From Escherichia phage Mimir124, in sequence record PQ310662.1: a stretch of 64,000 nt of DNA. One strand, given 5' to 3'. The notes under the pieces were generated by a model. The model ran no database searches. It was not told where the DNA came from and worked only from the letters and a program-made list of their open reading frames with translations. Position 1 is the first letter of the stretch, and each line of letters starts with the position of its first letter. The translations under genes and the position numbers were made by a program. This document shows, one piece after another, positions 1-64,000 of this stretch.

Positions 1-1
1 A

Positions 2-181
2 CCTGTTGGTTCATCTGCTGGTACTTTGTCTATTAAGACTGCTCCGGATTCCGGTCGTGCTACAGCTACCATTTCTGGTAACGTACTGACGGTTAAACCA
101 GTGGCTGCTGGTAAAGCTACTTCTGTTGTAGTTACAAATGGTACTGTTGATGTAACCATCGCTATTACTGTTGCAGAATAA
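2..181 (+). CDS. 3' end of a gene encoding an Ig-like (Big_2-type) domain protein; 5' end lies outside the window; possibly a head decoration protein
   Basis: Open frame from the window edge to TAA at 179-181; translation ...ATISGNVLTVKPVAAGKATSVVVTNGTVDVTIAITVAE has the alternating hydrophobic, Thr/Val-rich beta-strand pattern of bacterial Ig-like domains; followed by a strong terminator. Confidence 0.4.
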   Translation, partial: PVGSSAGTLSIKTAPDSGRATATISGNVLTVKPVAAGKATSVVVTNGTVDVTIAITVAE

Positions 182-231
182 GGGTATCCCTTATTTGGGG
201 TTATAAACTCTGAGATAAAACCCTCAAGTTT

Positions 232-262
232 GACCTCCCTATTGAAGGGAGGTCTTTTTTTT
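232..262 (+). terminator. Rho-independent terminator
   Basis: GACCTCCC-tattgaa-GGGAGGTC stem-loop followed by a run of 8 T. Confidence 0.65.
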
Positions 263-287
263 GACTTAAACAAACTGGAGCCAGGAA

Positions 288-476
288 ATGTATAAAGAGA
301 TTGCATTCTTCTCGTTCTTGTTAGGTGGGTTAATTGGTGCAGGATTTGTAGCTATTTCTAATACCTACTTTGGTTCTACTCCAAACTCTGTAACGCAAAC
401 CCTCAAGCATGAATGTGAATTGAATATCCCTCGTAATCAAAGCTGCGTAATGCAGTTCGTACCGGAGAAGAAATGA
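288..476 (+). CDS. small hypothetical membrane protein
   Basis: 62-aa ORF with N-terminal hydrophobic helix (FFSFLLGGLIGAGFVAI); same strand as the block. Confidence 0.3.
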   Translation: MYKEIAFFSFLLGGLIGAGFVAISNTYFGSTPNSVTQTLKHECELNIPRNQSCVMQFVPEKK

Positions 477-658
477 AACTTACTCAGTCCCAAGCAATTT
501 TCCTTCGCATGGTTCAAGGTGGTTCTGCCACCAGCAACCGTAATAACAAAACGGCACAGTCTCTTAAGAAGCTGGGCTTAGTACAGTTCAATGCTGGTCT
601 TGGGTGGTCATTAACCCCTACCGGAGTACTTCAACTTAACGAATTAAAAGGTAACTAA
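473..658 (+). CDS. hypothetical protein
   Basis: 61-aa ORF, start overlaps the upstream stop (ATGA), typical phage gene packing. Confidence 0.3.
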   Translation: MKLTQSQAIFLRMVQGGSATSNRNNKTAQSLKKLGLVQFNAGLGWSLTPTGVLQLNELKGN

Positions 659-985
659 ATGAAAACTTTAATTGCTGTTGTTCTAGTAGCTTTATCAGTT
701 CTTTCATTCGGTGCTCAAGCATCTAGCCGTGCAACCTTATTGGAAGCTGCTGCTGATTACAAAGCCAATAATGCAAACTTTGTGAATCAGGGTTACTTCA
801 TGGGTATGGTTACTATGGGTGTGGAAGCAGGAAAAAATTGTGTACCTGACGATATGAAATTAGGGCACATTTTTGACAGAGTGGCATCTATTATTCTGTA
901 TGACCGAAAGGTTAATGCAGTAAAAGTACCATCAGACATGATTTTGTTGGCGATTGATACAGCGTATCCCTGCGTTAAATCTTAA
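659..985 (+). CDS. small secreted or periplasmic protein of unknown function
   Basis: N-terminal signal peptide (MKTLIAVVLVALSVLSFGAQA, AxA cleavage site), two Cys in mature part. Confidence 0.45.
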   Translation: MKTLIAVVLVALSVLSFGAQASSRATLLEAAADYKANNANFVNQGYFMGMVTMGVEAGKNCVPDDMKLGHIFDRVASIILYDRKVNAVKVPSDMILLAIDTAYPCVKS

Positions 986-1019
986 TTAGTAATTCCATTA
1001 ACTTTAGGAGAGTAAGTAA

Positions 1020-2072
1020 ATGGCGAGCATTGACTCCTTGACTGTATGTAATACACGCCAAGCCCGTAACTTTATTATCCGTGCCTTGCAAGCAGGTAAC
1101 GTGCCGTTCCTGACTTCATCACCAGGCATGGGTAAGTCTGCAATTATCCGTTCTGTTGCAGATGAATTTGGTATGAAGCTGATTGACCATCGTCTGTCTA
1201 CTTCTGCCCCAGAAGACTTATCTGGTCTGCCATTCCGTAATGGTGACCGCGCAGAGTTTATCCCTTTTGCTGACTTATTCCCTATTGAGGGGGATGAAGT
1301 ACCTGAAGGTTATAATGGCTGGCTCCTGTTCCTTGATGAGTTCAACTCAGCTAAGAAAGAAGTAGTAGCTGCTGCATACAAACTGATTCTCGACCGTATG
1401 ACTGGTCAGAAGAAACTTCACCCTAATGTAATGATTGTCTGTGCCGGTAACAAAGCTACTGACCGAGCCATCGTTAACCCACTGGGTACTGCAATGCAGT
1501 CCCGTGTTGTCCACTTCGAAATGGAACTTAACTTCGACATCTTTGTTGAAGACGTAATGATTCCGCAAGAATGGGATGAGCGTCTGGTTGCATTCTTACA
1601 TGCTAACCCTGGCTATCTGCACGACTTCGACCCTGCCCATAAGAACAAAACATTCTGTTGCCCTCGTACCTGGGACTTTGTTAACAAAGACCTTAAGAAC
1701 CGACCAGAAGGCGCTCTTCCTGATGAAGATTCTATCTACTATGCAGGTCACGTTACTGCCGGTAAAGCTACAGAGTTTGTTCAGTTCACTCAGGTATACA
1801 ATCGTATGATTACGATTGAGAAGGTAGTCAAAGACCCTTTGGGATGTACACTGCCTGAAGATAATAACCTGTGCTGGGCTACCGTTAACCATCTGGCTAA
1901 CAAGACCACTGAAGATAACTTCGCTGATGTTCTTCAGTATATTGAACGCTTTAAAACGTTCACTCATAAGATTCTGTACTTCCGTACAGTAGGCAAAGCA
2001 TTACCAGAAATTCAGGCTACCCCTGAATGGCGTAAGGCTGCTGCCAATATCTCTCGTTACATTCACGGATAA
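1020..2072 (+). CDS. AAA+ ATPase, MoxR-like
   Basis: Walker A SSPGMGKSA, Walker B LLFLDEFN; RBS AGGAG upstream; partner VWA gene downstream. Confidence 0.6.
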   Translation: MASIDSLTVCNTRQARNFIIRALQAGNVPFLTSSPGMGKSAIIRSVADEFGMKLIDHRLSTSAPEDLSGLPFRNGDRAEFIPFADLFPIEGDEVPEGYNGWLLFLDEFNSAKKEVVAAAYKLILDRMTGQKKLHPNVMIVCAGNKATDRAIVNPLGTAMQSRVVHFEMELNFDIFVEDVMIPQEWDERLVAFLHANPGYLHDFDPAHKNKTFCCPRTWDFVNKDLKNRPEGALPDEDSIYYAGHVTAGKATEFVQFTQVYNRMITIEKVVKDPLGCTLPEDNNLCWATVNHLANKTTEDNFADVLQYIERFKTFTHKILYFRTVGKALPEIQATPEWRKAAANISRYIHG

Positions 2073-2079
2073 TCACATC

Positions 2080-2556
2080 ATGAACTGGAATGACTTGTTC
2101 ACATACAGCAATGGTGCTCTTTACTGGAAAGTATCTAGAGGCCGTGCACTAGCTGGGGCTGTTGCCGGGAGTGTGGACAATAGTGGATACGTTAGAGTCA
2201 AATGCTTCAAAAAGATGTACTTGGTTCACCGTATAATCTATGAAATGGAAATCGGCCCAATCCCTGATGGCTACCAGGTAGACCATATTGACCATAACAG
2301 GTTAAATAACTACCCAAGTAACTTCCGTTTAGTCACCAATTTAGATAACTGCCGTAACCAAAAGAAAAGGATAACCAATTCTTCTGGTATTACAGGAGTC
2401 TATTGGCACTCCAGAGATGAAATATGGGCTGCTTCCATAAATGATAATGGTAAGCAAATTTATTTAGGAAAATTCCCTAGTAAAGAAGAAGCTGCTAAAG
2501 CCAGGAAAGAGGCTGAAAAGCTTATTGGTTACCATAAAAATCATGGAGCACCTTAA
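2080..2556 (+). CDS. HNH homing endonuclease with C-terminal AP2-type DNA-binding domain (copy 1)
   Basis: HNH_3-like motif YQVDHIDHNRLNNYPSNFRLVTNLDNCRN and AP2-like SSGITGVYWHSRDEIWAASINDNGKQIYLGKF..EEAAKARKEAE. Confidence 0.7.
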   Translation: MNWNDLFTYSNGALYWKVSRGRALAGAVAGSVDNSGYVRVKCFKKMYLVHRIIYEMEIGPIPDGYQVDHIDHNRLNNYPSNFRLVTNLDNCRNQKKRITNSSGITGVYWHSRDEIWAASINDNGKQIYLGKFPSKEEAAKARKEAEKLIGYHKNHGAP

Positions 2557-3731
2557 TGAATAACATACCTACACATACCCTTACTGATGAACAGTTAATG
2601 AGGGAGTACGACAGGATCCAAGCCAACGCATTTCTTGGACGCAGCGCAGCGTTTTTTGGTTCATTGCTGTGTAGTCTTAAGTTCTCATGGAAACGTGAGG
2701 ACTGTCCTACTGCATGTACCGATGGGATAGAACTCCATTTCAACCCAGACTTCTTTATCTGGATGTGTCCCGATGCAAGAGAAACAGTGCTAATGCACGA
2801 ACTCTGGCATGTGGCATATCTGCACGGCATCCGTTGTGGAAGCCGTGACCCGGAAGTCTGGAACCAGGCATGTGACCACTTCATCAACCTTCAGTTAGAA
2901 GAAGATGGTTACAAGTTCACTGGTATCGACAAAGGCATTTGCAAAGACCCTCAATATAAAGGATGGGTCGAAGAAGACATCTACGATGACCTGATGAAGA
3001 ACCCTCAGAAAAGGCAGAAGCCGTCAGGGGGTGCTGGAGCAGGTCTTGCTGGCGACATGAAAGCTCCCTCTTCGGGGCAGTCCCAGGGTGCTGTTGTCAA
3101 CAACGTAGTACGTGCAATGCAAAGCCAGAAGATGGCTGGTGGAATGATGCCCGGTAAAGGTGCTGGTCGTATGGAAGAGGTAATTACCCAATTCCTTAAA
3201 CCAGTGGTTCCTTGGCAGGAAGTCCTGCTGAACTTCTTTACCGACATTGATGACACACACTATACGTGGGCCAGACCTAATCGTCGTTTCACTGACATCT
3301 ATCTACCTTCTCTGGAAGATGATGAAGGACGCTTACGACACTTAGCTTACTTTGAGGATGTATCTGGTTCTATTAGTAGTGCTGACTCTCTGCGTTTTAA
3401 CTCAGAGGTTGCCTACGTTAAGAGCCAGTTCAATCCTAAGAAGATGACCCTTATTACCTTCGACGATATTATCCAAGAAGAAATAGACATCACTGAAGAA
3501 GATACTTTTGAAGAGATTAAGATTACCGGTCGTGGTGGTACAAACCTTGAACCAGTGCGTGAATGGATTATTAAGAATAAGCCAACCGCTGCAATCATAT
3601 TCTCTGATATGTATGTTAAACCAATGGAAGAATTACCATTTGATATCCCTATCATCTGGTGTGTTCTGAATAATCCCAATGCTACCGTACCTTTTGGGGA
3701 GGTAGTTCATATCCATAAAGGAATGAAATAA
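2556..3731 (+). CDS. VWA-domain protein with N-terminal HExxH metallopeptidase-like motif (partner of MoxR-like ATPase)
   Basis: HExxH (MHELWHVAYLH) in N-terminal part; MIDAS-like DxSxS (DVSGSIS) in C-terminal part; start overlaps the HNH stop. Confidence 0.5.
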   Translation: MNNIPTHTLTDEQLMREYDRIQANAFLGRSAAFFGSLLCSLKFSWKREDCPTACTDGIELHFNPDFFIWMCPDARETVLMHELWHVAYLHGIRCGSRDPEVWNQACDHFINLQLEEDGYKFTGIDKGICKDPQYKGWVEEDIYDDLMKNPQKRQKPSGGAGAGLAGDMKAPSSGQSQGAVVNNVVRAMQSQKMAGGMMPGKGAGRMEEVITQFLKPVVPWQEVLLNFFTDIDDTHYTWARPNRRFTDIYLPSLEDDEGRLRHLAYFEDVSGSISSADSLRFNSEVAYVKSQFNPKKMTLITFDDIIQEEIDITEEDTFEEIKITGRGGTNLEPVREWIIKNKPTAAIIFSDMYVKPMEELPFDIPIIWCVLNNPNATVPFGEVVHIHKGMK

Positions 3732-4237
3732 TGGTTGTTAACGGTAATTCTCTATATCGTTCGTCTCAATTGCTGGATGTACCAGACCGTAAGGTATCCG
3801 AGCATGGTGTAAGTTATGGGCTAGGTGAAGCCGGTTATGATATTCGTATCAAACAAGACATCACCTTCTATCGCTTATTTGGGTTGATTCCAATGGTGAA
3901 AATCGTTGATGGAAAACAAGTATCACGCCATCTCGGTAAATTCGCATTGGCTTCAGCAATTGAGAAGTTCAATATGTCCCCATCCTGTGTAGCTATCGTT
4001 CATGATAAATCCACATGGGCAAGACGTGCATTATCAGTATTTAATACCGTAATAGAACCAGGGTGGAAAGGTTGGCTTACTTTAGAGCTTGTCTACCATG
4101 GTCGTAAGAAATTGCATATCCCGGCTGGTTCTGGGATAGCTCAAGTATTATTTCATCTGGTTCAAGAACCTGCTAATTACAATGGCAAGTATATGAACCA
4201 GGAAAACAAACCAGTAGCTGCTAGACCTTCAAAATAA
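3731..4237 (+). CDS. dCTP deaminase / dUTPase-superfamily protein
   Basis: Motifs GEAGYDIRI and GWKGWLTLEL resemble dCTP deaminase signature regions; 168 aa. Confidence 0.45.
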   Translation: MVVNGNSLYRSSQLLDVPDRKVSEHGVSYGLGEAGYDIRIKQDITFYRLFGLIPMVKIVDGKQVSRHLGKFALASAIEKFNMSPSCVAIVHDKSTWARRALSVFNTVIEPGWKGWLTLELVYHGRKKLHIPAGSGIAQVLFHLVQEPANYNGKYMNQENKPVAARPSK

Positions 4238-4267
4238 AAGGCTATCCGGCTTAGTCAAGGAAACAAT

Positions 4268-4468
4268 ATGTCAGTATTTCAAGTAACTCCTGTTGGCAGT
4301 ACTATGCGTAAAACTATTGTTGCAACTAACGTAGTAGACGTAGATGAAACTCCGGCAGGTGCTGTAATTCGTCTGATTGATGGACGTTCAGTATATGTAG
4401 AAGAAAGTTATCGTTCAGTACGTGGTTATATTCGCAAAGCCATGACTACCGCTTCTGACGCAGAGTAA
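4268..4468 (+). CDS. hypothetical protein
   Basis: 66-aa ORF with RBS-like AAGGAAACA upstream. Confidence 0.35.
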   Translation: MSVFQVTPVGSTMRKTIVATNVVDVDETPAGAVIRLIDGRSVYVEESYRSVRGYIRKAMTTASDAE

Positions 4469-4505
4469 GTAGCTGCCTAAATAGCCCAGCATAATTGGGC
4501 TATTT

Positions 4506-4802
4506 GTGAAGAAACTAACTCAACCCTACATAGGAACCATCATGGAATCTTTAGCAGCAATCCTCGTTCTGTTATTCGCACTAGCTGTATACCTTATCCC
4601 TACTATTATTGCTTTTACACGAGGCCATGCCTCTAAGTGGGGTATTGGTGTACTCAATATCGTATTAGGCTGGTCTTTAGTCTTCTGGGTAGTAGCACTG
4701 ATTTGGTCACTGTCTAATAAAGGACAGTCTCAGACTACAATCGTTAACGTTGGTAGTGGTAATCAGTACAACGTGTCTCAAACGAGCCAGTCTGATAAGT
4801 AA
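4506..4802 (+). CDS. superinfection immunity-like small membrane protein (Imm family)
   Basis: Two TM helices and motif PTIIAFTRGHASKWGIGVLNIVLGWSLVFWVVALIWSLS matching the conserved core I recall for phage Imm proteins. Confidence 0.5.
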   Translation: MKKLTQPYIGTIMESLAAILVLLFALAVYLIPTIIAFTRGHASKWGIGVLNIVLGWSLVFWVVALIWSLSNKGQSQTTIVNVGSGNQYNVSQTSQSDK

Positions 4803-4877
4803 CTAACCTAAGCATCATTACATAGTGGTGCTTGCGGAAGTTACTTCCAGCTCATTGCTTATCCATCTCCTAATCCA

Positions 4878-4903
4878 AGCCCACCTAACCCGTGGGCTTT
4901 TTT
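4878..4903 (+). terminator. Rho-independent terminator
   Basis: AGCCCAC-ctaaccc-GTGGGCT followed by TTTTTT. Confidence 0.6.
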
Positions 4904-4919
4904 AATTACAGGTACTCGT

Positions 4920-5309
4920 ATGTCAAACAGACGAAATGGTAAGTCTATCTTGCAAGGGATGGACTTCGGTAAGCTGGAACAAACTGCAATGCTTACTTTA
5001 GGTAAAACTATGCACGACCTGGTGGAAAAGAATGGAATTAACTCTGATGTTTATGCAGCAATGCAGGTTCTTATTCAGAAAGGATGGACTACTAGTAGAC
5101 CTTTTAGCACCACTTCATACATTCCCCCAGAACCTCATCTGAAATCTAAGGTAGACCGAATCATAGATAAGTTCTGGGCATATCCAGGAGAAGGTCACAT
5201 GTACCTATACTTGGAGCAGTTACGAAAGAATCCCATTACTCGTGACTTGTTCAAGGGTAAAAGTACTACCCATCACTACCCCTGGTATAGAAGAGGTAGT
5301 AAATACTAA
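4920..5309 (+). CDS. hypothetical protein
   Basis: 129-aa ORF, compact spacing. Confidence 0.4.
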   Translation: MSNRRNGKSILQGMDFGKLEQTAMLTLGKTMHDLVEKNGINSDVYAAMQVLIQKGWTTSRPFSTTSYIPPEPHLKSKVDRIIDKFWAYPGEGHMYLYLEQLRKNPITRDLFKGKSTTHHYPWYRRGSKY

Positions 5310-5752
5310 TGCGTATCCCATTCCTAAGAAAAAGGGAACGAAATCCTGTTCTTTATAATAAAGGTATAGAGGATGAGTATGAACTCAACCGTAAAGCCCG
5401 TTCCTACACAACAAAATTATTTATGGGGACTAACAACCCTGATAGATTACTGGACTTTGTTTTTGAACAAGTCTTTATCATATACAGCTTAGCTATGTCT
5501 GCTGGTTCACAAGAAGTAAGTGATAAGGCAAGGGATGCTCTCTGTATGCTCCGTAAAGAGTATGAAGCCCTCCTGTATGAAGACTTGTACTCCTTTAAAA
5601 AAGAAACCGCTGTAGCGTGTTCTGTGGCTCTTACTGAAGGTATATCAGTATTACAGGAACTACCTCGTAGTGAGTTTAAGCTGGTATATGTTCAGGCCAG
5701 GAAGATTACAGAAAACCGTAGTGGTATTACTAACTATCTAAGGTCATTCTAA
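5309..5752 (+). CDS. hypothetical protein
   Basis: 147-aa ORF, start overlaps upstream stop. Confidence 0.4.
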   Translation: MRIPFLRKRERNPVLYNKGIEDEYELNRKARSYTTKLFMGTNNPDRLLDFVFEQVFIIYSLAMSAGSQEVSDKARDALCMLRKEYEALLYEDLYSFKKETAVACSVALTEGISVLQELPRSEFKLVYVQARKITENRSGITNYLRSF

Positions 5753-6696
5753 TGATTAAGGCAACTGTCATTGCAGATTCCGTTCATCATGCAACGGGTA
5801 CTCGTATTACTACCTTTGAATTGGTCTATCCCCGATTCATTCACAGTGAGTTTATGACTCACCGTGTGTTCAACCGCAATGCTTCAAGCAGTCGTGCTAT
5901 CCCCACATCTAAGTTCATCGAACAGGTTCGTAAGGAACCAGTGATGCCAAGTCACTGGGGCAAGAACCAGAAAGGTATGCAAGCAGATGAAGAACTCACT
6001 CCTATGGAGATTGAGGATGCTAAGTTTATCTGGGATAACGCTGCATCTGCTGCTGCTGTATATGCTGAACAACTCCGTCGTGGACAAGTACATAAGCAGA
6101 TTGTTAACCGTATTCTGGAACCATTCACGCATATCCGTGTAGTAGTAACTTCAACTAGCTGGGCTAATTTCTATGGCTTGCGTGACCATGAAGACGCTCA
6201 ACCAGAGATTCGTGAACTGGCCCAAGCAATGCGTAAGGCTCATAATGAAAGTGTTCCATCAAAACTCATGCAAGGACATTGGCATATGCCATATATCACT
6301 GCTAATGATCGTTTTGCTGCTTACGATTTCTGCAAACATCAACGAATTACTCGTGATGAACCAAGTGGTGCAGAAGTGTATGGACTACTTCTCAAAGTAA
6401 GTGCTGCACGTTGTGCCCGTGCTTCTTATAACAACTTCGAGGGGCGACCTTCTACTATTGAAGAAGACCTTGGCTTGTTCGCTAAGTTAGTGGAAGACCA
6501 GCCTATTCATGCTTCACCAACGGAGCATCAGGCTACGCCTATGAACCTTGGTGAGAAGTATGTGAATAACATGAACCCAGTTACCTGGGAACAAGGTGTT
6601 ACATCTATGGATAAAGAAGGAAATCTGTACTCAGGTAACCTGCTTCACTTTATCCAATTCCGTAAGTTAATTCCTGGTGAGACTATTACTGAATGA
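5752..6696 (+). CDS. thyX: FAD-dependent thymidylate synthase (ThyX-like)
   Basis: ThyX-like signature region HRVFNRNASSSRA (degenerate RHR-x7-S) and downstream DAQPEIRELAQAM; 314 aa. Confidence 0.45.
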   Translation: MIKATVIADSVHHATGTRITTFELVYPRFIHSEFMTHRVFNRNASSSRAIPTSKFIEQVRKEPVMPSHWGKNQKGMQADEELTPMEIEDAKFIWDNAASAAAVYAEQLRRGQVHKQIVNRILEPFTHIRVVVTSTSWANFYGLRDHEDAQPEIRELAQAMRKAHNESVPSKLMQGHWHMPYITANDRFAAYDFCKHQRITRDEPSGAEVYGLLLKVSAARCARASYNNFEGRPSTIEEDLGLFAKLVEDQPIHASPTEHQATPMNLGEKYVNNMNPVTWEQGVTSMDKEGNLYSGNLLHFIQFRKLIPGETITE

Positions 6697-6932
6697 AAAA
6701 ACTAGCCCTGTATGCAATGCTACTTAGTACCTTACTCACACTGACCTACGCATACAAAGTCGCCTTTGTCGTAGAAACAGATATGCAGTTCATTCGAGCT
6801 AGTATTCTGTTATTTGTAAGTGAGATTGGTTTGTGGTGTGTTTACTACTTTGCTCGTGACTATGAAGCTATTAAAGAGCATGATGAAGCAAAAGAACGTA
6901 TGAGACGTTTCGTTGAAGAAAATCGTAAGTAA
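6693..6932 (+). CDS. small membrane protein
   Basis: 79 aa, two hydrophobic segments, followed by terminator. Confidence 0.35.
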   Translation: MKKLALYAMLLSTLLTLTYAYKVAFVVETDMQFIRASILLFVSEIGLWCVYYFARDYEAIKEHDEAKERMRRFVEENRK

Positions 6933-6938
6933 ACCTAA

Positions 6939-6963
6939 GACCTCCCCCGGGAGGTCTTTTTTT
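6939..6963 (+). terminator. Rho-independent terminator
   Basis: GACCTCC-cccg-GGAGGTC followed by TTTTTTT. Confidence 0.65.
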
Positions 6964-6992
6964 GGTTTCAATTAACTCTTTTAGGAGGGCAT

Positions 6993-7205
6993 ATGCCTGC
7001 TAAATACCGTATCAAAGACACACCACTAATGTGTGAGGGTGAGAAAGGTGACATTGTATATGCCTGTATCCAAGACGATTTCAATGCTGCTCTGATGTTA
7101 ACCCAAATGACAAATACACTGCATGTATCAGTAACACTGGATCCTACCGGTGACTATCCATGCTTCCCTATCCCTGCCCACAACCTGGAGCAAATCCATG
7201 ATTAA
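6993..7205 (+). CDS. hypothetical protein
   Basis: 70-aa ORF with AGGAGGG RBS 7 nt upstream. Confidence 0.4.
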   Translation: MPAKYRIKDTPLMCEGEKGDIVYACIQDDFNAALMLTQMTNTLHVSVTLDPTGDYPCFPIPAHNLEQIHD

Positions 7206-7524
7206 TCCTGAAGTTATTCATAGTAAAACTGGTAAAGCTGTTCCACTCAGTGATATTGCAGTTACCGGTGATATTGCTGCTTGCCCAGCTAACATCGCCT
7301 CCCTATGTATGTGCATTGCTGCACTGGCAGAGGAACGTAAATTATGGCTGGAACCAAGCAAGGAGATGATTCAGGCTGGTTTAGCTGAAGTGCAGAATGT
7401 GCTTGATAACTGGGAAGATAACGGTCCGTTACCTTATGGTACGGTTAATGACATTACTGATGACATGGCATCAGATATGGCTGTATTCATCCTTCAAGCA
7501 ATGGCAGGTAAACGTAATGGCTAA
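7198..7524 (+). CDS. hypothetical protein (start chosen at internal ATG 7198; longest ORF begins 7150)
   Basis: Frame of the 7150..7524 ORF; ATG at 7198 avoids a 56-nt overlap with the upstream gene. Confidence 0.35.
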   Translation: MINPEVIHSKTGKAVPLSDIAVTGDIAACPANIASLCMCIAALAEERKLWLEPSKEMIQAGLAEVQNVLDNWEDNGPLPYGTVNDITDDMASDMAVFILQAMAGKRNG

Positions 7525-7735
7525 TGTAAATATCGCCTCAGAGAAAACGTATAGCATTCAGATCAATGGCTTAACAGAATAACAAGTCTTATTCCTAATG
7601 AATGCTTTTCAAAACAGTCCATTGGGTCACCACCCCAATGATGAACCGCTGGAAGAAGCTGAACTACGTAAAGCTATTTTTGATAAGTGTAAACAAGTAC
7701 TACTTTAAGCAACATTTAAACTGGAGAATAAATAA

Positions 7736-10303
7736 ATGTTAGTTGCAGATACCAATCAATCAGCCACTTCAGCGACACTGGGTGGCAAAGAAACAATTGC
7801 CTTTGGCATCTCTGATGACCCGGCATTCTTCCATGTATTAAGTACTTCCCTGTATAACAATCCTACTCTGGCAGTAGTCCGTGAGACTATCTGTAACAGT
7901 TGGGATGCTCATATTGAAGCAGGTAAGACTGATACTCCTATTCGTATCACTATTGATACAGACAACTTTATTACCTTCCGAGACTTCGGTAGCGGTATTC
8001 CAGATGAACTCATTGGTTCCATTTATGGTGTCTATGGTGCATCTACTAAGAAGTCCAACAGTAGTGTTACTGGTGGCTTCGGTCTGGGATGTAAATCCCC
8101 ATTCGCTTATACAGATAGCTTCCAGGTTACTTCATGGAACCAAGGAAAGATGTCTGTATATAACGTAGCTAAGGCTGCGATTGAGAATGATGGTAAACCG
8201 GGTATTGTTCCTATTGTTACCAATATTCCTACTGAGGAATCTGGTCTGGAAGTTAAATTCCAGTTAGGCAAGCATGATGTAAATACCTTCGTGCATTACA
8301 TCACATCAATTGTGTTTAACGGTGAGATTAAAGCTGAGCTTAGTATTCCTAAACTCGTTAAAACAGAAGAGGGTAACAGTATTCAGCAGGGTGATTACAC
8401 TCTACTGAATACACTGGGTATGTCATTTGAACCTGGTTCGTATGATATGTCTGATAGATGGTATCAAGGCTATATGGGTAGTAGTAACATATACGTTCGC
8501 TACGGTAACGTAATGTACCCAATAGTATCTAGCCCGGCTAGTGAAGAGGCTGTAGGGCTTATCCTCAACTTCATGAATATTATTGGTGCTTTTAATTTAG
8601 TAGTTCAGGCTGCACCAGACACCTTAGCTATTGCTCCTAGTCGAGAAACACTGTCTAACCAGAAGTTAACTGATGATGGTATTACTACTCTATGCGTAGA
8701 TTTAGTAGACCGTATGGAGAAAGAGATTAAGGCTAAGATTCCTGAAGCTATTAAACAGATTGAGGAATATGCCTCTGAATCCTCTACCCGTTTCTGGGAA
8801 TATCCATCATTCCTACTTGCCGTTACAGACAAAACTGTTCAACGCTATATGTCCTCTAGTTTGTGGGCTAAGCAACGTAAGCATCATATCAAGCACTGGC
8901 GTAACTTATCCAATAAGGCATTATTAGCTCGTCCTGAATATGCAGGTCTTAAGAAACTGTATGGTAAGGCTATGCGTGCTCTTAAGGATACTCGTGAAGA
9001 AAGTACATACTCCCCATTCCATGAATTAGTATATCGTCATCTGCACTTACCCCAGCTTGCTGCTTTAAAAGCTATAGGTATTAAGTGGTCTGGCTACATA
9101 GTGAACCAGGGTAACAGTGTTGACTTGGAGAAAGGTAAACTCGCTGACTACTTTAGAATATTCCATAACTCCCACCAGAGTATTGGCATATTCACTACCA
9201 AGAACGTTGTAGTTACTCGACGTTTGTCTGATTGTGCTGACTCTTTCTCATACTTCCCTGAATACAACAGAGGTGACTTGGAGCGTACAGCTTTTGTTCA
9301 CGTCGTTGGACCTAAGAAGGGTGCGGCAGAGGAAGCTGTAGCTAAGTTCACTGCTATGGGTTATCGGGTAATTGACCTTACTCAATACAATGAGTGGGAC
9401 AAACCAACTAACTTCCGTAGGGAACAGGCTAAGATAGCTGCTGAGAAACGAGCTAAGACAATAGCTACCAATAAAACCAAAGCAGGAGGTAAAACTAATG
9501 CTCTGATTTCATTGAATGCAGTTAATGGTACTACTATTGTACGGGATAAAAATGGTGATTGGTTATCTAAGCCTTATATTCAGAATGAGTTTGCTGACCC
9601 AAGCCGCCATGATAAATCTGGTTTCGTTGAAGTAGAGAAGCCAAAGTACTATGTACTGGCTAATCAGGTTGGTTCAGGTAGCCCAGTAACTGCCAGTATT
9701 GGAACCATGTGGAAATGGTATGAGTTATCTGATGAGATGAAAGCAGAGACTGTTGTCTGTCGTAATCAAATCGAAGCTAACAAGGCTAAACGACGAGGTG
9801 CTATCCACATTGATGATGTTCGCTTTAGTGAATTGATGTCAGTTATTACCAGTAAAGGCTTCAAGAAATATGTTACTGAACACCGCATCGGTATTCTGGA
9901 ATACGTAGGGCTGGATGACAGAGAGTATTGGGAAATCCTCGACATACTGGGTCTAACATTCAAACCATTACAGAATCTGATTTTTAAACCAGAATATGAA
10001 TGGGCATATGACTTTCTACGGAATCGCCCACTCAACAACAAAGAAAAACTTGTTGAAATGGGTTGTATTAAGTCAGTGAATGATTTAAAGCCATATGCAA
10101 GGATGGTTAACCCACGTAACCATAAGTACTATGAGATACTTAGTAGTTACAAAGAGTTATTCAGCTATAGCTGGAATAAAAATGACATCCTACAGACGCT
10201 GGACTTAGGTAGTTTGGTCAAACACCTTAAGAAGAATCCAGAGGATATTCCTGGGTTTAAGTCCCTCTACCGTAATCGTCTAAATAAACTGAAAGGTAAC
10301 TAA
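7736..10303 (+). CDS. rIIA: rIIA-like protein with N-terminal GHKL-type ATPase domain
   Basis: GHKL N-box ETICNSWDAH, G1 box DFGSGI, G2 box GGFGLG in first 120 aa; 855 aa; followed by rIIB-like gene. Confidence 0.5.
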   Translation: MLVADTNQSATSATLGGKETIAFGISDDPAFFHVLSTSLYNNPTLAVVRETICNSWDAHIEAGKTDTPIRITIDTDNFITFRDFGSGIPDELIGSIYGVYGASTKKSNSSVTGGFGLGCKSPFAYTDSFQVTSWNQGKMSVYNVAKAAIENDGKPGIVPIVTNIPTEESGLEVKFQLGKHDVNTFVHYITSIVFNGEIKAELSIPKLVKTEEGNSIQQGDYTLLNTLGMSFEPGSYDMSDRWYQGYMGSSNIYVRYGNVMYPIVSSPASEEAVGLILNFMNIIGAFNLVVQAAPDTLAIAPSRETLSNQKLTDDGITTLCVDLVDRMEKEIKAKIPEAIKQIEEYASESSTRFWEYPSFLLAVTDKTVQRYMSSSLWAKQRKHHIKHWRNLSNKALLARPEYAGLKKLYGKAMRALKDTREESTYSPFHELVYRHLHLPQLAALKAIGIKWSGYIVNQGNSVDLEKGKLADYFRIFHNSHQSIGIFTTKNVVVTRRLSDCADSFSYFPEYNRGDLERTAFVHVVGPKKGAAEEAVAKFTAMGYRVIDLTQYNEWDKPTNFRREQAKIAAEKRAKTIATNKTKAGGKTNALISLNAVNGTTIVRDKNGDWLSKPYIQNEFADPSRHDKSGFVEVEKPKYYVLANQVGSGSPVTASIGTMWKWYELSDEMKAETVVCRNQIEANKAKRRGAIHIDDVRFSELMSVITSKGFKKYVTEHRIGILEYVGLDDREYWEILDILGLTFKPLQNLIFKPEYEWAYDFLRNRPLNNKEKLVEMGCIKSVNDLKPYARMVNPRNHKYYEILSSYKELFSYSWNKNDILQTLDLGSLVKHLKKNPEDIPGFKSLYRNRLNKLKGN

Positions 10304-10307
10304 TCTG

Positions 10308-12356
10308 ATGAAAATCGAACTGATTTCTATCATCGCACTGGCAGTTGACAGTCGAAACCTCACACTGTGGAAGCCAGATGGCTCCACGGTTGTATATCCA
10401 CAAAGCGACCCACGGGTTGCTCGTATTGTATCTGAAGCACAGACTAAAGGTCTTGGCACTACCCAGGACCAAATAGAAGTAAACATTGCACCAGAAGTAG
10501 AACTTCGTACTGAATATCTGGAAGCAGAGAAGAACACCAACGGATTCGTCCGTTTCTTCAAGGTAGCTAAGGCTAAGCTAAAAGAGTTCTTCGAGGATGG
10601 TACAAGTGTTCAACCAGCCCGTATCATTTCAGATATTAAACTGGGTAATCCTACAAAGACTCTGGTGTCTAAAGCTATGGATACCTTCCTGGCTGGCCAG
10701 GCAAATGAACCAGAAGTAACGGTGGCAGATGGTTGTTACGACAAACGTGACAATCTGATGTGGGTTACTGGTTGGGATAAGGACCATAACCATCTTGCAC
10801 TGGTTCGTTTTATTAATGACGTACTGGGTTGGGGTTATGACCATACTAATCGCATCCTTGCACGGGAATGGCCTATTGGAATCCGTGCAGTATCCGATGA
10901 TGAAATGGGTGAGTTTGCTAAACAAGCCAAGCACATCAAAGGAGTACACATTGTATTCACCAGCCGTAAACATACCCCACCACCTTACATTGAAGTAGCT
11001 AAAACTACGAACCAGGATAAGCTGGCTGCTGCTTCTGAGAAGTTAGCTGCATTGGGTGCTATTAGTACCGATGACGCTAACTTCCACACTGAAGTGAAAG
11101 AAGATGAAGTGGTTGTTGCTGTTACCAACAATGGGGTTATCCCTGGAGTTGAGAACCTGCAACGTCACCTACGCCAATCTGCCAAACTGAAAGACTATAA
11201 GGGCTTTACTAAGTTCCTTGAGCGTCTGGCTCCGGTTATTAAAGACCGTTTGCACTCAGTGGAAGACTTGATGAAGTTCATGGAAACTGCTGAACTGCCT
11301 ATCGCTGATGATGGCTCTATCCTGTTCCTGAAACGCCTTAAGTTCCGGGGTACAGAAGACGGTAAACGTGTATTCGTTGACTGTCACTCAGGTAACATCC
11401 GTCAGTGGGTAGGCTGTAAAGTACAGGTACGAGAAGACCTGGTAGACCCTGACCGTCGTCAGGACTGCTCTAATGGCCTACACGTAGCATCCATGAGCTA
11501 TATCCGTAGCTTCGGTGGTAACGTAACTATCCTTGGTAAAGTAGCACCGGAAGATGTATTTGCTGTTCCTCAGTACAGCACCAATAAGATGCGTGTATCT
11601 GCATATCATATTATTGCTGAACTGCCGGAAGAAGAACGTAATAACGTTAACAATGGTATCTACCTGTCTAAGACAGAAGTAGGTAAAAAGTTGCTTAATG
11701 ATGCCATCGTTGGGAACCATAGTTCACCTACCACTCTTATTATGGTTGGTGGACATCGTGGTACTAACCTCAAATACACTAATCTTACATCTGGTTCTGT
11801 AGAACAATTCCGTACAGTTGCTAGTAAAGAAGCACTGAACATGGAAGAGTCACTGAATGAAGCCGTAGCTGCTGAACCAGTGAAGGCTACTGACCTTAAA
11901 CCTGTTATTAAGAAGGCTCCTACTGTGAAAGAACAAATCCAGGAACTGGTCAAAGAGTTCCTTAATGCAACAACCCCGGAAGATAAGTTAGCTGCTGCTG
12001 ACCTTCTGGTAGAACTGCGTTCCAAAGCCAGAAAGCCTTGGGGTGCATTCGACGTAGGTAGTGATGTAGTAGACGCTATTGCTACTATCCGTAGTACTCG
12101 TATTCCTGCACCTAAAGCTGTTAAGCAGGATAAGACAGTTAAACCTACACGTTCTGCTGCTGCCACTAAAGTAGCTCCGTCTGGTAAACACGCTGATAAT
12201 CTGCGTAGCATCCTGAACGATACGACGTACTCCGACTATCAGAAAGGCCATGCTCTGCAAGACTATAAGCGTCATGCTAAGAAGTCATTCACTGCAATGG
12301 GTCTGACTGAAGAAGAAGCTAAGTTAGCTACCAAGCTGGTTAAGGCTGCTAAGTAA
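10308..12356 (+). CDS. rIIB: rIIB-like protein
   Basis: 682-aa ORF immediately downstream of the rIIA-like gene; assignment by size and synteny only. Confidence 0.35.
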   Translation: MKIELISIIALAVDSRNLTLWKPDGSTVVYPQSDPRVARIVSEAQTKGLGTTQDQIEVNIAPEVELRTEYLEAEKNTNGFVRFFKVAKAKLKEFFEDGTSVQPARIISDIKLGNPTKTLVSKAMDTFLAGQANEPEVTVADGCYDKRDNLMWVTGWDKDHNHLALVRFINDVLGWGYDHTNRILAREWPIGIRAVSDDEMGEFAKQAKHIKGVHIVFTSRKHTPPPYIEVAKTTNQDKLAAASEKLAALGAISTDDANFHTEVKEDEVVVAVTNNGVIPGVENLQRHLRQSAKLKDYKGFTKFLERLAPVIKDRLHSVEDLMKFMETAELPIADDGSILFLKRLKFRGTEDGKRVFVDCHSGNIRQWVGCKVQVREDLVDPDRRQDCSNGLHVASMSYIRSFGGNVTILGKVAPEDVFAVPQYSTNKMRVSAYHIIAELPEEERNNVNNGIYLSKTEVGKKLLNDAIVGNHSSPTTLIMVGGHRGTNLKYTNLTSGSVEQFRTVASKEALNMEESLNEAVAAEPVKATDLKPVIKKAPTVKEQIQELVKEFLNATTPEDKLAAADLLVELRSKARKPWGAFDVGSDVVDAIATIRSTRIPAPKAVKQDKTVKPTRSAAATKVAPSGKHADNLRSILNDTTYSDYQKGHALQDYKRHAKKSFTAMGLTEEEAKLATKLVKAAK

Positions 12357-12582
12357 TGGTTAGCATTGATAAGGTGGATATACGGGAAGTAATCACACCC
12401 CTAAAGCAAACCGTTATAAGGATTTGTGTAAAGTACAACGGACACTTTGGTCAATTCTTTGAAGGCTTGTCTCTAGAAGATGCGATGAAAGAGTTCGGAG
12501 AATGGTATAAGAACCAGTCCTAGCCTGTTCAAAAGCCCTCACTTGTAATAAAGTGAGGGTAATTTTGAGGAGGAAATAAGCT

Positions 12583-12939
12583 ATGTCTAAAGTATTCAGA
12601 AGTAATCGCAAAGCAACTGATGAAGACATCATTCGCATGAATGCTGTTGGTCTGTCCCTCGCAACTATCGCTAAGACGTTGGGGGTTCACCCCACTACGG
12701 TTACACTTCGGCTACGTTCTTTGAATATAGAACCTGCGGATACAAGAAGAACCTTTATGGAAAATGTTCTAACTCCACTACCTACACCTATGATTGATTG
12801 GTTAGCTGAACAGCTCGGCCCTAAATATGAAATTAGGCAGTTTGTAAGGGATTTGCTGATAGATGCCTATAAGAATAGACAAGCAACAGACCTCCCTGCA
12901 CACATCCGTTACTTACGGGCATATGGGGGGGAAGAATAA
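12583..12939 (+). CDS. small helix-turn-helix DNA-binding protein
   Basis: HTH-like segment GLSLATIAKTLGVHPTTVTLRL; RBS GAGGAGG upstream. Confidence 0.4.
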   Translation: MSKVFRSNRKATDEDIIRMNAVGLSLATIAKTLGVHPTTVTLRLRSLNIEPADTRRTFMENVLTPLPTPMIDWLAEQLGPKYEIRQFVRDLLIDAYKNRQATDLPAHIRYLRAYGGEE

Positions 12940-12956
12940 TTTCCATAGAGGTACTA

Positions 12957-13436
12957 ATGCATAATTGGAATGAAATACTTACCTACTCTAACGGTAAGCT
13001 GTACTGGGCAATAAAACCGAAACGGGGTACACAAATAGGTGACCCCGTGGGAAATCCGAATAAAAACGGGTATTTACGTTTTCAATATAAAGGAAAACAT
13101 TATTTAGTCCACCGCATTGTGTGGGAAATGCACTATGGAGAAATACCCATGGGAATGCAGGTAGACCACATATGGCATAACAAGCTAGATAATAGGATAG
13201 AGAATCTTAGGTTAGTGACTCCTCTGGATAACCAGAGAAACAGAAGTAAAGCTCCAAAAAATACATCAGGAGTTACAGGTGTATGTTGGAGCAAACCAAG
13301 TGCTAAGTGGTTAGCGAGTATAACTGTTAAGGGTATTCGTAAACACTTAGGAATGTTTGACAATATAGAGGATGCTGCAAAAGCCCGTAAGCAAGCAGAA
13401 TTGCTTTACGGATTCCATCCTAATCACGGTAAATAA
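12957..13436 (+). CDS. HNH homing endonuclease with AP2 domain (copy 2)
   Basis: Same architecture as 2080..2556: NWNEILTYSNGKLYW, MQVDHIWHNKLDNRIENLRLVTPLDNQRN, SGVTGVCW..EDAAKARKQAE. Confidence 0.7.
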   Translation: MHNWNEILTYSNGKLYWAIKPKRGTQIGDPVGNPNKNGYLRFQYKGKHYLVHRIVWEMHYGEIPMGMQVDHIWHNKLDNRIENLRLVTPLDNQRNRSKAPKNTSGVTGVCWSKPSAKWLASITVKGIRKHLGMFDNIEDAAKARKQAELLYGFHPNHGK

Positions 13437-13438
13437 CT

Positions 13439-13891
13439 ATGAGTAATTCTTTAAACGATACGCTGGAAAACACACGGCAATGGTTTGAAATCGCAGTAGC
13501 GAATCCGACGAGTAAGAACATTAGTACCCAGATTGGTTGTCATCTGGAAGAAGTAGCTGAAATGCTGGAGACAATTAGTAGTATCTATAAAGATGACGCT
13601 AAAATACTTGCTTCCTTACACGATGCTATTAACTACGTAGCAGACCGTATTAAACAAAACGGTGGTATTGTTGTGAAAGACCCTATAGGACTTTTGGACA
13701 GCATTGCTGATCAGATTGTTACAGCAACTGGCGTCGGTACTTTCCTTGGGATGAATGTCCCTGGAGCATTGGCTGAAGTCAATCGCTCAAACTATTCCAA
13801 GTTCGAAGATGGGGAACCTATCTTCAACGAGAACAAGAAAGTCATGAAAGGGAAAGACTACACTCCCCCCGATTTATCACCTTACATCTAA
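13439..13891 (+). CDS. MazG-like nucleotide pyrophosphohydrolase
   Basis: EExxE-type motif (HLEEVAEMLE) and downstream acidic helix (LLDSIADQI) typical of phage MazG-like proteins. Confidence 0.45.
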   Translation: MSNSLNDTLENTRQWFEIAVANPTSKNISTQIGCHLEEVAEMLETISSIYKDDAKILASLHDAINYVADRIKQNGGIVVKDPIGLLDSIADQIVTATGVGTFLGMNVPGALAEVNRSNYSKFEDGEPIFNENKKVMKGKDYTPPDLSPYI

Positions 13892-13892
13892 C

Positions 13893-13913
13893 CCTCTACG
13901 GAGGGTTTTTTAC
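13893..13913 (+). terminator. Rho-independent terminator (short stem)
   Basis: CCCTC-tacg-GAGGG followed by TTTTTT. Confidence 0.5.
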
Positions 13914-13924
13914 TGGAGATTTAA

Positions 13925-15235
13925 ATGTTTTCCAAACCTACCAAAGCCCCATTGAACCAGGGGCAAGAAGCGGTTGCGAAGGAGTTCTTCGACTTCCTGC
14001 TCGACCCTAATGCCACAGAGTTCGGAATCAGTGGACCTGGAGGAACTGGTAAGACATTCCTGATGTCGCACCTGATTGATGACACTATGCCTGCATATAT
14101 GGAAACCTGTTCTTTGATGGGAACCAAGCCTCTGTATAACGAAGTTGTCATGACAGCGACCACGAACAAAGCTGCTGAAGTTCTGGCTCAAGCTACGGGG
14201 CGTCCAACCTCTACCTATCATTCCTTCCAGGGACTGATTGTTAAGAATGACTTTAAGACGGGTGAGGCTAATGTCGTACCTTCTAAATCATTCACTATTA
14301 AGAAGAACAAGATTATCTTCGTAGATGAAGCATCCATGATTGACCGTCAGTTACTTAAGTATGCTCGTGAAGGTACTCACCAGTGCAAACTGGTATTCGT
14401 AGGTGATGCTTCTCAGCTTCTGCCTGTTAAAGAGAGTAAGTCTCCAGTGTATGCAGGTAATATCCCAACACACTATCTGACCGAACAGATGCGTACTGAT
14501 ACACCAGAACTCAAAGCATTGCACCAGCAATTGCGTGATACGGTGGAAGGTAAGACAGGCTTCCTGCCTATTAAATGTATTCCAGGCATTATTGACTGGG
14601 TGCAGGGAGAAGAGATGGAGAAACTGGTTCTCAGTCACTTCACTCAGCCTACCAATAGCCGTATTGTTGCTTACACAAATGACCAGGTTATTAATTACAA
14701 TAACTACATACGTGAAGCTAACGGATATGTGGGTGAATACTCCATTGGCGAACAGTTAGTCTCTAACTCAGCCGTTCGCTTGGGCGTGGATGACCGTCTG
14801 TCTATCGAGCAGGACGTAAAACTCATTGACCAGGATAGCAGTACTCGCATGATTAAAGTTACAGGTGACCTGGAACTGGAAGTCCGTGACAGTACTCTAG
14901 ACCTTGGCTATGGTGGTATTGTAAGTGAAGTACCAGTTCCTACCGACCCAGACTACTTCAACCGTTTAGTTAAGTGGTTAGGTAAAGAGAAGAACTGGGA
15001 ACCTTACTTCCGTCTTAAAGAAACCATTCCAGACCTTCGTGCTACCCATGCATGTACTGTTCATAAATCACAAGGCTCTACTTACGACACAATCTTTATT
15101 GATGCAAATGACCTCTCAAGCTGTCGCCAACCTGATATGGTTGCCCGTCTGCTTTACGTCGCTGTGTCTCGTGCACGTAAGCGTGTAGTGTTCTATGGAA
15201 ATCTCGCCAGTAAGTACGGTGGTCTAACTTTCTAA
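13925..15235 (+). CDS. SF1 DNA helicase (Dda/RecD-like)
   Basis: Walker A GPGGTGKTF, Walker B FVDEASM, C-terminal TVHKSQGSTYD motif. Confidence 0.7.
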   Translation: MFSKPTKAPLNQGQEAVAKEFFDFLLDPNATEFGISGPGGTGKTFLMSHLIDDTMPAYMETCSLMGTKPLYNEVVMTATTNKAAEVLAQATGRPTSTYHSFQGLIVKNDFKTGEANVVPSKSFTIKKNKIIFVDEASMIDRQLLKYAREGTHQCKLVFVGDASQLLPVKESKSPVYAGNIPTHYLTEQMRTDTPELKALHQQLRDTVEGKTGFLPIKCIPGIIDWVQGEEMEKLVLSHFTQPTNSRIVAYTNDQVINYNNYIREANGYVGEYSIGEQLVSNSAVRLGVDDRLSIEQDVKLIDQDSSTRMIKVTGDLELEVRDSTLDLGYGGIVSEVPVPTDPDYFNRLVKWLGKEKNWEPYFRLKETIPDLRATHACTVHKSQGSTYDTIFIDANDLSSCRQPDMVARLLYVAVSRARKRVVFYGNLASKYGGLTF

Positions 15236-15245
15236 GGGAGGGTAT

Positions 15246-15776
15246 ATGCCTCAGATTGGTTCAGCGACTATTGGTCAGGTTGCCAATAGTAGTGAGATAG
15301 TCAAGCACCTGTTCTTAGCAGAACTAGTTCGTCTTGATGGTGTGTTAAACGGTATCATTGATAAGAATGACTGTATCAATGGTGTAGATGTATCGGCTGG
15401 CTTCCTTCACCAAGGGGAGTTCTATCAGCGTTCCAACGCTACCAGACCCCCAACCTATGGAGAACGATTAACACTTAATCCAGAACTTTGGCCTGCAATG
15501 GACAAGTATCTGAAAGCCTCCAGTCGTCTGATTATGGAAGTACACCTTGTGAACCAGACTGTATATCGACTGGTTCGTGGTTGTATGTCCTATCAGGATG
15601 TACGTGATGCTTTACCTGAATGTCTGGTAGCACAAGACCAGACTGGTCAGTACAAAGAGCTACCACGTACTCGTGAAGCAGCTTGGACTCTTGCTGGTGA
15701 TGCTATGGCAATCAAACAGTATGAGAAGATTTTACCTTCTATTGAATACTATGCAGCTTCACATCTGATTTTCTAA
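15246..15776 (+). CDS. hypothetical protein
   Basis: 176-aa ORF between helicase and polymerase, RBS GGGAGGG. Confidence 0.4.
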   Translation: MPQIGSATIGQVANSSEIVKHLFLAELVRLDGVLNGIIDKNDCINGVDVSAGFLHQGEFYQRSNATRPPTYGERLTLNPELWPAMDKYLKASSRLIMEVHLVNQTVYRLVRGCMSYQDVRDALPECLVAQDQTGQYKELPRTREAAWTLAGDAMAIKQYEKILPSIEYYAASHLIF

Positions 15777-15785
15777 GGTAAAGCT

Positions 15786-18365
15786 ATGCGTTACATCACC
15801 TCTCAGGATACTGGTAAGTATCCTATTGCTATCCTCGGTCATCAAATCCGAAGGGAGGAGATGATTAAAACCTACCTGCTGCCTTATGACCTAAGCATGG
15901 AAGATTTCATCTTCCTTGAACTTCATTCTGCCCCTGGCAAGAAGAAAACTCCTGCAAGGGAGATTAAAGAGTTCATTCAGCAGGAACTACAACAAGTACT
16001 GGATGATGCAGAGACTCAGTACATTATCTGTACCGACTCTGACTACTTCAAAATACTGACTAAAGAAGCTAAAGCAGAGGCTAACCTCGGCTATGTTTGC
16101 GACTCAGTATGGGGTAAACAGAAGGTTATCTATACACCTAGCTACAGGCAGGTCTTTTATGACCCACCTGTGGTAAAAGCCAAGATTGCTCAGGGTATGG
16201 ATGCATTACTTAACCACATTCGTGGGCAGTATGCTGAACCAGGTCAGGGAATCATTGAGTTTGAAGCCTATCCAGATACACCCGAAAAGATTAAAGCCTG
16301 GCTAGACCAGTTGCTTGAGATGAATAAGCCTCTGGCTATAGACATCGAATCATTCGGTTTAAAGCACTATAACGCAGGCATAGGAACGATTACGTTCTGT
16401 TGGAGCAAGACACAAGGCATAGCCTTTAATGTGGACTACGAGCCAATTAAGGGGGCTACTGAGGCTCCTTATGGGCGTATTAACAGGAATGATGTTGTTC
16501 GTAACCTGTTGCGTGAGTTCTTCATTAAGTACACTCAACGGCAGATGTATCACAACATTAGCTATGACGTGTACATACTTATCTATCAGTTATTCATGGA
16601 TAACCTGATTGATACGGAAGGCTTACTACATGGCATGGATATCATGCTACGTAATTGGGACTGTACTAAGTTAATCACCTACCTGGCTACTAACAGTTGT
16701 GCTGGCAATCACCTTAGTCTGAAAGAACAGGCCCAAGAGTATGCTGGTAACTACGCTCAGGATGATATTAAAGACATTCGTCTTATTCCTAATGAGCAAC
16801 TGCTACGCTACAACCTCATTGATGGTTTGTGTACGTGGTACACCTACGAGAAGCACTGGGATACTCTCATTGCTGATGACCAACTGGATGTTTACAACAA
16901 CATCTTTAAACCAGCCTGTGAAGACATTATTCAGATGCAGTTAACCGGTATGCCCATGAATATGGAAACCGTTAACCAAGTAGCTGAAGAGATGGAAACT
17001 GACAGGAACCAGGCTCTGAAAACTATTCGTGAGTCTAAGCTCATGAAGAATTTCACCCTGATGCTTCGTCAGGAATGGGTAGATGATAAGAATGCTAAGC
17101 TCAAGAAGAAACAAGTAACACTTGCTGACTGTGACATCGAGTTTAACCCAAACTCTGGTCCACAATTACAAAAACTGTTATTTGATTATATTGGCTTACC
17201 AGTTCTTGGTCTTACTAAGAGCAAGCAACCTGCTACTGACGGTGACACTATTAAAGCACTGCGTACACATACGCAGAGTGAAGATGTTAAGGAACTGCTC
17301 AATGCACTTATCGACTATAAGCTCGTGGATAAGATTATCACTAGCTTCATCCCGGCTTTTAGAAATGCCCAACCTGGGCCAGATGGTTGGCACTACCTAT
17401 TCGGCAACCTCAATTTGGGGGGAACAGTTTCTGGTAGATTATCTGCCTCTGAGCCAAACCTGCAAACCATACCGTCTGGTTCTAAGTATGCCAAGAAGAT
17501 TAAGAAATGCTTCGAAGCACCACCAGGTTGGATATTTTGTGGACTGGACTTTGCGAGCCTTGAAGACCGTATCTCAGCTTTAACTACTAAAGACCCACAG
17601 AAGCTTAAGGTATATACCGATGGCTACGATGGTCACAGTCTCCGTGCATATGCTTACTTCGGTGAGCAGATGCCAGACATAGTAGATACTGTAGAATCCA
17701 TTAACTCCATTCAGCATAAGTACAAATCCTTACGTAGTGACTCGAAGGCTCCAACCTTCCTACTTACCTATGGTGGTACATATATGGGCTTAATGAAAAA
17801 CTGTGGCTTCTCTGAAGAGAAGGCTAAGACTACAGAGAAGCGTTATCACGACCTCTATGTGGTAAGTGATATGTGGGTTCAGGCTAAGCTAGACGAAGCT
17901 GCCAAAACTGGTTATGTTACTGCTGCATTTGGTTTGAGAGTGCGTACTCCTTTACTGGCTCAGGTATTACGTGGGACATGTAAGACTCCATATGAAGCAG
18001 AAGCTGAAGGCAGAACTGCTGGCAATGCCTTGGGGCAAAGCTGGTGTCTACTGAATAACCGTGCTGGTTCAGAGTTTATGCGTAAAGTCAGAGCCAGTGA
18101 GTTCAGGCTAGATATACGCCCTAGTATTCACATTCATGATGCACAGTACTTCATGATTCGTGACAACATGGATACCTTGCAGTACACGAACAAGCATTTG
18201 GTTGAAGCCGTTAACTGGCAAGACCATCCTGATATTGCTCATCCAGAAGTTGGTTTGGGCGGGGAACTATCCTTGTTCTACCCAACGTGGGCTAACGAGA
18301 TTGAGATTCCAAATCACGCTACCCCAGAAGAAGTTCATCAAATAATTCAAAAGGCATTCGCATGA
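15786..18365 (+). CDS. family A DNA polymerase with 3'-5' exonuclease domain
   Basis: Exo motifs AIDIESFGL and YHNISYDVYIL; pol motif A DFASLEDRI, motif B RSDSKAPTFLLTYGG, motif C HIHDAQYF; 859 aa. Confidence 0.8.
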   Translation: MRYITSQDTGKYPIAILGHQIRREEMIKTYLLPYDLSMEDFIFLELHSAPGKKKTPAREIKEFIQQELQQVLDDAETQYIICTDSDYFKILTKEAKAEANLGYVCDSVWGKQKVIYTPSYRQVFYDPPVVKAKIAQGMDALLNHIRGQYAEPGQGIIEFEAYPDTPEKIKAWLDQLLEMNKPLAIDIESFGLKHYNAGIGTITFCWSKTQGIAFNVDYEPIKGATEAPYGRINRNDVVRNLLREFFIKYTQRQMYHNISYDVYILIYQLFMDNLIDTEGLLHGMDIMLRNWDCTKLITYLATNSCAGNHLSLKEQAQEYAGNYAQDDIKDIRLIPNEQLLRYNLIDGLCTWYTYEKHWDTLIADDQLDVYNNIFKPACEDIIQMQLTGMPMNMETVNQVAEEMETDRNQALKTIRESKLMKNFTLMLRQEWVDDKNAKLKKKQVTLADCDIEFNPNSGPQLQKLLFDYIGLPVLGLTKSKQPATDGDTIKALRTHTQSEDVKELLNALIDYKLVDKIITSFIPAFRNAQPGPDGWHYLFGNLNLGGTVSGRLSASEPNLQTIPSGSKYAKKIKKCFEAPPGWIFCGLDFASLEDRISALTTKDPQKLKVYTDGYDGHSLRAYAYFGEQMPDIVDTVESINSIQHKYKSLRSDSKAPTFLLTYGGTYMGLMKNCGFSEEKAKTTEKRYHDLYVVSDMWVQAKLDEAAKTGYVTAAFGLRVRTPLLAQVLRGTCKTPYEAEAEGRTAGNALGQSWCLLNNRAGSEFMRKVRASEFRLDIRPSIHIHDAQYFMIRDNMDTLQYTNKHLVEAVNWQDHPDIAHPEVGLGGELSLFYPTWANEIEIPNHATPEEVHQIIQKAFA

Positions 18366-18667
18366 CTAAAAGTACTAAAGAAACCGTCGTCAAAAAATAT
18401 CATTGGATGGTGGCAGCACAGGTAATCTTCCAGCTTCCTAAAGCCGATGATGGTTCCCTGCTTACCATGAACACAATGCTGCTCACTGACGAACCTCATG
18501 TGACGTATAAAGATTTGGCCCGTGTCAATCACTCTCTGAAGATTAGTCTGGACCAGCGTTTTGATACTTCGGTTGACCTGAAAGACATTGTTTATCTGTC
18601 CATCAATAACCTGGGTCTGATGTCTGAACCAGAGTTCCAGGCAAACATGATTCCCAAGGGGGAATAA
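18362..18667 (+). CDS. hypothetical protein
   Basis: 101-aa ORF, start overlaps polymerase stop. Confidence 0.35.
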   Translation: MTKSTKETVVKKYHWMVAAQVIFQLPKADDGSLLTMNTMLLTDEPHVTYKDLARVNHSLKISLDQRFDTSVDLKDIVYLSINNLGLMSEPEFQANMIPKGE

Positions 18668-19140
18668 TGACTAAGCTCTCCGGCGGATTGAATAACTGGT
18701 ATGTAGTACCAATTAAGAACCCCCAACGGAAAGAGCAAGAGCCATACCAAGCAGAGTGTGAGGATATTATCCAAGCACTGGGCATGACCTTTGATGAAGG
18801 TTGTGCCTTTAAAGCTCTATGGCGAAACGCTGCTGCCCGTATGGGTAATGGTAAACCTGGAAACACTACAGTGTATGATTGTGAGAAGCTAGTTCATTAT
18901 GCTAATCGTCTACTTGCTAAAGCTTACCTTGATTCTAGGGATAGTGGTGAAGTAGTTAAGTTGGAAGAATCCTGTACCGATTGGGTTTACAGTAATGAAA
19001 GACCTTCCTTCATGCGTAAGTGGAAGAAGATTGAGTATGAGTACAAAAACCATTGTAAAACATACACATGCTTTTCGGGAGAACCACAGTTCCAGTCTAT
19101 CAATTGGGCAGATATTTACCGTTATAGGATTTTCTACTAA
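18667..19140 (+). CDS. hypothetical Cys-rich protein
   Basis: 157-aa ORF with several Cys (CEDI, CEKL, CTDW, HCKTYTC). Confidence 0.35.
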   Translation: MTKLSGGLNNWYVVPIKNPQRKEQEPYQAECEDIIQALGMTFDEGCAFKALWRNAAARMGNGKPGNTTVYDCEKLVHYANRLLAKAYLDSRDSGEVVKLEESCTDWVYSNERPSFMRKWKKIEYEYKNHCKTYTCFSGEPQFQSINWADIYRYRIFY

Positions 19141-19211
19141 TGAAAATAACCAACAACCATGATGTCTCACTGGCCCTGGCTGTATGGCTATTGCATGACG
19201 AGTAACTAATT

Positions 19212-19709
19212 ATGAAACAGAGGATTGCCCATGACAGGCTTTTACAGCTTGTTAGTTATGACCCTATTTCCGGGATTTTTACTCGTAGGAATACCGGAAA
19301 GGTATCCGGTTACCTAATGAAGAGTGGCTACATTCAACTTCGTGTGGATAGCGTGTTGTACTATGGGCATATCCTTGCATGGTTTTATGTGCACGGTGTA
19401 TGGCCTACGGATAGGATTGACCATAAGGACAATATACGCCATCACAACTGGATAGATAACCTCAGAGAAGCGACCCACAAGCAGAATAACCAGAGTGCTG
19501 TTTTATCTAAAACAAACACATCTGGGTTTAAGGGTGTCTCCTTTTCAAAGAGTATGGGTAAGTACAGAGCAACTATTTGGGTTAATAGCAAACCAATTAC
19601 ATTAGGTTACACAGATAACCCAATAGAGGCTGCTGTTCTCTACGATGAAGCTGCTGTAACTCATTATGGTGAGTTTGCCAAAACCAACAAACAATTAGGA
19701 CTGTTATGA
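19212..19709 (+). CDS. HNH homing endonuclease with AP2 domain (copy 3)
   Basis: DRIDHKDNIRHHNWIDNLREATHKQN (HNH) and SGFKGVSFSKSMGKYRATIWVNSKPITLGYTDNPIEAAVLYDEAA (AP2-like). Confidence 0.65.
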   Translation: MKQRIAHDRLLQLVSYDPISGIFTRRNTGKVSGYLMKSGYIQLRVDSVLYYGHILAWFYVHGVWPTDRIDHKDNIRHHNWIDNLREATHKQNNQSAVLSKTNTSGFKGVSFSKSMGKYRATIWVNSKPITLGYTDNPIEAAVLYDEAAVTHYGEFAKTNKQLGLL

Positions 19710-20686
19710 AACTTACTAACAATCATGATGTTAGTCTTGCACTAGCTGTTTGGCTTGTTACAGATGATTATGATTACGTAGACAATCCTAAGTACCTGTC
19801 TGCTACTACATTGCTTAAACCTATTAAGCAAATCGTCATGAAGCATCGTGTAGATTTTAGTGACCAGTCAATTGATGTTATGGATTTCGTATCCACATCA
19901 ATGGGTACTGGCTTACATGACTCTATAGAGAAAGCCTGGAAGCTAGGTCATAAGACTGCATTGAAGAAGTTGGGTTACCCTCAACGAGTAATTGATGCAG
20001 TAGTCATTAACCCAACCAAAGCAGACTTTGCTACTAATCCTGACCTTATCCCAATCTACATTGAACAACGTGGAACCAAGCAGGTTAAGGGATGGACTAT
20101 TGGTGGTAAATTCGACATCGTAACAGAAGGTCTGTTACAAGACTTCAAGTCTACCTCAACCTATTCTTGGGTTGCTGGTTCCCGTGATGATGAACACAAG
20201 ATGCAAGGCAGCTTGTACCGTTGGATTCACAACGACATCATTACTGAGGATGTAATTCGTATTAACTACATCTTCACTGACTTCATGAAACACATGGCTA
20301 ACAGCAATCCGAACTATCCTGCTAATCGTATTATGCATAAGGATATACCGTTGCTGTCTGTCGAGAAGACTGAGCGTTGGGTGGAAGAGAAGATTCACTT
20401 AATCGAAAAGTACTGGGATGCACCTGAAGAGGAAATCCCTGAATGTACTGACGAGGAGTTGTGGCGAACAGAGCCACAGTTCAAATACTTCTCTGATGCT
20501 TCTAAGGTAGATGTACCTGGAGCCAGAAGTACCAAAAACTTTGACGATATGGCATCTGCCCGTATCTTCATGGCTGAAAAGGGTGGCAAGGGTGCTATCA
20601 AGGTCGTGGAGGGACAGGTTAAAAGATGTCTTTACTGCCCTGTCGCTTCTATTTGCAAACAAAGAGAGAGATATTTTCCATCATGA
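19706..20686 (+). CDS. putative PD-(D/E)xK nuclease with C-terminal CxxCx5C cysteine cluster (Cas4/RecB-like)
   Basis: D..E.K-like core (KFDIVTEGLLQDFK) and C-terminal KRCLYCPVASICK = C-x2-C-x5-C plus upstream Cys (PECTDEE). Confidence 0.4.
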   Translation: MKLTNNHDVSLALAVWLVTDDYDYVDNPKYLSATTLLKPIKQIVMKHRVDFSDQSIDVMDFVSTSMGTGLHDSIEKAWKLGHKTALKKLGYPQRVIDAVVINPTKADFATNPDLIPIYIEQRGTKQVKGWTIGGKFDIVTEGLLQDFKSTSTYSWVAGSRDDEHKMQGSLYRWIHNDIITEDVIRINYIFTDFMKHMANSNPNYPANRIMHKDIPLLSVEKTERWVEEKIHLIEKYWDAPEEEIPECTDEELWRTEPQFKYFSDASKVDVPGARSTKNFDDMASARIFMAEKGGKGAIKVVEGQVKRCLYCPVASICKQRERYFPS

Positions 20687-22836
20687 GTATTGACCTTACC
20701 GGAGTAGTGCACCATCCAGCGATTGAAGAAATCGTAGATGTGCTCTGCAATAAAACCCAGAATAATGACCGGGGATTCTTCCGTGTCGAAGTAGCCTACT
20801 TCTTGGCTAAAATGGCATCCTGCATGGGTGCAACCATCGTAACTAAAGACCGTGGTGACCTGCCGGTAAACATCTACGCTATGGCGTTGGCTACATCTGG
20901 TTTCGGTAAAGGTCACTCGGTAAATATTATTGAAGACGGGTTCATGACTGGATTCCGTAAGCGATTTATGGAAGACACCATGCCCGTCATTGCAAATGAC
21001 CGATTATGGAAGATTGCTAACGAACGTGCTGCTCGTCAGGGTACGGACCAGAATGATGAGTTCGACAAAGTTGAAGCAGAGTATAAACGTGCTGGGGCAT
21101 TCCCATTCACGTTCGACTCTGGTACAGCACCTGCTGTAAAACAACTTCGACACAAGCTGCTTATGGCTGGTTGCGGTGCTATTAACTTACAGATTGATGA
21201 GATTGGTTCCAACCTCATTGCCAACGTTGAAGTACTTAACCTGTTCCTTGAGTTGTATGACCAGGGGAAAGTAAAACAGAAGTTAACCAAGAACACTGCT
21301 GAAAGTATTCGTGGCGAAGAACTGGATGGTAAGACTCCTGCTAACCTGCTGCTGTTCGGTACTCCGAGTAAGCTGCTGGATGGTGGTCAGACTGAAGACC
21401 AGTTCTATGACTTCCTTGATACAGGGTATGCACGTCGTTGTCTGTTTGCCATTGGGCATTTAGACAAGCGAGCACATGCAACGATGACCCCGGAAGAAAT
21501 CTACCGTAACCTGATTAAGCAGGATAACGTTCAGTCTCTTGGTAAGTGGGCTAACCACTTCCATAGTCTGGCTGACCCAAACCTGTTTGGCTTTAAGATG
21601 ATTGTGGAAGATGCAGTGGGTATTGCTCTGATTACTTACAAAATTGATTGTGAGAAAAAAGCAGAAGCTATGGCTGACCACGAAGAAATTCGTAAGGCTG
21701 AAATATCCCACCGTTACTTCAAGGCTCTTAAGCTGGCAGGTGCACTGGCGTTTGTTGATCAGAGTTCATTCATTGAGATGTCTCACCTTAAACAAGCAAT
21801 CTTGCTCGTAGAAGAATCTGGGGCAGCATTCCAGGGTATTCTCAATCGTGAGAAAGCCTATGTGAAGCTGGCTAAGTACATTGCCTCCGTAGGCAAAGAG
21901 GTTACTCATGCTGACTTGCTGGAGTCATTACCTTTCTATAAGAGTGGCAATGCGGCTCGTAATGAGATGATGACTCTTGCTACAGCATGGGGTTACAAAC
22001 AGCACATCATTATTAAGAAGACCTTCAATGAGGGTATTGAGTTCTTCCGTGGTGAGACTCTGAAAGAGACTGACACCAATGAGATGATAGTGGCATATAG
22101 TGATAGCTTTGCTTATGACTATGTTGGTGAACGTGTACCGTTTGACCAGCTACATGTATTAACCCAAGCTCCCGGTATGCACTGGGTGAACCATCATATG
22201 AAGAATGGACATCGTTCTGAAGAGAACGTTATCCCAGGATTTAACATGATTGTTATTGACTGTGATGGTGGAGTACCACTGCATACGTGCCATGAACTGA
22301 TGAAGGAATATAAGTTCATGACCTATACCACTAAGCGTCATACCGACGAAGAGAACCGCTTCCGTCTGATTATTCCAATGAACTATGAGCTACACCTCGA
22401 CACTGAGGAATACAAAGAGTTCATGAATAACGTTATGGCTTGGCTACCATTCGAAACGGATGAGTCTGCTAACCAACGAGCCAAGAAGTGGATGTCCTGT
22501 GAGACTGGTTCCTATCATTACAACCTTGATGCGAATCTGTTGGATGTACGTGACTTTATTCCTCGTACCAGTAAGAACGAGCAGTTCCAGAACCAGATGA
22601 AGGAAGTACAGTCGCTGGACAATCTGGAGCGTTGGTTCGCTGGTCGTATTGCCTCCGGTAATCGTAATAATCAAATGATTAAGTACGCACTGGCATTAGT
22701 AGACAGTGGTTGGGACTTTGCTCAAGTACAGCAAGCCGTCTATTCATTCAATAAGAAACTGGCTAATCCATTGCCAGATGATGAATTGAATTCAACCGTA
22801 ATGGTCACCGTGGCTAAACGCTTCGCTGGCAAGTAA
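20683..22836 (+). CDS. putative DNA primase (primase-polymerase-like)
   Basis: 717 aa from ATG 20683 (ATGA overlap with upstream stop); hhhDxD-like motif VIDCDGGV; position between polymerase and SSB-like genes. Confidence 0.4.
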   Translation: MSIDLTGVVHHPAIEEIVDVLCNKTQNNDRGFFRVEVAYFLAKMASCMGATIVTKDRGDLPVNIYAMALATSGFGKGHSVNIIEDGFMTGFRKRFMEDTMPVIANDRLWKIANERAARQGTDQNDEFDKVEAEYKRAGAFPFTFDSGTAPAVKQLRHKLLMAGCGAINLQIDEIGSNLIANVEVLNLFLELYDQGKVKQKLTKNTAESIRGEELDGKTPANLLLFGTPSKLLDGGQTEDQFYDFLDTGYARRCLFAIGHLDKRAHATMTPEEIYRNLIKQDNVQSLGKWANHFHSLADPNLFGFKMIVEDAVGIALITYKIDCEKKAEAMADHEEIRKAEISHRYFKALKLAGALAFVDQSSFIEMSHLKQAILLVEESGAAFQGILNREKAYVKLAKYIASVGKEVTHADLLESLPFYKSGNAARNEMMTLATAWGYKQHIIIKKTFNEGIEFFRGETLKETDTNEMIVAYSDSFAYDYVGERVPFDQLHVLTQAPGMHWVNHHMKNGHRSEENVIPGFNMIVIDCDGGVPLHTCHELMKEYKFMTYTTKRHTDEENRFRLIIPMNYELHLDTEEYKEFMNNVMAWLPFETDESANQRAKKWMSCETGSYHYNLDANLLDVRDFIPRTSKNEQFQNQMKEVQSLDNLERWFAGRIASGNRNNQMIKYALALVDSGWDFAQVQQAVYSFNKKLANPLPDDELNSTVMVTVAKRFAGK

Positions 22837-22892
22837 GAAAACAGGAGTCTTTCTTTGGTTTGAAGGACTCCTAAACTAAACGAGGAAAAATA

Positions 22893-23645
22893 ATGTCCGA
22901 AGAAATCTCCAATGATATGAACACTCAGCTAATCCTGATTGCAGGATTCTCAGCGAGTGGTAAATCAGCATCACTGCGTAATATCCGGAACCAGGAACGC
23001 TGGTTGTATCTGAATACAGAAGCAGGTAAGCGTCTACCTTTCCGTAATAAGTTCAACACCTACAACATTGAAGACCCATATCAGATTTGGGAAGCATTTG
23101 ATGTTGCATCTCCAGGGGGTGAAATGGCAGACGATGTTGATGGTATCATTATCGACTCTGCCACCTTCATGATGGACATGCTGGAATCCCAGTATGTATT
23201 GCCATCTGCTAATACCCAGAAAGCCTGGGGGGACTTTGCACAGTTCTTTAAAATACTGCTGCAACAGAAAGTCGTTAAGTTTGGTAAGCCAGTAATCATT
23301 ACTGCCCATGCTAAAGATGAACTCGACGAAGCTGCTGGTGTGATGAAAACATTCATCCCAGTGAAAGGCTCCCTGAAGAATAATGGCCTTGAGGCTTACT
23401 TCTCTACAGTGGTTTACGCAGAACGCGTAGATATTAAGGAACTGGAGAAGTATGGCAACAAGATGCTTGATATTACGGAAGAAGAACGTGACTTAGGCTA
23501 TAAGCACGTATTCCAGACACGTCCAACCAAGAAGTCTGTTGGTAAACGTCTTCGCTCACCGATGGGTATGTTCGATAAGTCTCAGACTTACATTGATAAT
23601 GATGCCCAGAAACTCTTAGACCATCTGGCTGAATACTACGCTTAA
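22893..23645 (+). CDS. P-loop NTPase
   Basis: Walker A GFSASGKSA near N-terminus, hhhhD Walker B-like IIIDSAT. Confidence 0.45.
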   Translation: MSEEISNDMNTQLILIAGFSASGKSASLRNIRNQERWLYLNTEAGKRLPFRNKFNTYNIEDPYQIWEAFDVASPGGEMADDVDGIIIDSATFMMDMLESQYVLPSANTQKAWGDFAQFFKILLQQKVVKFGKPVIITAHAKDELDEAAGVMKTFIPVKGSLKNNGLEAYFSTVVYAERVDIKELEKYGNKMLDITEEERDLGYKHVFQTRPTKKSVGKRLRSPMGMFDKSQTYIDNDAQKLLDHLAEYYA

Positions 23646-23685
23646 GCGTTTGCCTGGTTGTTAATCACTTATTAGGAAAAATATT

Positions 23686-24489
23686 ATGTCACTGTTCGGT
23701 AACTTGAAAGAAAAGACCAAAAACGTTGAAGCTGCAAAAGACACTCTTGGTGGTGGTGGCTTCGGTGCAAAAGAATCTGATATCTACACCGGTACTGTAA
23801 AAGTAGCTTACGTAGGTAAAGCTGATTCTGGTGCAGACTGGATGCAGTTAATCATTGAAAACCTGAAAGGTTCTGATGGCAATGATGCTGGTGAGTTCCG
23901 TGCCCAGGTATACTTCACTTCCGGTAATGCTAAAGGCAATAAGCCGACTTACGAGAAGAATGGTAAAGAGTACTTCCTGCCTGGTTACACTGTCATTAAT
24001 GACATGATGCTGATGGCTACTGGTTGTGAACTGCCAGATGCAGACTTCGAAGAGAAGATTGTTAAAGTCTATGACTTCGACCTGAAAGCAGAAACCAATA
24101 AGTCTGTCATGGTTCCAGTTGATCTGGTGGGCCAGACTGTTACCTTCGCTCTGGAAAAGGTTCTGGAAGCTAAGCAGGTTAAGGGTGATAACGGTTACGT
24201 TGACTCCGGAGAAACTCGCGAAGTAAACGAGATTCAGAAAGTGTTTCACCCGGAACTGCTGGTTACAGTCGTCGAGGCTCAGGAAGCAGAGAAGGCTGAG
24301 AAAGAACTGACCCCAGAACTGGCTGTATTCTATACAGCATGGTTGGAAAAGAACAAAGGTAAAACCCGTGATAAGACCAAGGGTTCTGCTGGTGGTAATG
24401 GTAAAGGTGGCTTACCTCCTAAACCAGGTGCAGGTGCTGGCACAGGTACTACTCCTGCTGGGGGTAAATCTCTGTTCGGTAAGCGTTAA
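23686..24489 (+). CDS. putative single-stranded DNA-binding protein (assignment by position and size)
   Basis: 267 aa, Gly-rich termini; sits where an SSB is expected in N4-like gene order; no OB-fold motif verified. Confidence 0.3.
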   Translation: MSLFGNLKEKTKNVEAAKDTLGGGGFGAKESDIYTGTVKVAYVGKADSGADWMQLIIENLKGSDGNDAGEFRAQVYFTSGNAKGNKPTYEKNGKEYFLPGYTVINDMMLMATGCELPDADFEEKIVKVYDFDLKAETNKSVMVPVDLVGQTVTFALEKVLEAKQVKGDNGYVDSGETREVNEIQKVFHPELLVTVVEAQEAEKAEKELTPELAVFYTAWLEKNKGKTRDKTKGSAGGNGKGGLPPKPGAGAGTGTTPAGGKSLFGKR

Positions 24490-25043
24490 TGAAAATCCCA
24501 ATTGTCGGTGCAGATATTAGTCTCCGCAATTGGGGATTAGCTCGTGGGATGCTGGACATTGAGTCCGGTGTCTTCGAGCAGGTCGAACTTAAACTGGTTC
24601 AAACTGAAGTTGACCACAACAAACAAGTTCGAACCAACTCCAAAGATATACAAGCTGCCCATGATTTGTTTCTTGGTTGCAAAGAATGGTTACGGTCTGC
24701 TAAAGCAGTGTTTGTAGAAGTACCAGTAGGCTCTCAGTCTGCTAACGGTATGAAGTCCTATGGTGTATGCGTAGGATTAATCGGTGCATTCCGTGCATTG
24801 GGTTGCCCAATCTTTGAAGTATCCCCAATTGAAAACAAACTTGCACTGGTCGGTGATAAAACTGCATCCAAAGACACGATGATTCGTGCTGCTCATGCCA
24901 TCTATCCCGAAGCCAACTGGCTCACGGATAAGAAAGGTAAACTCCTGAATAAGAATGAGCACTTAGCTGATGCAATCGGTGCAATCCACGCTGGGGTAAA
25001 TCTACCAGCTTTCCAGAATCTCATTAAATTAATAAAGGCATAA
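24489..25043 (+). CDS. RuvC-like Holliday junction resolvase
   Basis: N-terminal IVGADISLRNWG (catalytic Asp context), FVEVPVGSQ, and C-terminal NEHLADAIGAIHAG resembling the RuvC DAxDAxAIA motif. Confidence 0.5.
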   Translation: MKIPIVGADISLRNWGLARGMLDIESGVFEQVELKLVQTEVDHNKQVRTNSKDIQAAHDLFLGCKEWLRSAKAVFVEVPVGSQSANGMKSYGVCVGLIGAFRALGCPIFEVSPIENKLALVGDKTASKDTMIRAAHAIYPEANWLTDKKGKLLNKNEHLADAIGAIHAGVNLPAFQNLIKLIKA

Positions 25044-25044
25044 T

Positions 25045-25494
25045 ATGCAAATCGTTCTGAACCAGTCTGAAGTAGAAGCTGCTATTGAAGCTTATGTAAA
25101 TGAACAAGTTAATCTTGCCGGGGACATTAATATCCTGGTGAATGCAGATGGTACTGCCACTATTGGTATCAATGAAGAGGTCGGTCATAGTGATGACACT
25201 CCCCCCGTGGTAGAGAAGAAGACTCGCCGTCCTCGTAAGAACCCACAAGAAGCCAAACACCGTCCGGTAGAACCGGAACCGGTTGTTGAGGATGAAGCTG
25301 AAGAAGAGGTAAAGGAAGAAGAAACCCAGACCTCTACTGGTGGACCGAACGGGAGTTCTACGCCGGAACCTGAAGAAGCAGTAGCTGAACCAGAAGCACA
25401 AGAAGAAGTTGTGCAGGAGGAAGTTAAGGCAGAAGAACCAGCAGAGAAACCTGCTGCGAAGCCTTCACTGTTCGCTGGCCTAAAACGTAGTTAA
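25045..25494 (+). CDS. protein with structured N-terminus, basic patch and long acidic Glu/Pro-rich tail
   Basis: 149 aa; KKTRRPRKNPQEAKHR followed by EPEPVVEDEAEEEVKEEE..EEAVAEPEAQEEVVQEEVKAEEPAEKP. Confidence 0.4.
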   Translation: MQIVLNQSEVEAAIEAYVNEQVNLAGDINILVNADGTATIGINEEVGHSDDTPPVVEKKTRRPRKNPQEAKHRPVEPEPVVEDEAEEEVKEEETQTSTGGPNGSSTPEPEEAVAEPEAQEEVVQEEVKAEEPAEKPAAKPSLFAGLKRS

Positions 25495-25725
25495 TCTGGT
25501 AGGTGGCTCAGAAGCTGCTGCTAGGTGTGGTAGTGTTTATAGTCCTGATGCTACTACTGGTCAGAATTATAGACGTGTCGGCTCCATACATAGCTTTTAT
25601 CATCACTGTCATTATCCTGTGGAAATGCAGTGGTAAACACGGTGGTGACAAGCCGCCAGAATAACAACAACCGAACCAGTGGATTGGAATACTCTCCCCA
25701 GTCCATTGGTTCAACCGGGGTTAAT

Positions 25726-25896
25726 ATGAACAAATTTACTATTCACTGGCTCAATGGAAAGGTTAGTTCTTTCATGGGTGAAGAACCTGCTGAAGGAAAC
25801 AAAGCATTCCACATTGATTCAGAAGGCTGCAAAATCTTAATACCTTATGCTTGGTATAAAGATGGTGAAGTTGAAGCATTGAAAAAGAGTAGTTAA
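25726..25896 (+). CDS. small hypothetical protein (start uncertain; longest ORF begins 25630)
   Basis: In-frame ATG at 25726 inside the 25630..25896 ORF; last + ORF before the ORF-poor region. Confidence 0.25.
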   Translation: MNKFTIHWLNGKVSSFMGEEPAEGNKAFHIDSEGCKILIPYAWYKDGEVEALKKSS

Positions 25897-26107
25897 TATC
25901 GTGAAGGGTTCTGTCAGAATCCTTTGAGATAGGAACTCCTATCATAACCTTTCTTAACTTAATCTTTGCCGTATGGCACTGACGCTAGGGGTGGCCCCCC
26001 ATCCGTCAGACAGACTATTTTAAGAATGGGTTATCTCAGAAAATGTAAAGCAACATTCGGGTTAATCAATGGCCTCTCCTATAGGGGCCATTTCTGAGTC
26101 TTAGGCT

Positions 26108-26135
26108 ATATCCCAAAGGTTAGTATCTTTGGGAT
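26108..26135 (+). repeat. perfect 10-bp inverted repeat (hairpin) with 8-nt loop
   Basis: TATCCCAAAG-gttagtat-CTTTGGGATA. Confidence 0.6.
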
Positions 26136-26577
26136 AAGGCTTCAGATCCCTTATCAAACTAGCTGCTCAATGTTGAGCATATTAATCAACCAAGCCCAAT
26201 AAGGGGGCGGGAGTTTAATGCCGGTAAGCATAAGCCTATCCGTCTACAACATCGAACTGTTAGATCTTACATGCAATATAGGGTATAAAGGGAGGACTCG
26301 TCCCCTCCCTCCTATTATGAACTATCGGAGAGTGCATTAGTTGATTAGCTGTGGAAGGTAGGCCGATGTCCACGAGCATGGCCCAGAGCTAGTGTACTCC
26401 CCGATAGTTTTCGTAGCGATTATGCGGTTTTTTAGAAACGAACCAATAACATAAATGCAAACGAAGAAGCGTATCTGATGGTCGCCTAACAGCGTAACCT
26501 CAGTCAGGAGTGAGTCGTCCTGATTATCAAACGACCGTGGAGTTCTCCCGTCCATGTATTAGAAACGGGGGACCAAT

Positions 26578-26701
26578 TACCAGTTGCACGAGATGGCTTG
26601 ACATGTTCAAGTTTGGACTAAGTGTGACACCGCTAGATTGGAGGGCTGCTGCGGTAAGCTATAGACTCCAACCGGAGGTTCGAATCCTTCACTGGTAACC
26701 A
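26578..26701 (+). ncRNA. tRNA-like element: perfect 7-bp acceptor-type helix plus canonical T-arm and encoded CCA, but about 121 nt long (non-canonical)
   Basis: TACCAGT (26578-84) pairs ACTGGTA (26691-97); T-arm GGAGG-TTCGAAT-CCTTC; discriminator A then CCA; interior cannot be folded into a standard cloverleaf by hand. Confidence 0.3.
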
Positions 26702-26777
26702 ATTCAAAGTAGCACTGTATCTTTAAATGTTTCCCGGCATTCAAAGAACCCACCGTGACAGTGCTACTCTGAATTGG
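26699..26777 (+). repeat. long inverted repeat: 19-bp stem with one A/C mismatch and 41-nt loop
   Basis: CCAATTCAAAGTAGCACTG (26699-26717) pairs CAGTGCTACTCTGAATTGG (26759-26777); starts at the CCA of the upstream tRNA-like element. Confidence 0.55.
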
Positions 26778-26805
26778 AAGAATTAAGACGGGTCTGGTTG
26801 AAGTA

Positions 26806-26899
26806 GATGGGGTTCGATTACCTCCGGTGGAGTAATCCACTAGCGTGCTTGGTGCACGAATAAGACTTAGTACTGGTGGTTCGATTCCATCCCCCGTTA
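26806..26899 (+). ncRNA. second tRNA-like element (T-arm and acceptor-type pairing present, cloverleaf unresolved, about 94 nt)
   Basis: T-arm GGTGG-TTCGATT-CCATC, 3' strand CCCCGTT pairs GATGGGG at 26806-12 with G-U pairs; interior has 4- and 5-nt hairpin loops, not a canonical anticodon arm. Confidence 0.2.
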
Positions 26900-27093
26900 C
26901 CTGAAGTCGCCAGGTACTTATGGCAAACGGGTAGTAACGAACTAGTCATTCGTCAAACGCCCACCCAATTATGAGTCAGCAAGAACGCCTTCACTTAAAC
27001 TTAAACAAAAAAGCTTAACGCAATAATTATGTAGGGGTATGTAAGGATTGCGAAGAAGGAGCCAGTTAGAGCCTGGCATGACTCACCTATTAT

Positions 27094-27167
27094 GTCCACT
27101 TAGCTTAGACTGGGAAAGCAACCGACTAATAATCGGAAGGTCACTGGTTCAAATCCAGTAGTGGATA
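27094..27167 (+). tRNA. tRNA, canonical cloverleaf; anticodon reads AAT (Ile-type, unusual A34)
   Basis: Acceptor GTCCACT/AGTGGAT (one G-U), D-stem GCTT/AAGC with GG in D-loop, anticodon stem ACCGA/TCGG(A) with loop CTAATAA, T-arm ACTGG-TTCAAAT-CCAGT; 74 nt, CCA not encoded. Confidence 0.6.
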
Positions 27168-27402
27168 CTTATTCAGCAGTAACATAGTCCTGATTGCATA
27201 GCACTCTAAAGACAACACTGGTAAGACAGTCCAGTGGCTGCTAATGTATTGTTATTCCCCTCGACGGGAATTTCGCTAGTGAAGGTAACACTTAAAAATC
27301 CAAACCTACGTCTTACTACTATCGGGCTATCAACCCACGGTCGCTTAACCCTGTAGTGATAGTAGTTTGACGGCCTGCCTCGTTGACTGCGTTAAAGTCA
27401 CT

Positions 27403-27439
27403 AAGTCCCTCGGAGCCGTCACTCTGGGGGACTTTTTTA
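27403..27439 (+). terminator. putative terminator closing the ORF-poor region
   Basis: AAGTCCC...GGGGACTT stem with long loop followed by TTTTTTATTT. Confidence 0.4.
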
Positions 27440-27609
27440 TTTGAGAACTGTTTATTGGACGATTCATATGATTGACCTAATCTTAACCCCGTATGCCTAT
27501 GAGGTAACGGATAACCGAGGACGTAAGTCTTTGGTGTTTGCAGGTAGCGTAGCCTATAACAACGCAGTCATGTTTAAATACAAACTTAAACCACTTTATG
27601 AGGCTAATA

Positions 27610-27990
27610 ATGGCAACAGTAAGTAAAGAATCAATCGAAGCTAAGATTAAGAGCGTTTACTATTTCAATGGTGCTGATGCAGTAAAGACTGCATTCGTTA
27701 ACCCTTCTGCACTTCCGGCAGACGATTTGGCTAACCTGAGCCTGGTAACCTACTGTATTATCATCCTGGAAAACGGATTCAAAGTTGAAGGTGTATCTGC
27801 CTGTATTGACCCAACCATCTATGATGAACAAAAAGGCCGTCAGTATGCATATGAAAATGCATTCAATAAGATTTGGGAAATAGAGGGTTACCTGCTACGT
27901 CAGGCATTGCATGAGAAAGAGGAGACTACTAAGGCTCTGGCTTCCTTTGCAGAAAACAACACCTGTGATGGTGGTGGTTGCACCATTTAA
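27610..27990 (+). CDS. conserved phage protein, possibly N4 gp49-like family
   Basis: 126 aa from ATG 27610 (longest ORF starts 27598); sits shortly upstream of the giant RNAP gene; family assignment is from memory of a Pfam family name and is unverified. Confidence 0.35.
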   Translation: MATVSKESIEAKIKSVYYFNGADAVKTAFVNPSALPADDLANLSLVTYCIIILENGFKVEGVSACIDPTIYDEQKGRQYAYENAFNKIWEIEGYLLRQALHEKEETTKALASFAENNTCDGGGCTI

Positions 27991-28109
27991 CAAACAGGTG
28001 TAAGGTAGTTTTTACCGAAAGGTACTGAACTACCCAACATGTGGTAAGGCTCTAGAAGCCAAAACAAAACAAGCCCTCCTAGTGAGGGCTTTATCATTTG
28101 AGGTAGTTA

Positions 28110-28597
28110 TGTCCGAAGAAATTAAAATTCACTTCACCAACTACATTGGAACCAAGTGTGTAAATGGTTTCAAGATGAACAAGGAAACATATTGCAAACT
28201 TCGTGGCTGGGATGTGCCTGCTAATGAAGACCCATTAGAAGAAGGTTACTTAGTAGAGTACCCAGACTCTAAACCTAACCATGAGCAATTCCGTGGTTAT
28301 ATTAGCTGGTCACCAAAAGCTGCATTTGAGGCTGCATATTGTGACGTAACTAAGGGTTGTACTTTTGGTCACGCAGTAGAACTTTTGAAGTCTGGTTTTA
28401 GACTGTCCCGTAAAGGCTGGAATGGAAAAGGAATGTATATCACCTTGGTACCGGGTAAATATTGGTCCATGGCTAAACATGAGAACTCCATTTGTGAGAA
28501 ACGGGATTGGTTGGGCATCAAAACTGTTGATGACCAGTTTATGCCTTGGGTTCCATCCCAATCGGATGTATTAGCTGAAGACTGGGTAATTCTGTAG
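28110..28597 (+). CDS. DUF2829 (Tad2-like) domain protein with about 70-aa N-terminal extension; candidate immune-signal sponge
   Basis: C-terminal 90 aa: GHAVELLKSGFRLSRKGWNGKGMYITLVPG ... PWVPSQSDVLAEDWVIL matches my recollection of the DUF2829 consensus (GWNGKGM, PW..SQ.DLLAEDW); RBS GAGGTAG before ATG 28110. Confidence 0.45.
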
Positions 28598-28606
28598 GAA
28601 ACTATT

Positions 28607-28837
28607 ATGACACAAGTATCTATTACCTCTGTTGTTCGTGAATCCATTCTCAACAATACTGTCCGTACATATTCATTCGATGAAATCGCAGAGAAGCTGG
28701 GAGTAACTCGTTACGTAGCTAAAAAACTCTACTTCACATTCCTGTGGTTCCCTACGGAGGAAACATTACGGAAGATTAAAGAGACTGGTAAATTTCCAAG
28801 TGAAGGACGTAAGCCTAAAATGTGGAAAACACCCTGA
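28607..28837 (+). CDS. small HTH-like protein
   Basis: 76 aa; SFDEIAEKLGVTRYVAKKL resembles a helix-turn-helix; last + gene before convergent terminator. Confidence 0.35.
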   Translation: MTQVSITSVVRESILNNTVRTYSFDEIAEKLGVTRYVAKKLYFTFLWFPTEETLRKIKETGKFPSEGRKPKMWKTP

Positions 28838-28845
28838 CTTCTAAA

Positions 28846-28876
28846 AGCAAAGCCCCTCTAATGAGGGGCTTTTTTA
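28846..28876. terminator. bidirectional Rho-independent terminator at the junction of convergent gene blocks
   Basis: AAGCCCCTC-taatga-GGGGCTT flanked by T-run on + side and A-run on the other side (T-run for - strand). Confidence 0.65.
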
Positions 28877-28878
28877 TT

Positions 28879-31800
28879 TTAATTTACCAGGTTCATCCAA
28901 GGGTTAAGGTTGTGAGCACGAAGCCCCTGACCAAAGCCCCATGAGTAATCCAGACTACCCTTAGCAGCAATGCTAAAGATGTTGTCCTGAATAGGTAAGC
29001 CAACGTTACCAAACATGGTAGGAGTTGGAGCCAACATAGCCATAGCAGCATGCACTGGGTTATTACGAATCATGGACACTGCAACTTTTGCAGAACGAAT
29101 CTTAAAGTTGTAGAACCACATTAAACCAACACTTTCCATATACCCACGGAAGCGACCAGGTAAACGATCATAGTTAATGAACTCTTCCGTTACACGTCCT
29201 AGTGCTTCTTCACGAGTCTTACCTTTACGCTGGGTCAATTCATCATAGATGATTGCTTTAGCGATAAAGTCAGAGTACTCAACGGTCTTCTGGATACCCT
29301 GGAATAAAGCAGTATCCTTAGTGATAAGTGCATAACGTCCGGCAGTACGTACTGACTTAGGTAGCTTATCTGCCAATTTACTCATGTACTCTTGAAGTTT
29401 ACCTTCGGTAATAAGGATGTCATCACGACCGATACCAGCGTCTGCAATTGAAGAGAACTCACCAGCTTCTAACAGAGGCCAGATACTCATACGCTTATGG
29501 CTATCAGTAATGGACTGAATCTCAGCCTTAAGTTTACGAATCTGGTTCGGGTTAGTAGCTGCACGTAATTCTGCTTCTGCATCTACCTGACGCAGACGAG
29601 ACTTCAGGTACTGGTTAATCTCAGCAGTTTTCTGTGGAATGCTCTTAGCAATGTTCTTAACCGGTACGCCACGGGCAACCATCTGGTAAAGGTTAGCCAA
29701 GAAGTTAACAGCAGGTACGACTACTGACTTAACTACAATCAGAGTCTTGGCTTCTTTAACTAAGTTCTGAACCAGGTTCTCACCACCCATAGTGTACTTA
29801 TAAGCACGGTTGCCAAATACACCCAGCATAGCTTTCTTGAAGGTATCCAGGGTTTCCGGGGACCAACGAGAATTACCAGACCAGGCATCACCAACAGAAG
29901 CTGCACGATAACCAAGTGCATCATTCAGCATGTCACGACGCACCCACAGTTCGCCATCACCAAACAGGCTTTCTGCTTTCCGTCGAGTTTCACTGTTCAT
30001 CAGCTTAAGTGCATCAGCAGTTACTGGGTCCAGTTTAGAACCAAGAAGGTTCACATACTGGGACTTGTTAGAGGCAGACATCTTTATGTCGTTCTCATAC
30101 ATACTATGCAGGTTCTCAATCAGCATATCGTTGAAACGCTGTGCCTTAGCCTCTTCCACCTGACGCCCACGCCATACACCAATTGCACGTGCAAGATGGT
30201 TCTCACCTTCAATATGCTTCAGCATGTTAGGGTCAATGGATTGCTCATAAGCAACTACATTACCTTTATCATCATATACAGGCAGGAGTGGTTCATTACC
30301 ACGTTCACCACGAGCCAGTGCTTTAGTGATACGGTCTACGGAAGGCTTGTCAGTGATACGACCTGCTACCATGGAACCCATCGTAAAGCCTGTACCCAGG
30401 TCTACACCACCAGCAGTATTACGAACGTTCTGTAGGATACCCTGTGAGAATGGAGCCTGTGCCTGTACTGGTGCAAAGTAATAACTACGTGCCGGACCAC
30501 GGTTAGCAGAACTACCTTGATAAGTACCCAGACGTACATAGGACTTCTCAATCAAATCAGCAAACTGACTATCTTCAGCAACAATCAGATTAACGCCCTG
30601 TTTAGTCTCACTAGGGATATGCCCTTTGTACTGGTTCAGGGTTGCACGCATATCAGATTTGGCTTTAGCCATTTCATCTTTACGCTGACCAACCAGATAA
30701 GAAGTAGCAAAGTCCATTCCCTCAACTTCTGATTGAGCCAGTGAAGATAACATCTCACGGTCGGACTTATTCATTGCTTCCAGTGCATACAGGGTAATCA
30801 GTTTATCCAGTTGAGCTACATCTACAGTAGAACGAGCAGCCTGACGTTCACCCAGCATACGAGAGATTGCAGTAGCATTACGCAGCAGGTTATTACCGAC
30901 TGTACCATTAATCATGTACTGAGCCAGTTGCTTAGATTTACGACTAATAAGAGGCCAGTTACGACCAGCTTGTTTTTGCAAATCTGCTTCCAGCTTATTC
31001 ACTTCACGGTCAACAATCTTCTGGTCAGTCAGCAGGTCACGGATTTCAGCCAGAGACATAGTGTCACGCAGAACAGCTAAGTCAGTTTTACCCATACCAG
31101 TGTGCATTGCTTTCCACTCATCTTTAGTCAGCTTACGGCTGAACTTAGATGCGATAGTGGTGGGCAGGTGTTCACGAAATTGTTGACGGTCTGCTTGTAC
31201 CTGTGCACGAACTGCTTTAATTAAATCATATACAGAAGCATTACTCTTAGTACGACCAGTTAGGTCATTAACTAAGTCATGGAAAGGTTGCCATACCTTG
31301 CCTTGGTTCATTGCAGCCATAACACCTTCAGCTACGATTACACCATTCTTCTCTGTAGCAATGGCAGCTACCAGTTGTGCAGCATGAGCAGCACCTTTAA
31401 CCAACGGGTTCTTGGTATTAGCTGCAACTTCACGAGCACTTTCTAAAGCACGGGTGGACAGTGCATCAATAGAATCCACCAGATACTGGTTAGCACGGTC
31501 GATAGCATTACCACTAGGTATAGCAACGGAATCATAAAATGACTGTGCATTGAGGCTGGTCTGCATGATTGTCTGAGCCAGTGCATCCGTCCCTTCCTGC
31601 ACATTGGTGGCTTTGGTATCACCTGTTACACGAGCATTCAGGCTAGACATTGCAGCAGTACCGATGTTAGTCAGCATTGCATCAATGGTATTACCAGATT
31701 TCTTATCTGCTTTCATAACAGGAATGTTAGCCAGTACATTACGTACTTCTTCACTAACCATTGCCAGACCAACAAAGGTAGGCAATAAGGAAGAACGACC

Positions 31801-34800
31801 CTGTGCATCAAACTCAATGTTGTTAGCACCCATGATGGTATCAAACTTCTGTTGAGCATAGTAACGGTCAGCAGGGTTAGTGCTATCAGGGTCAGCCATG
31901 AATGCTTCAACGGTCAGGTTCTTAGTGACGTGTGCGTAGTATTCCTGTGCACGAGAAAGAGCAGCCGGACTAATAGCAGCTTCAGTAGCCAAAGCAGCAA
32001 CAATGTTAGTGAACAGTCGCTGTTCCTGCATATTCATAGTGAAGCCATGAGCCTGAACATCACGAGTTACTTTAGTTGCATTCACTACTGCATCAGAGAA
32101 CTTACCCTTACGAATTACTTGCTGTACCGGTTCTGAACCAATGTAGTTAGTAATCAGCTTATCAAAGGTCTGCCCCAACTCTTCCAGACGGGTATTGTCA
32201 CCGTATGCTTTGTTATGGAACAGAGTAGTGTCTTTGGCTACAGCAGCAGTAGGAGCCTGCCCACGCATAACTACAGAAGAGTTAAACAGTAAGCCAGAGA
32301 ACATATCATCTGCGTTAGCAGGGGCTTTCTTACGACCAAATACCAGACGTTTGATTGCTTCATATACAGCCTGAACCATGGCCTTAAGTGCAGTGGTTTT
32401 CTTCTGCTTACCAATCAATTCACGGTTGGTTAAACCCCATGCCATGTACTCATTCAGTGCAGCAGCTTTAGCCATTGCTGGTTCAATAAAGCCATTAGAC
32501 AAGTGACCATTAATGGTATTGAGTGCATCAGCATATGCTTCACGTACTGCCGGGGATTCATCCTTAACATCCAGAGTACGGAACTGGTTCATCAGGTCTT
32601 CAATATTCTGGACTGCTTCATTAGAAGTACCTTCATAGTGAGCCAGTACAGATTCAAAAGTAGAAGCATGTACCAATTCATGAACCAGAGTCTCTAAGGA
32701 AGGAGTAACTAAGTAGATGGTCTTATCTTCAAAGTTAGTCCAGCCATATGCATTACCAGCTTCAGCAGCTTCAATATCTTCCGGTGCTGGGCGAGTAATG
32801 TTCTTCTCAATAGCATAAGCATCCAGTTGAGCAGGAGTACCATAAACAACCTTGTAGTCTTTAGCAGCAAGGGATTTCTGTACTTCTTTCAATACTGCTT
32901 GCTGTTCTGGGGACATCTCTTTAGCCAGCTTAGTGATAGCAGTATTGGACAGCAGACGTACACCGGACTTCAGTACACGACCTACCTTCTCCATTGCTGG
33001 TACTTCTTTCACTGGTTCTGCTTTAGCAGCACGTACTGCATCACGACGCTTATTTAATTCAGCATCAAACAGCTCGTTCAGCTTAGCTACTTGTTGGTCT
33101 ACAGTCAGACCTTCCAGAGAAATTTTACCGTTGTTCACATAAGGAGCACCTACAGCAGCCATCTGGTCAACAGTAGTCTGTACCTGGTTCATTACTTTGT
33201 GGCGAATATCTACACCCAGAGCAATGTTACGCAGATTACGTTCAATCTGTTCAGCACCAATACGTAACAGGTCATCAGTAGCACCTTCACGTTGGTCATA
33301 TTCCAGAGCAGATTTAGCGATAGCCTGTTTGGTTTCATCAGACAGTTTGCTGAAGTCTACGTTCTTCATGAACTTAGCGAAGGAGTCATAAACATTCTTG
33401 ATAGGGTTTCCTTGCCAAGAAGTATATACAGCCTCGTTAGCTTTACGACTTGCATCAGTAATGTCATTAATACCAATGTTCATACCATCAAAGATTTTCA
33501 GGGTATTCTTCGGAGCACCCTTCATAGTAGAAAGAGTCTGCATCATCATGCCATCACCAGTACCGATGGTCATAAATGGAATACCTGCAACACCTGCCTG
33601 TGAAGGAGCATAGATGCTCATTGGCACACGCATACGGTCATCTAAGTTGGTAGCCAGTACTTGGTTAGCAACATCAGTGTTCTCACTACCAGCAATGTAG
33701 AAAGTCTGTGAGCCAGTCTCAATCATTGGAGCCAGCGGAGATAAGCTATTCTGAATTTCATTCAGTTCTTTCTGCGTTAAGAAATCACCTTTCTTCCATG
33801 TTGAGTCTTTTTCTTTTTCTGCAAGTTTAGCCTGTACTGCCTGTTGGAACATATCCTGCAATACCAGAGACTGAATCTGGGTAGCCTTCTGTAAGTTCTC
33901 AGTAGAATGCATCAGACCTTCACCAACAGTATTTCGAATACCAGTACGCATTGGTTCAACGAACAGGTGAAGCATGTTCTCTTGTAAGTTCTTCAGGGCA
34001 TTACCAGATACAGTAAACTTCTGTGGGTCTAACTTACCAGTCAGAGCACCTTCTACCTGCTGAATAGATAACTCACCCTTACGCATAACTGGAACATTGC
34101 CAGTCAGTGCTTCCATAGAAGTAAGGAAAGTATCCAGCATAGCCTGAGCATCAGCCTCAGATGCAGCCTCCTTACCAAACATTGCCATAGCCGGGGAAAT
34201 ACTAGGGTCAGCAGCACGAGCTTGCAGAACGTCGCTGAAGCGTTCGTAGATGGTATCAGTAATTGCACTAACCATCTTGCCAGCAATACCACGAGCACCA
34301 GAACCATAGATGGTAATGGTTAGTGGGTTTTTAGCGATACCACGTTTCAGGTCCAGTGTACCGTCTTCATTCAGGTTAAAGTCTTTGATGAACAGGTCCA
34401 TTAACTTCTGGAGATGATTCATCTGGCTCATAACAGGAACGTTGTTACGGTAAGTACTACGTAATTCACCAAGTGCTTGTTGCAGACCATTAGTAGATGC
34501 TTCATACAGGTCAACACTGTCATCCTGTGAGCGATGCTCGTTCATAGTCTTACCAGCTTTACCGAAGAACAAACCACCCTTAGCAGTATTCTTAATCCAG
34601 TCTGGAGTGAACTTACCACCGGTCATTAATACCATTGCGTTGATTGGGCCATTGGTTACACCATCAGCTTCAACGTACAGTGGGGTATTAAAATTGGCAC
34701 GGTCATCGCTATTCAGGTAACGGGCATATTCCATCAGAGCCATGAGAGCTACGAATGATTTATCACCACCCAAAGAGGTCTTAAGAATATCCACTGCATC

Positions 34801-37800
34801 AACTGGTAAGTAACCAGACTTATCAAACTCAACCATCATATCAACAGCAGGTTTCAGGTTACCTTCCAGAGCTTTGGTCAGCTTTTCAGACATAGCTTCA
34901 CGGGACATGTTATGTACCTTGATGCCTAATGCCTGAGCCAGACCTAACTGAAAGTCAGAGAACGCTTGGCTGTTTTCATTACTCAAGTCAATAGTAGAGA
35001 AGGTTGGCAGAATTGCTTCACGAACCAGCTTACTGGATTGTGGGTTATTCTTACCAAGCATCTGCATACGACCTACACGGGTCATGTTGTAACCATAGTG
35101 AATAGGAGTATCCAGTCCATTCTCCTGTTCCTGAACCTGATTGATTACCCCAAACAAGGAATCGTATGCCATAGACACGGACAGGTTCTTACATTCCAAT
35201 GATTTAGCAGTGTTTACGTTCAGTAGTTCAGGATTAATCGTACCAGCACCCATCAGTTCCAGAATGTTGTCACGACCCAATGCTTCATAGAAATTAACCA
35301 TCGGCATGTGTACACGGAACTCAGTAGCCTGTTCTGCTTTAAGAGCAGCTTTCTGTTCTGGAGTATTCTTGACAGCCGGGTTACGTAACTGAGTTTGAGC
35401 CACGGAAGGAATATCATCCCCGAAGTACATTTTCTCTTCCGGTTCTACGAGGACAGCTTCCTCAATAGCAGTAGGGAAATTGTTAATGGCATCGTTATCA
35501 TCCAGCTTCTCAATGGTGTACAGACCTACAGTCTTATTGGAGGCTGGGTCAATTTCAGACACATCCAGCATAGACTCTTTAACTTCACCCATCTCAATAA
35601 AGGAAGACAGAATCTCTGTAGCCATTGCCATTGGGATACCCTTGGTATAACCCAGTGGTGCATTAGGATTACGATTCAAACCCCAATAGGATTCAATCTT
35701 TTGAGCCAGTGAGTTAGTAGCTTCAACCAGGGTCTGAGCATTCTCGAAGTCAGCCAGAATACCTTCAGGTAACAGGGATGCTTCTACACCAGTAATAGCA
35801 GCTACATCTTTCATGTCTTTAATGGCAGCATTCTGTGTAGCAGTCAGTCGCCATTGCAAACCAGCAAGTACAGCAGTCTCTAGCAACTGGTCATTGAACT
35901 TAAAGGTGTCACCATCCTTCTCAACGATATTCAGCAGTTTACCACCCACCCAACGGTTAGCTTCAGTACCTTCTGCAAAACGTTTACCAACATTCTTGTT
36001 AGCAAGGAACTTAGCTAGACGGTCAGAAAGAGTAGTCTTCAGGGTTTCACCAAAATCAAACAAGTCCTGATAACGCTTAATCACATCACTTGTGAGAGCG
36101 TTATTTTCTTTTTGAGTAAATGCTTCAAAACGAGCAACAGAAGACAGTGCTTTCTTAACATCAGTCAAAGGAGACTCAGAACCAATGGTACGAGACTTAG
36201 GTTCTTCCGGTAGGGTAAATGCTTTCAGGAACTGGTTCGGTGTCTTTTCATTGTTATAGACAGGGAACACTGTTTCCATTTCTGTTTTGGTTTCGACTAC
36301 TTCCTGGGTAGTATCTACTGTTTCAGACTTAGTAGTAGAGACTTCTTCTGTTTTTGGGCTAGTCTCCATAGTAGGAGCAGTCTTATTTTCTACCACTGGT
36401 TTAGCTTTAGGCTGTACAGTAGTAGTGTCCTCTTGCACTGGTGCAGGAGTTTCATCAACCTGATTCACTGGTTCATTGGTCTGTTGGGATTGAGCAGCGT
36501 CAAGATTGCCCTGACGGAACTCTTTAACTACCTGGGCAGCAGGCTTGTCCAGACGTGAATCCAATGGGGTAACTTTCACATGAGAAACATTAAGCTCCGG
36601 GTAAGCCGTAGCAAGTGCGTTAGCAATATCAGCTACGGTTTTGGCCTCCAGTCCTACTTGCTGGGCAAACTTAACAGACTTGGTATCGTAAGGATTGACA
36701 CCGAGTCCAGTACGACTACGTACCCATTCACGGGAAGGCGAGAGAGCCTGATAATGAACAGACTTATTCTTATCCGCATTCCCAGAAATCAGATGCTCAT
36801 TCAACGCTCCGACCTTATTCTGCATGTGCTGGGCGAACTTCATAAAGTCGCTCAGATAAGCGGAGGCCAAATCGAAGTTACCAGAGTTATACGCAGAACG
36901 AATGCGTTTCGCATGTTGCAACGCAGAGTACTGTCCTTCGTTAGAACGAGACTCATCGGTTTTAATTTGTTTACTAACAATGTCTTGAGGACGTAAGCCC
37001 AGTTCTTCTGCTTTAGCGTCGAACTCACGTGCACCCTGTAACAAGGCAGCAGCAGATTGCAGGGCAGCACGTTGATGATTCCCCAGTGTAATCTTACCTT
37101 CACTTGCATGTTTCAGAACCATGTTCACTGAATCTGCATCCAGTACTTCTGGGGATACATCAGCAGCCATAGCAATGTTGTTTGCTTGGGCTTGATTAGC
37201 TTCTTCAGTAGCTTTCAGCTTACCTGCTTCAGCCTGTTCCTGAATCATGGAATGGATAGCACGGTATGCACGGAGTACTTTAGGTGTATTCTGTACGTTA
37301 GCCATCAGGCCAGAGAACTGGTCTACGATAGTAGCAGCAGGGGAACCTTGTTCCAGATTAGCCAGAGCACCTGGGTCACGGTTAATGAAGCTATCCATAG
37401 ACATAATGTTGTCATACATCTGGATTGCAGCTTCCATTTGAACGTTAGGATCTTCAGCAGTATTAACCAGGTCAGCCATCTTCTGAATAGCTTCTACACG
37501 GTTAGTGGAACCAGAAACAGCTTCACGGATTACCAGGTTAGCTTGTTCCAACTCTACTGGGTCGAACTTCATTGCCTGAGTTAAGTCAGCAGCATACTGA
37601 GTAGCAGCAGCTTTCTCTTCTGGAGTGATATCCATTGCATCTACTGCTTCCTGTACAGTTGCTTGTGCCTGCTCTGCCTGAGCAGCAGCTTCCTGTGCAG
37701 CAGCGTTAACCGTAGCATCAGCTACAGGGGATGCTTGTTCATTACGCTTAGCAACTTCTTCCCCACGTTGAACCAGGATGTTAGTAAGAGGAGATGCAGC

Positions 37801-39228
37801 TTTTGCTAATGTTTTACCAACCAGAGAAGCACCAGCCAGAGTAGTACGTAGAGCAGGACCAGCAGAAGCACCAACTGCTTTAACAGTTGCACCTGGAGCT
37901 TGAGCAACCCCAGCACTACCGAAGCCATAAAGTGCACCAAGACCTGCTTGCTCACCAACCCCTTTGAGAGTGTCACGGGATGCATCAACATTTTCCTTGA
38001 TTGCACGGTTCTGGGCATACTGACCGAAGCCGGATTGAATACCCTCTTCTACAGTTTCACGGAGCATGTTAGAACCAGCACCAGCCAGTGAACCTACCTT
38101 AAGTGGGTTAAGTTCAAAACGAGATACCAGTGGGCCGGTAGCAGCAGCAACTGGAGCAGTTAAGCCAGCAGCAATAATACCTGTTTCAGATGCAGTCTGA
38201 CGACGTGCTTCATCAGGGGATAATCCATCAGCAATATGTTGTTGGTAAACAGGAGACTTACTTGCCAAATCTTGATGGGACATCTTCATGATTTCAGAAG
38301 CAGTCTGTTGGTATGCACCACCAGCTTCCATACCACCAATTGCAATAGCAGGTGCAGCAACACGACCAGCAGACAATGCAACCTGTGCAGGGCGTGAACC
38401 TAACTCAGCAGCTAAGGTAATACCCTTAACAGCTTTATCACCACCTACCATTACTTTACCAAGTGCAGATACACCACGGATAAGTGGACCACCAGTAAAG
38501 AGGGAACCAACACCTTCACTCAGTCCGTCGGAAGCAGCCATACCATTATCAAGTGTATTAGCAACAGAATCGAAAGCATCACGACCAATGCGAGACAAGG
38601 AGGCAACCAAATCGCTCTCCCCATTTTTGACGTCTTGTTCATAGAGTTTCTGGTTCTTTTGAGCAGAAATCTGGTTCTGATTCTGAACAACTTTACGGGT
38701 AGCATTCAGTGCATCAGATTGTAAATTGTGTACACCTTCATTCAACCAATCCATCCCGGAAGCAATGGATGCCCCGGCATTATCATTGACCAGACCTGTG
38801 CCAAGAGCAGCAATGCCCCCAAGGGTATTAGCAACACCAAGACCAACACCAGAAAGAGTATCGCCAAATGCTTCTGCGTTAGTACGTTGTTTAGATAAGT
38901 CCTGACGTACAACATCAGCAGCATTAGCTCGGCTATTAAGAATTTGTAGACCTTGCTCATTACCGTACTTATTAATGATTTCTAATGGAGAGGCTTGAGT
39001 GAAATCTGCCTGAAGTGAACCCGGTTCGAATGCACCGATTCCAAGATTACCTACTCGTCCAGTCTGGAGATTGTAAGCGTTCTCTGGGGTTAATTGGAAA
39101 GGGCTTTGCCCTTGTGCAGCTTGCTTCTGAGAGGTTGCAGTAGAGACATCGACTTGCTTAGCAGTAGTGATGCTGTCTGCGAAACCTGCCAGACGGTCAA
39201 ATGTTGACATAGCATGTTTCCTGTTCAA
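28879..39228 (-). CDS. giant virion-encapsidated RNA polymerase (N4 vRNAP-like)
   Basis: Single uninterrupted 3449-aa ORF, a size class essentially unique to N4-like phage virion RNAP; position at start of the leftward structural block. Confidence 0.75.
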   Translation of the reverse strand: MNRKHAMSTFDRLAGFADSITTAKQVDVSTATSQKQAAQGQSPFQLTPENAYNLQTGRVGNLGIGAFEPGSLQADFTQASPLEIINKYGNEQGLQILNSRANAADVVRQDLSKQRTNAEAFGDTLSGVGLGVANTLGGIAALGTGLVNDNAGASIASGMDWLNEGVHNLQSDALNATRKVVQNQNQISAQKNQKLYEQDVKNGESDLVASLSRIGRDAFDSVANTLDNGMAASDGLSEGVGSLFTGGPLIRGVSALGKVMVGGDKAVKGITLAAELGSRPAQVALSAGRVAAPAIAIGGMEAGGAYQQTASEIMKMSHQDLASKSPVYQQHIADGLSPDEARRQTASETGIIAAGLTAPVAAATGPLVSRFELNPLKVGSLAGAGSNMLRETVEEGIQSGFGQYAQNRAIKENVDASRDTLKGVGEQAGLGALYGFGSAGVAQAPGATVKAVGASAGPALRTTLAGASLVGKTLAKAASPLTNILVQRGEEVAKRNEQASPVADATVNAAAQEAAAQAEQAQATVQEAVDAMDITPEEKAAATQYAADLTQAMKFDPVELEQANLVIREAVSGSTNRVEAIQKMADLVNTAEDPNVQMEAAIQMYDNIMSMDSFINRDPGALANLEQGSPAATIVDQFSGLMANVQNTPKVLRAYRAIHSMIQEQAEAGKLKATEEANQAQANNIAMAADVSPEVLDADSVNMVLKHASEGKITLGNHQRAALQSAAALLQGAREFDAKAEELGLRPQDIVSKQIKTDESRSNEGQYSALQHAKRIRSAYNSGNFDLASAYLSDFMKFAQHMQNKVGALNEHLISGNADKNKSVHYQALSPSREWVRSRTGLGVNPYDTKSVKFAQQVGLEAKTVADIANALATAYPELNVSHVKVTPLDSRLDKPAAQVVKEFRQGNLDAAQSQQTNEPVNQVDETPAPVQEDTTTVQPKAKPVVENKTAPTMETSPKTEEVSTTKSETVDTTQEVVETKTEMETVFPVYNNEKTPNQFLKAFTLPEEPKSRTIGSESPLTDVKKALSSVARFEAFTQKENNALTSDVIKRYQDLFDFGETLKTTLSDRLAKFLANKNVGKRFAEGTEANRWVGGKLLNIVEKDGDTFKFNDQLLETAVLAGLQWRLTATQNAAIKDMKDVAAITGVEASLLPEGILADFENAQTLVEATNSLAQKIESYWGLNRNPNAPLGYTKGIPMAMATEILSSFIEMGEVKESMLDVSEIDPASNKTVGLYTIEKLDDNDAINNFPTAIEEAVLVEPEEKMYFGDDIPSVAQTQLRNPAVKNTPEQKAALKAEQATEFRVHMPMVNFYEALGRDNILELMGAGTINPELLNVNTAKSLECKNLSVSMAYDSLFGVINQVQEQENGLDTPIHYGYNMTRVGRMQMLGKNNPQSSKLVREAILPTFSTIDLSNENSQAFSDFQLGLAQALGIKVHNMSREAMSEKLTKALEGNLKPAVDMMVEFDKSGYLPVDAVDILKTSLGGDKSFVALMALMEYARYLNSDDRANFNTPLYVEADGVTNGPINAMVLMTGGKFTPDWIKNTAKGGLFFGKAGKTMNEHRSQDDSVDLYEASTNGLQQALGELRSTYRNNVPVMSQMNHLQKLMDLFIKDFNLNEDGTLDLKRGIAKNPLTITIYGSGARGIAGKMVSAITDTIYERFSDVLQARAADPSISPAMAMFGKEAASEADAQAMLDTFLTSMEALTGNVPVMRKGELSIQQVEGALTGKLDPQKFTVSGNALKNLQENMLHLFVEPMRTGIRNTVGEGLMHSTENLQKATQIQSLVLQDMFQQAVQAKLAEKEKDSTWKKGDFLTQKELNEIQNSLSPLAPMIETGSQTFYIAGSENTDVANQVLATNLDDRMRVPMSIYAPSQAGVAGIPFMTIGTGDGMMMQTLSTMKGAPKNTLKIFDGMNIGINDITDASRKANEAVYTSWQGNPIKNVYDSFAKFMKNVDFSKLSDETKQAIAKSALEYDQREGATDDLLRIGAEQIERNLRNIALGVDIRHKVMNQVQTTVDQMAAVGAPYVNNGKISLEGLTVDQQVAKLNELFDAELNKRRDAVRAAKAEPVKEVPAMEKVGRVLKSGVRLLSNTAITKLAKEMSPEQQAVLKEVQKSLAAKDYKVVYGTPAQLDAYAIEKNITRPAPEDIEAAEAGNAYGWTNFEDKTIYLVTPSLETLVHELVHASTFESVLAHYEGTSNEAVQNIEDLMNQFRTLDVKDESPAVREAYADALNTINGHLSNGFIEPAMAKAAALNEYMAWGLTNRELIGKQKKTTALKAMVQAVYEAIKRLVFGRKKAPANADDMFSGLLFNSSVVMRGQAPTAAVAKDTTLFHNKAYGDNTRLEELGQTFDKLITNYIGSEPVQQVIRKGKFSDAVVNATKVTRDVQAHGFTMNMQEQRLFTNIVAALATEAAISPAALSRAQEYYAHVTKNLTVEAFMADPDSTNPADRYYAQQKFDTIMGANNIEFDAQGRSSLLPTFVGLAMVSEEVRNVLANIPVMKADKKSGNTIDAMLTNIGTAAMSSLNARVTGDTKATNVQEGTDALAQTIMQTSLNAQSFYDSVAIPSGNAIDRANQYLVDSIDALSTRALESAREVAANTKNPLVKGAAHAAQLVAAIATEKNGVIVAEGVMAAMNQGKVWQPFHDLVNDLTGRTKSNASVYDLIKAVRAQVQADRQQFREHLPTTIASKFSRKLTKDEWKAMHTGMGKTDLAVLRDTMSLAEIRDLLTDQKIVDREVNKLEADLQKQAGRNWPLISRKSKQLAQYMINGTVGNNLLRNATAISRMLGERQAARSTVDVAQLDKLITLYALEAMNKSDREMLSSLAQSEVEGMDFATSYLVGQRKDEMAKAKSDMRATLNQYKGHIPSETKQGVNLIVAEDSQFADLIEKSYVRLGTYQGSSANRGPARSYYFAPVQAQAPFSQGILQNVRNTAGGVDLGTGFTMGSMVAGRITDKPSVDRITKALARGERGNEPLLPVYDDKGNVVAYEQSIDPNMLKHIEGENHLARAIGVWRGRQVEEAKAQRFNDMLIENLHSMYENDIKMSASNKSQYVNLLGSKLDPVTADALKLMNSETRRKAESLFGDGELWVRRDMLNDALGYRAASVGDAWSGNSRWSPETLDTFKKAMLGVFGNRAYKYTMGGENLVQNLVKEAKTLIVVKSVVVPAVNFLANLYQMVARGVPVKNIAKSIPQKTAEINQYLKSRLRQVDAEAELRAATNPNQIRKLKAEIQSITDSHKRMSIWPLLEAGEFSSIADAGIGRDDILITEGKLQEYMSKLADKLPKSVRTAGRYALITKDTALFQGIQKTVEYSDFIAKAIIYDELTQRKGKTREEALGRVTEEFINYDRLPGRFRGYMESVGLMWFYNFKIRSAKVAVSMIRNNPVHAAMAMLAPTPTMFGNVGLPIQDNIFSIAAKGSLDYSWGFGQGLRAHNLNPWMNLVN

Positions 39229-39269
39229 ACTTATATCGTATATAGGTAACTTACTCTACAGTAAGCCAG

Positions 39270-39296
39270 TTAAAGAAAAAAGCCCCGTAGGGCTTT
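39270..39296 (-). terminator. Rho-independent terminator on - strand between upstream virion gene and vRNAP gene
   Basis: Reverse complement reads AGCCC-tacg-GGGCT followed by TTTTTT. Confidence 0.5.
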
Positions 39297-39304
39297 TATT
39301 AGTA

Positions 39305-41044
39305 TTACCGATTTTGCCTTGGTTGCATATACTCAGGCAGTCCCTGTGCCTGACGTAAGTACCTTGCAGCACGCTCTTCGTCTTCCTTAGCTCGTGCTCT
39401 ATCCACACTAGCCTGTGACCGGAAACCCCTTGGAGCCAGGTTAGCTGGGTCAGCTTGAACCTGTGCCTGTGCAGCTTGGAGCATTGCAGCAGCTTTAGTA
39501 ACAGCCTCCTGACGTGCAGGTAAAAGAGCAGTAAGACCACTTTGTCCGGTGTTAATCTTGTTCTGGGTATTTGCCAGTGCAGCTACAGCAGCATCATACG
39601 CAGTCTGTGCTGCCTGAATATTCTGCATAGCCTGAGCACGACCTAGGTTACGAACACTACCTTCCAGTGGTTCTCCCCGTTTCACACCCTCAATTAACTG
39701 TTCTACCTGACGGTCATTAAGACGCATACCATTACCGGCTTCATTGGTAATGAATGGGTTAACTGCATCAATAGCACGACTAATATAACCTTCCGGTACA
39801 CCAGTCTGTGCACGCTGCATAACAGCAGCAGCCATAGCTGGTGACATATTCCCACGCTGGGAAATATCATTCAGTCGGTTCAGTACCCAGTTACGGTCAG
39901 CACCTTTAAAATCACCTTCCAACAAACGGTTAGCAATCTCACCTACTGGGGTATTATCAGTGACAGTACCGAGGAAGTCAGTATTAAGACTACCGGTGTT
40001 ATCCTGCATAGAACGAGTACCAATCATACCCTGAGCCAGAGTAGATACTGCCTGATTGCCCTGATTATTCTGAACCATAGCAAGTGGGTCAGCCCCTACT
40101 TCAGCTTGGGCAATAACAGGTTTAATCTCTTCCCATGTCATATCCTTATAAGCACCAGGGGTAGAGTTAGGCAGTGCAGCCCAAGTATCTTTAAGGTTGC
40201 CATTCTTACGAGATTCGAAGATAGCCTTACCAATCTTATCCTGGTTCTCAGGAGAAAGGGGCTGGCTTTGCCAATCTGAACCAAGAACTTTGGGAGCGAA
40301 GTCTTTCAGTGTAGCTTGGTTAATCTGGAACGCACCAACAGGTGAAGCACCCTGGTTAGACTTCATACCATCCTGGTGTTTAATTACATCACCAATACTC
40401 ATTTGAGTAATAGGAGTAGATGTACCAGCAAACTGGTAAGTAACATCGTAAGGGGAACCCTGACGAGTACCAGCAGTACCAGGAGCAGATGCAGCACCTA
40501 CGCCATTGCCATATACACCCGGGTAAGCATTAGCCAGTAATCCCTGCAAGCGTGCCTGTGCAACTGGGGACAGGTTCTTACTATATGCTTCTGCCAACAG
40601 ACGGGCATCGTTGGGGTTCTCAGCACCACGGGTAATCTGTGACATTACACCCATAGCTGCCTGACTATCGGCATCATTACGTTGAGCAACACCCAAATCA
40701 AAACGGTTCTGTGCTTGACTAATAGCCTGACCTTGTTGAGTCAGAAGTGTACCTGCTCTCTCATCCAGATTCTGGAGAGTACGCTGGTTTACCAGAGAAG
40801 GGTCAACTCCCTGAAACAATGCACCTGATGCCAAAGCATTACGATACTCAGTTGGGTCTTGATATTGCATAGCATTCATCATGACGGCATTGCCAGCCTC
40901 CTGCTTGGCAGCGTTCTGGAAATTACCCAGTGCATCACTTAAGCCGGAGGTGGCGTTACCAATCATGCTACCAAATGTGCGAATGCTGTCACCAACTCCA
41001 GAGAAGTTAGGTGCATCAACATTACGCCATGTTATCTGACTCAT
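39305..41044 (-). CDS. virion-associated protein (function unknown)
   Basis: 579-aa ORF in structural block next to vRNAP. Confidence 0.4.
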   Translation of the reverse strand: MSQITWRNVDAPNFSGVGDSIRTFGSMIGNATSGLSDALGNFQNAAKQEAGNAVMMNAMQYQDPTEYRNALASGALFQGVDPSLVNQRTLQNLDERAGTLLTQQGQAISQAQNRFDLGVAQRNDADSQAAMGVMSQITRGAENPNDARLLAEAYSKNLSPVAQARLQGLLANAYPGVYGNGVGAASAPGTAGTRQGSPYDVTYQFAGTSTPITQMSIGDVIKHQDGMKSNQGASPVGAFQINQATLKDFAPKVLGSDWQSQPLSPENQDKIGKAIFESRKNGNLKDTWAALPNSTPGAYKDMTWEEIKPVIAQAEVGADPLAMVQNNQGNQAVSTLAQGMIGTRSMQDNTGSLNTDFLGTVTDNTPVGEIANRLLEGDFKGADRNWVLNRLNDISQRGNMSPAMAAAVMQRAQTGVPEGYISRAIDAVNPFITNEAGNGMRLNDRQVEQLIEGVKRGEPLEGSVRNLGRAQAMQNIQAAQTAYDAAVAALANTQNKINTGQSGLTALLPARQEAVTKAAAMLQAAQAQVQADPANLAPRGFRSQASVDRARAKEDEERAARYLRQAQGLPEYMQPRQNR

Positions 41045-41056
41045 GATGGTTTCCTA

Positions 41057-41521
41057 TTAACGAGTTAGTTTATTGGCTGCAATGTAAGCATCAGCCGAAG
41101 ACTGGTCACGGTTCTCTGCCGTAGCACGACTACGAGCACGGTCTTCCAGTGCAGTGTTATAAGACTTAATCTGGTTATTCAGGTTAGTGTTAGTAACACT
41201 CTTAGTAAAGTTCAACTGGTCTTTGGCTAACTTATTAGCCTGGAAACCACTGTAAATATTAGCTAATGAACCAAGTGCACCTAATCCTAGTTGGAAGGTA
41301 GGTACGTTCATGCCCAACTGATTAGCTGAACCAGACAGGAAAGAAGTAGGGGAAGCTACTCCCGAACCTGCCCCCATACCAATAGCAGCACCTGGGTTGT
41401 AGTTCATAGCCGGGGTATTAAAGTTCTGATTGTTATTAGACATCCAAGACATAGCCGCTGGCTGTGGGGCTTGGTTACCTGTTAAGAATGACAAATCCAT
41501 GAGGATTCTCCTGTTAAGCAA
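41057..41521 (-). CDS. hypothetical structural-block protein
   Basis: 154-aa ORF, Asn/Gly-rich. Confidence 0.35.
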   Translation of the reverse strand: MLNRRILMDLSFLTGNQAPQPAAMSWMSNNNQNFNTPAMNYNPGAAIGMGAGSGVASPTSFLSGSANQLGMNVPTFQLGLGALGSLANIYSGFQANKLAKDQLNFTKSVTNTNLNNQIKSYNTALEDRARSRATAENRDQSSADAYIAANKLTR

Positions 41522-44156
41522 GGTCAGTATTAAGGGTCATGTCAGAGTAGCTGCCAATCATGTTTAAAGACAAGTCAGCTATATCCGAACCAGTCATAAG
41601 AGTACGTGATAAGAAAGAATCCATCGACTCCATTGACACGAATTGCATAGGGTCAATTACACCCTGCCCAGCAGTACCAAACATTTCTTCATACTGCTTA
41701 TTGATTGCCATCATATCAGTATTGTACTGCTGCATTACACTCTCTGCTTTCTGAATAGTAGCAGCCGTGGATGCATTAATATACTGACTAATACCATTAC
41801 CTACTGAGCTGGTAAGCTGCATGATGTTTTGGGCATTCATCATTTCACCTGCTAAGGTAGATAATGATGTACCAGTAGACAAAGCAGTACCAACATTCAT
41901 AGCTACCATTGAAGCAATAGCAGCAACGATAAAGCCTAGTTTATCTCCAAACAGTGAAGTGGATACTTTTGTGACAAGGGATACCAGAATCATTCCAGCA
42001 ATGGCATTTGCTACAGCACCAACTATTACAGCAGCTAATCCAACAAAACCTAGTGATGCACCAACTGCACCATATGCCCCAAGTATACCTGCACCACCAG
42101 CACCAGCAGTAAATACCGATACAACGACAGCAACCACAACAACTACAATCTTAAAGGCAGAAGACTGATACCACTTTTTCTTAACCTTTTTATATGAGTT
42201 CATTACTAAGTAAGAACAGGCAGTAGATAACTGAGTACTACGAACCAGTGACATTGAACGGTAGATGTTAGTGTGTAGTGGAATGATGAAACCACTCTCT
42301 TCTGCATCACTCATTGCTTCAGCAACATCAATGTTTACTGATTTATTTTTATATACCCTGTTATTGTGGTGTAGACCCAGTACTCTAAGTTTACGGTAAG
42401 AGTTATTACCATCCTGCCAAAGTAATTCATACTCCTGCATAGAGTAAAACGTGGGGGTAATCTCTAGTTTTTTGCTATCACTTGTACGTATGTTCTTGCG
42501 AGTAAGAGTTATATCTCCTGCATACCTGGCTCGTAGTTGTCCCTGTTTAGCACCAGCCCATGCTTGTCCTGAGTGGGTAGTTTCAGATGCGTAGTTCCAG
42601 CCAATAGTCATGTCGTATTTGTAATGTTTACTACTATGCACCCTAAACTCACGCTTAGGTATGACTGGGTATTCCGGTAGCGATGGAGGTGTTCCAACAA
42701 TCTGGCCTTCCTGCCTGTTCCACCATGCTACATAGTCATCAACTGCATCATTAGCTGCCTGATAACCTGCAATGACTGCCTCCAAAGTAGGATAAGTTGG
42801 GTCGGGTGGGAATGCTTCAGTAGCCATCTGAAAGAAACGGTAGATGTATTCCTTAGCAGTATCCTCTGGTGTATTAAGAGATACACCGAATGAGCCACAG
42901 ATGTATTGAATATCCCCAATGTCATCATTCTTCTTAAGCTCTGATGTTACTTTATTGAGTTTTCCTCCAGTAGCTTTATAAAGAGCCTTCTTGCAGTGAG
43001 GGTAGATTGGGTCATTCTCTACCCATTGTTTATCGTTCCTTATTGGGATGAATGGGTAGAACCGGTTATCAGTAGCCTCAGTTTCAAACAGTGAGTCTAG
43101 TGCAACGTTACCAGAGTTCTGTTTATAGATAAGCATCTTAGGTGTACCAGCAGCAGCCATTTCTGTATCAGTACGAGTAGTCTGTGATGAATACTTGCGA
43201 ACCAGTGACTCTGTAGTTGTAGTAATTGTGTCGGTGCGAGTAACACCACCACCTATATCAACTACATTGGTAGTTACAGCAGTACTGGATTGAATCTCAC
43301 CAAACTTTGTATGAGTCATTACTCTGTCAGATACAACTACAGTCACATCATCAGGTTTCTCAGTGAATCCTCTACGATAAACCTTAACGTAAGAGTTCCA
43401 GTTATCCACACTTGGTTCTGTGACAGTGCTGTCTTCATCCGGCCTACCATCAGAGTATACAGAATGAGTCTGTATAGTCTTGGTAAGGTTAGTTGTATTA
43501 GCAGTCATATCACTTGAGATGGTAGTCCATAGCAAAGTGGAGGGTAAGTCATCCTCATCATCATAGACAGTAGTCGGACCTTCTACTGGTGGATTGGTAG
43601 TAGGTGACTTATAGAATGTGTAGTCAGCATAGAGATACAAAGCACCTGGTTCAAAGTTAGTAGGTGTGAATGTAATAGTAGAGCCTCCATCTAAGGAGGT
43701 CATAGTAATTTCATTGGTATCTTCATCAATGTCTATGTCGAATCGTTCCATGATTCGACTTGGGGCATTCTCATAAAGATACTGGTCACACCATTGTTCA
43801 AAGTCAGCAAAGCCAATCTCTGCTGCCTGAACATAGACAGATTCCCCAGCAGGTGGAGTAATTTGACCCTCTATAACAGTAGGGTCAATCTTAGCCAGTA
43901 CGCCTAATGAAGAGCCTGCCATACCAACTTCTGAATCATAGTGGTTCTTACTCCAGCTGGAGAACAGTCGCATACGAATACCTGGTCCATTCAGATAACT
44001 ATCAGAGATAGTATCTGCCATAGTGAATCCTGTATTGGAAATAATGTTGCCAATGACTACAGTCTTCATATAGTTAGGACGTTTATGTATATCCCCTGCC
44101 ATGTTATAGACAGAGGATGCTACGTATACTTTGGTCTTCCCACTGAATAAGCCCAT
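41514..44156 (-). CDS. large virion protein with Gly/Ala-rich hydrophobic C-terminal region (candidate ejection/channel protein)
   Basis: 880 aa; C-terminal third contains VVVVAVVVSVFTAGAGGAGILGAYGAVGASLGFVGLAAVIVGAVANAIAGMILV and further hydrophobic segments. Confidence 0.4.
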   Translation of the reverse strand: MGLFSGKTKVYVASSVYNMAGDIHKRPNYMKTVVIGNIISNTGFTMADTISDSYLNGPGIRMRLFSSWSKNHYDSEVGMAGSSLGVLAKIDPTVIEGQITPPAGESVYVQAAEIGFADFEQWCDQYLYENAPSRIMERFDIDIDEDTNEITMTSLDGGSTITFTPTNFEPGALYLYADYTFYKSPTTNPPVEGPTTVYDDEDDLPSTLLWTTISSDMTANTTNLTKTIQTHSVYSDGRPDEDSTVTEPSVDNWNSYVKVYRRGFTEKPDDVTVVVSDRVMTHTKFGEIQSSTAVTTNVVDIGGGVTRTDTITTTTESLVRKYSSQTTRTDTEMAAAGTPKMLIYKQNSGNVALDSLFETEATDNRFYPFIPIRNDKQWVENDPIYPHCKKALYKATGGKLNKVTSELKKNDDIGDIQYICGSFGVSLNTPEDTAKEYIYRFFQMATEAFPPDPTYPTLEAVIAGYQAANDAVDDYVAWWNRQEGQIVGTPPSLPEYPVIPKREFRVHSSKHYKYDMTIGWNYASETTHSGQAWAGAKQGQLRARYAGDITLTRKNIRTSDSKKLEITPTFYSMQEYELLWQDGNNSYRKLRVLGLHHNNRVYKNKSVNIDVAEAMSDAEESGFIIPLHTNIYRSMSLVRSTQLSTACSYLVMNSYKKVKKKWYQSSAFKIVVVVVAVVVSVFTAGAGGAGILGAYGAVGASLGFVGLAAVIVGAVANAIAGMILVSLVTKVSTSLFGDKLGFIVAAIASMVAMNVGTALSTGTSLSTLAGEMMNAQNIMQLTSSVGNGISQYINASTAATIQKAESVMQQYNTDMMAINKQYEEMFGTAGQGVIDPMQFVSMESMDSFLSRTLMTGSDIADLSLNMIGSYSDMTLNTDLA

Positions 44157-44157
44157 A

Positions 44158-45000
44158 TTAGTTCAGCCCGTTGTTAGACTTCAGCTTGGTCAAAATGGTA
44201 TCAATACTTGCGTTAGTGAAACCATTTGGTGGATTCAAGCCTTCATCAATAGTCTTCTGAGTAATCCATGCATCAGTAAACAATTTAGATGCTTTAACTT
44301 CTGCATCACGTTGATATGAAGTAATCTGCTGGTCATACAACTCCTTCTGCTTACCAATACTACCTTTGATTGGTAAAGAGTCAGAACGTGTTTCCATAGT
44401 CTGTGCACGTTGTACTTCATACTGCTCTTGCAGTAAACGCCCCTGAGCTGGAAGAATCTCATCCATATTGAACTTTGCAGCACAGTAATTCTGGCCCTCA
44501 ATAGAGAGTTTCATCTTAGTTAAGGCATACTCAGACTTAGTAGACAGTGCCTGTACCTTAGCAAGTACAAACTGAGCCTTAGCTGTTGCCAAACCAACAC
44601 GTGCAGTAACTGCCTGAATCTGTGCCAGTGCTGCCTGGAAGTAAGCAGAGTCACGACCCAGAAGGAATTGAACAGCGTTACCCATACATGCTTCCAAGGT
44701 AGCAATATAGGCTTTAGTGTACTCACCACCTGTAATTCGGTTTTCTTTAAACTCAGCTTTAAGGTGCTTACTAGCAGATTCCATTAATGCATCAAATACA
44801 CCAGAGCCGCCTACTTCACGAGTAGTAAGGGATTCGTTAGTGATTCGGGGTACTTCTGCAAAGATTGGTGAATTATCCCCACCAGGGATATCCCATTCAG
44901 GTCCAGTCATATCAATGTTGGGAAGGGTAAAATCATCACCCTTGGTTAACTCTTCTAGGAGTCGGTTAGCTTCTACCTCAGCAGAACAAGACATAATCAT
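44158..45000 (-). CDS. hypothetical structural-block protein
   Basis: 280-aa ORF; coiled-coil-like central region. Confidence 0.35.
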
Positions 45001-45070
45001 TCCTCTTGGTTCAAAAAGAAACGGCCCACGGAGTTACCCCAGTGAGCCGTGTTGAACTGTAGCTTATACG

Positions 45071-45712
45071 TTAATCGTTCAGGCTACCAGCAGCAATCTG
45101 TGCTTGAGCCAGTTGAGCCAATTCTGCTTCAGTCAACGGAGGCAATACTTCAATGGAGAACTCACGTGCTTCAGTTGCACGGATATCCGGTAAGCCATTC
45201 TTACCTTTACGAGTAGTAATGTTGATGAACTTACGTTCTTTAAGGAACTCGTAGATACAGTACGGGATATGATAACCATTGTCGGTTACTTCACCGAACG
45301 GAACAAACTTACGTACAGTACCCATATATTCATTAGCTACGGTGATAATCTCACCTGGCAGGTCTTTCTTCTTAGGGTCAAGGTTCTGGATACGTACACG
45401 AATCAGCCGAGTCTGTTCTGCACGAATCTTCTGACCCAGGGTCATCTTCTTAACACCTGCTTCTTGTTTAGCACCCAGTGGGTTAACAGCATCTTCTTCT
45501 ACTTCTGGTTCATCGCTTGCTTGTGCAGCTTCAATCTTCTCACGAAGTTTCTCAACGGAGATGTTGTTAGAGAACTTAATATTCATCAACGTTGCACGTT
45601 GCTTAAGAACTTCAAGTTCACTAGGCATTGCAATATCGTTAACGGTATCTTCGTTGCCCTGTACGTTCAGTTCTACGTCAGTGGTCGGTTTATCGTTAAT
45701 GCTCATGTTCAT
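45071..45712 (-). CDS. hypothetical head-related protein
   Basis: 213-aa ORF immediately downstream (in transcription) of the capsid gene. Confidence 0.35.
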   Translation of the reverse strand: MNMSINDKPTTDVELNVQGNEDTVNDIAMPSELEVLKQRATLMNIKFSNNISVEKLREKIEAAQASDEPEVEEDAVNPLGAKQEAGVKKMTLGQKIRAEQTRLIRVRIQNLDPKKKDLPGEIITVANEYMGTVRKFVPFGEVTDNGYHIPYCIYEFLKERKFINITTRKGKNGLPDIRATEAREFSIEVLPPLTEAELAQLAQAQIAAGSLND

Positions 45713-45779
45713 ATTTCCTGTGGTTCATTTAGTTTTATTAAGAGGGGGACTAATGTCCCCCTTGTTTTATTTCGGACTA

Positions 45780-46982
45780 TTACAGAGGAGCAACAGTCTT
45801 AATCAGAGCCAGACGTTCTGGGCGTTTAACCAGAATACCGTAGTACCACTTGATAGAACTGAAACCAGTCTCACCATACGGGTCATTACGGTCAGCAGTT
45901 TCTTTACCTGGCATCTTAGTCATGATGGTGAACTTAACAGACTTACCATCAGTCTGGAAGCCAATGGTAGAGAAGGAGTCATCACCAACTACCAGCATCG
46001 GGAATACGTCGTAGTGTTCTTCACCACTAACCATAGAAGAACGATAACCCGGGTTAGTAGTAACCTGAGCACCAGCACCTGCCCAATGCAGCATCTCAGG
46101 AACCTGGATAATACGGAACTTGTCGATACAACCAATCTCACCATTCATCAGAGTACCAGCATCAGCATAGTGCTGAACCTCGATGAATGCTTTGTTACCG
46201 AACAGGTCTTTCATCGCTTTCAGTTCTGGAACCAGCTCAGAACCTACGTACATTACACGAGTACCACCAAGTACTTTGGTATCAGTAAGTTTAGAACCAG
46301 TGATGATAGTAGTCTGGGTCGGAGTACGGTTCTCAGTAAGAATCTGGTCAAGACGCATCAGGTTCTTATAAGAAACTACAGACGGGGTAGCACCTTCACC
46401 AGTGATGGTAGCATCAGAGGTAGCAGCACCTGCATACAGTACAGTACCAGCAGCAGCCAACAGGTCTTTCTGGAGAACAGCTTCAGTCAACTGTACAGCA
46501 CCGTTCATCAGTTCACGAGACAGGTGTTCTTTCAGTTGGTCATCAGAATCAAAGTCCAGGGACTCTTGAGTAAATTCATAGAAGAAACCGAACTTATGAA
46601 TGGAACCTTCACGAGACAGACGAGTAAAGCCTACACGGTTAACACGACCACCATTCTCTGTCAGCAGAGGCAGTTTAGAGGTGATGTTACCAACGTCTCT
46701 GGAAGAGCCATACAGGTTACCATTAACGATGGTAGCTCCATTAGCATCAATACCCTGGTCGTTGATGTTCTTATCATCAAGCAATGGAACGTACTCATAC
46801 ACCTTAACAGTCTTACCGTAGTTCTTCGGCATGTTAATGGTGTTAGCCAGTGGCATGAAATACTGGTCTTTACGGGACTGAATAATAGCTTTCTTCAGCC
46901 AGTAATAGGTATTCATCTGGTCGGAACCAGCACCATCAATGCTAGATTTCTGACCGTCAATTGGGGCGTTATAGTTTAACAT
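45780..46982 (-). CDS. major capsid protein
   Basis: 400 aa, matching the size class of the N4 major capsid protein; position between scaffold-like and head genes; hairpin just downstream. Confidence 0.55.
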
Positions 46983-46998
46983 ATCATCTTATTCCTGT

Positions 46999-48219
46999 TT
47001 AAAGACTACCCGGTACTGGGAGTTTAGCGAAATCTTCATCACTCATAGCGAGTGGGTTTACAATAGGTGTTGCTTTACGTGTAGCAGCCCGATTGAGGGA
47101 AGCTGCTTTAGCTTGCTCACTGTTAGCCAGAGTCTGCTTAGGTTGTGCTACACGCACTACCGGCTGAACCACTGGCTTAACTGCTTGTACCGGTTCTGGC
47201 TTAGCTACTCGGTTAAATGCCCCTTGCTGTGCAAGGAGGTTACCGACGTGGTTATAAGCCTGAATGAACGGAGTACCTACCGGAATCTGGCCTAACATCT
47301 GAAGACGGTTCACTTCGTTTGCAATGGTGTCATAAATACCATTCTCACGTTGTTCGTGAATAGTCTGGAGTAGGCCACGATTCTGGTAAAGAGCATCTTT
47401 ACTGGCAGCATCCCATGTCGAGCCGATAACACCTAATGTAGCTTGTCCTTCTTGAGTAGACTTTAAGTCGTCAATTTCGGTTGCAAAATCTGCTTCGGTG
47501 TCGGTAACACGGTGATTGCCACCCTGGTAATTAATTTCCTCATCTGGGTTAAAGTCCAGAGGATCTGTACCAGAGTCTTTGAGCAACTTCTTAATGGCTT
47601 CAGGATTCTTTTTATCCAGGTCAATCAGGAAAGAAAGTTTATCCTCATCCATTAAACCGTTGTTCTGTAACATCAGCATTACCTTACGGTAAGGCTTTAG
47701 TTCTTGCATCTTACGAGTATAGTTAGCACCCATCTGCATCAGGCTAATGGCCTCCTCCGGTGAACGGGGAGTAATCACTTTGCCGTTAGCTTTAAAAGGA
47801 GCCATCAACTTTTCGTAACTTTCCTTATAGTTGAAGTCAGCAGGCAGACCTTCAGACTGTTTGCCTTCTTCTTCCTGTTCCTGGCCTGGTTCAGCAGTAG
47901 AAGGTTCAGCTTTAGTAATCGGCTCGCCGTTACTATCAACTTCTGTGTCAACAACTTTATCATCAACTTTATCAGAAGTTAAAGGATTTGCTGAATCTTC
48001 TTCATCTAGTTCGACTTCAGGGGAGGTTTCTTCGGTTGGTAGGTCTTCAACAGCAGGGGTGTCAACTTCTTCTTCAGGAGTCTGTACGCCGTTGGTTTCT
48101 GGGTTGTTCTGAGTGGAAGTATCTTCCTCAGCAATAATTGCTGGGGCTTCCATATTCAGAATCTCATCATCCGACATTGCGAGAATGTCGGAAGCTGTGG
48201 TTGCAGCTTCCGTAGTCAT
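46999..48219 (-). CDS. putative scaffolding / head assembly protein
   Basis: 406 aa, strongly acidic low-complexity N-terminal half, between portal and capsid genes. Confidence 0.35.
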   Translation of the reverse strand: MTTEAATTASDILAMSDDEILNMEAPAIIAEEDTSTQNNPETNGVQTPEEEVDTPAVEDLPTEETSPEVELDEEDSANPLTSDKVDDKVVDTEVDSNGEPITKAEPSTAEPGQEQEEEGKQSEGLPADFNYKESYEKLMAPFKANGKVITPRSPEEAISLMQMGANYTRKMQELKPYRKVMLMLQNNGLMDEDKLSFLIDLDKKNPEAIKKLLKDSGTDPLDFNPDEEINYQGGNHRVTDTEADFATEIDDLKSTQEGQATLGVIGSTWDAASKDALYQNRGLLQTIHEQRENGIYDTIANEVNRLQMLGQIPVGTPFIQAYNHVGNLLAQQGAFNRVAKPEPVQAVKPVVQPVVRVAQPKQTLANSEQAKAASLNRAATRKATPIVNPLAMSDEDFAKLPVPGSL

Positions 48220-48238
48220 AGGAAATATCTCCGGTTAA

Positions 48239-48583
48239 TTATTCGTCTTCAGGTTCAGCACGAACTGCGTCGAGTTCTTCTTCTACCTGTAGAATAACGT
48301 CAGCTTCGTTTTCGCCCATACGAATAGCGAGGTCAAGCCAACGACGTAAGTGACCAGCAGCTTGAGCCATGTTCAATGCATCTGCACGGTTATTAGCTTC
48401 AAGCAGTGGGTCACCAGACTCTTGCACGTAACGTGCACAATCTTCCGTACAGAACTGGCGAAGGATTACTTTACGGAACAGTGGATTCTCCAGAAGTTTA
48501 CGTACATCTTCTGCATGTGCAACTGCACCTTTAGCAGCTTCCAGTCGATGTTCCAGTCCAGCGATTGTTGATTCTTTACTCAT
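48239..48583 (-). CDS. hypothetical protein
   Basis: 114-aa ORF between portal and scaffold-like genes. Confidence 0.35.
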   Translation of the reverse strand: MSKESTIAGLEHRLEAAKGAVAHAEDVRKLLENPLFRKVILRQFCTEDCARYVQESGDPLLEANNRADALNMAQAAGHLRRWLDLAIRMGENEADVILQVEEELDAVRAEPEDE

Positions 48584-48596
48584 GTGAAGGTCTGCC

Positions 48597-50867
48597 TTAC
48601 AGGTTCATGCCAAGAGCCGATGCTGGGTCTTGGCTAGGGTCATAGAATTGGGAACTAAGTGAATAAGCCGGGTCTTGCTGAGCAGCTATATCACGTTCTG
48701 GTATAGAGTTCCCATCAGTCAAAGTATTATATCCAACAGCAGCAGATATGTTGGGGGTAGTTTCCCCTTCTTTAATAGGTGTTGTCAATGCCTTAGTTAT
48801 CTGAAGGTTCTGGTTTCCTTGAGACTGTGCTTTTTGTTTTTCCATATCACGAGCATGTTTAGTACCAGATTCCTGTTCCAGATAATCCAAGTCTTTAAGG
48901 TCACCAGCAGAAGCAGCCTCTTTAGCCTTAGCCATATTGAGTGCAATCTTACTCTGCAACTCTTCATTCTCAAGCTGTGCTTTCTGAATTGCCAATTGCT
49001 TAAGCTGTTCTTCCATAGGGTCTGGTTGTGGTTGCCAAGTACGTAATTCATGAGCCAGGTCAGGCATACGTTTAAGTTCTGCAATCTTAGCTACGAGAGA
49101 TAACGTAATAGTCTGGTCAACCGTATTACCCAATGTTTGAACCATGAAGCTCAAATCCTGAGACTTCTGGTTATCAATTTCAGCAGTGTTAATATCAACC
49201 TCAATGTCGAAGTTACCTTTAAGGTCTTCACGGTTAATCTCTACATACTGCTCGTTAGTAATACGTACTACTTCTTTCTCAGATAAGAACACAGCATTCA
49301 TTGCACAAATCTTAGTACCAATGTCTGCCATACCCTTAGCTAATCGACGAAGGATTGCCATCTCTCGTTTAGATGCTGCATCAAGTGCACCACGAATACC
49401 AGCAGCCACGTCCCCATAAGCTGAGCCAGTTACACCACCAGAGAATGCTTTAACACCAGTTAGGGATTCTGCTTCCTGGTTTTGCATCTGGGTCATTACT
49501 ATTGCCGACTGAGGTAACTCTGGGAACTTATGTTCCATAATGGCCTGACTAGGATTACCCTGCATTGGGTTATATTCATAGTCTTGCCCATCGTCATATC
49601 GACGTCGGTTCAGTGTATCCAGCATCCCTTTAGGGTAGCCACGTTGACCATTTGCACTTCGACCTAACAGGTCAATCATCCCACGCATAGTTGCACCAAG
49701 AATTGCTTGGTTATCCCCTAATAGTTCAGCATCAGCTTCACCAAAGAGTTCGCGTTTACGTGGCATGTAAGGAACAACTACTAAAGGTAACTTACCATCC
49801 GGGAATGGGTTCTTCTCCATACGAATAAGAGTAGAACCAATCCAGGTAGCAACAATTGGTTCCAGAGAACCATCATCGTTGATGTCGTAAAATCCCCAGT
49901 ACTCATAAGCAACAACTTTCTTACGAAGTGCATCCTTAAACTGGAAGTCACTAGGAGTTTTACTTTCATGGTCTGGGTCAGTCATAGGGCTGGAGCTTTC
50001 CCAATCAATCTTATCCAGGTTGTGATAACGGTCTTTGTTCTTCATGAGGTCTGCTTTGCATGTCTCGAATGAAATGACTGCATAAAGAGCCTTATCCAAA
50101 TCACCATTACAGCTTGGGTCAATAACTACGTTATTAGGGTTAAGCATTTCAACGGTAGGTCTGTTAACCAGTGCTTTCTCTACCTCTACCTCAGTAACTC
50201 CAGTCTGGATTGCATAAGTAGCTTCACCAGTTTCATTAAAGTAGTTAACAGCTTCCTTAATATCTTCAGACATTGTTTCATCATACTCACGAGGATTCTC
50301 AGCCTGAAGTTGTAAAGCCTGTTGAAGAACATCTGCCTGTTCCTGTTTCTCAATGGGATACAGCTGGAAGACTGGGGTTTCTGTTTTAATCTTAACAGTC
50401 TTACGTTCCCAACCGATACGAGCAATACCAGTACCATCGTCTACGATACTATGCACGTAATCATCCACCAGTTTTACTTTATTAAGCTGGGTACGGAATT
50501 GGTAGTTAAGAACTAACTCATTCTGACGTGCAGCTAACTCATCTTCAAAAGTAACAGGTGTTAGCTTAAAGAGTTTACTGGATGAGAGGAATGGTTCAGA
50601 TAATGGTGCATAACGCCACTCCGCCTGACGGCGAACCAGTCTAGGCTGGACTTGTGAACGTCCCTTAATCTTTGGGGGTTTAGCTTTACCCTTGACTTCC
50701 ATTAGGTCATTCCACTCACGAATCTGAGACATGATTGCATCATGAGCAGGTTTAGCAGATTCCAAATCACCCTTCAGTAATTGGATACTTGGTTCCTTCT
50801 TCCAGTCCGTTAACTTCTCTGATTGAGTCGGGTCTGGTAAAGGCTTAAAAGAGTCTTGGTGTTCCAT
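48597..50867 (-). CDS. portal protein
   Basis: 756 aa; size and position upstream of scaffold and capsid genes. Confidence 0.5.
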
Positions 50868-50875
50868 AGTTATTC

Positions 50876-51397
50876 CTATTCAAAAAGTTTACGGTCAGCC
50901 TGAATTTGTTTACCCAACTCAATTAGTTGGTTGTCACGGAGTCTAACAGTTGCCCGGAGTTCTTCAACCAAACGTCTGCCTTCTTCAAGACTATTGTCGA
51001 GTCTGGCTGCATGGCTTGCAAGACTTCTGCACTCAAAGGCTCCGGCTTCGGCTTGACGTTTATATACCGATGCTCGTCTTTCAGACTGTTGCATCCGGCT
51101 GTCATAATCACTGCTAACGCGAGCAAGCTCGCTTGCGTAATTACTCTCAGCCGTCTGCAACCGGGAAGTGAGTAACCCGACTTCATAACTATGGTTTCTT
51201 TGGAGAGCATTGTATTTGTCCTGTAATTTTTGTGTTGCCTTAAGGTCTTCGACCTTTTGGTCATCCCACTTCTTTTGAACAGTAGACTGTCCATTGGAAT
51301 TACCCCAAAAGTAAATGGTGGCCCCAAGGACCACCACCAGAAGATAAGGCCAACCTTTAGAGATTAGCATCTTCATTACATGCCTCCAGTGGCACAT
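50876..51397 (-). CDS. Rz-like i-spanin
   Basis: N-terminal TM helix ([16 protein letters not shown]) followed by coiled-coil-prone periplasmic domain; overlaps endolysin 3' end. Confidence 0.5.
50923..51186 (-). CDS. Rz1-like o-spanin embedded out of frame within Rz
   Basis: Within ORF 50923..51327: signal peptide plus lipobox ([22 protein letters not shown]), Pro-rich mature part (KPKPEP); start at Met48 assumed. Confidence 0.4.
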   Translation of the reverse strand: MKSGYSLPGCRRLRVITQASLLALAVIMTAGCNSLKDEHRYINVKPKPEPLSAEVLQAMQPDSTIVLKKADVWLKNSGQLLDSVTTN

Positions 51398-51992
51398 TGC
51401 CTATTCGGTTAGCTACCCAACCATACGTAAAGTCTGGCATGTTTAATGAGGTGTAGTGGTTCAGTTGTTTGGCATCTAGTAACTTAATTATTACCTGACA
51501 TGCTGCAACTTTGCCTCTTTTTTTCTGTAATGCTTTATATGCATTAACAGTACCTGCACCGACTTTACCATCAACCTGTATTTTAGGGTAGTCTTTGCCA
51601 TCACGGGACATTTCATTAAGAGATAGCTGCAACCACTTAGCCGGACGGGATACACCAGTGTTAACACCAGCATCAACCAGTTTGTGCGTTATAGCAGGAG
51701 ATATATCAGCGAAGGCTACGAAGTTAGGCTTAAGTACGTAGTCATCAATGTATATCTCAGCAGCCATCTCTTTAGATAAACCTTTCATAGAACCATCCCA
51801 ACCATACTCAGTAGCCAGAACTTCTTTATGGGTCTTAGCTACTGATTGGGTAATACCATGATTAGTTTCCCCACCTGGGTCGCGAGGATTGTTTACGTAC
51901 CCTCCTTCCATATAGAACACTGCCCCCAGAATAGCAGCGACAACTCCTCCCACTGCACCCCCTTTTGCAGCGAGTTTCTGTTTAGCTTTCAT
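51357..51992 (-). CDS. endolysin, GH108-type N-acetylmuramidase with peptidoglycan-binding domain
   Basis: EGGYVNNPRDPGGETNHGIT signature near N-terminus; C-terminal PG-binding-like region. Confidence 0.65.
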   Translation of the reverse strand: MKAKQKLAAKGGAVGGVVAAILGAVFYMEGGYVNNPRDPGGETNHGITQSVAKTHKEVLATEYGWDGSMKGLSKEMAAEIYIDDYVLKPNFVAFADISPAITHKLVDAGVNTGVSRPAKWLQLSLNEMSRDGKDYPKIQVDGKVGAGTVNAYKALQKKRGKVAACQVIIKLLDAKQLNHYTSLNMPDFTYGWVANRIGNVPLEACNEDANL

Positions 51993-52308
51993 GAGATTTT
52001 TCCTTCGGTTGGAATCGTATTAATCTGCCTACAATGTTTAGGGCAAACAGTGCGATTGTAATACTGGAGCCATGTGGAATATCTTCCAGAATGTGACGAG
52101 GTAGTCCTGTTAGCATTGGTTGGATAATATCTACAGCAGAAAATAGTATTAACCCAAACGTACTAATCTGAACAGATGCCCACTTCCAGGACTTCTTCCA
52201 GTTAGGTACTAACTCAATCTTTCTTTTTAGCCTGCGAACCATGCGAATATCTCCCGTCTTGCAGCAGCCAATACACCAATAATTGCACCTGCTCCTGCCC
52301 ATACCCAC
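51982..52308 (-). CDS. putative holin (two TM helices; true start possibly Met at 52242)
   Basis: Hydrophobic segments ISTFGLILFSAVDIIQPML and SSITIALFALNIVGRLI; immediately upstream of endolysin. Confidence 0.4.
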   Translation of the reverse strand: MGMGRSRCNYWCIGCCKTGDIRMVRRLKRKIELVPNWKKSWKWASVQISTFGLILFSAVDIIQPMLTGLPRHILEDIPHGSSITIALFALNIVGRLIRFQPKEKSHES

Positions 52309-52592
52309 TTACCGAAGATACCAGCACCAACCACTTTGTGCTTAATGGTAATAAACTCTTCAATGGTGGGTTCCGACTTAGCAAGGCTATCCTCTACGTT
52401 TTTAAGTCTGCCTTCCATTTGCTGAACAGACTCCTTCAAACCAGATAAGGTTTGTTCCAGTTTATCCTTAGAACGTTCCTCCTTTTCTTGGTTCTTAAAT
52501 AATGTTTCCAGTCTTTCCTCCAATCGGGCAAGAAGAACCGAAGTCGATTCATCGCTCATGAGAAAGTCCTTATTGTTTGTAGTGACACCCAT
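52227..52592 (-). CDS. coiled-coil protein with C-terminal TM segment (lysis-associated?)
   Basis: 121 aa; C-terminal GAGIFGKWVWAGAGAIIGVLAAA. Confidence 0.3.
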   Translation of the reverse strand: MGVTTNNKDFLMSDESTSVLLARLEERLETLFKNQEKEERSKDKLEQTLSGLKESVQQMEGRLKNVEDSLAKSEPTIEEFITIKHKVVGAGIFGKWVWAGAGAIIGVLAAARREIFAWFAG

Positions 52593-52684
52593 ACGGGACG
52601 TATCAGAAGAGTCTGACTGAAAGATAATACTGATTTAGGTTTGTAGAGGGAAGTGAGAAAAGCCTCCCGCATGGGAGGCTTATT

Positions 52685-52945
52685 TTAAACAGACTGTTTT
52701 AGTGCAGCTTCTGCTTCTGCAATGGGATTACCAGAACCAGAATAGGTAAAGGGGAATCGGTTAGCACTACCCTGCTTACCGTCTATGGTAACAAGGTACT
52801 CTGCTACACCATCATTACCAAATAAGCTGACAATACCCTTAACATCAAAAGTTGCCGTAACTTGTTCCATGACAGAGTCAGAGATTACATTGTACTCTGG
52901 GTAAGAACTTTTTTTACTAGTATTAATTTGCTTAGTAAAAGACAT
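52685..52945 (-). CDS. hypothetical protein
   Basis: 86-aa ORF downstream of tail fiber gene. Confidence 0.35.
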   Translation of the reverse strand: MSFTKQINTSKKSSYPEYNVISDSVMEQVTATFDVKGIVSLFGNDGVAEYLVTIDGKQGSANRFPFTYSGSGNPIAEAEAALKQSV

Positions 52946-52953
52946 AAATAACC

Positions 52954-55320
52954 TTAGCTGGATGCCAGCACTTTATTTGCTATAAGAGAAGCAATCAACG
53001 CATTAACGGCCACAGAAGCTGGGTCAGTACCTGTACTTGGAGTTACTGCTGCTCCCTTAGTGACAGGACCTACTACTATGACACCAGACGGATTATCTGA
53101 TGTTGGTTTGTTAGAGGACAGCCTCAAGTAACCATCAGAACCTACCCAGCAATAATACCCATTAAGGATGATATAGCCATCACGATAATCCCCAACGTAA
53201 GCAGTTCCTCCCTTCTGCCTTGACCCAATCCAACCCGAACCAGCAGACATAGTTTTACGGAGTTGGTTACCCTGCATACAAGGGTTGGTCACATTAGAAG
53301 ATAGGACCACAGACTGAGATACAGTAGGTCTATCCATACAGCCTGCCCCAACTATTGGGTAGTCTTCCTGAGACAGCTGCATAGTAATGGCATCCGTAGA
53401 TGTAGACAACCCATTAATATTATAGAGATTATTGCTACCAATAGTCTGAGCTGCACCTGTAACGGGGTTAGTGGTCCCAGCACCTGTACGGAAAGCGATG
53501 TTTATACTACTACCAGTACCTACACCTGTGCAGGTAATATTGTACGTAGAATCAGAACCACCCAATTTCAGGCCAGACTTACATACGGCAGTTACGATAC
53601 AACCAACCAAATCTCTCAGCTCTATTGCATATTTAGCTATACTAATTCCAGAGAACACAGTAGTAGAGCAACCTTGTAGAAAAGTCTGTCCACCAATTAA
53701 CCCATCTACAACAGAATCACGCAATCCGTATAACCAGATACTACGAAGCACCGTAGACCGAGATGGTTCCACCCGAATTCCCTGTATAACCATATTTCTA
53801 TTGGGTACATAGTAAGGAGTAAAGATGGCATCTACGTAGAAACCGTAGTTACCCTGAGAACCAGTGGCATTCGCATCTTTGGTTGAGATTTTACCAATCA
53901 CCAGACCGGGGGAACTCATTACCTTGAATACAGCATTATCGGTAGTAGAGCTAGAACCAGATAAAGTCACACTATCTATAATTGAGTGACCGAATACATA
54001 AGTAGTATTCATACTGGATGGTTCATACGCACCTAACACATTATTGTTAGTAAAATGAAAGTTATATAAGAAGCTGTTAACAGATCGCCCAATAGTAACA
54101 CCATCTACCTTAACCCCAGCAGATTGTCTAATCTCCAATCGTTTTATATAACCAGCCCCTACGATTGAGACATTTTCAATGTAACCAACTTTAGCAATCC
54201 AAGGGTTAACATGAGTAAATTCCAACCGCTTATCCAGAACAATACTGGTAGACGTAATGGACTTAACTCGAACCACTTCGAAGTAGGCAGACTTGGCCTC
54301 TACCCCATCAGTACCATCAGTGTTCTCAATACGCAGTAAATCATTTACTGCGAATAGGGCTGTATAATCCCCCGGTATAGTATAACCATCTGATGACAGA
54401 GTACCTGTGTACTTGACGGCAGACTTGAGAATGGAGATTACAGGTTTCTGGTAAGGGTAACGAAGACCGGAACTCAAGGTAAGAGATGAGCTGGACGCAG
54501 CAGCTACAGTAGCAATATCAGAGCCAATTTCATTACCCTGAGAGGCACTACCTCCGTCAGTATCGTTAAGACGTACTACAACAGTGTCTCCTACGTTAAA
54601 ATCCAGAGCATTACCCTGAGAGGCACTACCTCCGTCAGTATCGTTAAGACGTACTACAACAGTGTCTCCTACGTTAAATCCAGAGAAGTCACCAGATAAT
54701 ACTGTGGTTCCTGCTGGGATATCTGACCATGCAGCGTCACTGTTTACTGTCCTTGTAGTGGAGAAGTACTCGCCTTTAACAATTACAGAGAACTGTAAGT
54801 TAGCATTCTGATTCAGCTGGATACTAACGCTTTTGTCAATGTTAAGTGTGTTACCTATGTAATTACCAGCTGGGAAAACCAGAGGCCACTTTTTAGATAT
54901 TGCAGCATTGGCAGCTAATAGTATTGCAGCAGTATCGTCAGTAACACCATCCCCTTTAGCCCCATACATTTGAGGAGTAACGTAGTTAAGACCACCGATA
55001 AGGGATGTTCCTGTCAGAGAAGACAGAGCATCTGCTAACCAACCCCCAGGTTGAGCCTTGGTTAGTGTAAATTGTCCAACATCTGTAGTAAGAATCAGGG
55101 AATCAGACGATACTGACCATGCTACAGGAGTACCTGTGGCGTTACCCGTAAACCAACAGGTTTCAGTAATTGGGTCATACAAAACTGTATACCCATTCAC
55201 AGGTGAATGCTTATTTATATAACCAACAGCAGATACAGCAATGCCAAGCATCCTGGCTATGGCTTGCTTGTTGGTCTGTTTAGCCACTGGGCCAGTAGGC
55301 TGAGTAAACATCTTATTCAT
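52954..55320 (-). CDS. tail fiber / tail appendage protein with internal 26-aa tandem duplication
   Basis: 788 aa, Gly/Ser/Thr/Asn-rich beta-rich sequence; contains FNVGDTVVVRLNDTDGGSASQGN twice. Confidence 0.5.
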   Translation of the reverse strand: MNKMFTQPTGPVAKQTNKQAIARMLGIAVSAVGYINKHSPVNGYTVLYDPITETCWFTGNATGTPVAWSVSSDSLILTTDVGQFTLTKAQPGGWLADALSSLTGTSLIGGLNYVTPQMYGAKGDGVTDDTAAILLAANAAISKKWPLVFPAGNYIGNTLNIDKSVSIQLNQNANLQFSVIVKGEYFSTTRTVNSDAAWSDIPAGTTVLSGDFSGFNVGDTVVVRLNDTDGGSASQGNALDFNVGDTVVVRLNDTDGGSASQGNEIGSDIATVAAASSSSLTLSSGLRYPYQKPVISILKSAVKYTGTLSSDGYTIPGDYTALFAVNDLLRIENTDGTDGVEAKSAYFEVVRVKSITSTSIVLDKRLEFTHVNPWIAKVGYIENVSIVGAGYIKRLEIRQSAGVKVDGVTIGRSVNSFLYNFHFTNNNVLGAYEPSSMNTTYVFGHSIIDSVTLSGSSSTTDNAVFKVMSSPGLVIGKISTKDANATGSQGNYGFYVDAIFTPYYVPNRNMVIQGIRVEPSRSTVLRSIWLYGLRDSVVDGLIGGQTFLQGCSTTVFSGISIAKYAIELRDLVGCIVTAVCKSGLKLGGSDSTYNITCTGVGTGSSINIAFRTGAGTTNPVTGAAQTIGSNNLYNINGLSTSTDAITMQLSQEDYPIVGAGCMDRPTVSQSVVLSSNVTNPCMQGNQLRKTMSAGSGWIGSRQKGGTAYVGDYRDGYIILNGYYCWVGSDGYLRLSSNKPTSDNPSGVIVVGPVTKGAAVTPSTGTDPASVAVNALIASLIANKVLASS
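54533..54688. repeat. tandem direct repeat, 2 units of 78 bp (first 68 bp identical) inside tail fiber CDS
   Basis: TTACCCTGAGAGGCACTACCTCCGTCAGTATCGTTAAGACGTACTACAACAGTGTCTCCTACGTTAAA at 54533-54600 and again at 54611-54678. Confidence 0.8.
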
Positions 55321-55372
55321 GGGATAATCCTCATGTTGTAGTTTTAATGGGCCACATAAAGTGGCCCATGGT

Positions 55373-58168
55373 TTACATAGCTTCCGTCCTAAAAGTAGGA
55401 GCTACATAGCTAACTGCACCATCTGTTACAGAGGCGTCACAAGCTACATCAACCTTAATAGTAGTACCTTGTATGTCCAAGACTCGTTTGCTACCAGAGA
55501 CTCCGGCTATAGCTATAACGCAACCTCTATACACATTAGTAATGTTATTAAGAGTAACTGTTTTACTACCTGCTACAGTAGTACCTGTTACATCGTTTAA
55601 TGTACCAAAGGTTCCGTCGGTTAGGATAGTGTAGCGATTCCCACCAACGTAATCAGTAATGGTACTGCTGGCATAGTGAGTACCGGCATTAGGTGCTCCA
55701 AGCTTAGTCTTACCTATACCTTTATAAGCAGCAGAACCTGAACCGATGGCAATGTTGTTATCGGATTGGTTTGCTTCAATAAAAGACAGTGGACTAACGT
55801 TGTTAACCAAAATCCCTTGTCTTGCCGGTAAGGTATCACTAATAGCCTGACCCCTTACCTGATTACCCACCAACTCTAAGATGATGTTGTAATCGGACGG
55901 CCTAACCAGAATACCGTTAGGAAGCTGTCCCAGGTTAGGGGATAAACCATAACCATCAATCGTATTATAAGAAATCTTAGCTCTCACCTTAGAGAAATCC
56001 CCTGTAATTGACCCACTTACGTGGTCTAGGTAGATTCCTCCAGAGTGCGAGTTAAACATCCTGTTATCTGTGATTTCCAGATTATTGTCACATTGATGAA
56101 TACGAATAAATGGTCTGCTACCCGTAAGGGATAGTGGGGCATCCTTAAAGGTATTACTGTTGATAAACAGGTTAGAGAACCTTTTGTAGTTATCCTGCGT
56201 AACAGCAGCTACACCGGAACCACACTCACTAATCGTGTTATTGTAGATGTGGATGTTATCAATACTAGCCACAGAGTTTTGAACGGTATCATCGGGCCAG
56301 AAACGTAAACGTACACCACCGGCAGTATTGTTAGTTAACTCAAGACCAACGATATTATAAAACTCGTTATCAGATATTCGCACATTACGTACGTAAGAGT
56401 TGTTAAGCGAGTTCTTATCATTGGTCAGATATACACCACCTTCATGCCCATGCTTAAAGATGTTCTTTTCAATGATAGCCCCATCTACATAACTGTAGAG
56501 TTTAATAGTGCCATGTACTCTGTTAATACGGTTGTTAATAAAGTTAATGTTCGAACAAGGGAACAGTGGGTCAAAAGAACCAGAAGATAAGGCATCATCC
56601 CCGATTTCTTCAATTACGTTATTGTATGCCCATACGTCAGTGCACTTGTAGAAGTGCATCCCATCCGAGCCTGCTTTTGGAGAAGCATACGTACCCTGGT
56701 GATAACCAGCGTAGGAATCTCTTACAGTAACTCGGTTACAGAATACAAAAAAGATACCGTAACCGATGGCGTTAAGTTCCTTAACATCCTCCATTAAAAA
56801 CGGAGAGAAGTTGCCAAAGGAGAAACTCTTAGGTCCAGACGAGCTAGGTCCATTCAAATAGTTAGGACGAACACAGCCACAACCCTTTAGCTTACCTGGG
56901 TATTTAGTAACGCTGTTTGTCTCAGGACCAAATGTCAAACCTGCCGATAAGTGGTCGTAAACAAAAGTAGTTAGCTCGGAACCAAGTCCCTCGAAGCTTA
57001 CTGCCCCATTGCCTAAAGTTACTGACCGGGTTAGCCGATACTTTGCTGGTTGCTTCTCCACGATAGGCAGGCGAGTGGAAAATACCCGTAGTACTGCATC
57101 GGTATCGTCAGCACCAGTGATAGTAGTTCCACTAATGGAGGCATTACCAATTGCCCCACCATCTTGCATGCAGATGCCATTTCGAACATCCCGTGCCCAA
57201 CCAAATGAGTTATTAACACGGAAGAAGGTAACACCGTCATCTGCTCGGCTAGATGAGCTAATGCCTATAAGCATGCCACCACCCAAACCAGAACCTTCTG
57301 CATACTCTTTAAGGAAAATTCGCTGACCAGCTACGCCAGGTATAGTACGTAATGTGTCTACATCTTTACACTGACCAATTAGCTTTAAACCATCATAGTT
57401 TGCAAAGTCTGTTCTTACGTTAGCTACACTTTCTTGCAGGCTGTCTAAAGCAGCTTGTACAGTTTCTCCAGACTGGGTGCCAATGTTAGATGCACCATCG
57501 CTATTCTTGAGTATGGCGAAAACATCCACATCCAAATCTGGGTCAGTTATACCTATAATAACGGTAACCAGATTACCAGCTTCCAGAGAGTCAGCTAATG
57601 TGATTGTAGCTGTGCCTTCATTGTAGGAGAAGCCTTCATTGTAGGAGAAGCCTTCATTGATGTCCTGTCTTACACCCTCCACGTAAATGGTCTGCACTCC
57701 AACAATTGGAATATCCGTGGGTAGCTCTATCGAAGTAATGCCATCAGCCTCAGCCCGATACTTCCAGATACGCACGAAAGATGCATTAGAGCCGGTAGCT
57801 TTCGTACTTAACCAGGAACCAGTTGCAGTTGGGTCATTTGATGGGATACCAGTAGTATCGTCTGCTACATACAGGTAGTCAGTGAAGTAGTACCCAGCCG
57901 TTTCTGATTTATTGTATACGCGAGCGAACTTACCAATAGATAATGGGATATCCTTGATTGCATCCTCACTGTCTACAGTAATAATCAGACCGTACTTCTG
58001 TAGGTAGTTATAGATGTAGGTAAGGTTACCTAATGCAAGGTATACCTCTTTAACTACGTGGTAGGCATCACCAATGATACGGTCTACTAATTGGTCAGCA
58101 GAACGAAAATCATTGGTGCACCCACCGTCACCACCAGTGTTAAACGGGTTATGAGAATTCATATCCAC
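55373..58168 (-). CDS. tailspike with right-handed parallel beta-helix (candidate polysaccharide depolymerase)
   Basis: 931 aa; repetitive N-x-x-I/V turns (NNRINRVHG, NVRISDNEFYN, IHIYNNTISE) typical of pectate-lyase-fold tailspikes. Confidence 0.5.
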   Translation of the reverse strand: MDMNSHNPFNTGGDGGCTNDFRSADQLVDRIIGDAYHVVKEVYLALGNLTYIYNYLQKYGLIITVDSEDAIKDIPLSIGKFARVYNKSETAGYYFTDYLYVADDTTGIPSNDPTATGSWLSTKATGSNASFVRIWKYRAEADGITSIELPTDIPIVGVQTIYVEGVRQDINEGFSYNEGFSYNEGTATITLADSLEAGNLVTVIIGITDPDLDVDVFAILKNSDGASNIGTQSGETVQAALDSLQESVANVRTDFANYDGLKLIGQCKDVDTLRTIPGVAGQRIFLKEYAEGSGLGGGMLIGISSSSRADDGVTFFRVNNSFGWARDVRNGICMQDGGAIGNASISGTTITGADDTDAVLRVFSTRLPIVEKQPAKYRLTRSVTLGNGAVSFEGLGSELTTFVYDHLSAGLTFGPETNSVTKYPGKLKGCGCVRPNYLNGPSSSGPKSFSFGNFSPFLMEDVKELNAIGYGIFFVFCNRVTVRDSYAGYHQGTYASPKAGSDGMHFYKCTDVWAYNNVIEEIGDDALSSGSFDPLFPCSNINFINNRINRVHGTIKLYSYVDGAIIEKNIFKHGHEGGVYLTNDKNSLNNSYVRNVRISDNEFYNIVGLELTNNTAGGVRLRFWPDDTVQNSVASIDNIHIYNNTISECGSGVAAVTQDNYKRFSNLFINSNTFKDAPLSLTGSRPFIRIHQCDNNLEITDNRMFNSHSGGIYLDHVSGSITGDFSKVRAKISYNTIDGYGLSPNLGQLPNGILVRPSDYNIILELVGNQVRGQAISDTLPARQGILVNNVSPLSFIEANQSDNNIAIGSGSAAYKGIGKTKLGAPNAGTHYASSTITDYVGGNRYTILTDGTFGTLNDVTGTTVAGSKTVTLNNITNVYRGCVIAIAGVSGSKRVLDIQGTTIKVDVACDASVTDGAVSYVAPTFRTEAM
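57614..57659. repeat. 18-bp tandem repeat, about 2.5 copies, in tailspike CDS (encodes EGFSYN repeats)
   Basis: CCTTCATTGTAGGAGAAG x2 then CCTTCATTGA. Confidence 0.7.
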
Positions 58169-58866
58169 CCTCTTCTTTCAAATAATGTATTGGTGTTTGA
58201 CTCACTGCTGCTTCCAAGGTCGTAGTCCTTAACCTCTCCACAGATGGATTCGTACATTTGTAAGTACTCTGCTGCTTTGGATGTACTCTCAGCAGTATTG
58301 AGTCCAGTGTAGTAACTATACGCTATCCAGTACTTTAAAGCAGGTAGTAAAGAATCAGGCAAGTCAACTTCCTGATTCTCACCATCTACAGTAAGAGTTG
58401 GATGCTTCGCCTGATAAGTTACAGTAAGTACCTCACAATGACGAGGGCGAATACACTGTAGTGTGTCTGGTCTTGGGGTAAATAACCCGTGTGGATTGTG
58501 GCTGTCGTTAAGTCCTCGACGTTCCCCCCAAGAGTCATACACCATCAGTATCTTTATCACATTCTCCTCAAATGGGTTGGTTACTGAATCCATTATGAAA
58601 GGGTACTGGGCTAACTCAGGGTCAAACCCCATAAAAGAGTATCGCTTGAGTAATGGGTATTCTGTTCTACCCTCCCTCATTTCTACGAATATATTCTCAG
58701 TTTTAAGAGGGAACCTGCCGTGTAAACGGGTAAGCCCCTCATTAATAAATTCGAGGATGTATTCTTTCTTATCTGCCTCAATGTCCTTCTTATCATCAGT
58801 AACAACACTGGTGTTATTCAGAACACTTAGAGCCAGACTCTTATACAGCTCGGTTAGTTTAATCAT
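58159..58866 (-). CDS. hypothetical virion or tail-associated protein
   Basis: 235-aa ORF between terminase and tailspike. Confidence 0.35.
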   Translation of the reverse strand: MIKLTELYKSLALSVLNNTSVVTDDKKDIEADKKEYILEFINEGLTRLHGRFPLKTENIFVEMREGRTEYPLLKRYSFMGFDPELAQYPFIMDSVTNPFEENVIKILMVYDSWGERRGLNDSHNPHGLFTPRPDTLQCIRPRHCEVLTVTYQAKHPTLTVDGENQEVDLPDSLLPALKYWIAYSYYTGLNTAESTSKAAEYLQMYESICGEVKDYDLGSSSESNTNTLFERRGWI

Positions 58867-58872
58867 AATTCC

Positions 58873-60483
58873 TCATACAATATATGAACGTAGTGGGTTA
58901 ACACTATCTTCTTCTTCCTCATCCCACATTGGGTCACCCTTACTATCCACCATAGTCATACCTGCTTGTGGTTTCCAAGGATTGAGATAACCCAGCATGG
59001 AGATAGTATCAATACAGTCATCCTTACCTTTGATCCCATTAATGGTAGCTAGTTTAATCTGGCCCATGAACAGACCCATAATAGTTGTATCTCTCAACTC
59101 TTCCGGGAAATACATCTTACCAGCCTTGAACCATGGAACTACCAGGTTAAAGCGTGACAGTTTAGAGGTTACAGGACGAATGCCTGGCTTACCACCCTCA
59201 GAGGAAGCAAAGTTAAAGAAGACATTACGGTTAATCATTTCTTTCTGAAGAAGTGAAATGAACCCACCCTGTTGACCTGTGATTTCGACCCCAACGTTTT
59301 GAGGTTGATATTCCTGAACCAGACGGAACAGGTCGTCAAAGTTTTTATCCATAAGCTGACGATTAGCCACACCATCAACCCAGAACCAATCTCCATTAGA
59401 ACTATAAGCCCAAACTGATATGACACTGTAGTCACTGGTCTGTTTCTCCGAAGTAGCAAAGTCAGTTGTAATATAATAGTTGTAACAGGACTTCATCCTT
59501 AATAGTTGCTGTCTGCTGTACCATTTAATCTCACTATCCTGAACCAGTCTCTCATCCTCAGAACTAATACGAAGCATAAGTTCCTGATAGAATCCTGCCA
59601 GCTTACCGGTCTTAACTGCCATGTCATACTGAGCTTTGATGTAGTCGTAAGAGAAACGGTCATCCCATGCACCCTGAAATTCTTCTTCACTACAGGGGAA
59701 CTTCTCACATACGGGCCATACGTTGACATCCCATGCACCAGACTCAACTGCTTCAATGATAATGTCTTCCTTATTAAAGGGAGTACCATTGAAGATTACT
59801 TTACGACGAGTCGGGTCAAGAGCATGGTTCACACCTTTATAGACAGTATCCTTAATAGCTTCCATACTTGTCTTGGAGTTAGCATCACCATCACTAATCA
59901 AGTCATCCAGTACACAGAGTGTTGGACGTTTACCATATATCTTAGTACCACGAAGACCTGTCTTAGCACCAAACAGCTTAACACCCAGTCGATGCCCTTC
60001 TGCATTACGAAACTCTAACAGGTTATCTGTAAAGGTAGCTTCAGGTATCCACTGCTGAAGGAACTCACTATTCTTGTACCGGAACTCAATATTCTTACGT
60101 GCAGACTTAGCACCGTTATCCATTGAGTCGGATACGTAAATCATTCCTTCTACTTTTCCCAGACTTGGTAAGTGACCAAAAACTGCCAGGAACAAAGTAA
60201 AGTATTCCATGAACACGGCAGTCTTACCTGCCCCACGAAAACACAGGTTAACTACATACTGGTTAGGGCTAATCATCTTATCCAGCATCTTCAGGTGAAC
60301 TGGGGGTGTTTTGTTGGATTCACCTTCCTTACCATTAACCAACTTAATAAAGTTGGCAAAGGTAAGAGCAAACTGACTAGGAACATAGTTGGAAGAATTA
60401 AGGTGGGAGTAATCCACCTGGTCTAGCCATTCATCTAGTTCCTGTTTAATTAACTCAGACATCTGTAATGTCCTCATCTGCAC
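58873..60483 (-). CDS. terminase large subunit
   Basis: 536 aa; Walker A-like FRGAGKTA, Walker B-like LCVLDDLISD, C-terminal acidic nuclease-like region. Confidence 0.6.
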   Translation of the reverse strand: MQMRTLQMSELIKQELDEWLDQVDYSHLNSSNYVPSQFALTFANFIKLVNGKEGESNKTPPVHLKMLDKMISPNQYVVNLCFRGAGKTAVFMEYFTLFLAVFGHLPSLGKVEGMIYVSDSMDNGAKSARKNIEFRYKNSEFLQQWIPEATFTDNLLEFRNAEGHRLGVKLFGAKTGLRGTKIYGKRPTLCVLDDLISDGDANSKTSMEAIKDTVYKGVNHALDPTRRKVIFNGTPFNKEDIIIEAVESGAWDVNVWPVCEKFPCSEEEFQGAWDDRFSYDYIKAQYDMAVKTGKLAGFYQELMLRISSEDERLVQDSEIKWYSRQQLLRMKSCYNYYITTDFATSEKQTSDYSVISVWAYSSNGDWFWVDGVANRQLMDKNFDDLFRLVQEYQPQNVGVEITGQQGGFISLLQKEMINRNVFFNFASSEGGKPGIRPVTSKLSRFNLVVPWFKAGKMYFPEELRDTTIMGLFMGQIKLATINGIKGKDDCIDTISMLGYLNPWKPQAGMTMVDSKGDPMWDEEEEDSVNPLRSYIV

Positions 60484-61144
60484 GTACTAGTTTAGAACCA
60501 GCAATCTCTTTGGTAGGTACACCACTATTGATTGCATTGATTTGCTGTTCAGCTAGTGCAGCAAGTGTTGCCTTGAGGTCGGTTAACCCGGAGTTCTCTC
60601 TCAAGTCCAGATTGATATTTGTCACCTGGTCTTTTGGTTTAGCTAAGTGAGTAAGGATAGAGTTAGCTGCATCACATCTTACCTTCTCACTTGCTGCTGT
60701 AGTCATTAGTTCAACCTGAACGTTGATTGCCTTCTGATAATTGTCTTGGTTCACAATCCACACTGGAACCAAACTTTGTTCCATGATGAGGTTAACTAGC
60801 TTACCCCTGTGGTAAGCAGATACATAAGCACTAATATCTTTCTCACTGGTTCCACGTGCTACAAGTTCTGCTTGTCGGTTAGGGAATGTTTTAAAGTAGG
60901 CTTCCTTATTGGAATAGCCCATATGTTTGTAAGTCACATACTGAACTGCATTCATGTAGTCCTGTGTCTTGAACTTACCCTCCTTCATAACACCAGAGTA
61001 GGAGATGAAGTTTTCACGGAATGCCTCAGCAACCAGTTGGTCTTGGGTTATGTTGTTGATCGTGTCTACCAATTCCTGGCTTACACTATTTTTGAAGTTA
61101 GCAGGTAGTGCATTAATAATTTGCTGTCTGGTTAACTCACTCAT
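60455..61144 (-). CDS. putative terminase small subunit
   Basis: 229 aa immediately upstream of TerL, overlapping its start; assignment by position. Confidence 0.3.
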   Translation of the reverse strand: MSELTRQQIINALPANFKNSVSQELVDTINNITQDQLVAEAFRENFISYSGVMKEGKFKTQDYMNAVQYVTYKHMGYSNKEAYFKTFPNRQAELVARGTSEKDISAYVSAYHRGKLVNLIMEQSLVPVWIVNQDNYQKAINVQVELMTTAASEKVRCDAANSILTHLAKPKDQVTNINLDLRENSGLTDLKATLAALAEQQINAINSGVPTKEIAGSKLVRADEDITDV

Positions 61145-61315
61145 ACTTATCTCTCTACAAAGTTATGTCTATTAACGAAGATTCTTTTCTTGGGGTGAGA
61201 TACCCCTTGAAGAAACCATACCATACAGTTACACTTTAGTCATGATATAGAAAAAGTTCATGATACTAAATAGTATGTAATGTTCCGATGACCTTATTCC
61301 CTAAAGGAGTAACCT

Positions 61316-61606
61316 TTGAGAATCTATATGAGAGTCTACGACTCTAAAGATGAATACAAAGAGCTAGACCACACCAAGGCTGGTATTCTTTCAGATGATA
61401 TTATCATTACACATGATGAAGATATCTATCATGAATTAGCTGGGATGATGCTGTTAGAGAATCGTCCAGGCATTAAGATCTTAGAACCAAGAGAAACTTA
61501 CTCTTTAGAAAAACGCTTTTCAGCTCTTGTGTTCTTCACAAAATTACCTCATAGTGTCTCCATCAAACGAAGCAAAGACAGAGTTCGGATGACGGTGACG
61601 ATGTGA
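61316..61606 (+). CDS. small early-region protein, paralog family member 1
   Basis: Shares motif YHELAGMMLLENRPGIKIL with downstream paralogs. Confidence 0.4.
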   Translation: MRIYMRVYDSKDEYKELDHTKAGILSDDIIITHDEDIYHELAGMMLLENRPGIKILEPRETYSLEKRFSALVFFTKLPHSVSIKRSKDRVRMTVTM

Positions 61607-61754
61607 TTAGTCATACCGCCTAGTAGACAGTGGCGGTACTCGTAAAGAGTTAATAACTTCTACAGTCAGGGTTGCCCGGCTCCTTTCCTACCTAGTAGGC
61701 TAACGATACACATGTATCTAGGGTGATGAACTGACCCGTGATAGAAAACGGTAA

Positions 61755-61790
61755 GGGGTAGAGTCGAGAGGCTCTGCCCCATTTCTTTTT
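61755..61790 (+). terminator. hairpin plus T-run (terminator or attenuator)
   Basis: GGGGTAGAG-tcgagagg-CTCTGCCCC followed by ATTTCTTTTT. Confidence 0.45.
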
Positions 61791-61806
61791 CAGGAGGTAT
61801 GCAACT

Positions 61807-62205
61807 ATGAGCATCTACGCTTTTGATATTGATATTACTGGAGTACTTCATAAGCAGGAACCCTATCTACTTGGGGAACCAGAAACAGTAAGTAAGTTCA
61901 TTGCCCCGTGGCAATCTGTGTTCTTACCTAACTGTGAAGAGTCCCATGAGATTGTTGGTTCTCTCTTCTTATCAAACCTACAACTTAATACTGAGATACT
62001 TACCGAACCAAAGGTGTATGACCTCACTCGTTATGATGGATTCAATGAGTTCTTCCCTGGTATACGTTTCTATAAAATACCCGGTTGGGAATTGATAGCT
62101 GCCCATAATGTCTTTAATAAAACACTTTCCATTTACTTCAGACCTATTCCTAAAGGAAGGAGAATCAATCATGAAATTCATAATGACCGCCCCCAGTTTT
62201 ATTAA
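61807..62205 (+). CDS. small early-region protein, paralog family member 2
   Basis: SHEIVGSLFLSNLQLNTEIL motif. Confidence 0.4.
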   Translation: MSIYAFDIDITGVLHKQEPYLLGEPETVSKFIAPWQSVFLPNCEESHEIVGSLFLSNLQLNTEILTEPKVYDLTRYDGFNEFFPGIRFYKIPGWELIAAHNVFNKTLSIYFRPIPKGRRINHEIHNDRPQFY

Positions 62206-62485
62206 AGGGGAATTATTGTTTACAACTGACTTCACTTTAGAAGAAGTGATGAACAGCAGTCCCCAACGAGTAATACTGGTTCCTACTTTAGAAGATTATC
62301 ATGAAGTAAGGGGTCAGCTATTCTTAGCTGGTTGTGACCGTAAGGTTGTATGTATCATTCCTCCCTCAGTATACACCGTTAGTTGTGCATATGATGCTCT
62401 ACCTTTCATGATGATATCTCATGACTACCAGTGGGATAGTCGTCATGATAATGATGACTATCGTTACTACTATGTAAGGAAGTAA
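62171..62485 (+). CDS. small early-region protein, paralog family member 3 (start chosen at ATG with RBS; longest ORF starts 62108)
   Basis: YHEVRGQLFLAGCDRKVVCI motif; GGAAGGAG RBS before ATG 62171. Confidence 0.4.
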   Translation: MKFIMTAPSFIKGELLFTTDFTLEEVMNSSPQRVILVPTLEDYHEVRGQLFLAGCDRKVVCIIPPSVYTVSCAYDALPFMMISHDYQWDSRHDNDDYRYYYVRK

Positions 62486-62488
62486 GTT

Positions 62489-62809
62489 ATGCACTTCTAT
62501 GGTTTGAGTTATCGTAGTACCAGTCCCCTTAATCTGGGGGTAGGTAAATCCCATTGGTTGAGGATAAGCACACCTATGACCATGTACTACGAACAATGTG
62601 AAAAAGCGGATGAGTTCATCGGAACCTGCCTCATGTTGGGTGTACCTATTACCTTTATTAAAATAGATACTTCCATTGAAGTTCCAGAGAATGTAGTTGT
62701 ATACATCTACTCCTCCTGTGAACCTATGGTAGTAACTACCTTAACTGGCAGACTTATTACCCTCTGCCCTTCTACCTCAAATTTATCTAGCGACGAGTGT
62801 ACCTTATGA
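62489..62809 (+). CDS. small early-region protein, paralog family member 4
   Basis: ADEFIGTCLMLGVPITFIKI motif. Confidence 0.35.
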   Translation: MHFYGLSYRSTSPLNLGVGKSHWLRISTPMTMYYEQCEKADEFIGTCLMLGVPITFIKIDTSIEVPENVVVYIYSSCEPMVVTTLTGRLITLCPSTSNLSSDECTL

Positions 62810-63147
62810 ATAGAGTACTGTACCTCCATCAGTATACGGATGAAGTCTCTGTTTACTCTGAGAACATTACTAAAGCTATTGATTGGTTACTCCCCCAAGA
62901 CTGTCATATGCTTATGCTACCTGGAGAGTTAGCAGATAGTACCCGTGGTTCCATCCTTCTTCTCAATAGTCCAGCTAAGTTAACCATCCTTAATCCGAGG
63001 GAATCCATAAAGATACCTGCTGGTGAATCTGCATTCTTGTTCTTTGAACCAAGGATAGAAGAAGGGTTTGTTGGGCTTACTATAGACAGTAGACCTAATA
63101 AAGATTTTAAAAGAGTACGTATCATTACCCCAAGGGTGCTCTTATGA
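62797..63147 (+). CDS. small early-region protein, paralog family member 5
   Basis: PGELADSTRGSILLLNSPAKLTIL..ESIKIP motif, closest to member 6. Confidence 0.4.
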   Translation: MYLMNRVLYLHQYTDEVSVYSENITKAIDWLLPQDCHMLMLPGELADSTRGSILLLNSPAKLTILNPRESIKIPAGESAFLFFEPRIEEGFVGLTIDSRPNKDFKRVRIITPRVLL

Positions 63148-63186
63148 AATCAAACACATCTCCTTACCGGATATGGATACTAAAAC

Positions 63187-63525
63187 ATGAACGTTAAGCT
63201 CTTAGGAATGAAAGGTACAGACTTACTGCATTATTCTTCTGTACCAGAGAAAGTAATCCTCCACGTTATGTCTCATGGAACTTCTACACTAATAATGGAA
63301 CCAGGAGAGTTAGCAGAATTTGCACAGGGACATAAGCTAATTACTAACAGTAACGCAGAGATAGTTATCCTGCAAAATGGTGAGTCAGTCTTCATACCAT
63401 ATGGTGATTATGCCCATGTATTTATCAAAGATGCTACCGTAAGGAATAGTAGTGGTGGTAATAACCATCCGGACTATTACCCTGGTATAGCACGCATAAT
63501 CACCCGAAAGCTTCCTCCTATTTAA
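63187..63525 (+). CDS. small early-region protein, paralog family member 6
   Basis: PGELAEFAQGHKLITNSNAEIVIL..ESVFIP motif. Confidence 0.4.
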   Translation: MNVKLLGMKGTDLLHYSSVPEKVILHVMSHGTSTLIMEPGELAEFAQGHKLITNSNAEIVILQNGESVFIPYGDYAHVFIKDATVRNSSGGNNHPDYYPGIARIITRKLPPI

Positions 63526-63742
63526 CTGCTTATAATTAGGATAGCTATCATATTTTTGCATACCATTTTGGTCATAGCTATGTATAGCTACAGTGGTGGT
63601 GGCTAGGGCTACACCCTTACACTCAACCATCCCCCCCGGTATGTTGACGGTGTAGCCACTACCCTACCCCACCTTACACGTTACACATGCTCCGCATGTT
63701 ATGGACATGTCGTCCTATCATCAACTATTGGAGCTATCATCA

Positions 63743-64000
63743 TGACTACTACCGCTTCTGTACGTATGACCGCAGGAACTTTACTTGGTACTGTTAACTC
63801 AGCTGCTACTACTGTTGCAGATACCTTCGGTACTGCAACTAAAGCAGTAGGTATGCTTAATTCATATGTTAGTACTATGGCAGAGAAACAGGCCATCCGT
63901 ACTAAATTAGAAATGCATACCTTTGTTAATAAACTGGCAGAGGAAACAGCTATGAACGAGACTCTGCGTAAGAAAAGTATCGAAGATTTCTGCAAGGATT
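63743..64000 (+). CDS. 5' part of a + strand gene running off the window end
   Basis: ATG at 63743 opens a frame with no stop to the window end (MTTTASVRMTAGTLLGT...); absent from the ORF track because it is incomplete. Confidence 0.4.

Follow-up and report, generated by a model that had tools for sequence, protein, structure and literature searches.

An over-long tRNA-like RNA and a separable long hairpin in the RNA island of an N4-like coliphage

Introduction

What is an RNA that ends exactly as a tRNA does, is too long to be one, and whose encoded CCA is at the same time the foot of a long hairpin? The question is raised by positions 26578-26777 of the window, which here means the whole 64,000-nucleotide stretch of Escherichia phage Mimir124 DNA that was analysed (PQ310662.1). 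An initial annotation had recognized a tRNA-like end followed by an inverted repeat, and proposed an intron-containing tRNA, an otherwise expanded tRNA, a tRNA-like processing signal or a tRNA mimic coupled to a hairpin. Searches of the full-text literature turned up neither a tRNA-like RNA nor a tmRNA-like element described from N4-like phages. The answer favored here, with roughly even confidence, is that the locus holds two separable RNA modules, a non-decoding tRNA mimic and a double-stranded processing stem, set in a mosaic tRNA island.

The RNA Island of the Window

Judged by its sequence, the window is an N4-like coliphage of the Gamaleyavirus group, whose members are 93-97% identical to it. 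The tRNA-like RNA (TLS) lies inside an ORF-poor stretch of roughly 1.7 kb, on the strand of the flanking genes and of a tRNA-Ile found downstream in the same island. The landmarks of this island are as follows.

26572..26578 and again 26698-26704, + strand: direct repeat ACCAATT (family D2), whose copies bracket the TLS cassette
26787..26901, + strand: TLS2, a second non-canonical tRNA-like element with acceptor GACGGG/CCCGUU and T arm GGUGG-UUCGAUU-CCAUC, ending in ACC and then U
27094..27168, + strand: tRNA-Ile(AAU), the sole canonical tRNA of the window (ARAGORN default settings; Rfam tRNA model, 62.6 bits)
27403..27441, + strand: strong intrinsic terminator, a 13-bp stem followed by TTTTTATTT, closing the RNA island just before a gp48-like ORF

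The annotation of phage PhAPEC7 places a terminator at the position equivalent to 27403-27441, and the acceptor of TLS2 covaries with the GGCAAG/CUUGCC of phage KP8. The island is a string of tRNA and tRNA-like cassettes, each with a CCA end followed by A/U-rich sequence, and long hairpins stand directly 3' of other tRNA and tRNA-like ends in these islands. The direct repeat marks a junction in this string: TLS is missing from phage phi G17 exactly between the two ACCAATT copies, and extra cassettes are inserted at the same junction in other phages. The non-coding gap of N4-like phages is an array of cassettes, namely tRNAs, tRNA mimics and long stems whose interiors are exchangeable, and these cassettes are reshuffled at the CCA-AUU trailers.

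A host origin of the interval was rejected, as complete E. coli genomes gave no match to 26570-26790, and comparison with E. coli ssrA gave no meaningful similarity beyond GCAAACGA. Degenerate tRNA-like pieces also occur in the island: 27281-27302 is a decayed copy of a T arm, and some odd "tRNAs" defy assignment by ARAGORN.

Anatomy of the tRNA-like RNA

26578..26701, + strand: TLS, a 124-nt tRNA-like RNA from first acceptor base to encoded CCA (sequence, covariation and covariance model R1)
26578..26584, + strand: 5' strand of the acceptor stem, UACCAGU, forming 7 bp with ACUGGUA at 26691-26697
26586..26625, + strand: D-side arm, a 4-bp stem (26586-89/26622-25) around a 7-bp hairpin (26595-26601/26607-26613) with the loop CAUGU
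26638..26671, + strand: 6-bp stem UUGGAG/CUCCAA with a 22-nt loop (26644-26665), 2 nt before the T arm
26674..26690, + strand: T arm GGAGG-UUCGAAU-CCUUC (sequence; the T stem covaries)
26691..26701, + strand: 3' strand of the acceptor stem, discriminator A73 (26698) and encoded CCA (26699-26701) (sequence)

The outline given by the initial annotation stands. The 7-bp acceptor pairing of TACCAGT (26578-84) with ACTGGTA (26691-97) is perfect, the T arm (GGAGG-TTCGAAT-CCTTC, 26674-90) is canonical and is followed by A73 at 26698 and an encoded CCA at 26699-26701, and the element is indeed over-long, measuring 124 nt from its first acceptor base to the CCA. It therefore carries the 7-bp acceptor stem, the TTCRANN-type T-loop and the discriminator base plus CCA of a tRNA. 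An anticodon stem-loop (5 bp and a 7-nt loop with U33) and a normal D arm cannot be drawn, and neither ARAGORN in its default mode nor the Rfam tRNA model (RF00005; gathering threshold and E <= 10) matches 26578-26701. The 6-bp stem sits where class II tRNAs have their long variable arm. A candidate pseudoknot joins ACCGC (26629-33) with GCGGU (26651-55); its sole variant is an A to G change that keeps the pair, and the homologue in phage N4 has GUGG at this site, where pairing is still possible through G-U.

Such an arrangement is hard to obtain by chance. A pattern consisting of a 5-bp T arm with a TTCRANN loop, then 7 nt, a single base and CCA, in which the 7 nt find a perfect Watson-Crick partner (7 bp) no more than 160 nt upstream, occurs once in the window, at TLS, and in none of 300 first-order Markov sequences of 64 kb scanned on both strands. 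Folding energy, one of the checks first suggested for this locus, gives a divided result: the interval including the long hairpin, I1, folds better than its shuffles (z = -3.24), whereas TLS alone folds no better than its own (z = -0.21). The case for the structure of TLS thus rests on covariation, not on folding energy.

Covariation and Conservation

The sample comprises 15 distinct copies from E. coli and Klebsiella phages, close relatives belonging to two genera. The paired state is kept in 99.8% of cells, with one of 435 unpaired; the observed covariation score was reached by none of 500 shuffles, and slid controls were 28-48% paired. Five pairs, distributed among acceptor stem, T stem and internal hairpin, show compensatory changes, a count that stems from only a few independent events. 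Three of these pairs are in the acceptor stem, where 3-70 and 4-69 change from C-G to U-A and 5-68 from A-U to G-C, with wobble intermediates in phages Bp4 and KKP 3715. The T-arm pair 51-63 changes from A-U to G-C in three phages, and pair 21-33 of the D-side hairpin changes from U-A to C-G in the Klebsiella phages, while pairs 18-36 and 24-30 of that hairpin change on one side and remain paired. The 4-bp stem (26586-89/26622-25) and the 6-bp stem UUGGAG/CUCCAA are both invariant among the copies and are to be read as candidate helices. The covariance analysis named at the outset as a check for a tRNA-like fold is in this way answered in favor of one, and the proposal of an otherwise expanded tRNA or tRNA mimic is backed by compensatory changes in its acceptor stem, T arm and internal hairpin.

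The unpaired positions are almost invariant. The 22-nt loop is unchanged save for its first two bases, and most differences in TLS between the E. coli and Klebsiella phages lie in the covarying helices, whereas the flanking DNA shows no more than about 80-85% identity. Model R1 scores 154-160 bits at 17 loci, and an exact-pattern scan of IMG/VR for the TLS loop returned only the same two genera. The loop (GCUGCGGUAA) was also considered as a mimic of the 530 loop of 16S rRNA (GCCGCGGUAA), and this was rejected, as the resemblance is not significant.

These observations bear on two readings in which TLS would be a tRNA gone astray. According to the first, TLS is a decaying pseudogene of a class II, Ser-like tRNA that has suffered insertions, and the neighboring hairpin is incidental. 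Its T arm and part of its D region do resemble the tRNA-Ser of N4, the island does hold degenerate tRNA-like pieces (27281-27302), and TLS is absent from some relatives. However, compensatory changes in three helices, a single unpaired cell among 435 and near-invariant loops across two genera imply purifying selection on the fold, not decay, and make the pseudogene quite improbable.

According to the second, TLS is a true tRNA interrupted by an intron and able to decode once spliced. With a lowered threshold and introns allowed, ARAGORN does offer a tRNA-Thr(GGT) with a 45-nt intron. In this model the anticodon stem has only 3 bp, the D stem is mismatched and the intron splits the anticodon; bases 18-24 fall in the D loop and bases 30-36 in the anticodon stem, although covariation pairs them with each other in the hairpin at 26595-26613. 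That conflict rules out the relaxed model, and the default run of ARAGORN and the Rfam tRNA model yield nothing in its place. Furthermore, the introns of bacterial and phage tRNA genes are to our knowledge all of group I, and 45 nt is far too short for a group I intron. The intron-containing tRNA, one of the identities first proposed, is thus extremely improbable.

The compensatory changes in three helices and the almost invariant loops argue that TLS, as read from its sequence, is a selected structured RNA, neither a decaying pseudogene nor an intron-containing tRNA. It is nonetheless dispensable in nature, since it is absent from phi G17, 24-32N and L008. Nor is conservation of the CCA absolute: phage L009 has TCA in its place, together with a compensating G to A change in the right arm of I1.

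Ancestry and Look-alikes of TLS

The best non-self match of model R1 is the tRNA-Ser(UGA) of phage N4, at 29.6 bits. The T arm and its flanking bases are identical in the two at 19 of 20 positions, and both share a 7-bp acceptor stem, U8 and the D-region motif GAGA.GGC. Each also places an extra arm immediately 5' of the T arm and ends in A73 and an encoded CCA, with an A/U-rich trailer behind it. In contrast to a class II tRNA, TLS is without an anticodon stem-loop, the loop of its "variable arm" is 22 nt long, and a 7-bp hairpin is inserted in its D region along with a 12-nt linker. From this sequence likeness, TLS most likely originated from a phage gene for a class II (Ser-like) tRNA. A further relative is found inside the long hairpin of N4, whose interior has in common with TLS the ACCGC linker, the UGYUGYGGWAARCUA loop and the T arm.

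The architecture of TLS also recurs in other phages. A family of tRNA-like elements of 136-137 nt (UCCAGGG.../CCCUGGA-ACCA) in other N4-like contigs has the same four-helix layout. The species 1 and 2 RNAs of phage T4, described decades ago, are likewise too long for tRNAs (rnaC, 139 nt; rnaD, 119 nt) and are encoded at the end of a phage tRNA gene cluster, on the tRNA strand. In species 1 RNA a terminal stem and a long 5'-side arm come first; a 10-bp arm then directly precedes the T arm CCGGG-UUCGAAU-CCCGG, and the 3' strand follows, which is the four-helix layout of TLS. The likeness is architectural only: run on the T4 tRNA cluster, R1 matched tRNA-Leu alone and neither rnaC nor rnaD, so that no homology of sequence or profile was found. 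The two phages belong to different families (Straboviridae for T4, Schitoviridae here), and the rnaC gene, in contrast to TLS, has no encoded CCA. T4 rnaC is a verified late RNA, and like rnaD it has a function that is still unknown (PMC9697503).

The Long Hairpin and Its Interior

26699..26777, + strand: long hairpin I1, a 20-bp stem (26699-26718/26758-26777) with the CCA in its foot and a 39-nt interior

The inverted repeat was first given as 19 bp with a 41-nt loop. Its single A/C mismatch holds, and the arms, 95% complementary, are 20 nt long with 39 nt between them. Its left arm starts at 26699, so the CCA does fall within it, as first noted. Among 17 sequences, 9 of the 20 pairs of the stem have changed on both sides and 92% of cells are paired, while pair 26707/26769 is unpaired in 15. 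At least six unrelated versions of the interior exist, of roughly 36-82 nt. Those of Bas96/L009 and of N4 contain a T arm, and the homologous long stem of N4 reaches about 35 bp. A scan of the + strand for intrinsic terminators did not call I1; it is not an intrinsic terminator because no T run follows its stem, which is followed by AAGAATTAAG.

Is this hairpin part of the tRNA-like RNA? The proposal of a tRNA mimic coupled to a hairpin holds in part. In Gamaleyavirus the CCA is in every case the foot of I1, and the TCA of L009 is compensated within the stem. I1 is kept, however, in all loci examined from Gamaleyavirus and Kaypoctavirus (19 distinct sequences), among them five without TLS (those of phi G17, pSb-1, PW8, 24-32N and L008), and in the Klebsiella phages another cassette intervenes between the two. 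I1 is a module separable from TLS.

The repeat could instead act as DNA, as a recombination hotspot, a cruciform or a cassette boundary, its conserved arms serving as homology for the exchange of interiors and neighboring cassettes. The interiors are swapped wholesale while the arms stay, and the breakpoints of the mosaic fall repeatedly at the edges of the arms, near 26689-97 and 26785. The stem contains G-U and A-C mismatches in similar numbers (32 and 28), which leaves no clear signature of the RNA strand and does not separate selection on RNA from selection on DNA. Homology needs no complementarity between arms, though, and the nine pairs changed on both sides are still paired. Long stems with a fixed mismatch and a variable interior are also found at several places in the island and in phages that are unrelated, each time on the tRNA strand. 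These arguments render a purely DNA-level role very doubtful.

If I1 acts as RNA, its closest counterparts are the processing stems of rRNA operons and the RNase III sites of phage T7, both established double-stranded processing sites. Like I1 they are double-stranded RNAs of about 20 bp with an internal mismatch that bracket a segment of a polycistronic precursor of stable RNA. I1 differs in that it encloses an interior that is short, variable and apparently dispensable, and its cleavage is a prediction. The bacterial Y RNA YrlA offers a second parallel, as it carries a tRNA-like domain on a long stem. In N4 and Bas96 the long stem is similarly closed by 5' and 3' flanks and bears a tRNA-like domain that includes a T arm and lacks a free CCA. 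The long stem here continues the acceptor stem, however, whereas in YrlA it continues the anticodon stem, and the interior in the window has lost the T arm. The Rfam Y RNA and YrlA models found no match in 26000-27400 at E <= 10.

The order of a non-decoding viral tRNA-like element and a long hairpin directly after it recalls the TMERs of murine gammaherpesvirus 68, in which a tRNA-like element is fused to pre-miRNA hairpins and separated from them by tRNA 3'-processing. TMERs belong to a eukaryotic setting of Pol III, tRNase Z and Dicer, where CCA is added after cleavage. The CCA of TLS, in contrast, is encoded and itself lies in the hairpin stem, and we know of no small-RNA pathway of the TMER kind in E. 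coli.

An ssrA-like Tag Module Upstream

Upstream of TLS lies an unannotated element that recalls the messenger part of tmRNA.

26320..26409, + strand: long hairpin I2 (arms 26320-40/26389-409), immediately upstream of the tag module and outside TLS
26405..26576, + strand: unannotated ssrA-like tag module, comprising a conserved leader (26405-56), tag, pseudoknot, hairpin and ACCA
26457-86, + strand: tag ANEEAYLMVA* (GCA..GCC), with stop TAA at 26487-89 and codon-level conservation
26504-09/26518-23 and 26514-17/26532-35, + strand: pseudoknot of the tag module, supported by covariation
26545-51/26565-71, + strand: covarying 3' hairpin of the tag module, followed by ACCA at 26572-75

At 26457-26489, outside TLS, a startless frame begins from a GCA resume codon, is flanked by pseudoknots and encodes a tag with a hydrophobic C-terminus ending in AA or VA, as in tmRNA. 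Versions of the tag include ANEEAYLMVA, ANDDVVLMAA and ANNETYLMVA, and synonymous changes occur among them (GCA GCC, GCT GCT and GCG GCG; CTG and TTG). Double stops occur, an in-frame TAG lies upstream, and there is no start codon. The Rfam models tmRNA_permuted and beta_tmRNA match the region weakly, at 23-33 bits (threshold of tmRNA_permuted, 47), and they score through the tag sequence only, the tRNA-domain part of tmRNA_permuted being deleted in the alignment. ARAGORN reports no tmRNA in the region.

Similarity to the module extends to 329 phage records and to 141 E. coli genomes; direct reading of the tag itself covers five unrelated lineages only. These, confirmed by eye, are Schitoviridae, Drexlerviridae-like (Webervirus-like) phages, Ackermannviridae, P1-like phages and a lambdoid prophage. 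In Webervirus and P7 only ordinary tRNAs lie downstream of the module, and in a lambdoid prophage it is accompanied by no tRNA at all. As far as sequence tells, the module is widespread in enterobacterial phages; it has no recognizable tRNA-like domain of its own.

Phage tmRNAs are known, as are forms that consist of the tRNA domain without a CDS (PMC9004378, PMC11915505). With the tRNA-like domain of tmRNA, TLS shares the top half made of acceptor stem and T arm without an anticodon arm, and its place beside an ssrA-like tag frame with pseudoknots. It differs in that its acceptor stem closes locally, leaving the tag upstream of a self-closed element and outside the tRNA-like domain. The order of tag and TLS fits neither the standard nor the permuted form of a tmRNA gene, the tag module occurs widely without TLS, and position 3-70 of TLS is C3-G70, U3-A70 or U3-G70, never G3:U70. 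TLS was rejected as the tRNA-like domain of a one-piece or permuted tmRNA, for which a search of the island found no upstream 5' acceptor strand, G3:U70 pair or T arm inside or before I2.

Hairpin I2, whose stem covaries strongly around a hypervariable interior, was tried as a permuted acceptor stem with a discarded intervening loop, a reading that its interior makes attractive. It was rejected because no T arm precedes it, its left arm has no CCA and its loop in phage 7-11 is only 3 nt. None of the other tRNA-like 3' ends of the island has U70 opposite G3.

TLS and the tag module might still be the two pieces of a previously unrecognized phage kind of trans-translation, with TLS as its acceptor piece and the module (26405-26576, 89 nt upstream) as its mRNA-like piece. 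The codon-level conservation of the tag and the weak tmRNA matches of 23-33 bits favor this; a tag of such kind needs a charged tRNA-like domain. TLS is also found only in tag-bearing genomes (17 of 17 fetched loci), and an over-long tRNA-like RNA directly follows the module in the window, in the Klebsiella phages and in L042. The messenger would then be a free piece with a 10-codon degron tag, widespread in enterobacterial phages and prophages, and would be served in trans by non-alanine acceptor RNAs such as TLS or by host components. Several observations weigh against it. Every tmRNA known to us carries a G3:U70 pair for alanylation, and no tRNA-like element of the island has one. Other cassettes, amounting to 200-340 nt, lie between the module and TLS in many Gamaleyavirus genomes, three tag-bearing genomes (phi G17, 24-32N and L008) have no TLS, and elsewhere the module stands with ordinary tRNAs only (Webervirus, P7) or with none (the lambdoid prophage). 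No special complementarity was found between TLS and the tag RNA, their best duplex being weaker than in shuffled controls. Finally, TLS closes its own acceptor stem, so RNase P would cut it away from the tag. A two-piece system is on this evidence rather improbable.

A Model of Two RNA Modules

In the favored model, the first module (26578-26701, + strand) would be a 124-nt, non-decoding tRNA mimic matured by tRNA-processing enzymes. It would keep the complete top half of a tRNA, a 7-bp acceptor stem stacked on a 5-bp T stem with its loop UUCGAAU and then A73 and CCA, while the D and anticodon arms would be replaced by a hairpin-bearing stem and a 6-bp arm with the invariant 22-nt loop. TLS would be transcribed from the + strand in a long RNA that extends from the genes upstream as far as the terminator at 27403-27441. 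RNase P would cut between 26577 and 26578, the 3' end would be trimmed back to the encoded CCA, and the product would accumulate as a small stable RNA, like T4 species 1 RNA. The second module (26699-26777) would hold the CCA-AUU trailer in its 20-bp duplex in the precursor and act as an RNase III-type processing stem around a dispensable, fast-evolving interior, which in the window may be the decayed remnant of a tRNA-like insert still present in N4 and Bas96. Transcription, cleavage by RNase P and RNase III, and stability are read here from the anatomy of the two elements.

Could TLS serve as punctuation alone? The processing signal suggested by the initial annotation would in that case be its whole role: the top half would draw RNase P and 3' enzymes to cut the island transcript, freeing the tag RNA upstream and the hairpin RNA downstream, with no function for the free RNA. 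The perfect acceptor/T-arm minihelix with its encoded CCA suits this role, as do the string of tRNA and tRNA-like cassettes with CCA and then A/U-rich sequence, and the loss of TLS or its replacement by other tRNA-like cassettes at the same junction. Yet punctuation needs the top half only, whereas conservation in TLS is strongest in the 22-nt loop, the 12-nt linker and the D-side loops, its stems being free to covary, and the N4 homologue has the same linker and loop motifs in a different stem context. The signal therefore keeps a place among the candidate roles and leaves the invariant loops unexplained; as the sole role of TLS, it is possible but unlikely. In the two-module model the invariant loops would recognize one specific partner, which may be another RNA or a tRNA-binding protein of host or phage, so that TLS would act in trans as a tRNA mimic and not only as punctuation. 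Comparison with the tag RNA and with the 16S 530 loop revealed no such partner.

TLS is a second example of an over-long phage tRNA-like RNA, unrelated in sequence to the species 1 and 2 RNAs of T4. It offers clear covariation, invariant loops and natural variants by presence and absence, among which phi G17 is a clean natural deletion. Such variants make the question of its function genetically tractable in well-studied coliphages. The tag module, a side finding of this analysis, may outweigh TLS in importance. If the module is translated, it challenges the view that the tag template must be part of tmRNA, and if two-piece trans-translation is true, the phage could re-tag or re-route stalled host ribosomes.

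Comparative structure of the TLS

Every feature that the initial annotation had listed for this stretch is found in the sequence where it was placed; the inverted repeat is likewise present, with arms of 20 nt rather than 19 that are 95% complementary and 39 nt apart. The combination of a T arm, a perfect 7-bp acceptor partner and an NCCA end, which marks the 124-nt tRNA-like RNA (TLS, 26578-26701, plus strand), occurs once in the window and in none of 300 Markov-1 random 64-kb sequences. The folding energy of the TLS alone is unremarkable (z = -0.21) and becomes significant only when the adjoining hairpin is included (z = -3.24).

BLAST with the interval returns whole or partial matches in 53 phage records, all of them Gamaleyavirus or Klebsiella Kaypoctavirus, and 15 distinct TLS sequences from these two genera were aligned. 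The five-helix structure is paired in 99.8% of 435 cells, and five pairs have changed on both sides with pairing kept (acceptor 3-70, 4-69 and 5-68; hairpin 21-33; T stem 51-63), a signal of few independent substitutions in the two genera sampled. Wobble intermediates are present, three helices or interactions are invariant throughout the sample, the covariation score is reached by 0 of 500 shuffles, and slid controls are only 28-48% paired. RNAalifold, run independently, gives the same helices, differing in that positions 6-8 pair with 49-51 and the last two acceptor pairs are left unclosed. The compensatory pairs support the tRNA-like fold.

The unpaired regions (D-side loops, 12-nt linker, 22-nt loop of the 6-bp arm, and T loop) are nearly invariant in both genera, whereas the adjoining DNA is only ~80-85% identical. 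Covarying helices and invariant loops amid diverged DNA form the pattern of a functional RNA, one whose loops, to judge by their conservation, are read in a sequence-specific manner. A five-pair pseudoknot between ACCGC of the linker and GCGGU of the big loop is possible, and its sole variant retains pairing. The TLS fold, which has a complete tRNA top half and loops constrained in sequence, is under selection.

The TLS is not a tRNA. In the whole window, the one tRNA reported by Rfam and by default ARAGORN is tRNA-Ile(AAU) at 27094-27168, and a permissive Rfam scan of 26000-27400 gives no match on 26578-26701. With a lowered threshold and introns allowed, ARAGORN proposes a tRNA-Thr(GGU) with a 45-nt intron; this model has a 3-bp anticodon stem, places the intron within the anticodon and is contradicted by the comparative data. 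The suggestion of an intron-containing tRNA is therefore abandoned.

R1, the covariance model of the TLS, gives 154-160 bits at every one of the 17 TLS-bearing loci, and its best match elsewhere, at 29.6 bits, is the genuine tRNA-Ser(UGA) of phage N4. In the T arm and its flanks the two agree at 19 of 20 positions; the D region is partly shared, and the 6-bp arm of the TLS occupies the position of the long variable arm in class II tRNAs. This match and this position suggest that the TLS derives from a class II phage tRNA and would have lost its anticodon arm.

The long hairpin

All Gamaleyavirus and Kaypoctavirus loci examined (19 distinct sequences) have the arms of the long hairpin (26699-26777), and the hairpin stands without the TLS in five of them: phi G17, pSb-1, PW8, 24-32N and the comparison locus L008. 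In its stem, 92% of cells are paired, and nine of the 20 pairs carry changes in both partners. Position 26707/26769, A.C in the window, is unpaired in 15 of 17 sequences and thus looks like a deliberate internal mismatch. The stem foot is the CCA of whatever tRNA-like element precedes the hairpin; in comparison locus L009, UCA stands in place of CCA and is matched by a G-to-A change at the partner position of the right arm, so that pairing is kept and the CCA is sacrificed. This long stem with its CCA foot is selected separately from the TLS. It is not a terminator, since no T run follows it. G-U and A-C mismatches occur at equal frequency, and the active strand therefore cannot be read from the stem itself.

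The interior is unconserved: its versions, at least six and unrelated to one another, are roughly 36-82 nt long. Those of Bas96 and L009 carry their own T arm (GUGAGG-UUCGAGU-CCUCAC) on a stem prolonging the long helix, and in N4 a homologous stem of about 35 bp surrounds TLS-like sequence in which the TLS linker motif, the loop motif UGYUGYGGWAARCUA and the T arm are all present. The window's interior retains only CCCGGnnUUCAAAG, a motif common to two other versions and probably a decayed T arm.

The same architecture, a stem of 15-21 bp, often with one fixed mismatch, recurs in the island and in unrelated phages. The enclosed interior is swapped wholesale among close relatives, and ranges from a 3-nt loop (phage 7-11) to more than 100 nt (ST4).

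Further stems of the recurring type
Window 25948-26029
Window 26099-26146
Window 26320-26409
Window 27309-27372
Comparison locus L061, 1705-1770
Comparison locus L061, 1955-2066

The RNA island and its cassettes

The phage belongs to the N4-like podophages, genus Gamaleyavirus (G7C-like), and PhAPEC7, PhAPEC5 and E20 are 93-97% identical to it over the 2.5 kb around the TLS and hairpin. Both elements fall in a stretch of ~1.7 kb that lacks long ORFs (roughly 25,900-27,600), with plus-strand genes upstream and a gp48-like ORF downstream. The TLS has the orientation of the flanking genes and the tRNA, and the island ends in a terminator.

27403-27441, plus strand: strong intrinsic terminator closing the island stretch
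28879-39228, minus strand: virion RNA polymerase, an ORF of 3,449 codons

With plus-strand genes to its left and the minus-strand polymerase gene to its right, the island ends a plus-strand block and adjoins a point of convergent transcription. Cumulative GC skew is maximal at about 26000-28000. Published annotations of relatives hold only scattered tRNA calls here, among them the odd Ile(AAT), Cys(ACA), Ala(CGC) and 'OTHER'.

Laying 30 related loci onto the window reveals recurrent breakpoints at about 26318, 26390, 26493, 26570-79, 26689-97, 26785, 26902-05, 27087-94 and beyond. The direct repeat ACCAATT lies on both sides of the TLS (26572-78 and 26698-704), phi G17 has lost exactly the segment between its two copies, and many relatives carry a further 200-340 nt of cassettes at the first copy, comprising a mini tRNA-like 'TLS-B' (65 nt) and a Cys(ACA)-like element. 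In each of the four real N4 tRNAs, AAT or AT comes after the terminal CCA. Cassettes are gained and lost, and the bracketing repeats, the exact phi G17 loss and these tRNA ends suggest that this probably occurs by recombination between CCA-plus-A/U trailers. Such trailers resemble RNase E cleavage sites.

The island and its relatives hold other tRNA-like elements.

Comparison locus L037 (phage N4), 2871-2935: TLS-B, with homologues in KP8, Bas96, ECBP1 and others
Window 26787-26901: second non-canonical tRNA-like element, acceptor GACGGG/CCCGUU

TLS-B (65-67 nt; UCCGGUG.../CGCCGGA-ACCA, T arm UCUGG-UUCGAGU-CCAGA) is common to N4, Kaypoctavirus and many Gamaleyavirus phages and absent from the window; a conserved hairpin, CCAGG-UGGAAUC-CCUGG, precedes it, and the KP8 annotation calls it 'tRNA-OTHER'. 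The acceptor of 26787-26901 covaries with GGCAAG/CUUGCC in KP8. In this element a T-arm-like hairpin takes the D position; the T arm proper is GGUGG-UUCGAUU-CCAUC, the 3' end is ACC then U instead of ACCA, and the score against Rfam tRNA-Sec is only 19 bits. The tRNA-Ile, the sole canonical tRNA of the window, has an A34 anticodon, which is uncommon in bacterial systems, pairs G1 with U72 as a wobble and lacks an encoded CCA. It is kept in most relatives, which additionally carry Cys(ACA), an 'Ala(CGC)' whose acceptor stem has 8 bp, and tRNA-like genes left unassigned by ARAGORN. A decayed copy of its T arm (27281-27302, 73% identical to 27136-27157) and the adjoining hairpin AUUCCC-CUCGAC-GGGAAU (27255-27275) are probably relics of another tRNA cassette.

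An ssrA-like tag module

Just upstream of the TLS is an Rfam permuted-tmRNA match, weak in the window and reaching 33 bits in relatives, which contains a tag frame.

26457-26489: GCA AAC GAA GAA GCG TAT CTG ATG GTC GCC TAA, reading ANEEAYLMVA and stop

The E. coli ssrA tag is ANDENYALAA. The frame, its 10-codon length and its stop are maintained in about 30 distinct sequences, with substitutions that are synonymous or conservative: Leu CTG/TTG, Val GTT/GTC/GTA, E to D and back, and final codons GCA GCC, GCT GCT, GCG GCG, GTC GCC or GTT GCT. Double stops are frequent, a start codon is lacking, and upstream a TAG stands in the same frame. Behind the tag come a pseudoknot and a hairpin, both covarying; the module as a whole spans 26405-26576, and ahead of it stands a long stem (26320-26409) that also covaries and whose interior is hypervariable.

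Similarity to the module, usually to the conserved leader and tag, extends to 329 phage records by BLAST. Tags were confirmed in a Webervirus-type Klebsiella siphophage (ANEEVYLAVA), Ackermannviridae Ag3 (ANDDVVLMAA, double stop), Salmonella phage 7-11 (ANDNAFRVAA) and P7 (ANDDLMMAAA). Matches to the query also exist in 141 of the 5,426 complete E. coli genomes; in the one whose tag was read, an O26:H11 lambdoid prophage carries it between the Q antiterminator and holin genes with no tRNA close by. In this prophage the tag core is flanked by two copies of one hairpin of the recurring type. Phage tmRNAs detectable by ARAGORN, and tmRNAs consisting of the tRNA-like domain alone, are known (PMC9004378; PMC11915505). 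The module is annotated in no record opened, and no description of the element was found in the searchable literature.

The most conserved leader motif, UAGUUUUCGU (26405-26414), is the perfect complement of ACGAAAACUA at E. coli ssrA 97-106, inside the host tmRNA tag codons (GAC GAA AAC UAC), and can likewise base-pair with ACGAAGA where the phage tag begins. The host match, 10 nt with E about 0.5 in the comparison, may be chance.

A split tmRNA, in which the TLS serves the tag, would account for the confinement of the TLS to tag-bearing genomes among the fetched loci and for its frequent position directly 3' of the module. It is nevertheless quite improbable: the TLS lacks the alanine identity pair, its acceptor stem is self-closed, other cassettes often separate it from the tag, three tag-bearing Gamaleyavirus genomes lack it, the module is widespread without it, and no special complementarity between the two RNAs was found. 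Nor was a G3:U70 tRNA-like domain found near the module in the loci examined.

Place among phage tRNA-like RNAs

Other N4-like contigs hold a distinct over-long family of 136-137 nt (UCCAGGG.../CCCUGGA-ACCA).

Comparison locus L010, 2739-2875
Comparison locus L042, 3712-3848, minus strand
Comparison locus L049, 6889-7024, minus strand

Its members have the four-helix layout of the TLS with extra length in the first arm. They also share U1-A72, A73 and CCA; their 5' arm is long, and next to the T arm stands a 7-bp arm capped by the 8-nt loop GUUCAUGG. T4 species 1 RNA (rnaC, 139 nt) also shares the four-helix layout and a canonical T arm, but it is not detected by R1, and the TLS is not homologous to the T4 examples. 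In 2022, both rnaC and rnaD were confirmed to be late RNAs of T4, 'of yet unknown functions' (PMC9697503).

The TLS would be transcribed within a long plus-strand RNA, cut by RNase P at 26577/26578 and matured at its 3' end to the encoded CCA, and the 20-bp stem would be cleaved in an RNase III-type manner. Pure cis punctuation, in which the TLS would act only as such a signal, is unlikely and, with the split tmRNA, is the main rival to a tRNA mimic of the T4 species 1 type acting in trans, a reading that we give an even chance. As such a mimic, the 124-nt RNA would accumulate and its loops would bind a specific partner. The TLS is a new, previously unannotated addition to the over-long tRNA-like stable RNAs of phage tRNA clusters.

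Follow-up and report, generated by a model that had tools for sequence, protein, structure and literature searches.

A conserved, optional tRNA-Ile gene with the anticodon AAT in a G7C-like relative of phage N4

The 64,000-nucleotide stretch of Escherichia phage Mimir124 analysed here (sequence record PQ310662.1; hereafter, the window) carries a real and conserved gene for a tRNA-Ile with the anticodon AAT, on the plus strand at 27094..27167 (74 nt up to the discriminator A73). The pattern of its conservation indicates that the gene is probably functional. The explanation that appears best, held here with moderate confidence, is that the product is a functional elongator tRNA-Ile, encoded in an optional cassette of the G7C-like N4 relatives, in which the wobble adenosine (A34) would stay unmodified and which would serve as a decoder dedicated to AUU codons.

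As an object, this tRNA is routine, being annotated in dozens of sister phages, and its value is that of a natural test case. Engineered A34 tRNAs are tolerated by the tested E. coli strains and yet are almost absent from bacterial genomes, for reasons that are debated. Here, a non-Arg A34 tRNA is under purifying selection in a coliphage and in the risky AUN box, beside the Met codon AUG. The question that it poses is what selection on A34 favours, Watson-Crick pairing with AUU or the avoidance of anticodon nucleases that recognise G.

Gene call, conservation and cassette slot

The sequence-only reading had described a canonical phage tRNA with an AAT anticodon, and this description is borne out by two programs. 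ARAGORN calls a tRNA-Ile with the anticodon aat at 27094-27168(+), and the Rfam model RF00005 (gathering score 29) matches 27094-27167(+) over its full length (model positions 1-71) with 62.6 bits and E=3.4e-11 for the whole 64-kb window, as a canonical type I cloverleaf in which all four arms are present; the gene is further delineated by its 14 homologous copies, namely the window copy, those of the GenBank relatives and those on IMG/VR contigs. In the Infernal alignment, the loop reads CUAAUAA, with A-A-U at positions 34-36. The anticodon A34-A35-T36 accordingly occupies 27128..27130(+), within the loop C32 T33 A A T A37 A38 at 27126-27132(+). Any other triplet as the anticodon, which the sequence-only reading had named among the outcomes that would refute its claim, is excluded, given that ARAGORN and Infernal both place AAU in a standard 7-nt loop. 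The diagnostic nucleotides that had been listed from the letters are all there, that is, T8 (U8), A14, the GG of the D-loop (G18-G19), T33, the purine A37, G53-T54-T55-C56 and C61. The window copy does not encode the 3' CCA, its A73 being followed by CTT. The thermodynamic minimum free energy fold, taken by itself, is not a cloverleaf (z=-1.9), which is no evidence against a tRNA given the score of the covariance model and the covariation among the relatives. No other tRNA is called by ARAGORN or Rfam in the window.

A 1.9-kb query around the gene matched 85 phage records at 80-99% identity, all of them G7C-like N4 relatives (Gamaleyavirus, Schitoviridae) with Escherichia, Shigella, Klebsiella and Salmonella as hosts. 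By its sequence, the window itself is a member of this group. The tRNA-Ile(AAT) is carried by ~38 Gamaleyavirus-type GenBank records, with 90-100% identity in the 41-nt segment that has the anticodon at its centre. The gene as such is known from the annotation of sister phages: the labels in the GenBank relatives are tRNA-Ile, tRNA-Xle and, in CU10EC, 'tRNA-Ile(aat)', and the tRNA-Ile(AAT) of the sister Gamaleyaviruses UE-S5a/M3/M6 is listed in one paper (PMC11927229). The A34 feature has not been analysed in the sister-phage records or papers. The sister genes (CU10EC, PhAPEC5, E20 and UE-S5a/M3/M6) are the same gene, in the same slot and with the same anticodon, at 93-100% identity, and the window copy differs from most of them in the pair 1-72, which is G1-U72 rather than G1-C72, and in the three nucleotides that follow A73, CTT rather than CCC.

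The loop CTAATAA, including AAT, does not vary among the 14 copies. In an alignment of the 11 distinct sequences, 20 of the 21 stem pairs are standard in every cell, the exception being A27-A43, which is unpaired in every copy of tRNA-Ile(AAT). Two pairs show compensatory double changes, 2-72 from UA to CG in three sequences and 31-41 from GC to AU in ZQ2. When the 3' partners were slid by 1-3 columns as a control, pairing was 16-46%, compared with 95% in register. The gene is 93-100% identical across the phages, and the adjoining non-coding modules are 75-95% identical or absent. Because the loop is invariant and every stem substitution preserves pairing, the tRNA is subject to purifying selection. 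On this comparative evidence, its conservation pattern is that of a functional RNA.

The gene resides in a slot bounded by two conserved junctions, the left one, GGCATGACTCACCTATTAT (27075..27093, plus strand), being the same flank in EC1-UPM, the window, PhAPEC7, IME11, G7C and Bas96, and the right one, CAGCAGTAACATAGTCCTGATTGCAT (27174..27199, plus strand), emerging from the comparison of the relatives. In EC1-UPM, a viable phage reported to lack tRNAs (PMC3853248), the slot is empty and the two junctions abut directly. The slot holds the Ile tRNA alone in the window and PhAPEC7, whereas IME11, UE-S5a, ST4 and AN24P2 have an extra, odd tRNA directly upstream of it; in G7C, it is filled by an unrelated insert of ~130 nt, and in Bas96, by another insert together with an 85-nt chimera that reuses the T-arm and the acceptor 3' half of tRNA-Ile(AAT). 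Judging from this distribution across genomes, tRNA-Ile(AAT) is an optional, dispensable cassette and not an essential gene.

Isoleucine identity, wobble adenosine and codon supply

Under the AUU-decoder reading, the tRNA would be transcribed rightward, within a non-coding array of ~1.6 kb that ends at the terminator at 27403-27442, processed by the host RNase P and 3' trimming enzymes, and provided with CCA by the host CCA-adding enzyme. The E. coli IleRS would charge it with isoleucine, as its identity elements suggest, and the wobble A34 would be left unmodified. AUU would therefore be read through Watson-Crick pairing of A with U, the reading of AUC would be weaker by a factor of about ten, and AUA would be essentially unread, so that the phage would gain an extra decoder dedicated to AUU.

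The determinants of bacterial tRNA-Ile are A73, C4-G69, U12-A23, G16, U20, U21, C29-G41, C/G34 (modified), A35, U36, A37 and A38 (PMC9976931); at position 34, the determinant is G or lysidine, and at position 37, A with the t6A modification (PMC9976931 Table 1). The phage tRNA has A73, A35, U36, A37 and A38 as well as the stem determinants C4-G69, U12-A23 and C29-G41, the last of which is replaced by U-G in one relative, CU10EC. It departs from the set at position 34, which is A, and in the D-loop AGACUGGGA, which by our own numbering has A16, G20 and A21 rather than G16, U20 and U21. These D-loop positions are described as discrete determinants crucial to isoleucylation and editing (PMC9976931), so that the efficiency of charging, or editing, could be affected. 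The lack of G or lysidine at position 34 and of G16, U20 and U21, along with the unencoded CCA, stands against the AUU-decoder reading. Isoleucine is the only sensible identity because AAU fits the anticodon rule of no other synthetase, and from the remaining elements, efficient charging with isoleucine by E. coli IleRS would be expected.

The closest host-type gene among 5,426 E. coli genomes is an annotated tRNA-Ile with a CAT anticodon (81.7% identity over 59 nt), that is, a tRNA-Ile2 of the lysidine type with the same sequence as ileZ in Stx2 phages. The loop context CGACU-NAU-AAUCG is common to tRNA-Ile(AAT) and the tRNA-Ile2 (CAU) genes, both ileZ and those on E. coli chromosomes and prophages. 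An IMG/VR tRNA with a CAT anticodon (IMGVR_UViG_3300042328_001563, viral tRNA cluster) is even closer in this part: the central 25 nt, GCAACCGACT-N-ATAATCGGAAGGTC, are identical except for position 34, and the A27-A43 mismatch is present as well, as in the window tRNA. The GAT-type phage tRNAs have about equal overall similarity to tRNA-Ile(AAT) and differ in the loop. Because the CAT tRNA is identical around the loop and the loops of the GAT-type differ, the likelier origin, as far as such comparisons can tell, is a CAU-type tRNA that read AUA and in which C34 was replaced by A. The phage tRNA is not itself a tRNA-Ile2 of the lysidine type, with A34 in 14 of the 14 copies; only the body resembles tRNA-Ile2. 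TilS cannot make lysidine on it because position 34 is A, not C, and with this replacement, the codon read would shift from AUA to AUU. Three unrelated phages encode a tRNA-Ile(GAT) with the loop CCGATAA, namely Erwinia phage Frozen (L012:54-129), Klebsiella phage VAC51 (L013:54-129) and Vibrio phage Pontus (L014:54-129), in which position 33 is occupied by C, compared with the near-universal U.

The loop of E. coli tRNA-Arg2 is CU-ACG-AA, so that the AAU member of a published series of tRNAs built with this loop would have the very loop of the window tRNA, CUAAUAA. In that series, Schmitt et al. placed all ANN anticodons in one M. jannaschii tRNA body, with the loop outside the anticodon being that of E. 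coli tRNA-Arg2 (PMC11066159). In living E. coli, the AAU tRNA reassigned AUU at 4.5%, AUC at 0.43% and AUG at 0.27%, with AUA below detection; inosine was found only for the anticodons ACG, AUG and AAG, and none was seen with AAU or the seven other tested anticodons in which positions 35 and 36 both depart from ACG (PMC11066159). The extension of this result to the phage tRNA is by analogy from a different tRNA body, and the absence of inosine would thus be a prediction for tRNA-Ile(AAT). The TadA substrate loop is C32-U33-A34-C35-G36-A37-A38, or tolerated ANG variants thereof, whereas CUAAUAA has A-U rather than C-G at positions 35-36. Pfam scans of 30 phage ORFs (large late proteins and ORFs <70 aa excluded) found no CDA/TadA-type tRNA deaminase, the only deaminase match being a dUTPase-fold dCTP deaminase (3731-4237), and a phage-encoded tRNA adenosine deaminase was accordingly rejected. 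With AAU unedited and AUU-selective in E. coli and no phage deaminase found, the best reading is therefore that A34 is probably unmodified and the tRNA specific for AUU.

The sequence-only reading had also called such an A34 rare in bacteria, and rightly so, considering that non-ACG ANN genes account for 695 of 246,393 bacterial tRNA genes (preprint 10.64898/2026.05.15.725136). [quoted passage not shown] The eukaryotic tRNA-Ile(IAU), encoded by an AAU gene edited by ADAT2/3, shares both the encoded anticodon and the isoleucine identity, but the eukaryotic ADAT accepts many anticodons, whereas the E. coli TadA left AAU unedited in the published test.

Codon usage was calculated from 56 phage ORFs (19,256 codons) and compared with that in a 42-gene sample of E. 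coli K-12. The fractions of the Ile codons ATT, ATC and ATA are 0.57, 0.29 and 0.14 in the phage (33.6, 16.8 and 8.2 per 1000), compared with 0.45, 0.51 and 0.04 in the E. coli sample (26.3, 29.7 and 2.4 per 1000). Thus, AUU is the most common Ile codon of the phage, with twice the frequency of AUC, which fits a U-specific decoder and implies that the tRNA would give the phage an additional decoder for its main Ile codon. A special U-ending bias of Ile and Cys that would match A34 tRNAs was rejected as specific evidence because the preference for U-ending codons is genome-wide, at +0.2 to +0.4 in most codon families of the phage. Furthermore, Ile usage is the same in phages that lack the gene (G7C and EC1-UPM) and in those that carry it (the window and Moonfish), with ATT at 0.59-0.61, ATC at 0.29-0.32 and ATA at 0.09-0.12, so that codon usage is not coupled to the presence of the tRNA. 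The link to codon supply is therefore loose. The codon-usage compensation suggested by the sequence-only reading is therefore plausible in a weak form and for AUU only, codon supply plausibly being a benefit rather than a tight dependency. Even this gain is uncertain, considering that AUU is not a rare codon in E. coli and is decoded there by the host's own tRNA-Ile(GAU).

Alternative roles of the tRNA

The explanation that ranks second after the AUU-decoder reading, possible but rather unlikely, shares the decoding scheme with the latter and differs in the reason for the retention of A34: an anticodon without G would escape anticodon nucleases, of host or prophage origin, that cut tRNA-Ile(GAU), and AUU codons would still be translated once the host tRNA is destroyed. 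Phage tRNAs have been proposed to evade tRNA-targeting defences through changes in the anticodon loop (PMC10264068, where tRNA-Ile is not mentioned), and like the nuclease-evading tRNAs of mycobacteriophage and T5 considered in that work, tRNA-Ile(AAT) is phage-borne and has an anticodon region unlike that of the host isoacceptor. The nucleotide that differs is proposed to be recognised by at least one nuclease, HepS. Unlike in the mycobacteriophage and T5 tRNAs, the change lies within the anticodon itself and alters the codons read, and evasion is here a candidate function. A role in anti-defence is consistent with the presence/absence polymorphism of the gene, which is typical of accessory genes, with the proximity of a Tad2-like anti-Thoeris gene (28109-28597, PF11195), and with the adjoining tRNA-like modules that have aberrant anticodon loops, such as the 6-nt loop of the adjacent tRNA in the relatives; besides, identical codon usage with and without the gene suits insurance better than routine supply. 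However, the trigger of HepS is the siphovirus tail-tip protein J, not N4-like podoviruses, a nuclease active against these podoviruses is not known, and AUC, with 29% of the Ile codons, would be served poorly by a decoder limited to AUU.

Inosine-dependent decoding, which the sequence-only reading had raised for the A34 anticodon, comes out as disfavoured and is considered improbable. In this case, the host TadA would convert A34 to inosine, and the tRNA would read AUU, AUC and AUA in the manner of the eukaryotic tRNA-Ile(IAU), supplying the over-used AUA without lysidine. With 8.2 per 1000 vs 2.4 in the E. coli sample, AUA is indeed 3.4 times more common in the phage, the body of the tRNA is that of the AUA-reading tRNA-Ile2 lineage, C32, U33, A37 and A38 are common to its loop and the TadA substrate, and the abstract of a preprint states that ANN tRNAs of two-fold degenerate boxes are modified to I34 in E. 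coli (preprint 10.64898/2026.05.15.725136). The sole direct case of I34 in that preprint, however, is Phe-AAA, not Ile, and was deduced from the proportions of YAMAT-seq reads. Furthermore, TadA is described as very specific for the anticodon loop of tRNA-Arg2, AAU differs from ACG at positions 35 and 36 and belongs to the class that remained unedited, with no AUA reading detected, in E. coli (PMC11066159), and the 30 ORFs scanned yielded no tRNA deaminase of the phage itself.

A role outside decoding is given a similarly low probability; the tRNA would act as an RNase P/RNase Z processing signal through which the long non-coding transcript is cut into its modules, as a decoy for tRNA-binding factors of the host, or as a recombination module within the cassette array. 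The surroundings are compatible with such a role, being a head-to-tail array of tRNA-like modules, several of which end in ACCA, with similar ...CCA(A/T)ATT... junctions; the modules of this array are gained and lost independently, and the Bas96 chimera reuses the same T-arm and acceptor 3' half. Yet, a signal or a decoy needs neither an invariant 7-nt loop with a sense anticodon nor the IleRS elements A35-A38, A73, C4-G69, U12-A23 and C29-G41, and in tRNA-Ile(AAT), unlike the neighbouring modules, the four arms are all canonical. Finally, a decaying or chance tRNA-like sequence devoid of function, for which one could cite the dispensability of the gene in some relatives, the A27-A43 mismatch and the unencoded CCA, is hardly credible and largely refuted by the conservation pattern, with an Rfam score of 62.6 bits (E=3e-11), 97% identity over the 11 distinct copies between flanks with 75-95% identity, all stem changes compensated, and the mismatch itself conserved, also in the CAT-type relative.

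The surrounding RNA mosaic

The rightward gene block has the tRNA gene at its right end, where ~1.6 kb (roughly 25900-27450) contain no convincing ORFs. This rightward non-coding unit is closed by a strong hairpin with a T-run, resembling an intrinsic terminator (27403..27442, plus strand; 13-bp stem with 7 GC pairs), and the annotations of PhAPEC7 and G7C have a terminator at the corresponding position. Downstream of the terminator are a gene of the gp49/Sf6-gp66 family and the Tad2-like gene mentioned above; further on, the minus-strand ORF at 28879-39228 (3449 aa) is the counterpart of the gene that is annotated as virion RNA polymerase in the relatives. A scan of the region for sigma-70 promoters, in which N4-type promoters were outside the scope, gave no more matches than shuffled sequence. 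Between the tRNA and the terminator (27168-27402), there are ~235 nt of non-coding sequence with conserved hairpins, for example, CACTGG...CCAGTG and TTCCC...GGGAA, and in the relatives, the equivalent region shows a weak His_leader match (27-29 bits vs the threshold of 49).

The ORF-poor stretch is a mosaic of modules, each present or absent independently among the relatives. Module A (26578..26701, plus strand; 124 nt) is tRNA-like, with a 7-bp acceptor stem TACCAGT/ACTGGTA, a canonical T-arm GGAGG-TTCGAAT-CCTTC and an encoded A-CCA, the anticodon arm being replaced by a large structured insert; in ECBP1, compensatory changes are seen in the acceptor stem (TATCAGT/ACTGATA) and in the T-stem (GGGGG/CCCTC). 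Module B (26787..26898, plus strand), also tRNA-like, has a closing stem GACGGG/CCCGTT, two T-arm-like hairpins (TTCGATT) and internal hairpins, with double compensatory changes relative to UE-S5a (GGTGGG/CCCACT, and GTGGA/TCCAC to GTAGA/TCTAC). Neither module is called by ARAGORN or Rfam, and the sole database signal for module B is a weak match to the tRNA-Sec model (19 bits).

Several further tRNA-like sequences were noticed in the relatives. The odd tRNA directly upstream of tRNA-Ile(AAT), which is not found in the window, occurs at L002:2113-2185, L004:1898-1970, L017:1404-1476 and L020:1404-1479 of the respective stretches; its acceptor stem, D-arm and T-arm are normal and ACCA is encoded, with an anticodon loop of 6 nt (AAACCA or AAACTA). 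It scores 41-43 bits with the Rfam tRNA model, is reported by ARAGORN as 'tRNA-???' and is labelled Thr, OTHER or Undet in the records. The Bas96 chimera (L003:2313-2397) is annotated as tRNA-Val and has the acceptor stem and T-arm of tRNA-Ile(AAT), a different D-arm and an enlarged anticodon region (~30 nt), with no ARAGORN call. A tRNA-Cys(ACA) is found in relatives at L005:11404-11482 and L002:1277-1356 and is deleted in the window between ~26575 and 26578; its T-arm weakly matches the 3' end of the tmRNA model. As a candidate for a second clean A34 tRNA, it was downgraded: the pairing of its anticodon stem is poor, only the ECBP1 copy is called by ARAGORN, and for the UE-S5a copy, the Rfam tRNA model gave no match at E<=1.

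Upstream of these modules, 26448..26489 (plus strand, within the context 26395-26500) comprise a tmRNA-style resume context, AACATAAAT, and, following it, a tag frame that reads GCA AAC GAA GAA GCG TAT CTG ATG GTC GCC TAA and would encode ANEEAYLMVA followed by a stop. The tag of the E. coli tmRNA is ANDENYALAA. The relatives have ANNETYLMVA with a single stop and ANDDVVLMAA with two; the copies of the latter show only four differences, from stop to stop, all of them silent. Eight codons upstream, the tag frame contains a TAG, which is not followed by a start codon. A complete tmRNA in the window was rejected: ARAGORN found none at the default or 95% thresholds, and at the 85% threshold, it recovered the tag with inconsistent tRNA-like domains; matches to the Rfam permuted-tmRNA model are below the gathering score of 47 (23 bits for the window, 33-34 bits for the relatives); and within 800 nt upstream of the window tag, there is neither the canonical GGGGCUG...UUCGAC nor a T-arm-NCCA acceptor piece. 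The tag block has no significant nucleotide similarity to E. coli ssrA, and its recent capture from that gene was therefore rejected as well.

A degenerate pattern search located the tag block on 108 IMG/VR stretches, in 11 tag variants. In 12 of these 108 stretches, ARAGORN identified a complete permuted tmRNA at default thresholds, and in the two of the 12 whose full sequence was inspected, both the acceptor piece (...CCAGCTCCACCA) and the 5' end (GGGGCTGA...TTCGAC) are canonical; most copies of the tag block, including every one in Gamaleyavirus, have no such acceptor or 5' parts within 800 nt. By BLAST, 321 GenBank phage records contain relatives of the 106-nt block, which is almost never annotated; they come from N4-like, T1-like, Vi01-like and roughly 89-kb Salmonella phages as well as P1. 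Phage tmRNAs are known as a class: the 2025 tmRNA database lists 79 unique ones, among them a form without the CDS that inhibits the host tmRNA (PMC11915505). The surrounding RNA mosaic, and in particular this unannotated tmRNA-like tag template, may be a more interesting lead than the tRNA. One could speculate that tRNA-Ile(AAT) belongs to a phage kit of translation-rescue or anti-defence RNAs, in which the tRNA with its G-less anticodon would survive the anticodon nucleases of the host, carried in a swappable array together with further non-canonical tRNA-like RNAs and a tmRNA-style tag template that is exchanged among lytic enterobacterial phages of several families; such a broad scenario is unlikely to hold as a whole.

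Upstream of the tag block, positions 26321-26333 can form a 13-bp long-range stem with 26396-26408 (ACTATCGGAGAGT / ACTCCCCGATAGT); in the relatives, the sequence of this stem differs and the complementarity is kept (CTATCAATGAGT... / ...ACTCTTTGATAG). The rightward gene block also contains three paralogous homing-endonuclease-like ORFs with HNH_3 and AP2 domains, at 2080-2556, 12957-13436 and 19212-19709.

Follow-up and report, generated by a model that had tools for sequence, protein, structure and literature searches.

Transcription of the coliphage N4 genome runs in two directions, with early and middle genes read rightward by phage polymerases and late genes read leftward by host sigma-70 RNA polymerase (RNAP) activated by the N4 SSB (PMC4496689). 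Bacterial RNAP and the T7-type single-subunit RNAPs both use hairpin-dependent intrinsic termination (PMC11347151), and the class I terminators of T7-like phages, such as T7 T-phi, consist of a GC hairpin followed by a U-run that single-subunit RNAPs read (PMC11347151). T-phi is used in one direction, and T7 reference terminators have only weak antisense activity (PMC10204088). Between convergent bacterial genes, single hairpins flanked by A- and U-tracts have been described as bidirectional terminators for two convergent units (Ju et al. 2019, as cited in PMC9163698). Within the Schitoviridae, the Pseudomonas phage LUZ7 has four regions of bidirectional termination, most of which separate convergent genes (PMC9163698), and for one of its terminators, T50, the 3' end is placed at 43803 (+) (Table 1, PMC10204088; Lammens/Putzeys et al.). 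T50 gives 90% average termination in ONT-cappable-seq during infection, and late in infection it terminates transcripts of both strands (PMC10204088). In a trap assay its antisense termination is 99.4% in E. coli, 97.6% in P. aeruginosa, and 96.9% in P. putida, and the authors call it a canonical bidirectional intrinsic terminator with flanking A- and U-rich stretches (PMC10204088).

The DNA analysed here is a 64,000 nt stretch of Escherichia phage Mimir124 (PQ310662.1; referred to as the window), a G7C-like, N4-like coliphage (Gamaleyavirus, Schitoviridae) that is 94% identical to NAN33P5 and SP5M across positions 27300–30300. A gene map of ORFs of at least 120 aa shows one + strand block (1020–28837) and one - strand block (28879–61144), and a hairpin at 28849–28872 is therefore at the sole convergence point in the window. 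This confirms the position given in an earlier note, in which the hairpin was placed where the + strand genes meet the 3' end of the virion RNA polymerase (vRNAP) gene. The + (early/middle-type) block closes with a gene for 76 aa (28607–28837) that matches phrog_9565 (E 2e-31), has no Pfam match, and is listed in SP5M as a hypothetical protein. The - (late) block ends with the vRNAP gene (28879–39210), which has its TAA stop at 28881–28879 and a likely ATG start at 39210, giving a product of 3443 aa equal to that in the SP5M annotation; the longest ORF (28879–39228, -; 3449 aa) has a TTG start at 39228. The gap between the stops at 28837 (+) and 28879 (-) is 41 nt long and contains the hairpin, with the stem starting 11 nt past the + strand stop and, on the opposite strand, 6 nt past the vRNAP stop.

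The hairpin is a perfect inverted repeat, which reads AAAGCCCCTC-TAAT-GAGGGGCTTT and has a 10 bp stem and a 4 nt loop (28859–28862), such that it folds equally well on either strand. The stem consists of a 7 bp GC-rich core, GCCCCTC/GAGGGGC (28852–28858 and 28863–28869), with six G-C pairs and one U-A pair, together with three outer A-U pairs that are part of the flanking A-run on the left and T-run on the right. The complete core with its loop (GCCCCTC-TAAT-GAGGGGC, 28852–28869, both strands) is present as a single copy in the window. The + strand continues directly past the hairpin with TTTATTTTAA, and the tails beyond the stem have the form T6AT4 on the + strand and T3GCT4 on the - strand. 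Counted from the GC core, the + strand tail is TTTTTTATTT with T at nine of ten positions, and the U-tract of + strand transcripts (28870–28880, TTTTTTATTTT) has its final bases overlapping the vRNAP stop codon. The equivalent tract for - strand transcripts (28842–28851) reads TTTGCTTTTA on that strand, is the complement of the A-rich run before the hairpin on the + strand, and has T at seven of ten positions, broken by GC (UUUGCUUUU). The description in the earlier note of a 9 bp GC-rich stem with T-runs readable on both strands is thus confirmed with small corrections: there is a GC-rich hairpin and it is T-rich on both sides, but the stem is 10 bp long with only seven of these in the GC-rich core, and the two runs are unequal, with that on the - strand interrupted.

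RNA folding of the hairpin yields -18.3 kcal/mol on the + strand (z -4.71, none of 200 shuffles as good) and -18.2 kcal/mol on the - strand (z -3.91, one of 200 shuffles as good), and it is the minimum-energy structure in 43–56 nt contexts on both strands. Over all of these folds the energy is about -18 to -19 kcal/mol, with z from -3.8 to -4.7. The motif GCCCCTC-N3-6-GAGGGGC is found once in the window against an expectation of 0.00 from 100 dinucleotide shuffles. A strict scan (perfect stem of at least 7 bp, at least five G-C pairs, a loop of 3–8 nt, and at least six T in the 10 nt after the GC core) returned 10 strand-sites at seven places in the window, compared with a mean of 0.13 and a maximum of 1 in 60 dinucleotide shuffles; three of these places (28073–28089, 28852–28869, and 52662–52679) are two-sided, and no two-sided site was found in any shuffle. 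Short palindromes do occur in general, and this is all that favours a chance origin for a functionless palindrome at 28849–28872; such an origin is refuted by the folding, strict-scan and motif-count controls, and also by the comparison with relatives (below), in which hairpins of differing stem sequence are enriched about 90-fold at this position, and we regard it as extremely improbable. An Rfam scan of the whole window at the gathering threshold gave a tRNA at 27094–27167 as its only match and none at the hairpin, as expected because generic terminators do not constitute an Rfam family. Both strands therefore carry what is looked for in an intrinsic terminator, that is, a stable GC-rich hairpin with a U-rich tract 3' of the stem, although the tract is weaker on the - strand.

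The closest experimental counterpart is T50, which in NC_013691 reads AAAAAGAAA-GGGGAGC-ATTA-GCTCCCC-TTCTTCTTTA. It is located between ORF72 (+, ending at 43790) and the vRNAP gene gp073 (-, 43804–54015), with its 3' end one base before the vRNAP coding sequence, and so, in a distant subfamily, it occupies the position that corresponds to the window hairpin. The two share a 7 bp GC-rich core, a 4 nt A/T loop (ATTA in T50), and A-rich sequence before and U-rich sequence after the stem, and they fold comparably in 43 nt contexts (-19.1 and -18.9 kcal/mol for the window, -19.7 and -22.3 kcal/mol for T50). The numbers of U in the 10 nt after the core are nine (+) and seven (-) in the window, compared with seven (+) and eight (vRNAP sense, UUUCUUUUUG) in T50. 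There are also differences: the stem sequences are unlike (GGGGAGC/GCUCCCC in T50, GCCCCUC/GAGGGGC in the window), LUZ7 has another host and belongs to another subfamily (identity at the vRNAP C-terminus is as low as about 27% for the related Litunavirus CMS1), and the annotated LUZ7 ORF72 runs into the T50 hairpin whereas the upstream ORF in the window ends before the stem. T50 has been shown experimentally to be bidirectional, including in E. coli. The T50 3' end is 7 nt past its GC core, and from this we would predict 3' ends in the window near 28876 (+) and near 28845 (-).

The hairpin has direct orthologues in close relatives, and as a terminator it is already known, being annotated in G7C, PhAPEC5, and SP5M. 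It is labelled 'terminator' on both strands in SP5M (MT682708, 38028–38070), terminator on both strands in PhAPEC5 (KF192075, 36206–36244; an ARNold prediction), and 'rho-independent terminator' on both strands in G7C (HQ259105, 36187–36224); Pokken, in a more distant genus, has a two-strand terminator annotated at the same spot, and Pollock has a one-strand terminator. The G7C, PhAPEC5, and SP5M sites, which are computational predictions made independently by their annotators with ARNold and similar programs, are true orthologues positioned after gp50 at an equal distance from the vRNAP stop, and in a four-way alignment their stems and flanks are identical to those of the window, and they differ only in the loop and at a few positions of the tails. 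The 76-aa gene is missing from PhAPEC5, where the sequence on the left is unrelated; even so, the hairpin is kept beside the vRNAP stop and is therefore inherited together with the 3' end of that gene.

These comparisons bear on the main alternative among the rivals, in which the hairpin is effectively a one-way terminator: + strand transcription would be ended efficiently at U6AU4, and the - strand side would be weak or irrelevant, with the A-run merely following the vRNAP stop. The interrupted - strand tail agrees with this, as does a consensus terminator scan that called the + strand at 28849–28872 (10 pairs, six G-C pairs, 4 nt loop) and made no - strand call for the same hairpin. Most phage terminators are weak when assayed in reverse (PMC10204088), and the stem follows the vRNAP stop by 6 nt; at such a distance termination in E. 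coli is repressed by ribosomes (PMC4824070). On the other side, the - strand tail of the window is nearly as U-rich (seven of ten) as the vRNAP-sense tail of T50 (UUUCUUUUUG, eight of ten), for which 97–99% activity is seen, ARNold and other predictors call a - strand terminator in G7C, PhAPEC5, and SP5M, and T-rich tails in the vRNAP sense have been retained at 29 of the 35 related loci. We therefore think a one-way terminator unlikely. With the GC-rich hairpin, the A-run before it and T-run after it, the position between convergent genes, the annotation of relatives, and LUZ7 T50 all in agreement, the bidirectional terminator proposed in the earlier note is supported, and we consider it highly probable that the one point of convergence in this N4-like genome is occupied, at 28849–28872, by a canonical bidirectional intrinsic (Rho-independent) terminator.

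A wider set of loci was gathered using the last 299 aa of the vRNAP, yielding 30 IMG/VR loci of which 23 entered the count; the addition of 12 GenBank phages from other genera gave 35 loci, with identities at the vRNAP C-terminus from 99% down to about 26%. The convergent arrangement is common to all 12 annotated GenBank records. A two-sided perfect hairpin is located within 50 nt past the vRNAP stop at 29 of the 35 loci, and at one further locus (L040) there is a one-sided hairpin. The density of sites is 30 per 1,750 nt after the vRNAP stop, as against 23 in the other 123,448 nt that these loci comprise. We gauged conservation of structure by this positional enrichment instead of by covariation statistics on a homology alignment, because the stem is invariant, and so uninformative, among close relatives, and the distant ones cannot be aligned base by base. 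The 30 tabulated hairpins represent 22 distinct full stems (such as GCCCCTC, GGCTCCC, GGCCACC, GGGGAACC, CCCCCGG, GGGGGAGC, and GCCCCA), all of them fully paired, with two to four types of Watson-Crick pair at each stem position; as the stems were found by a search for perfect pairing, the positional enrichment and not the pair counts is the valid statistic. The flanking 10-mers of the family hairpins are A-rich upstream and T-rich downstream, and these flanks are kept even though the loop varies freely, including among near-identical phages. In nearly all Schitoviridae the 5' arm of the hairpin is only about 4–12 nt past the vRNAP stop. Across Schitoviridae, what is kept after the vRNAP stop is thus the architecture, and not the sequence.

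Six of the 35 loci, L040 with its one-sided hairpin among them, are without a two-sided site, and the terminator is therefore not indispensable. L023, which was not counted, has an imperfect stem that still folds, and in Burkholderia HN02 and Rhizobium RHph_I1_6, which have no two-sided site, there is no gap between the vRNAP gene and the convergent genes, which abut or overlap it. An identical stem, GCCCCTC/GAGGGGC, is found in N4 and in Klebsiella, Achromobacter, Delftia, and Pectobacterium phages. We considered the stem as a sequence signal specific to Schitoviridae and rejected this, as the same motif (AAGCCCCTC-N3-5-GAGGGGCTT) is present in at least 120 IMG/VR stretches, with contigs of about 4 to 185 kb among the matches listed; it is a generic terminator stem.

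The loop at 28859–28862 was compared with those of nine related loci (L004, L007, L013–L015, L017, L030, L033, and L034). On the + strand it reads TAAT in the window, ATTA in PhAPEC5, and TTTT in G7C, and is shorter in SP5M. In the vRNAP sense, the ATTA of the window and L004 is the exact reverse complement of the TAAT in N4, PhAPEC5, L007, and L033, and the TATT of L013, L015, and L034 is likewise the exact reverse complement of the AATA in L014. Among close relatives the entire 4 nt loop has been inverted on at least two occasions, with the perfect palindrome around it unchanged, which is explained better by one template-switch or cruciform event than by four point mutations; the inversions also show that loop orientation is not under selection.

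That the palindrome is perfect, is mutationally active in this manner, and is situated at the edge of a variable gene region could point to an element acting at the DNA level, either an N4-type vRNAP hairpin promoter or a cruciform for recombination or replication. N4 vRNAP promoters have a 5–7 bp stem, a 3 nt loop, recognised G/purines at -8, -10, and -11, a conserved GC-rich heptamer, and a downstream motif, and are found at the early genome end (PMC4496689, PMC6950046), and the KP8 early promoters read ...GCTCCGC....TATGGA (PMC6950046). An N4-type vRNAP promoter at 28849–28872 was rejected on the basis of its 4 nt, A/T-only loop and lack of the GCTCCGC...TATGG motif. The stem is moreover generic, as seen from its occurrence in the many IMG/VR contigs of widely differing size noted above, and a DNA-level role is in our view most improbable. 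An N4-type early promoter pattern derived from four KP8 promoters has its sole match in the window at 63689–63704, where the sequence ACATGC-TCC-GCATGT followed by TATGGA (63684–63705, +) conforms exactly to the pattern of N4-type early hairpin promoters for vRNAP that is seen in KP8 P1–P4. The early, left genome end is therefore near the right end of the window, and the source sequence is either permuted or extends to the terminal repeat.

As a bidirectional intrinsic terminator, the hairpin would be expected to act as follows. Whichever strand is read, the nascent RNA would form the same 10 bp hairpin directly upstream of a U-rich tract, and the hairpin together with the weak rU-dA hybrid would release the transcript. 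From the + side this would end the replication/accessory block, read, by analogy with N4, by the T7-like phage RNAPII, and from the - side it would end the late operon after its last gene, that of the vRNAP, transcribed, by the same analogy, by host sigma-70 RNAP activated by the phage SSB. Which polymerase arrives from each side is thus proposed from N4, and the converging enzymes would probably be of different families; in this respect the locus differs from the bacterial pairs of convergent units, and from a head-on collision model built on E. coli RNAP alone (bioRxiv 10.1101/2022.10.23.513370). That an N4-type RNAPII would stop at such a terminator is likewise suggested by the behaviour of T7-like enzymes and by the efficiency of T50 in the + direction, and the relevance of T-phi, a similar GC hairpin and U-run, to N4-type RNAPII is to be read in the same way. 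Both polymerases would presumably be kept from antisense transcription of the opposing block, both mRNAs would acquire a protective 3' stem-loop, and the + and - strand transcripts, given their predicted 3' ends, would overlap by roughly 30 nt across the hairpin. Our literature search found no RNA 3'-end data for N4 or any Gamaleyavirus, this phage included, and we infer from the comparisons above that its own transcripts end at the hairpin, as well as the efficiency to be expected in each direction.

Terminator hairpins also stabilise upstream mRNA (PMC10204088), and the LUZ7 authors note a possible processing origin for some mapped 3' ends (PMC9163698), so that the hairpin could mainly be a 3' stabiliser, or a processing stop against 3'-to-5' exonucleases, for one of the mRNAs or for both, with transcription ending elsewhere. 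Such a function has no need for the A- and U-tracts that are conserved on both sides of the stem across the family, and T50 lowers expression of a downstream reporter, which reflects termination and not stabilisation alone. We therefore judge this very unlikely as the main role, and the stabiliser and terminator roles are in any case compatible with each other.

The proximity of the stop codons may influence how well the proposed bidirectional terminator works. When a stop codon is 5 nt away from lambda tR2 in E. coli, termination falls from about 90% to under 10% through ribosome occlusion (PMC4824070), and with stops at 6 and 11 nt from the window hairpin, its efficiency in vivo could therefore be lower, above all in the late direction. 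T50 has equally tight stop spacing, yet native transcripts of both strands are stopped. One unlikely extension is that the terminator is gated by translation in the late direction, with the ribosome that ends vRNAP translation occluding the stem. If this were so, a tightly coupled host RNAP would read through, giving antisense RNA over the last + strand genes, including a Tad2-like gene, and an uncoupled RNAP, or the untranslated T7-like RNAPII from the other side, would stop; one hairpin would then switch between middle and late programmes in a way that depends on both the polymerase and translation.

Several other features of the window are situated around this terminator. Two genes upstream, the ORF at 28082–28597 (+, 171 aa) has a Thoeris anti-defence 2-like domain (PF11195, E 8e-24; phrog_872) and is a homologue of N4 gp49 according to the PhAPEC5 annotation (PhAPEC5_53); its neighbour at 27598–27990 matches Pfam PF13876 (Phage_gp49_66). 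In the relatives Moonfish and 24-32N, Tad2-like and anti-CRISPR genes are annotated in the same variable region. The region 27300–28840 is mosaic, with many relatives aligning in two to four pieces that cover 72–92% of the query, and in PhAPEC5 the unrelated sequence continues as far as the hairpin. This variable accessory-gene cassette has its fixed right edge at the terminator. Behind the tRNA (Ile in relatives) there is a terminator-like hairpin of 13 pairs at 27403–27434, and a two-sided hairpin at 28071–28091 (28073–28089 in the strict scan) precedes the Tad2-like gene, such that three successive + strand terminator-like sites (27403–27434, 28071–28091, and 28849–28872) are present in the final 1.5 kb of the + block, and the last accessory genes may therefore have stepwise lower expression. 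Within the late (-) block there is a two-sided terminator-like hairpin at 52662–52679, and a terminator-like site at 45744–45761 that scores on the + strand only, although it lies inside the - block.

A further terminator-like hairpin at 39278–39297 (-; AAAAGCCC-TACG-GGGCTTTT then TTCTTTAA; -14 kcal/mol, z -3.1) is positioned between the gene for a gp51-like virion protein (39305–41044, phrog_6126) and the vRNAP start, so that a hairpin stands on either side of the vRNAP gene. A terminator is annotated at the matching spot in PhAPEC5 (47020–47043). As N4 virions carry only 1–2 copies of vRNAP (PMC3715699), the hairpin at 39278–39297 may reduce vRNAP expression relative to the upstream structural genes.

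Identification of the hairpin at 28849–28872 as a probable bidirectional terminator matters little beyond correct annotation. In a G7C-like phage it separates the replication/accessory genes, which run rightward, from the late genes, which run leftward, and it predicts the end points of both sets of transcripts. At about 40 nt it is a compact candidate bidirectional terminator for E. coli that is closely analogous to T50, and LUZ7 T50 already outperforms standard parts. Being conserved beside the vRNAP stop family-wide, it also offers a landmark for orienting Schitoviridae contigs.

Follow-up and report, generated by a model that had tools for sequence, protein, structure and literature searches.

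A frame-compensated tandem repeat in the tailspike gene of Escherichia phage Mimir124 resembles an untrimmed assembler overlap

Closest described systems

The receptor-binding apparatus of the Gamaleyavirus phage G7C is branched (PMC6872550), with gp66 as its long anchored spike and the O-antigen deacetylase gp63.1 as its short branch spike. For Escherichia phage Mimir124 (record PQ310662.1) we analysed a stretch of 64,000 nucleotides, referred to here as the window, which is 91–96% identical in nucleotide sequence to, and collinear with, Gamaleyavirus genomes (G7C-like, N4-like Schitoviridae). The order of adaptor, long anchored spike and short branch spike is the same as in G7C, with the tailspike gene located downstream of the adaptor gene and the long spike (55373-58168). 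At DNA level, similarity of the tailspike gene to other Gamaleyavirus genomes is limited to its initial ~80 nt. Window positions 63599-64000 are matched at the left end (1-402) as well as at the right end of phage 24-32N, indicating that the last ~400 nt are a direct terminal repeat.

Whereas G7C gp63.1 is a deacetylase, the head of the Mimir124 tailspike resembles P560dep, the depolymerase of Klebsiella phage P560 (K47 capsule; PDB 7VUL), in both sequence and fold. A phmmer comparison with 7VUL aligned residues 131-753 (E=4e-157), identity to P560dep is ~43% over residues 149-752, and the AF2 model of the tailspike superposes on 7vul_B with a target-normalised TM score of 0.89 (Foldseek E=1e-52). 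7VUL is given as a lyase in a review, its structure paper and the P560dep active site being unpublished (PMC11652154). The two proteins differ in their anchors, which are of the Przondovirus type in P560dep and a G7C-type branch module in Mimir124; P560dep also lacks a 35-aa C-terminal helical extension and holds the segment described below in a single copy. The anchor module of Mimir124 recurs in many tailspikes of Klebsiella and E. coli phages that are unrelated in other respects, and tblastn matches from many phages are confined to the first ~115-230 residues. PF12708 gave a weak match to residues 119-168. As judged from sequence and modelled fold, the tailspike is an unexceptional P560dep-like depolymerase, with putative activity, on a G7C-type branch-spike scaffold.

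The C-terminal extension (~35 aa, residues 753-788; 53062 down to 52954) has a predicted helix at its end (residues 767-781). It is present in most of the closer relatives and missing from the Przondovirus K47 depolymerases (P560dep and P0012) and from two others. Module swapping is exemplified by P0071 (825 aa), a member of the cluster of the nearest relative, in which the same depolymerase head is carried on a different, longer N-terminal anchor, with the anchor/head boundary near residue 110. Directly downstream of the spike, on the minus strand, lies an 86-aa ORF (phrog_7836; 52685-52945), which occupies the same position in two metagenome contigs carrying this module (L003 and L004). In Klebsiella phage RCIP0012, an unrelated phage of 160 kb, the ORF coming after the homologous spike has 53% identity to this one, and spike and ORF seem to travel as a two-gene cassette.

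The tailspike gene contains a tandem repeat that can be compared with two described classes. It is similar to slipped-strand duplications in its head-to-tail, in-frame result, but differs from them in having no flanking microhomology and an internal 1-nt indel; an NEGFSY unit in the neighbouring spike fits that class exactly. The other class originates in assembly. With reads of ~150 nt, the default top k of the SPAdes assembler is 77. SPAdes contigs carrying the same 77 bp at their two ends, with genes spanning them, have been reported (PMC9409062), as have artificial overlaps of 127 bp at SPAdes contig ends (PMC5923482). Repeats of ~79 bp were found in short-read assemblies of seven out of ten phages; most were artefacts by Sanger sequencing, one was stated to be internal to the genome and outside the DTR, and frameshifts in tail-fibre genes were edited manually (PMC10438801). 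Routine removal of such overlaps is described in a 2026 preprint.

The Mimir124 repeat shares with these circular-contig overlaps (77 or 127 bp) its length of exactly 77 nt, the identity of its copies and the lack of microhomology at its borders. In the textbook case, however, the product is 77+77 and frameshifted, while here one copy carries an extra T, measures 78 nt and leaves the gene in frame. The extra T is the one respect in which the repeat departs from the documented SPAdes overlap artefact. A real event would be a tandem duplication of a familiar, ordinary type, and neither reading is categorically new.

Anatomy of the repeat

TRF identified one array, at 54531-54685 (period 78, 2.0 copies, 98% matches, 1% indels, score 301). 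A repeat search of the 64-kb window returned two 70-nt stretches, 100% identical and spaced 78 nt, and this was the sole direct repeat of at least 30 nt; the longest exact repeat in 10 shuffles of the window measured 14-17 nt. The tandem repeat is thus present in the sequence, far above chance level. An earlier note on this DNA had recognized the repeat and placed it at 54533-54688, which is 2-3 nt off, and had counted 68 identical bases; this number has to be replaced by 70 consecutive bases at period 78 and seven more at period 77. The features are collected in Table 1.

Table 1. Coordinates of the tailspike gene, its modules and its repeat in the window
Feature	Position	Strand	Description
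Tailspike / putative polysaccharide depolymerase gene, 788 aa	52954..55320	-	ORF; place of G7C gp63.1, branch receptor-binding protein
N-terminal anchor module, aa 1-90	55051..55320	-	PHROG tail-spike families match aa 1-90
Enzymatic head, aa 131-753	53062..54930	-	Homologous to K47 depolymerase P560dep
Repeat copy 1 (coding strand)	54609..54685	-	77 nt, CTCTGGATTTAAC...GGTAATG; ancestral T3 run
Repeat copy 2 (coding strand)	54531..54608	-	78 nt, the same 77 nt plus one T
A4 run on plus strand (T4 on coding strand)	54598..54601	-	T3 in copy 1 and in L003/L004

On the coding strand the region reads ...GACTT(CTCTGGA TTT AAC...GGTAATG)(CTCTGGA TTTT AAC...GGTAATG)AAATTGGC..., with each copy in parentheses. 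The seven bases preceding the 70 identical ones, CTCTGGA, are identical at period 77 and not at period 78, and the eight junction bases, taken at period 78, match neither flank. Taken together, the 70 nt at period 78 and CTCTGGA at period 77 show that the duplicated unit is exactly 77 nt. The copy-copy junction in the record is GGTAATG/CTCTGGATTTTAAC (longer context ...CAGGGTAATG/CTCTGGATTTTAACG...), where a single-copy path would read GGTAATG/AAATTGGC (longer context ...CAGGGTAATG/AAATTGGCTCTG...). Apart from one T the copies are identical at 77 of 77 positions. Neither border of the unit shows microhomology, and the flanks of the array do not extend the repeat on either side.

The extra T sits in a T-run 7 nt beyond the junction, where TTT becomes TTTT in copy 2, and converts a frameshifting gain of 77 nt into an in-frame gain of 78 nt. 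With 77 nt alone, the ORF would meet a stop at codon 243. The full ORF is rescued by a +1 insertion at just 21 positions, from -4 to +16 about the junction, and the T-run is the only homopolymer inside this rescue window. Copy 1 encodes ..SGFNVGDTVVVRLNDTDGGSASQGN and copy 2 encodes ALD-FNVGDTVVVRLNDTDGGSASQGN, so that residues 215-237 are repeated exactly as residues 241-263 (23 aa, FNVGDTVVVRLNDTDGGSASQGN) with a new three-residue linker, ALD, between them. The linker arises from CTCTGGA: copy 1 translates these bases as ..S-G, and copy 2, with the added T, as A-L-D.

The 788-aa ORF is open throughout, and the in-frame tandem duplication that had been described within this tail protein is confirmed. 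The clean 78-bp unit proposed for it holds as a net gain of 78 nt and fails as a description of the copies, whose structure is 77+1. This structure had been missed, and it is incompatible with a single clean in-frame duplication. The protein does gain 26 residues, of which the exact repeat accounts for 23 and the ALD linker for three.

The segment is present in a single copy in 14 of 14 aligned homologues (43-99% identity). Thirteen of these have no indels in the repeat region and the other (P0009) has a one-residue gap. The nearest relative (P0001) measures 762 aa, which equals 788 minus 26. In its 90% cluster eight of nine members are 762 aa long, the other one (825 aa) differs in its N-terminus, and all nine are single-copy. 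The ENA metagenome contigs L003 and L004 contain the same module, also single-copy, at 99.5% DNA identity, differing from the window gene minus one copy at 12 of 2289 nt. Two of the 12 differences lie inside the unit, where both window copies share the same alleles, and copy 1 is otherwise equal to L003. A real duplication would consequently be younger than the divergence from L003. The earlier description of the duplication as recent is therefore borne out if the event is biological, given the identical copies that both carry the two SNPs relative to a 99.5%-identical single-copy relative.

The comparison with relatives that the earlier note had proposed thus shows the duplication to be private. 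Searches of 50,697 phage records with megablast and tblastn, and a protein search, gave no second occurrence; the source record is not part of that phage collection, in which backbone identity peaks at 92-96%. An exact-protein look-up gave no exact match on record for the 788-aa protein, and pattern scans of viral, metagenome and genome collections did not find the junction in its T3 or T4, 77 or 78 versions.

In an AF2 model of a single-copy relative, residues 220-225 of the segment (TVVVRL) are a confidently predicted beta-strand, after which comes a loop of low confidence (230-237, pLDDT <50). The loop is Gly/Ser-rich and holds the invariant family residues G-S-A...N-E. In 7VUL the segment corresponds to residues 150-172. 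When the 788-aa protein was modelled, copy 2 took the native place and copy 1 (215-237) was extruded as a disordered loop with pLDDT <50. This argues against the earlier suggestion that a change in copy number would lengthen or shorten the fiber, as the segment is a strand and a conserved loop in a globular enzymatic head and not part of a shaft. A duplicated stretch that contains a loop can, in principle, be accepted by the fold as an extension of that loop, and the structure predictions favour neither a real duplication nor an artefact. A repeat of the beta-helix rung or shaft type was rejected, the models placing one strand and one loop ahead of the main body of the helix. A possible more ancient duplication within this subdomain (GDFSGF..NDTDGG versus GDYTALF..NTDGTDG) was also discarded, with no BLASTP alignment between the two.

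Origin of the duplicated segment

The unit length coincides with an assembler k value (77, among 55, 77, 99 and 127), and we lean towards the explanation that the duplication is an assembly artefact, an untrimmed k-mer overlap that would not be present in the phage DNA. An artefact had been offered earlier as a fallback; it is plausible and can be given a specific mechanism, the unit being exactly as long as the 77-nt SPAdes end overlap (PMC9409062). A de Bruijn assembler with a top k of 77 would have emitted the circular-looking phage genome as a linear contig with its first 77 nt repeated at the end. The contig would then have been closed and rotated to the conventional G7C/N4 order with terminal repeat, the overlap being left untrimmed. 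Where the untrimmed ends met, an exact 77-nt tandem duplication would have resulted, by chance within the tailspike gene. The extra T would hold the ORF open and the error would go unflagged in annotation; the T itself may stem from a manual frameshift fix or from a junction-linked polishing or consensus error. Which assembler was used, that the ends were joined untrimmed and how the extra T arose are all inferred. Since the record carries the terminal repeat in the conventional order, the genome was probably re-oriented after assembly.

The lack of border microhomology in combination with exactly 2.0 copies fits an end-to-end join and is less typical of slippage. Indeed copy identity, private status, the exact length of 77 nt and the missing microhomology all fit an artefact. 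A 26-aa insertion at the invariant G-S-A...N-E loop, in a nearly length-invariant region, would be unusual for a real gain.

The main obstacle to assigning a pure artefact is that the two copies are not strictly identical (T3 versus T4). A pure k-mer case would yield 77+77 and a broken frame, and a T within the 21-position rescue window needs an ad hoc second step. A random homopolymer error is disfavoured as its source, as none of the ~55 window genes matched to 24-32N proteins is frameshifted. Polishing or consensus misalignment, which we worked through by hand, is a weak candidate: aligning true reads (GGTAATG-AAATTGGCTCTGATATTG) to the false junction gives a change more complex than one T. 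The otherwise clean assembly also speaks against an artefact more generally, and a random contig break would fall in one of the two receptor-binding genes only ~7% of the time.

A real, very recent duplication private to the isolate, in which 77 nt were copied a second time through an illegitimate template switch or through strand slippage, is a serious possibility that we nevertheless judge somewhat improbable. The frame would have been repaired by a +1 slip in the T3 run, whether during that one error-prone event or later as a suppressor, and the spike would have gained 26 residues in total: the TVVVRL strand and the GGSASQGN loop once more, plus the ALD linker. In the models these residues could form an enlarged loop of the depolymerase head, either neutral or altering substrate or host range, and the low-confidence loop at 230-237 could take the insertion in this way. 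The intact ORF and the position of the T inside a narrow rescue window are as selection demands, and the window is free of other frameshifts. Receptor-binding genes retain such changes, and the two SNPs relative to L003 found in both copies fit an event after that divergence.

Against a real duplication, the coincidence of its unit with the SPAdes overlap length is estimated at ~1-in-25 to 1-in-100. Two events, or one imprecise event, are needed, at borders without microhomology. Perfect tandem repeats are known to be unstable. In a two-step scenario, a precise 77-nt collapse should beat a +1 suppressor by orders of magnitude. Moreover, no other assembly shows the duplication, and it copies an invariant motif at a place where relatives are nearly length-invariant.

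A real 77-nt duplication could also have inactivated the spike, truncating it after 242 aa with the anchor kept, if the T were a sequencing error or an edit. Removal of the T does expose the stop at codon 243, and G7C-type phages have a second particle-anchored spike (PMC6872550), which might allow a branch-spike null to persist on some hosts. This would require a rare real event of exact k-mer length together with an error at precisely the position that masks it, in an assembly without other indel errors, and we consider it very unlikely.

Less likely still is a programmed or high-frequency variation in copy number, a phase-variable or minisatellite-like switch of the receptor-binding protein, for which the location in a receptor-binding gene is the one argument. 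There are just two copies, all relatives examined have one and no intermediate alleles were seen; the T-run is merely 3-4 nt, and the segment belongs to a folded enzyme head and not to a repeat-built shaft. On the grounds of the single copy in all relatives and the short T-run we rejected such a switch.

The partner spike and the genome background

The gp66-like long spike (931 aa, minus strand) that neighbours the tailspike has a private in-frame 18-nt tandem expansion of its own (57603-57659, residues ~170-182), reading NEGFSY NEGFSY NEG where L003, IME11 and 24-32N have NEGFSY NEG. The 18-nt NEGFSY unit is flanked by the 9-nt direct repeat AATGAAGGC, and from this arrangement the expansion can be assigned to the classic slippage type. 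It cannot be a k-mer artefact, which means that real duplications arise in this module in this lineage. The presence of this change, with its 9-nt microhomology, in the partner of the tailspike supports a real duplication and counts against an artefact. By position the expansion corresponds to the gp63.1-binding, T4 gp10-like region of G7C gp66, which comprises residues 138-294 (PMC6872550). The +1-rescued 77-nt duplication and the 6-aa expansion of the partner spike might accordingly be real and selected, reflecting a very recent co-adaptation of the branched complex, for example in a host-range shift; we regard this as unlikely.

Expressed as likelihood ratios, which are our own rough judgement, the coincidence with a k-mer length favours an artefact by a factor of ~25-40 and the lack of border microhomology by a further factor of ~2. 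The location in a receptor-binding gene and the neighbouring duplication favour a real event by ~5-7. The extra T is roughly neutral, as either account needs a rare second step.

If the repeat is an artefact, the record is wrong by 26 residues in the main host-specificity enzyme, and depolymerase engineering, structure prediction and host-range inference would be misled. It would also illustrate that an untrimmed k-mer overlap evades annotation checks when the frame chances to hold. If it is real, it offers a modest but clean case of a receptor-binding protein gene whose duplication was compensated in frame, alongside a duplication in the partner spike.

Elsewhere in the window, an extra 158-aa ORF (2080-2556, plus strand) is located between the ATPase gene and a VWA/metallopeptidase-like gene. 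Like a second region at ~13008-13409 (plus strand), it has ~30% identity to an HNH endonuclease of 24-32N, and both HNH-like regions are missing from the equivalent sites in that phage. The two are probably insertions of free-standing homing endonucleases.
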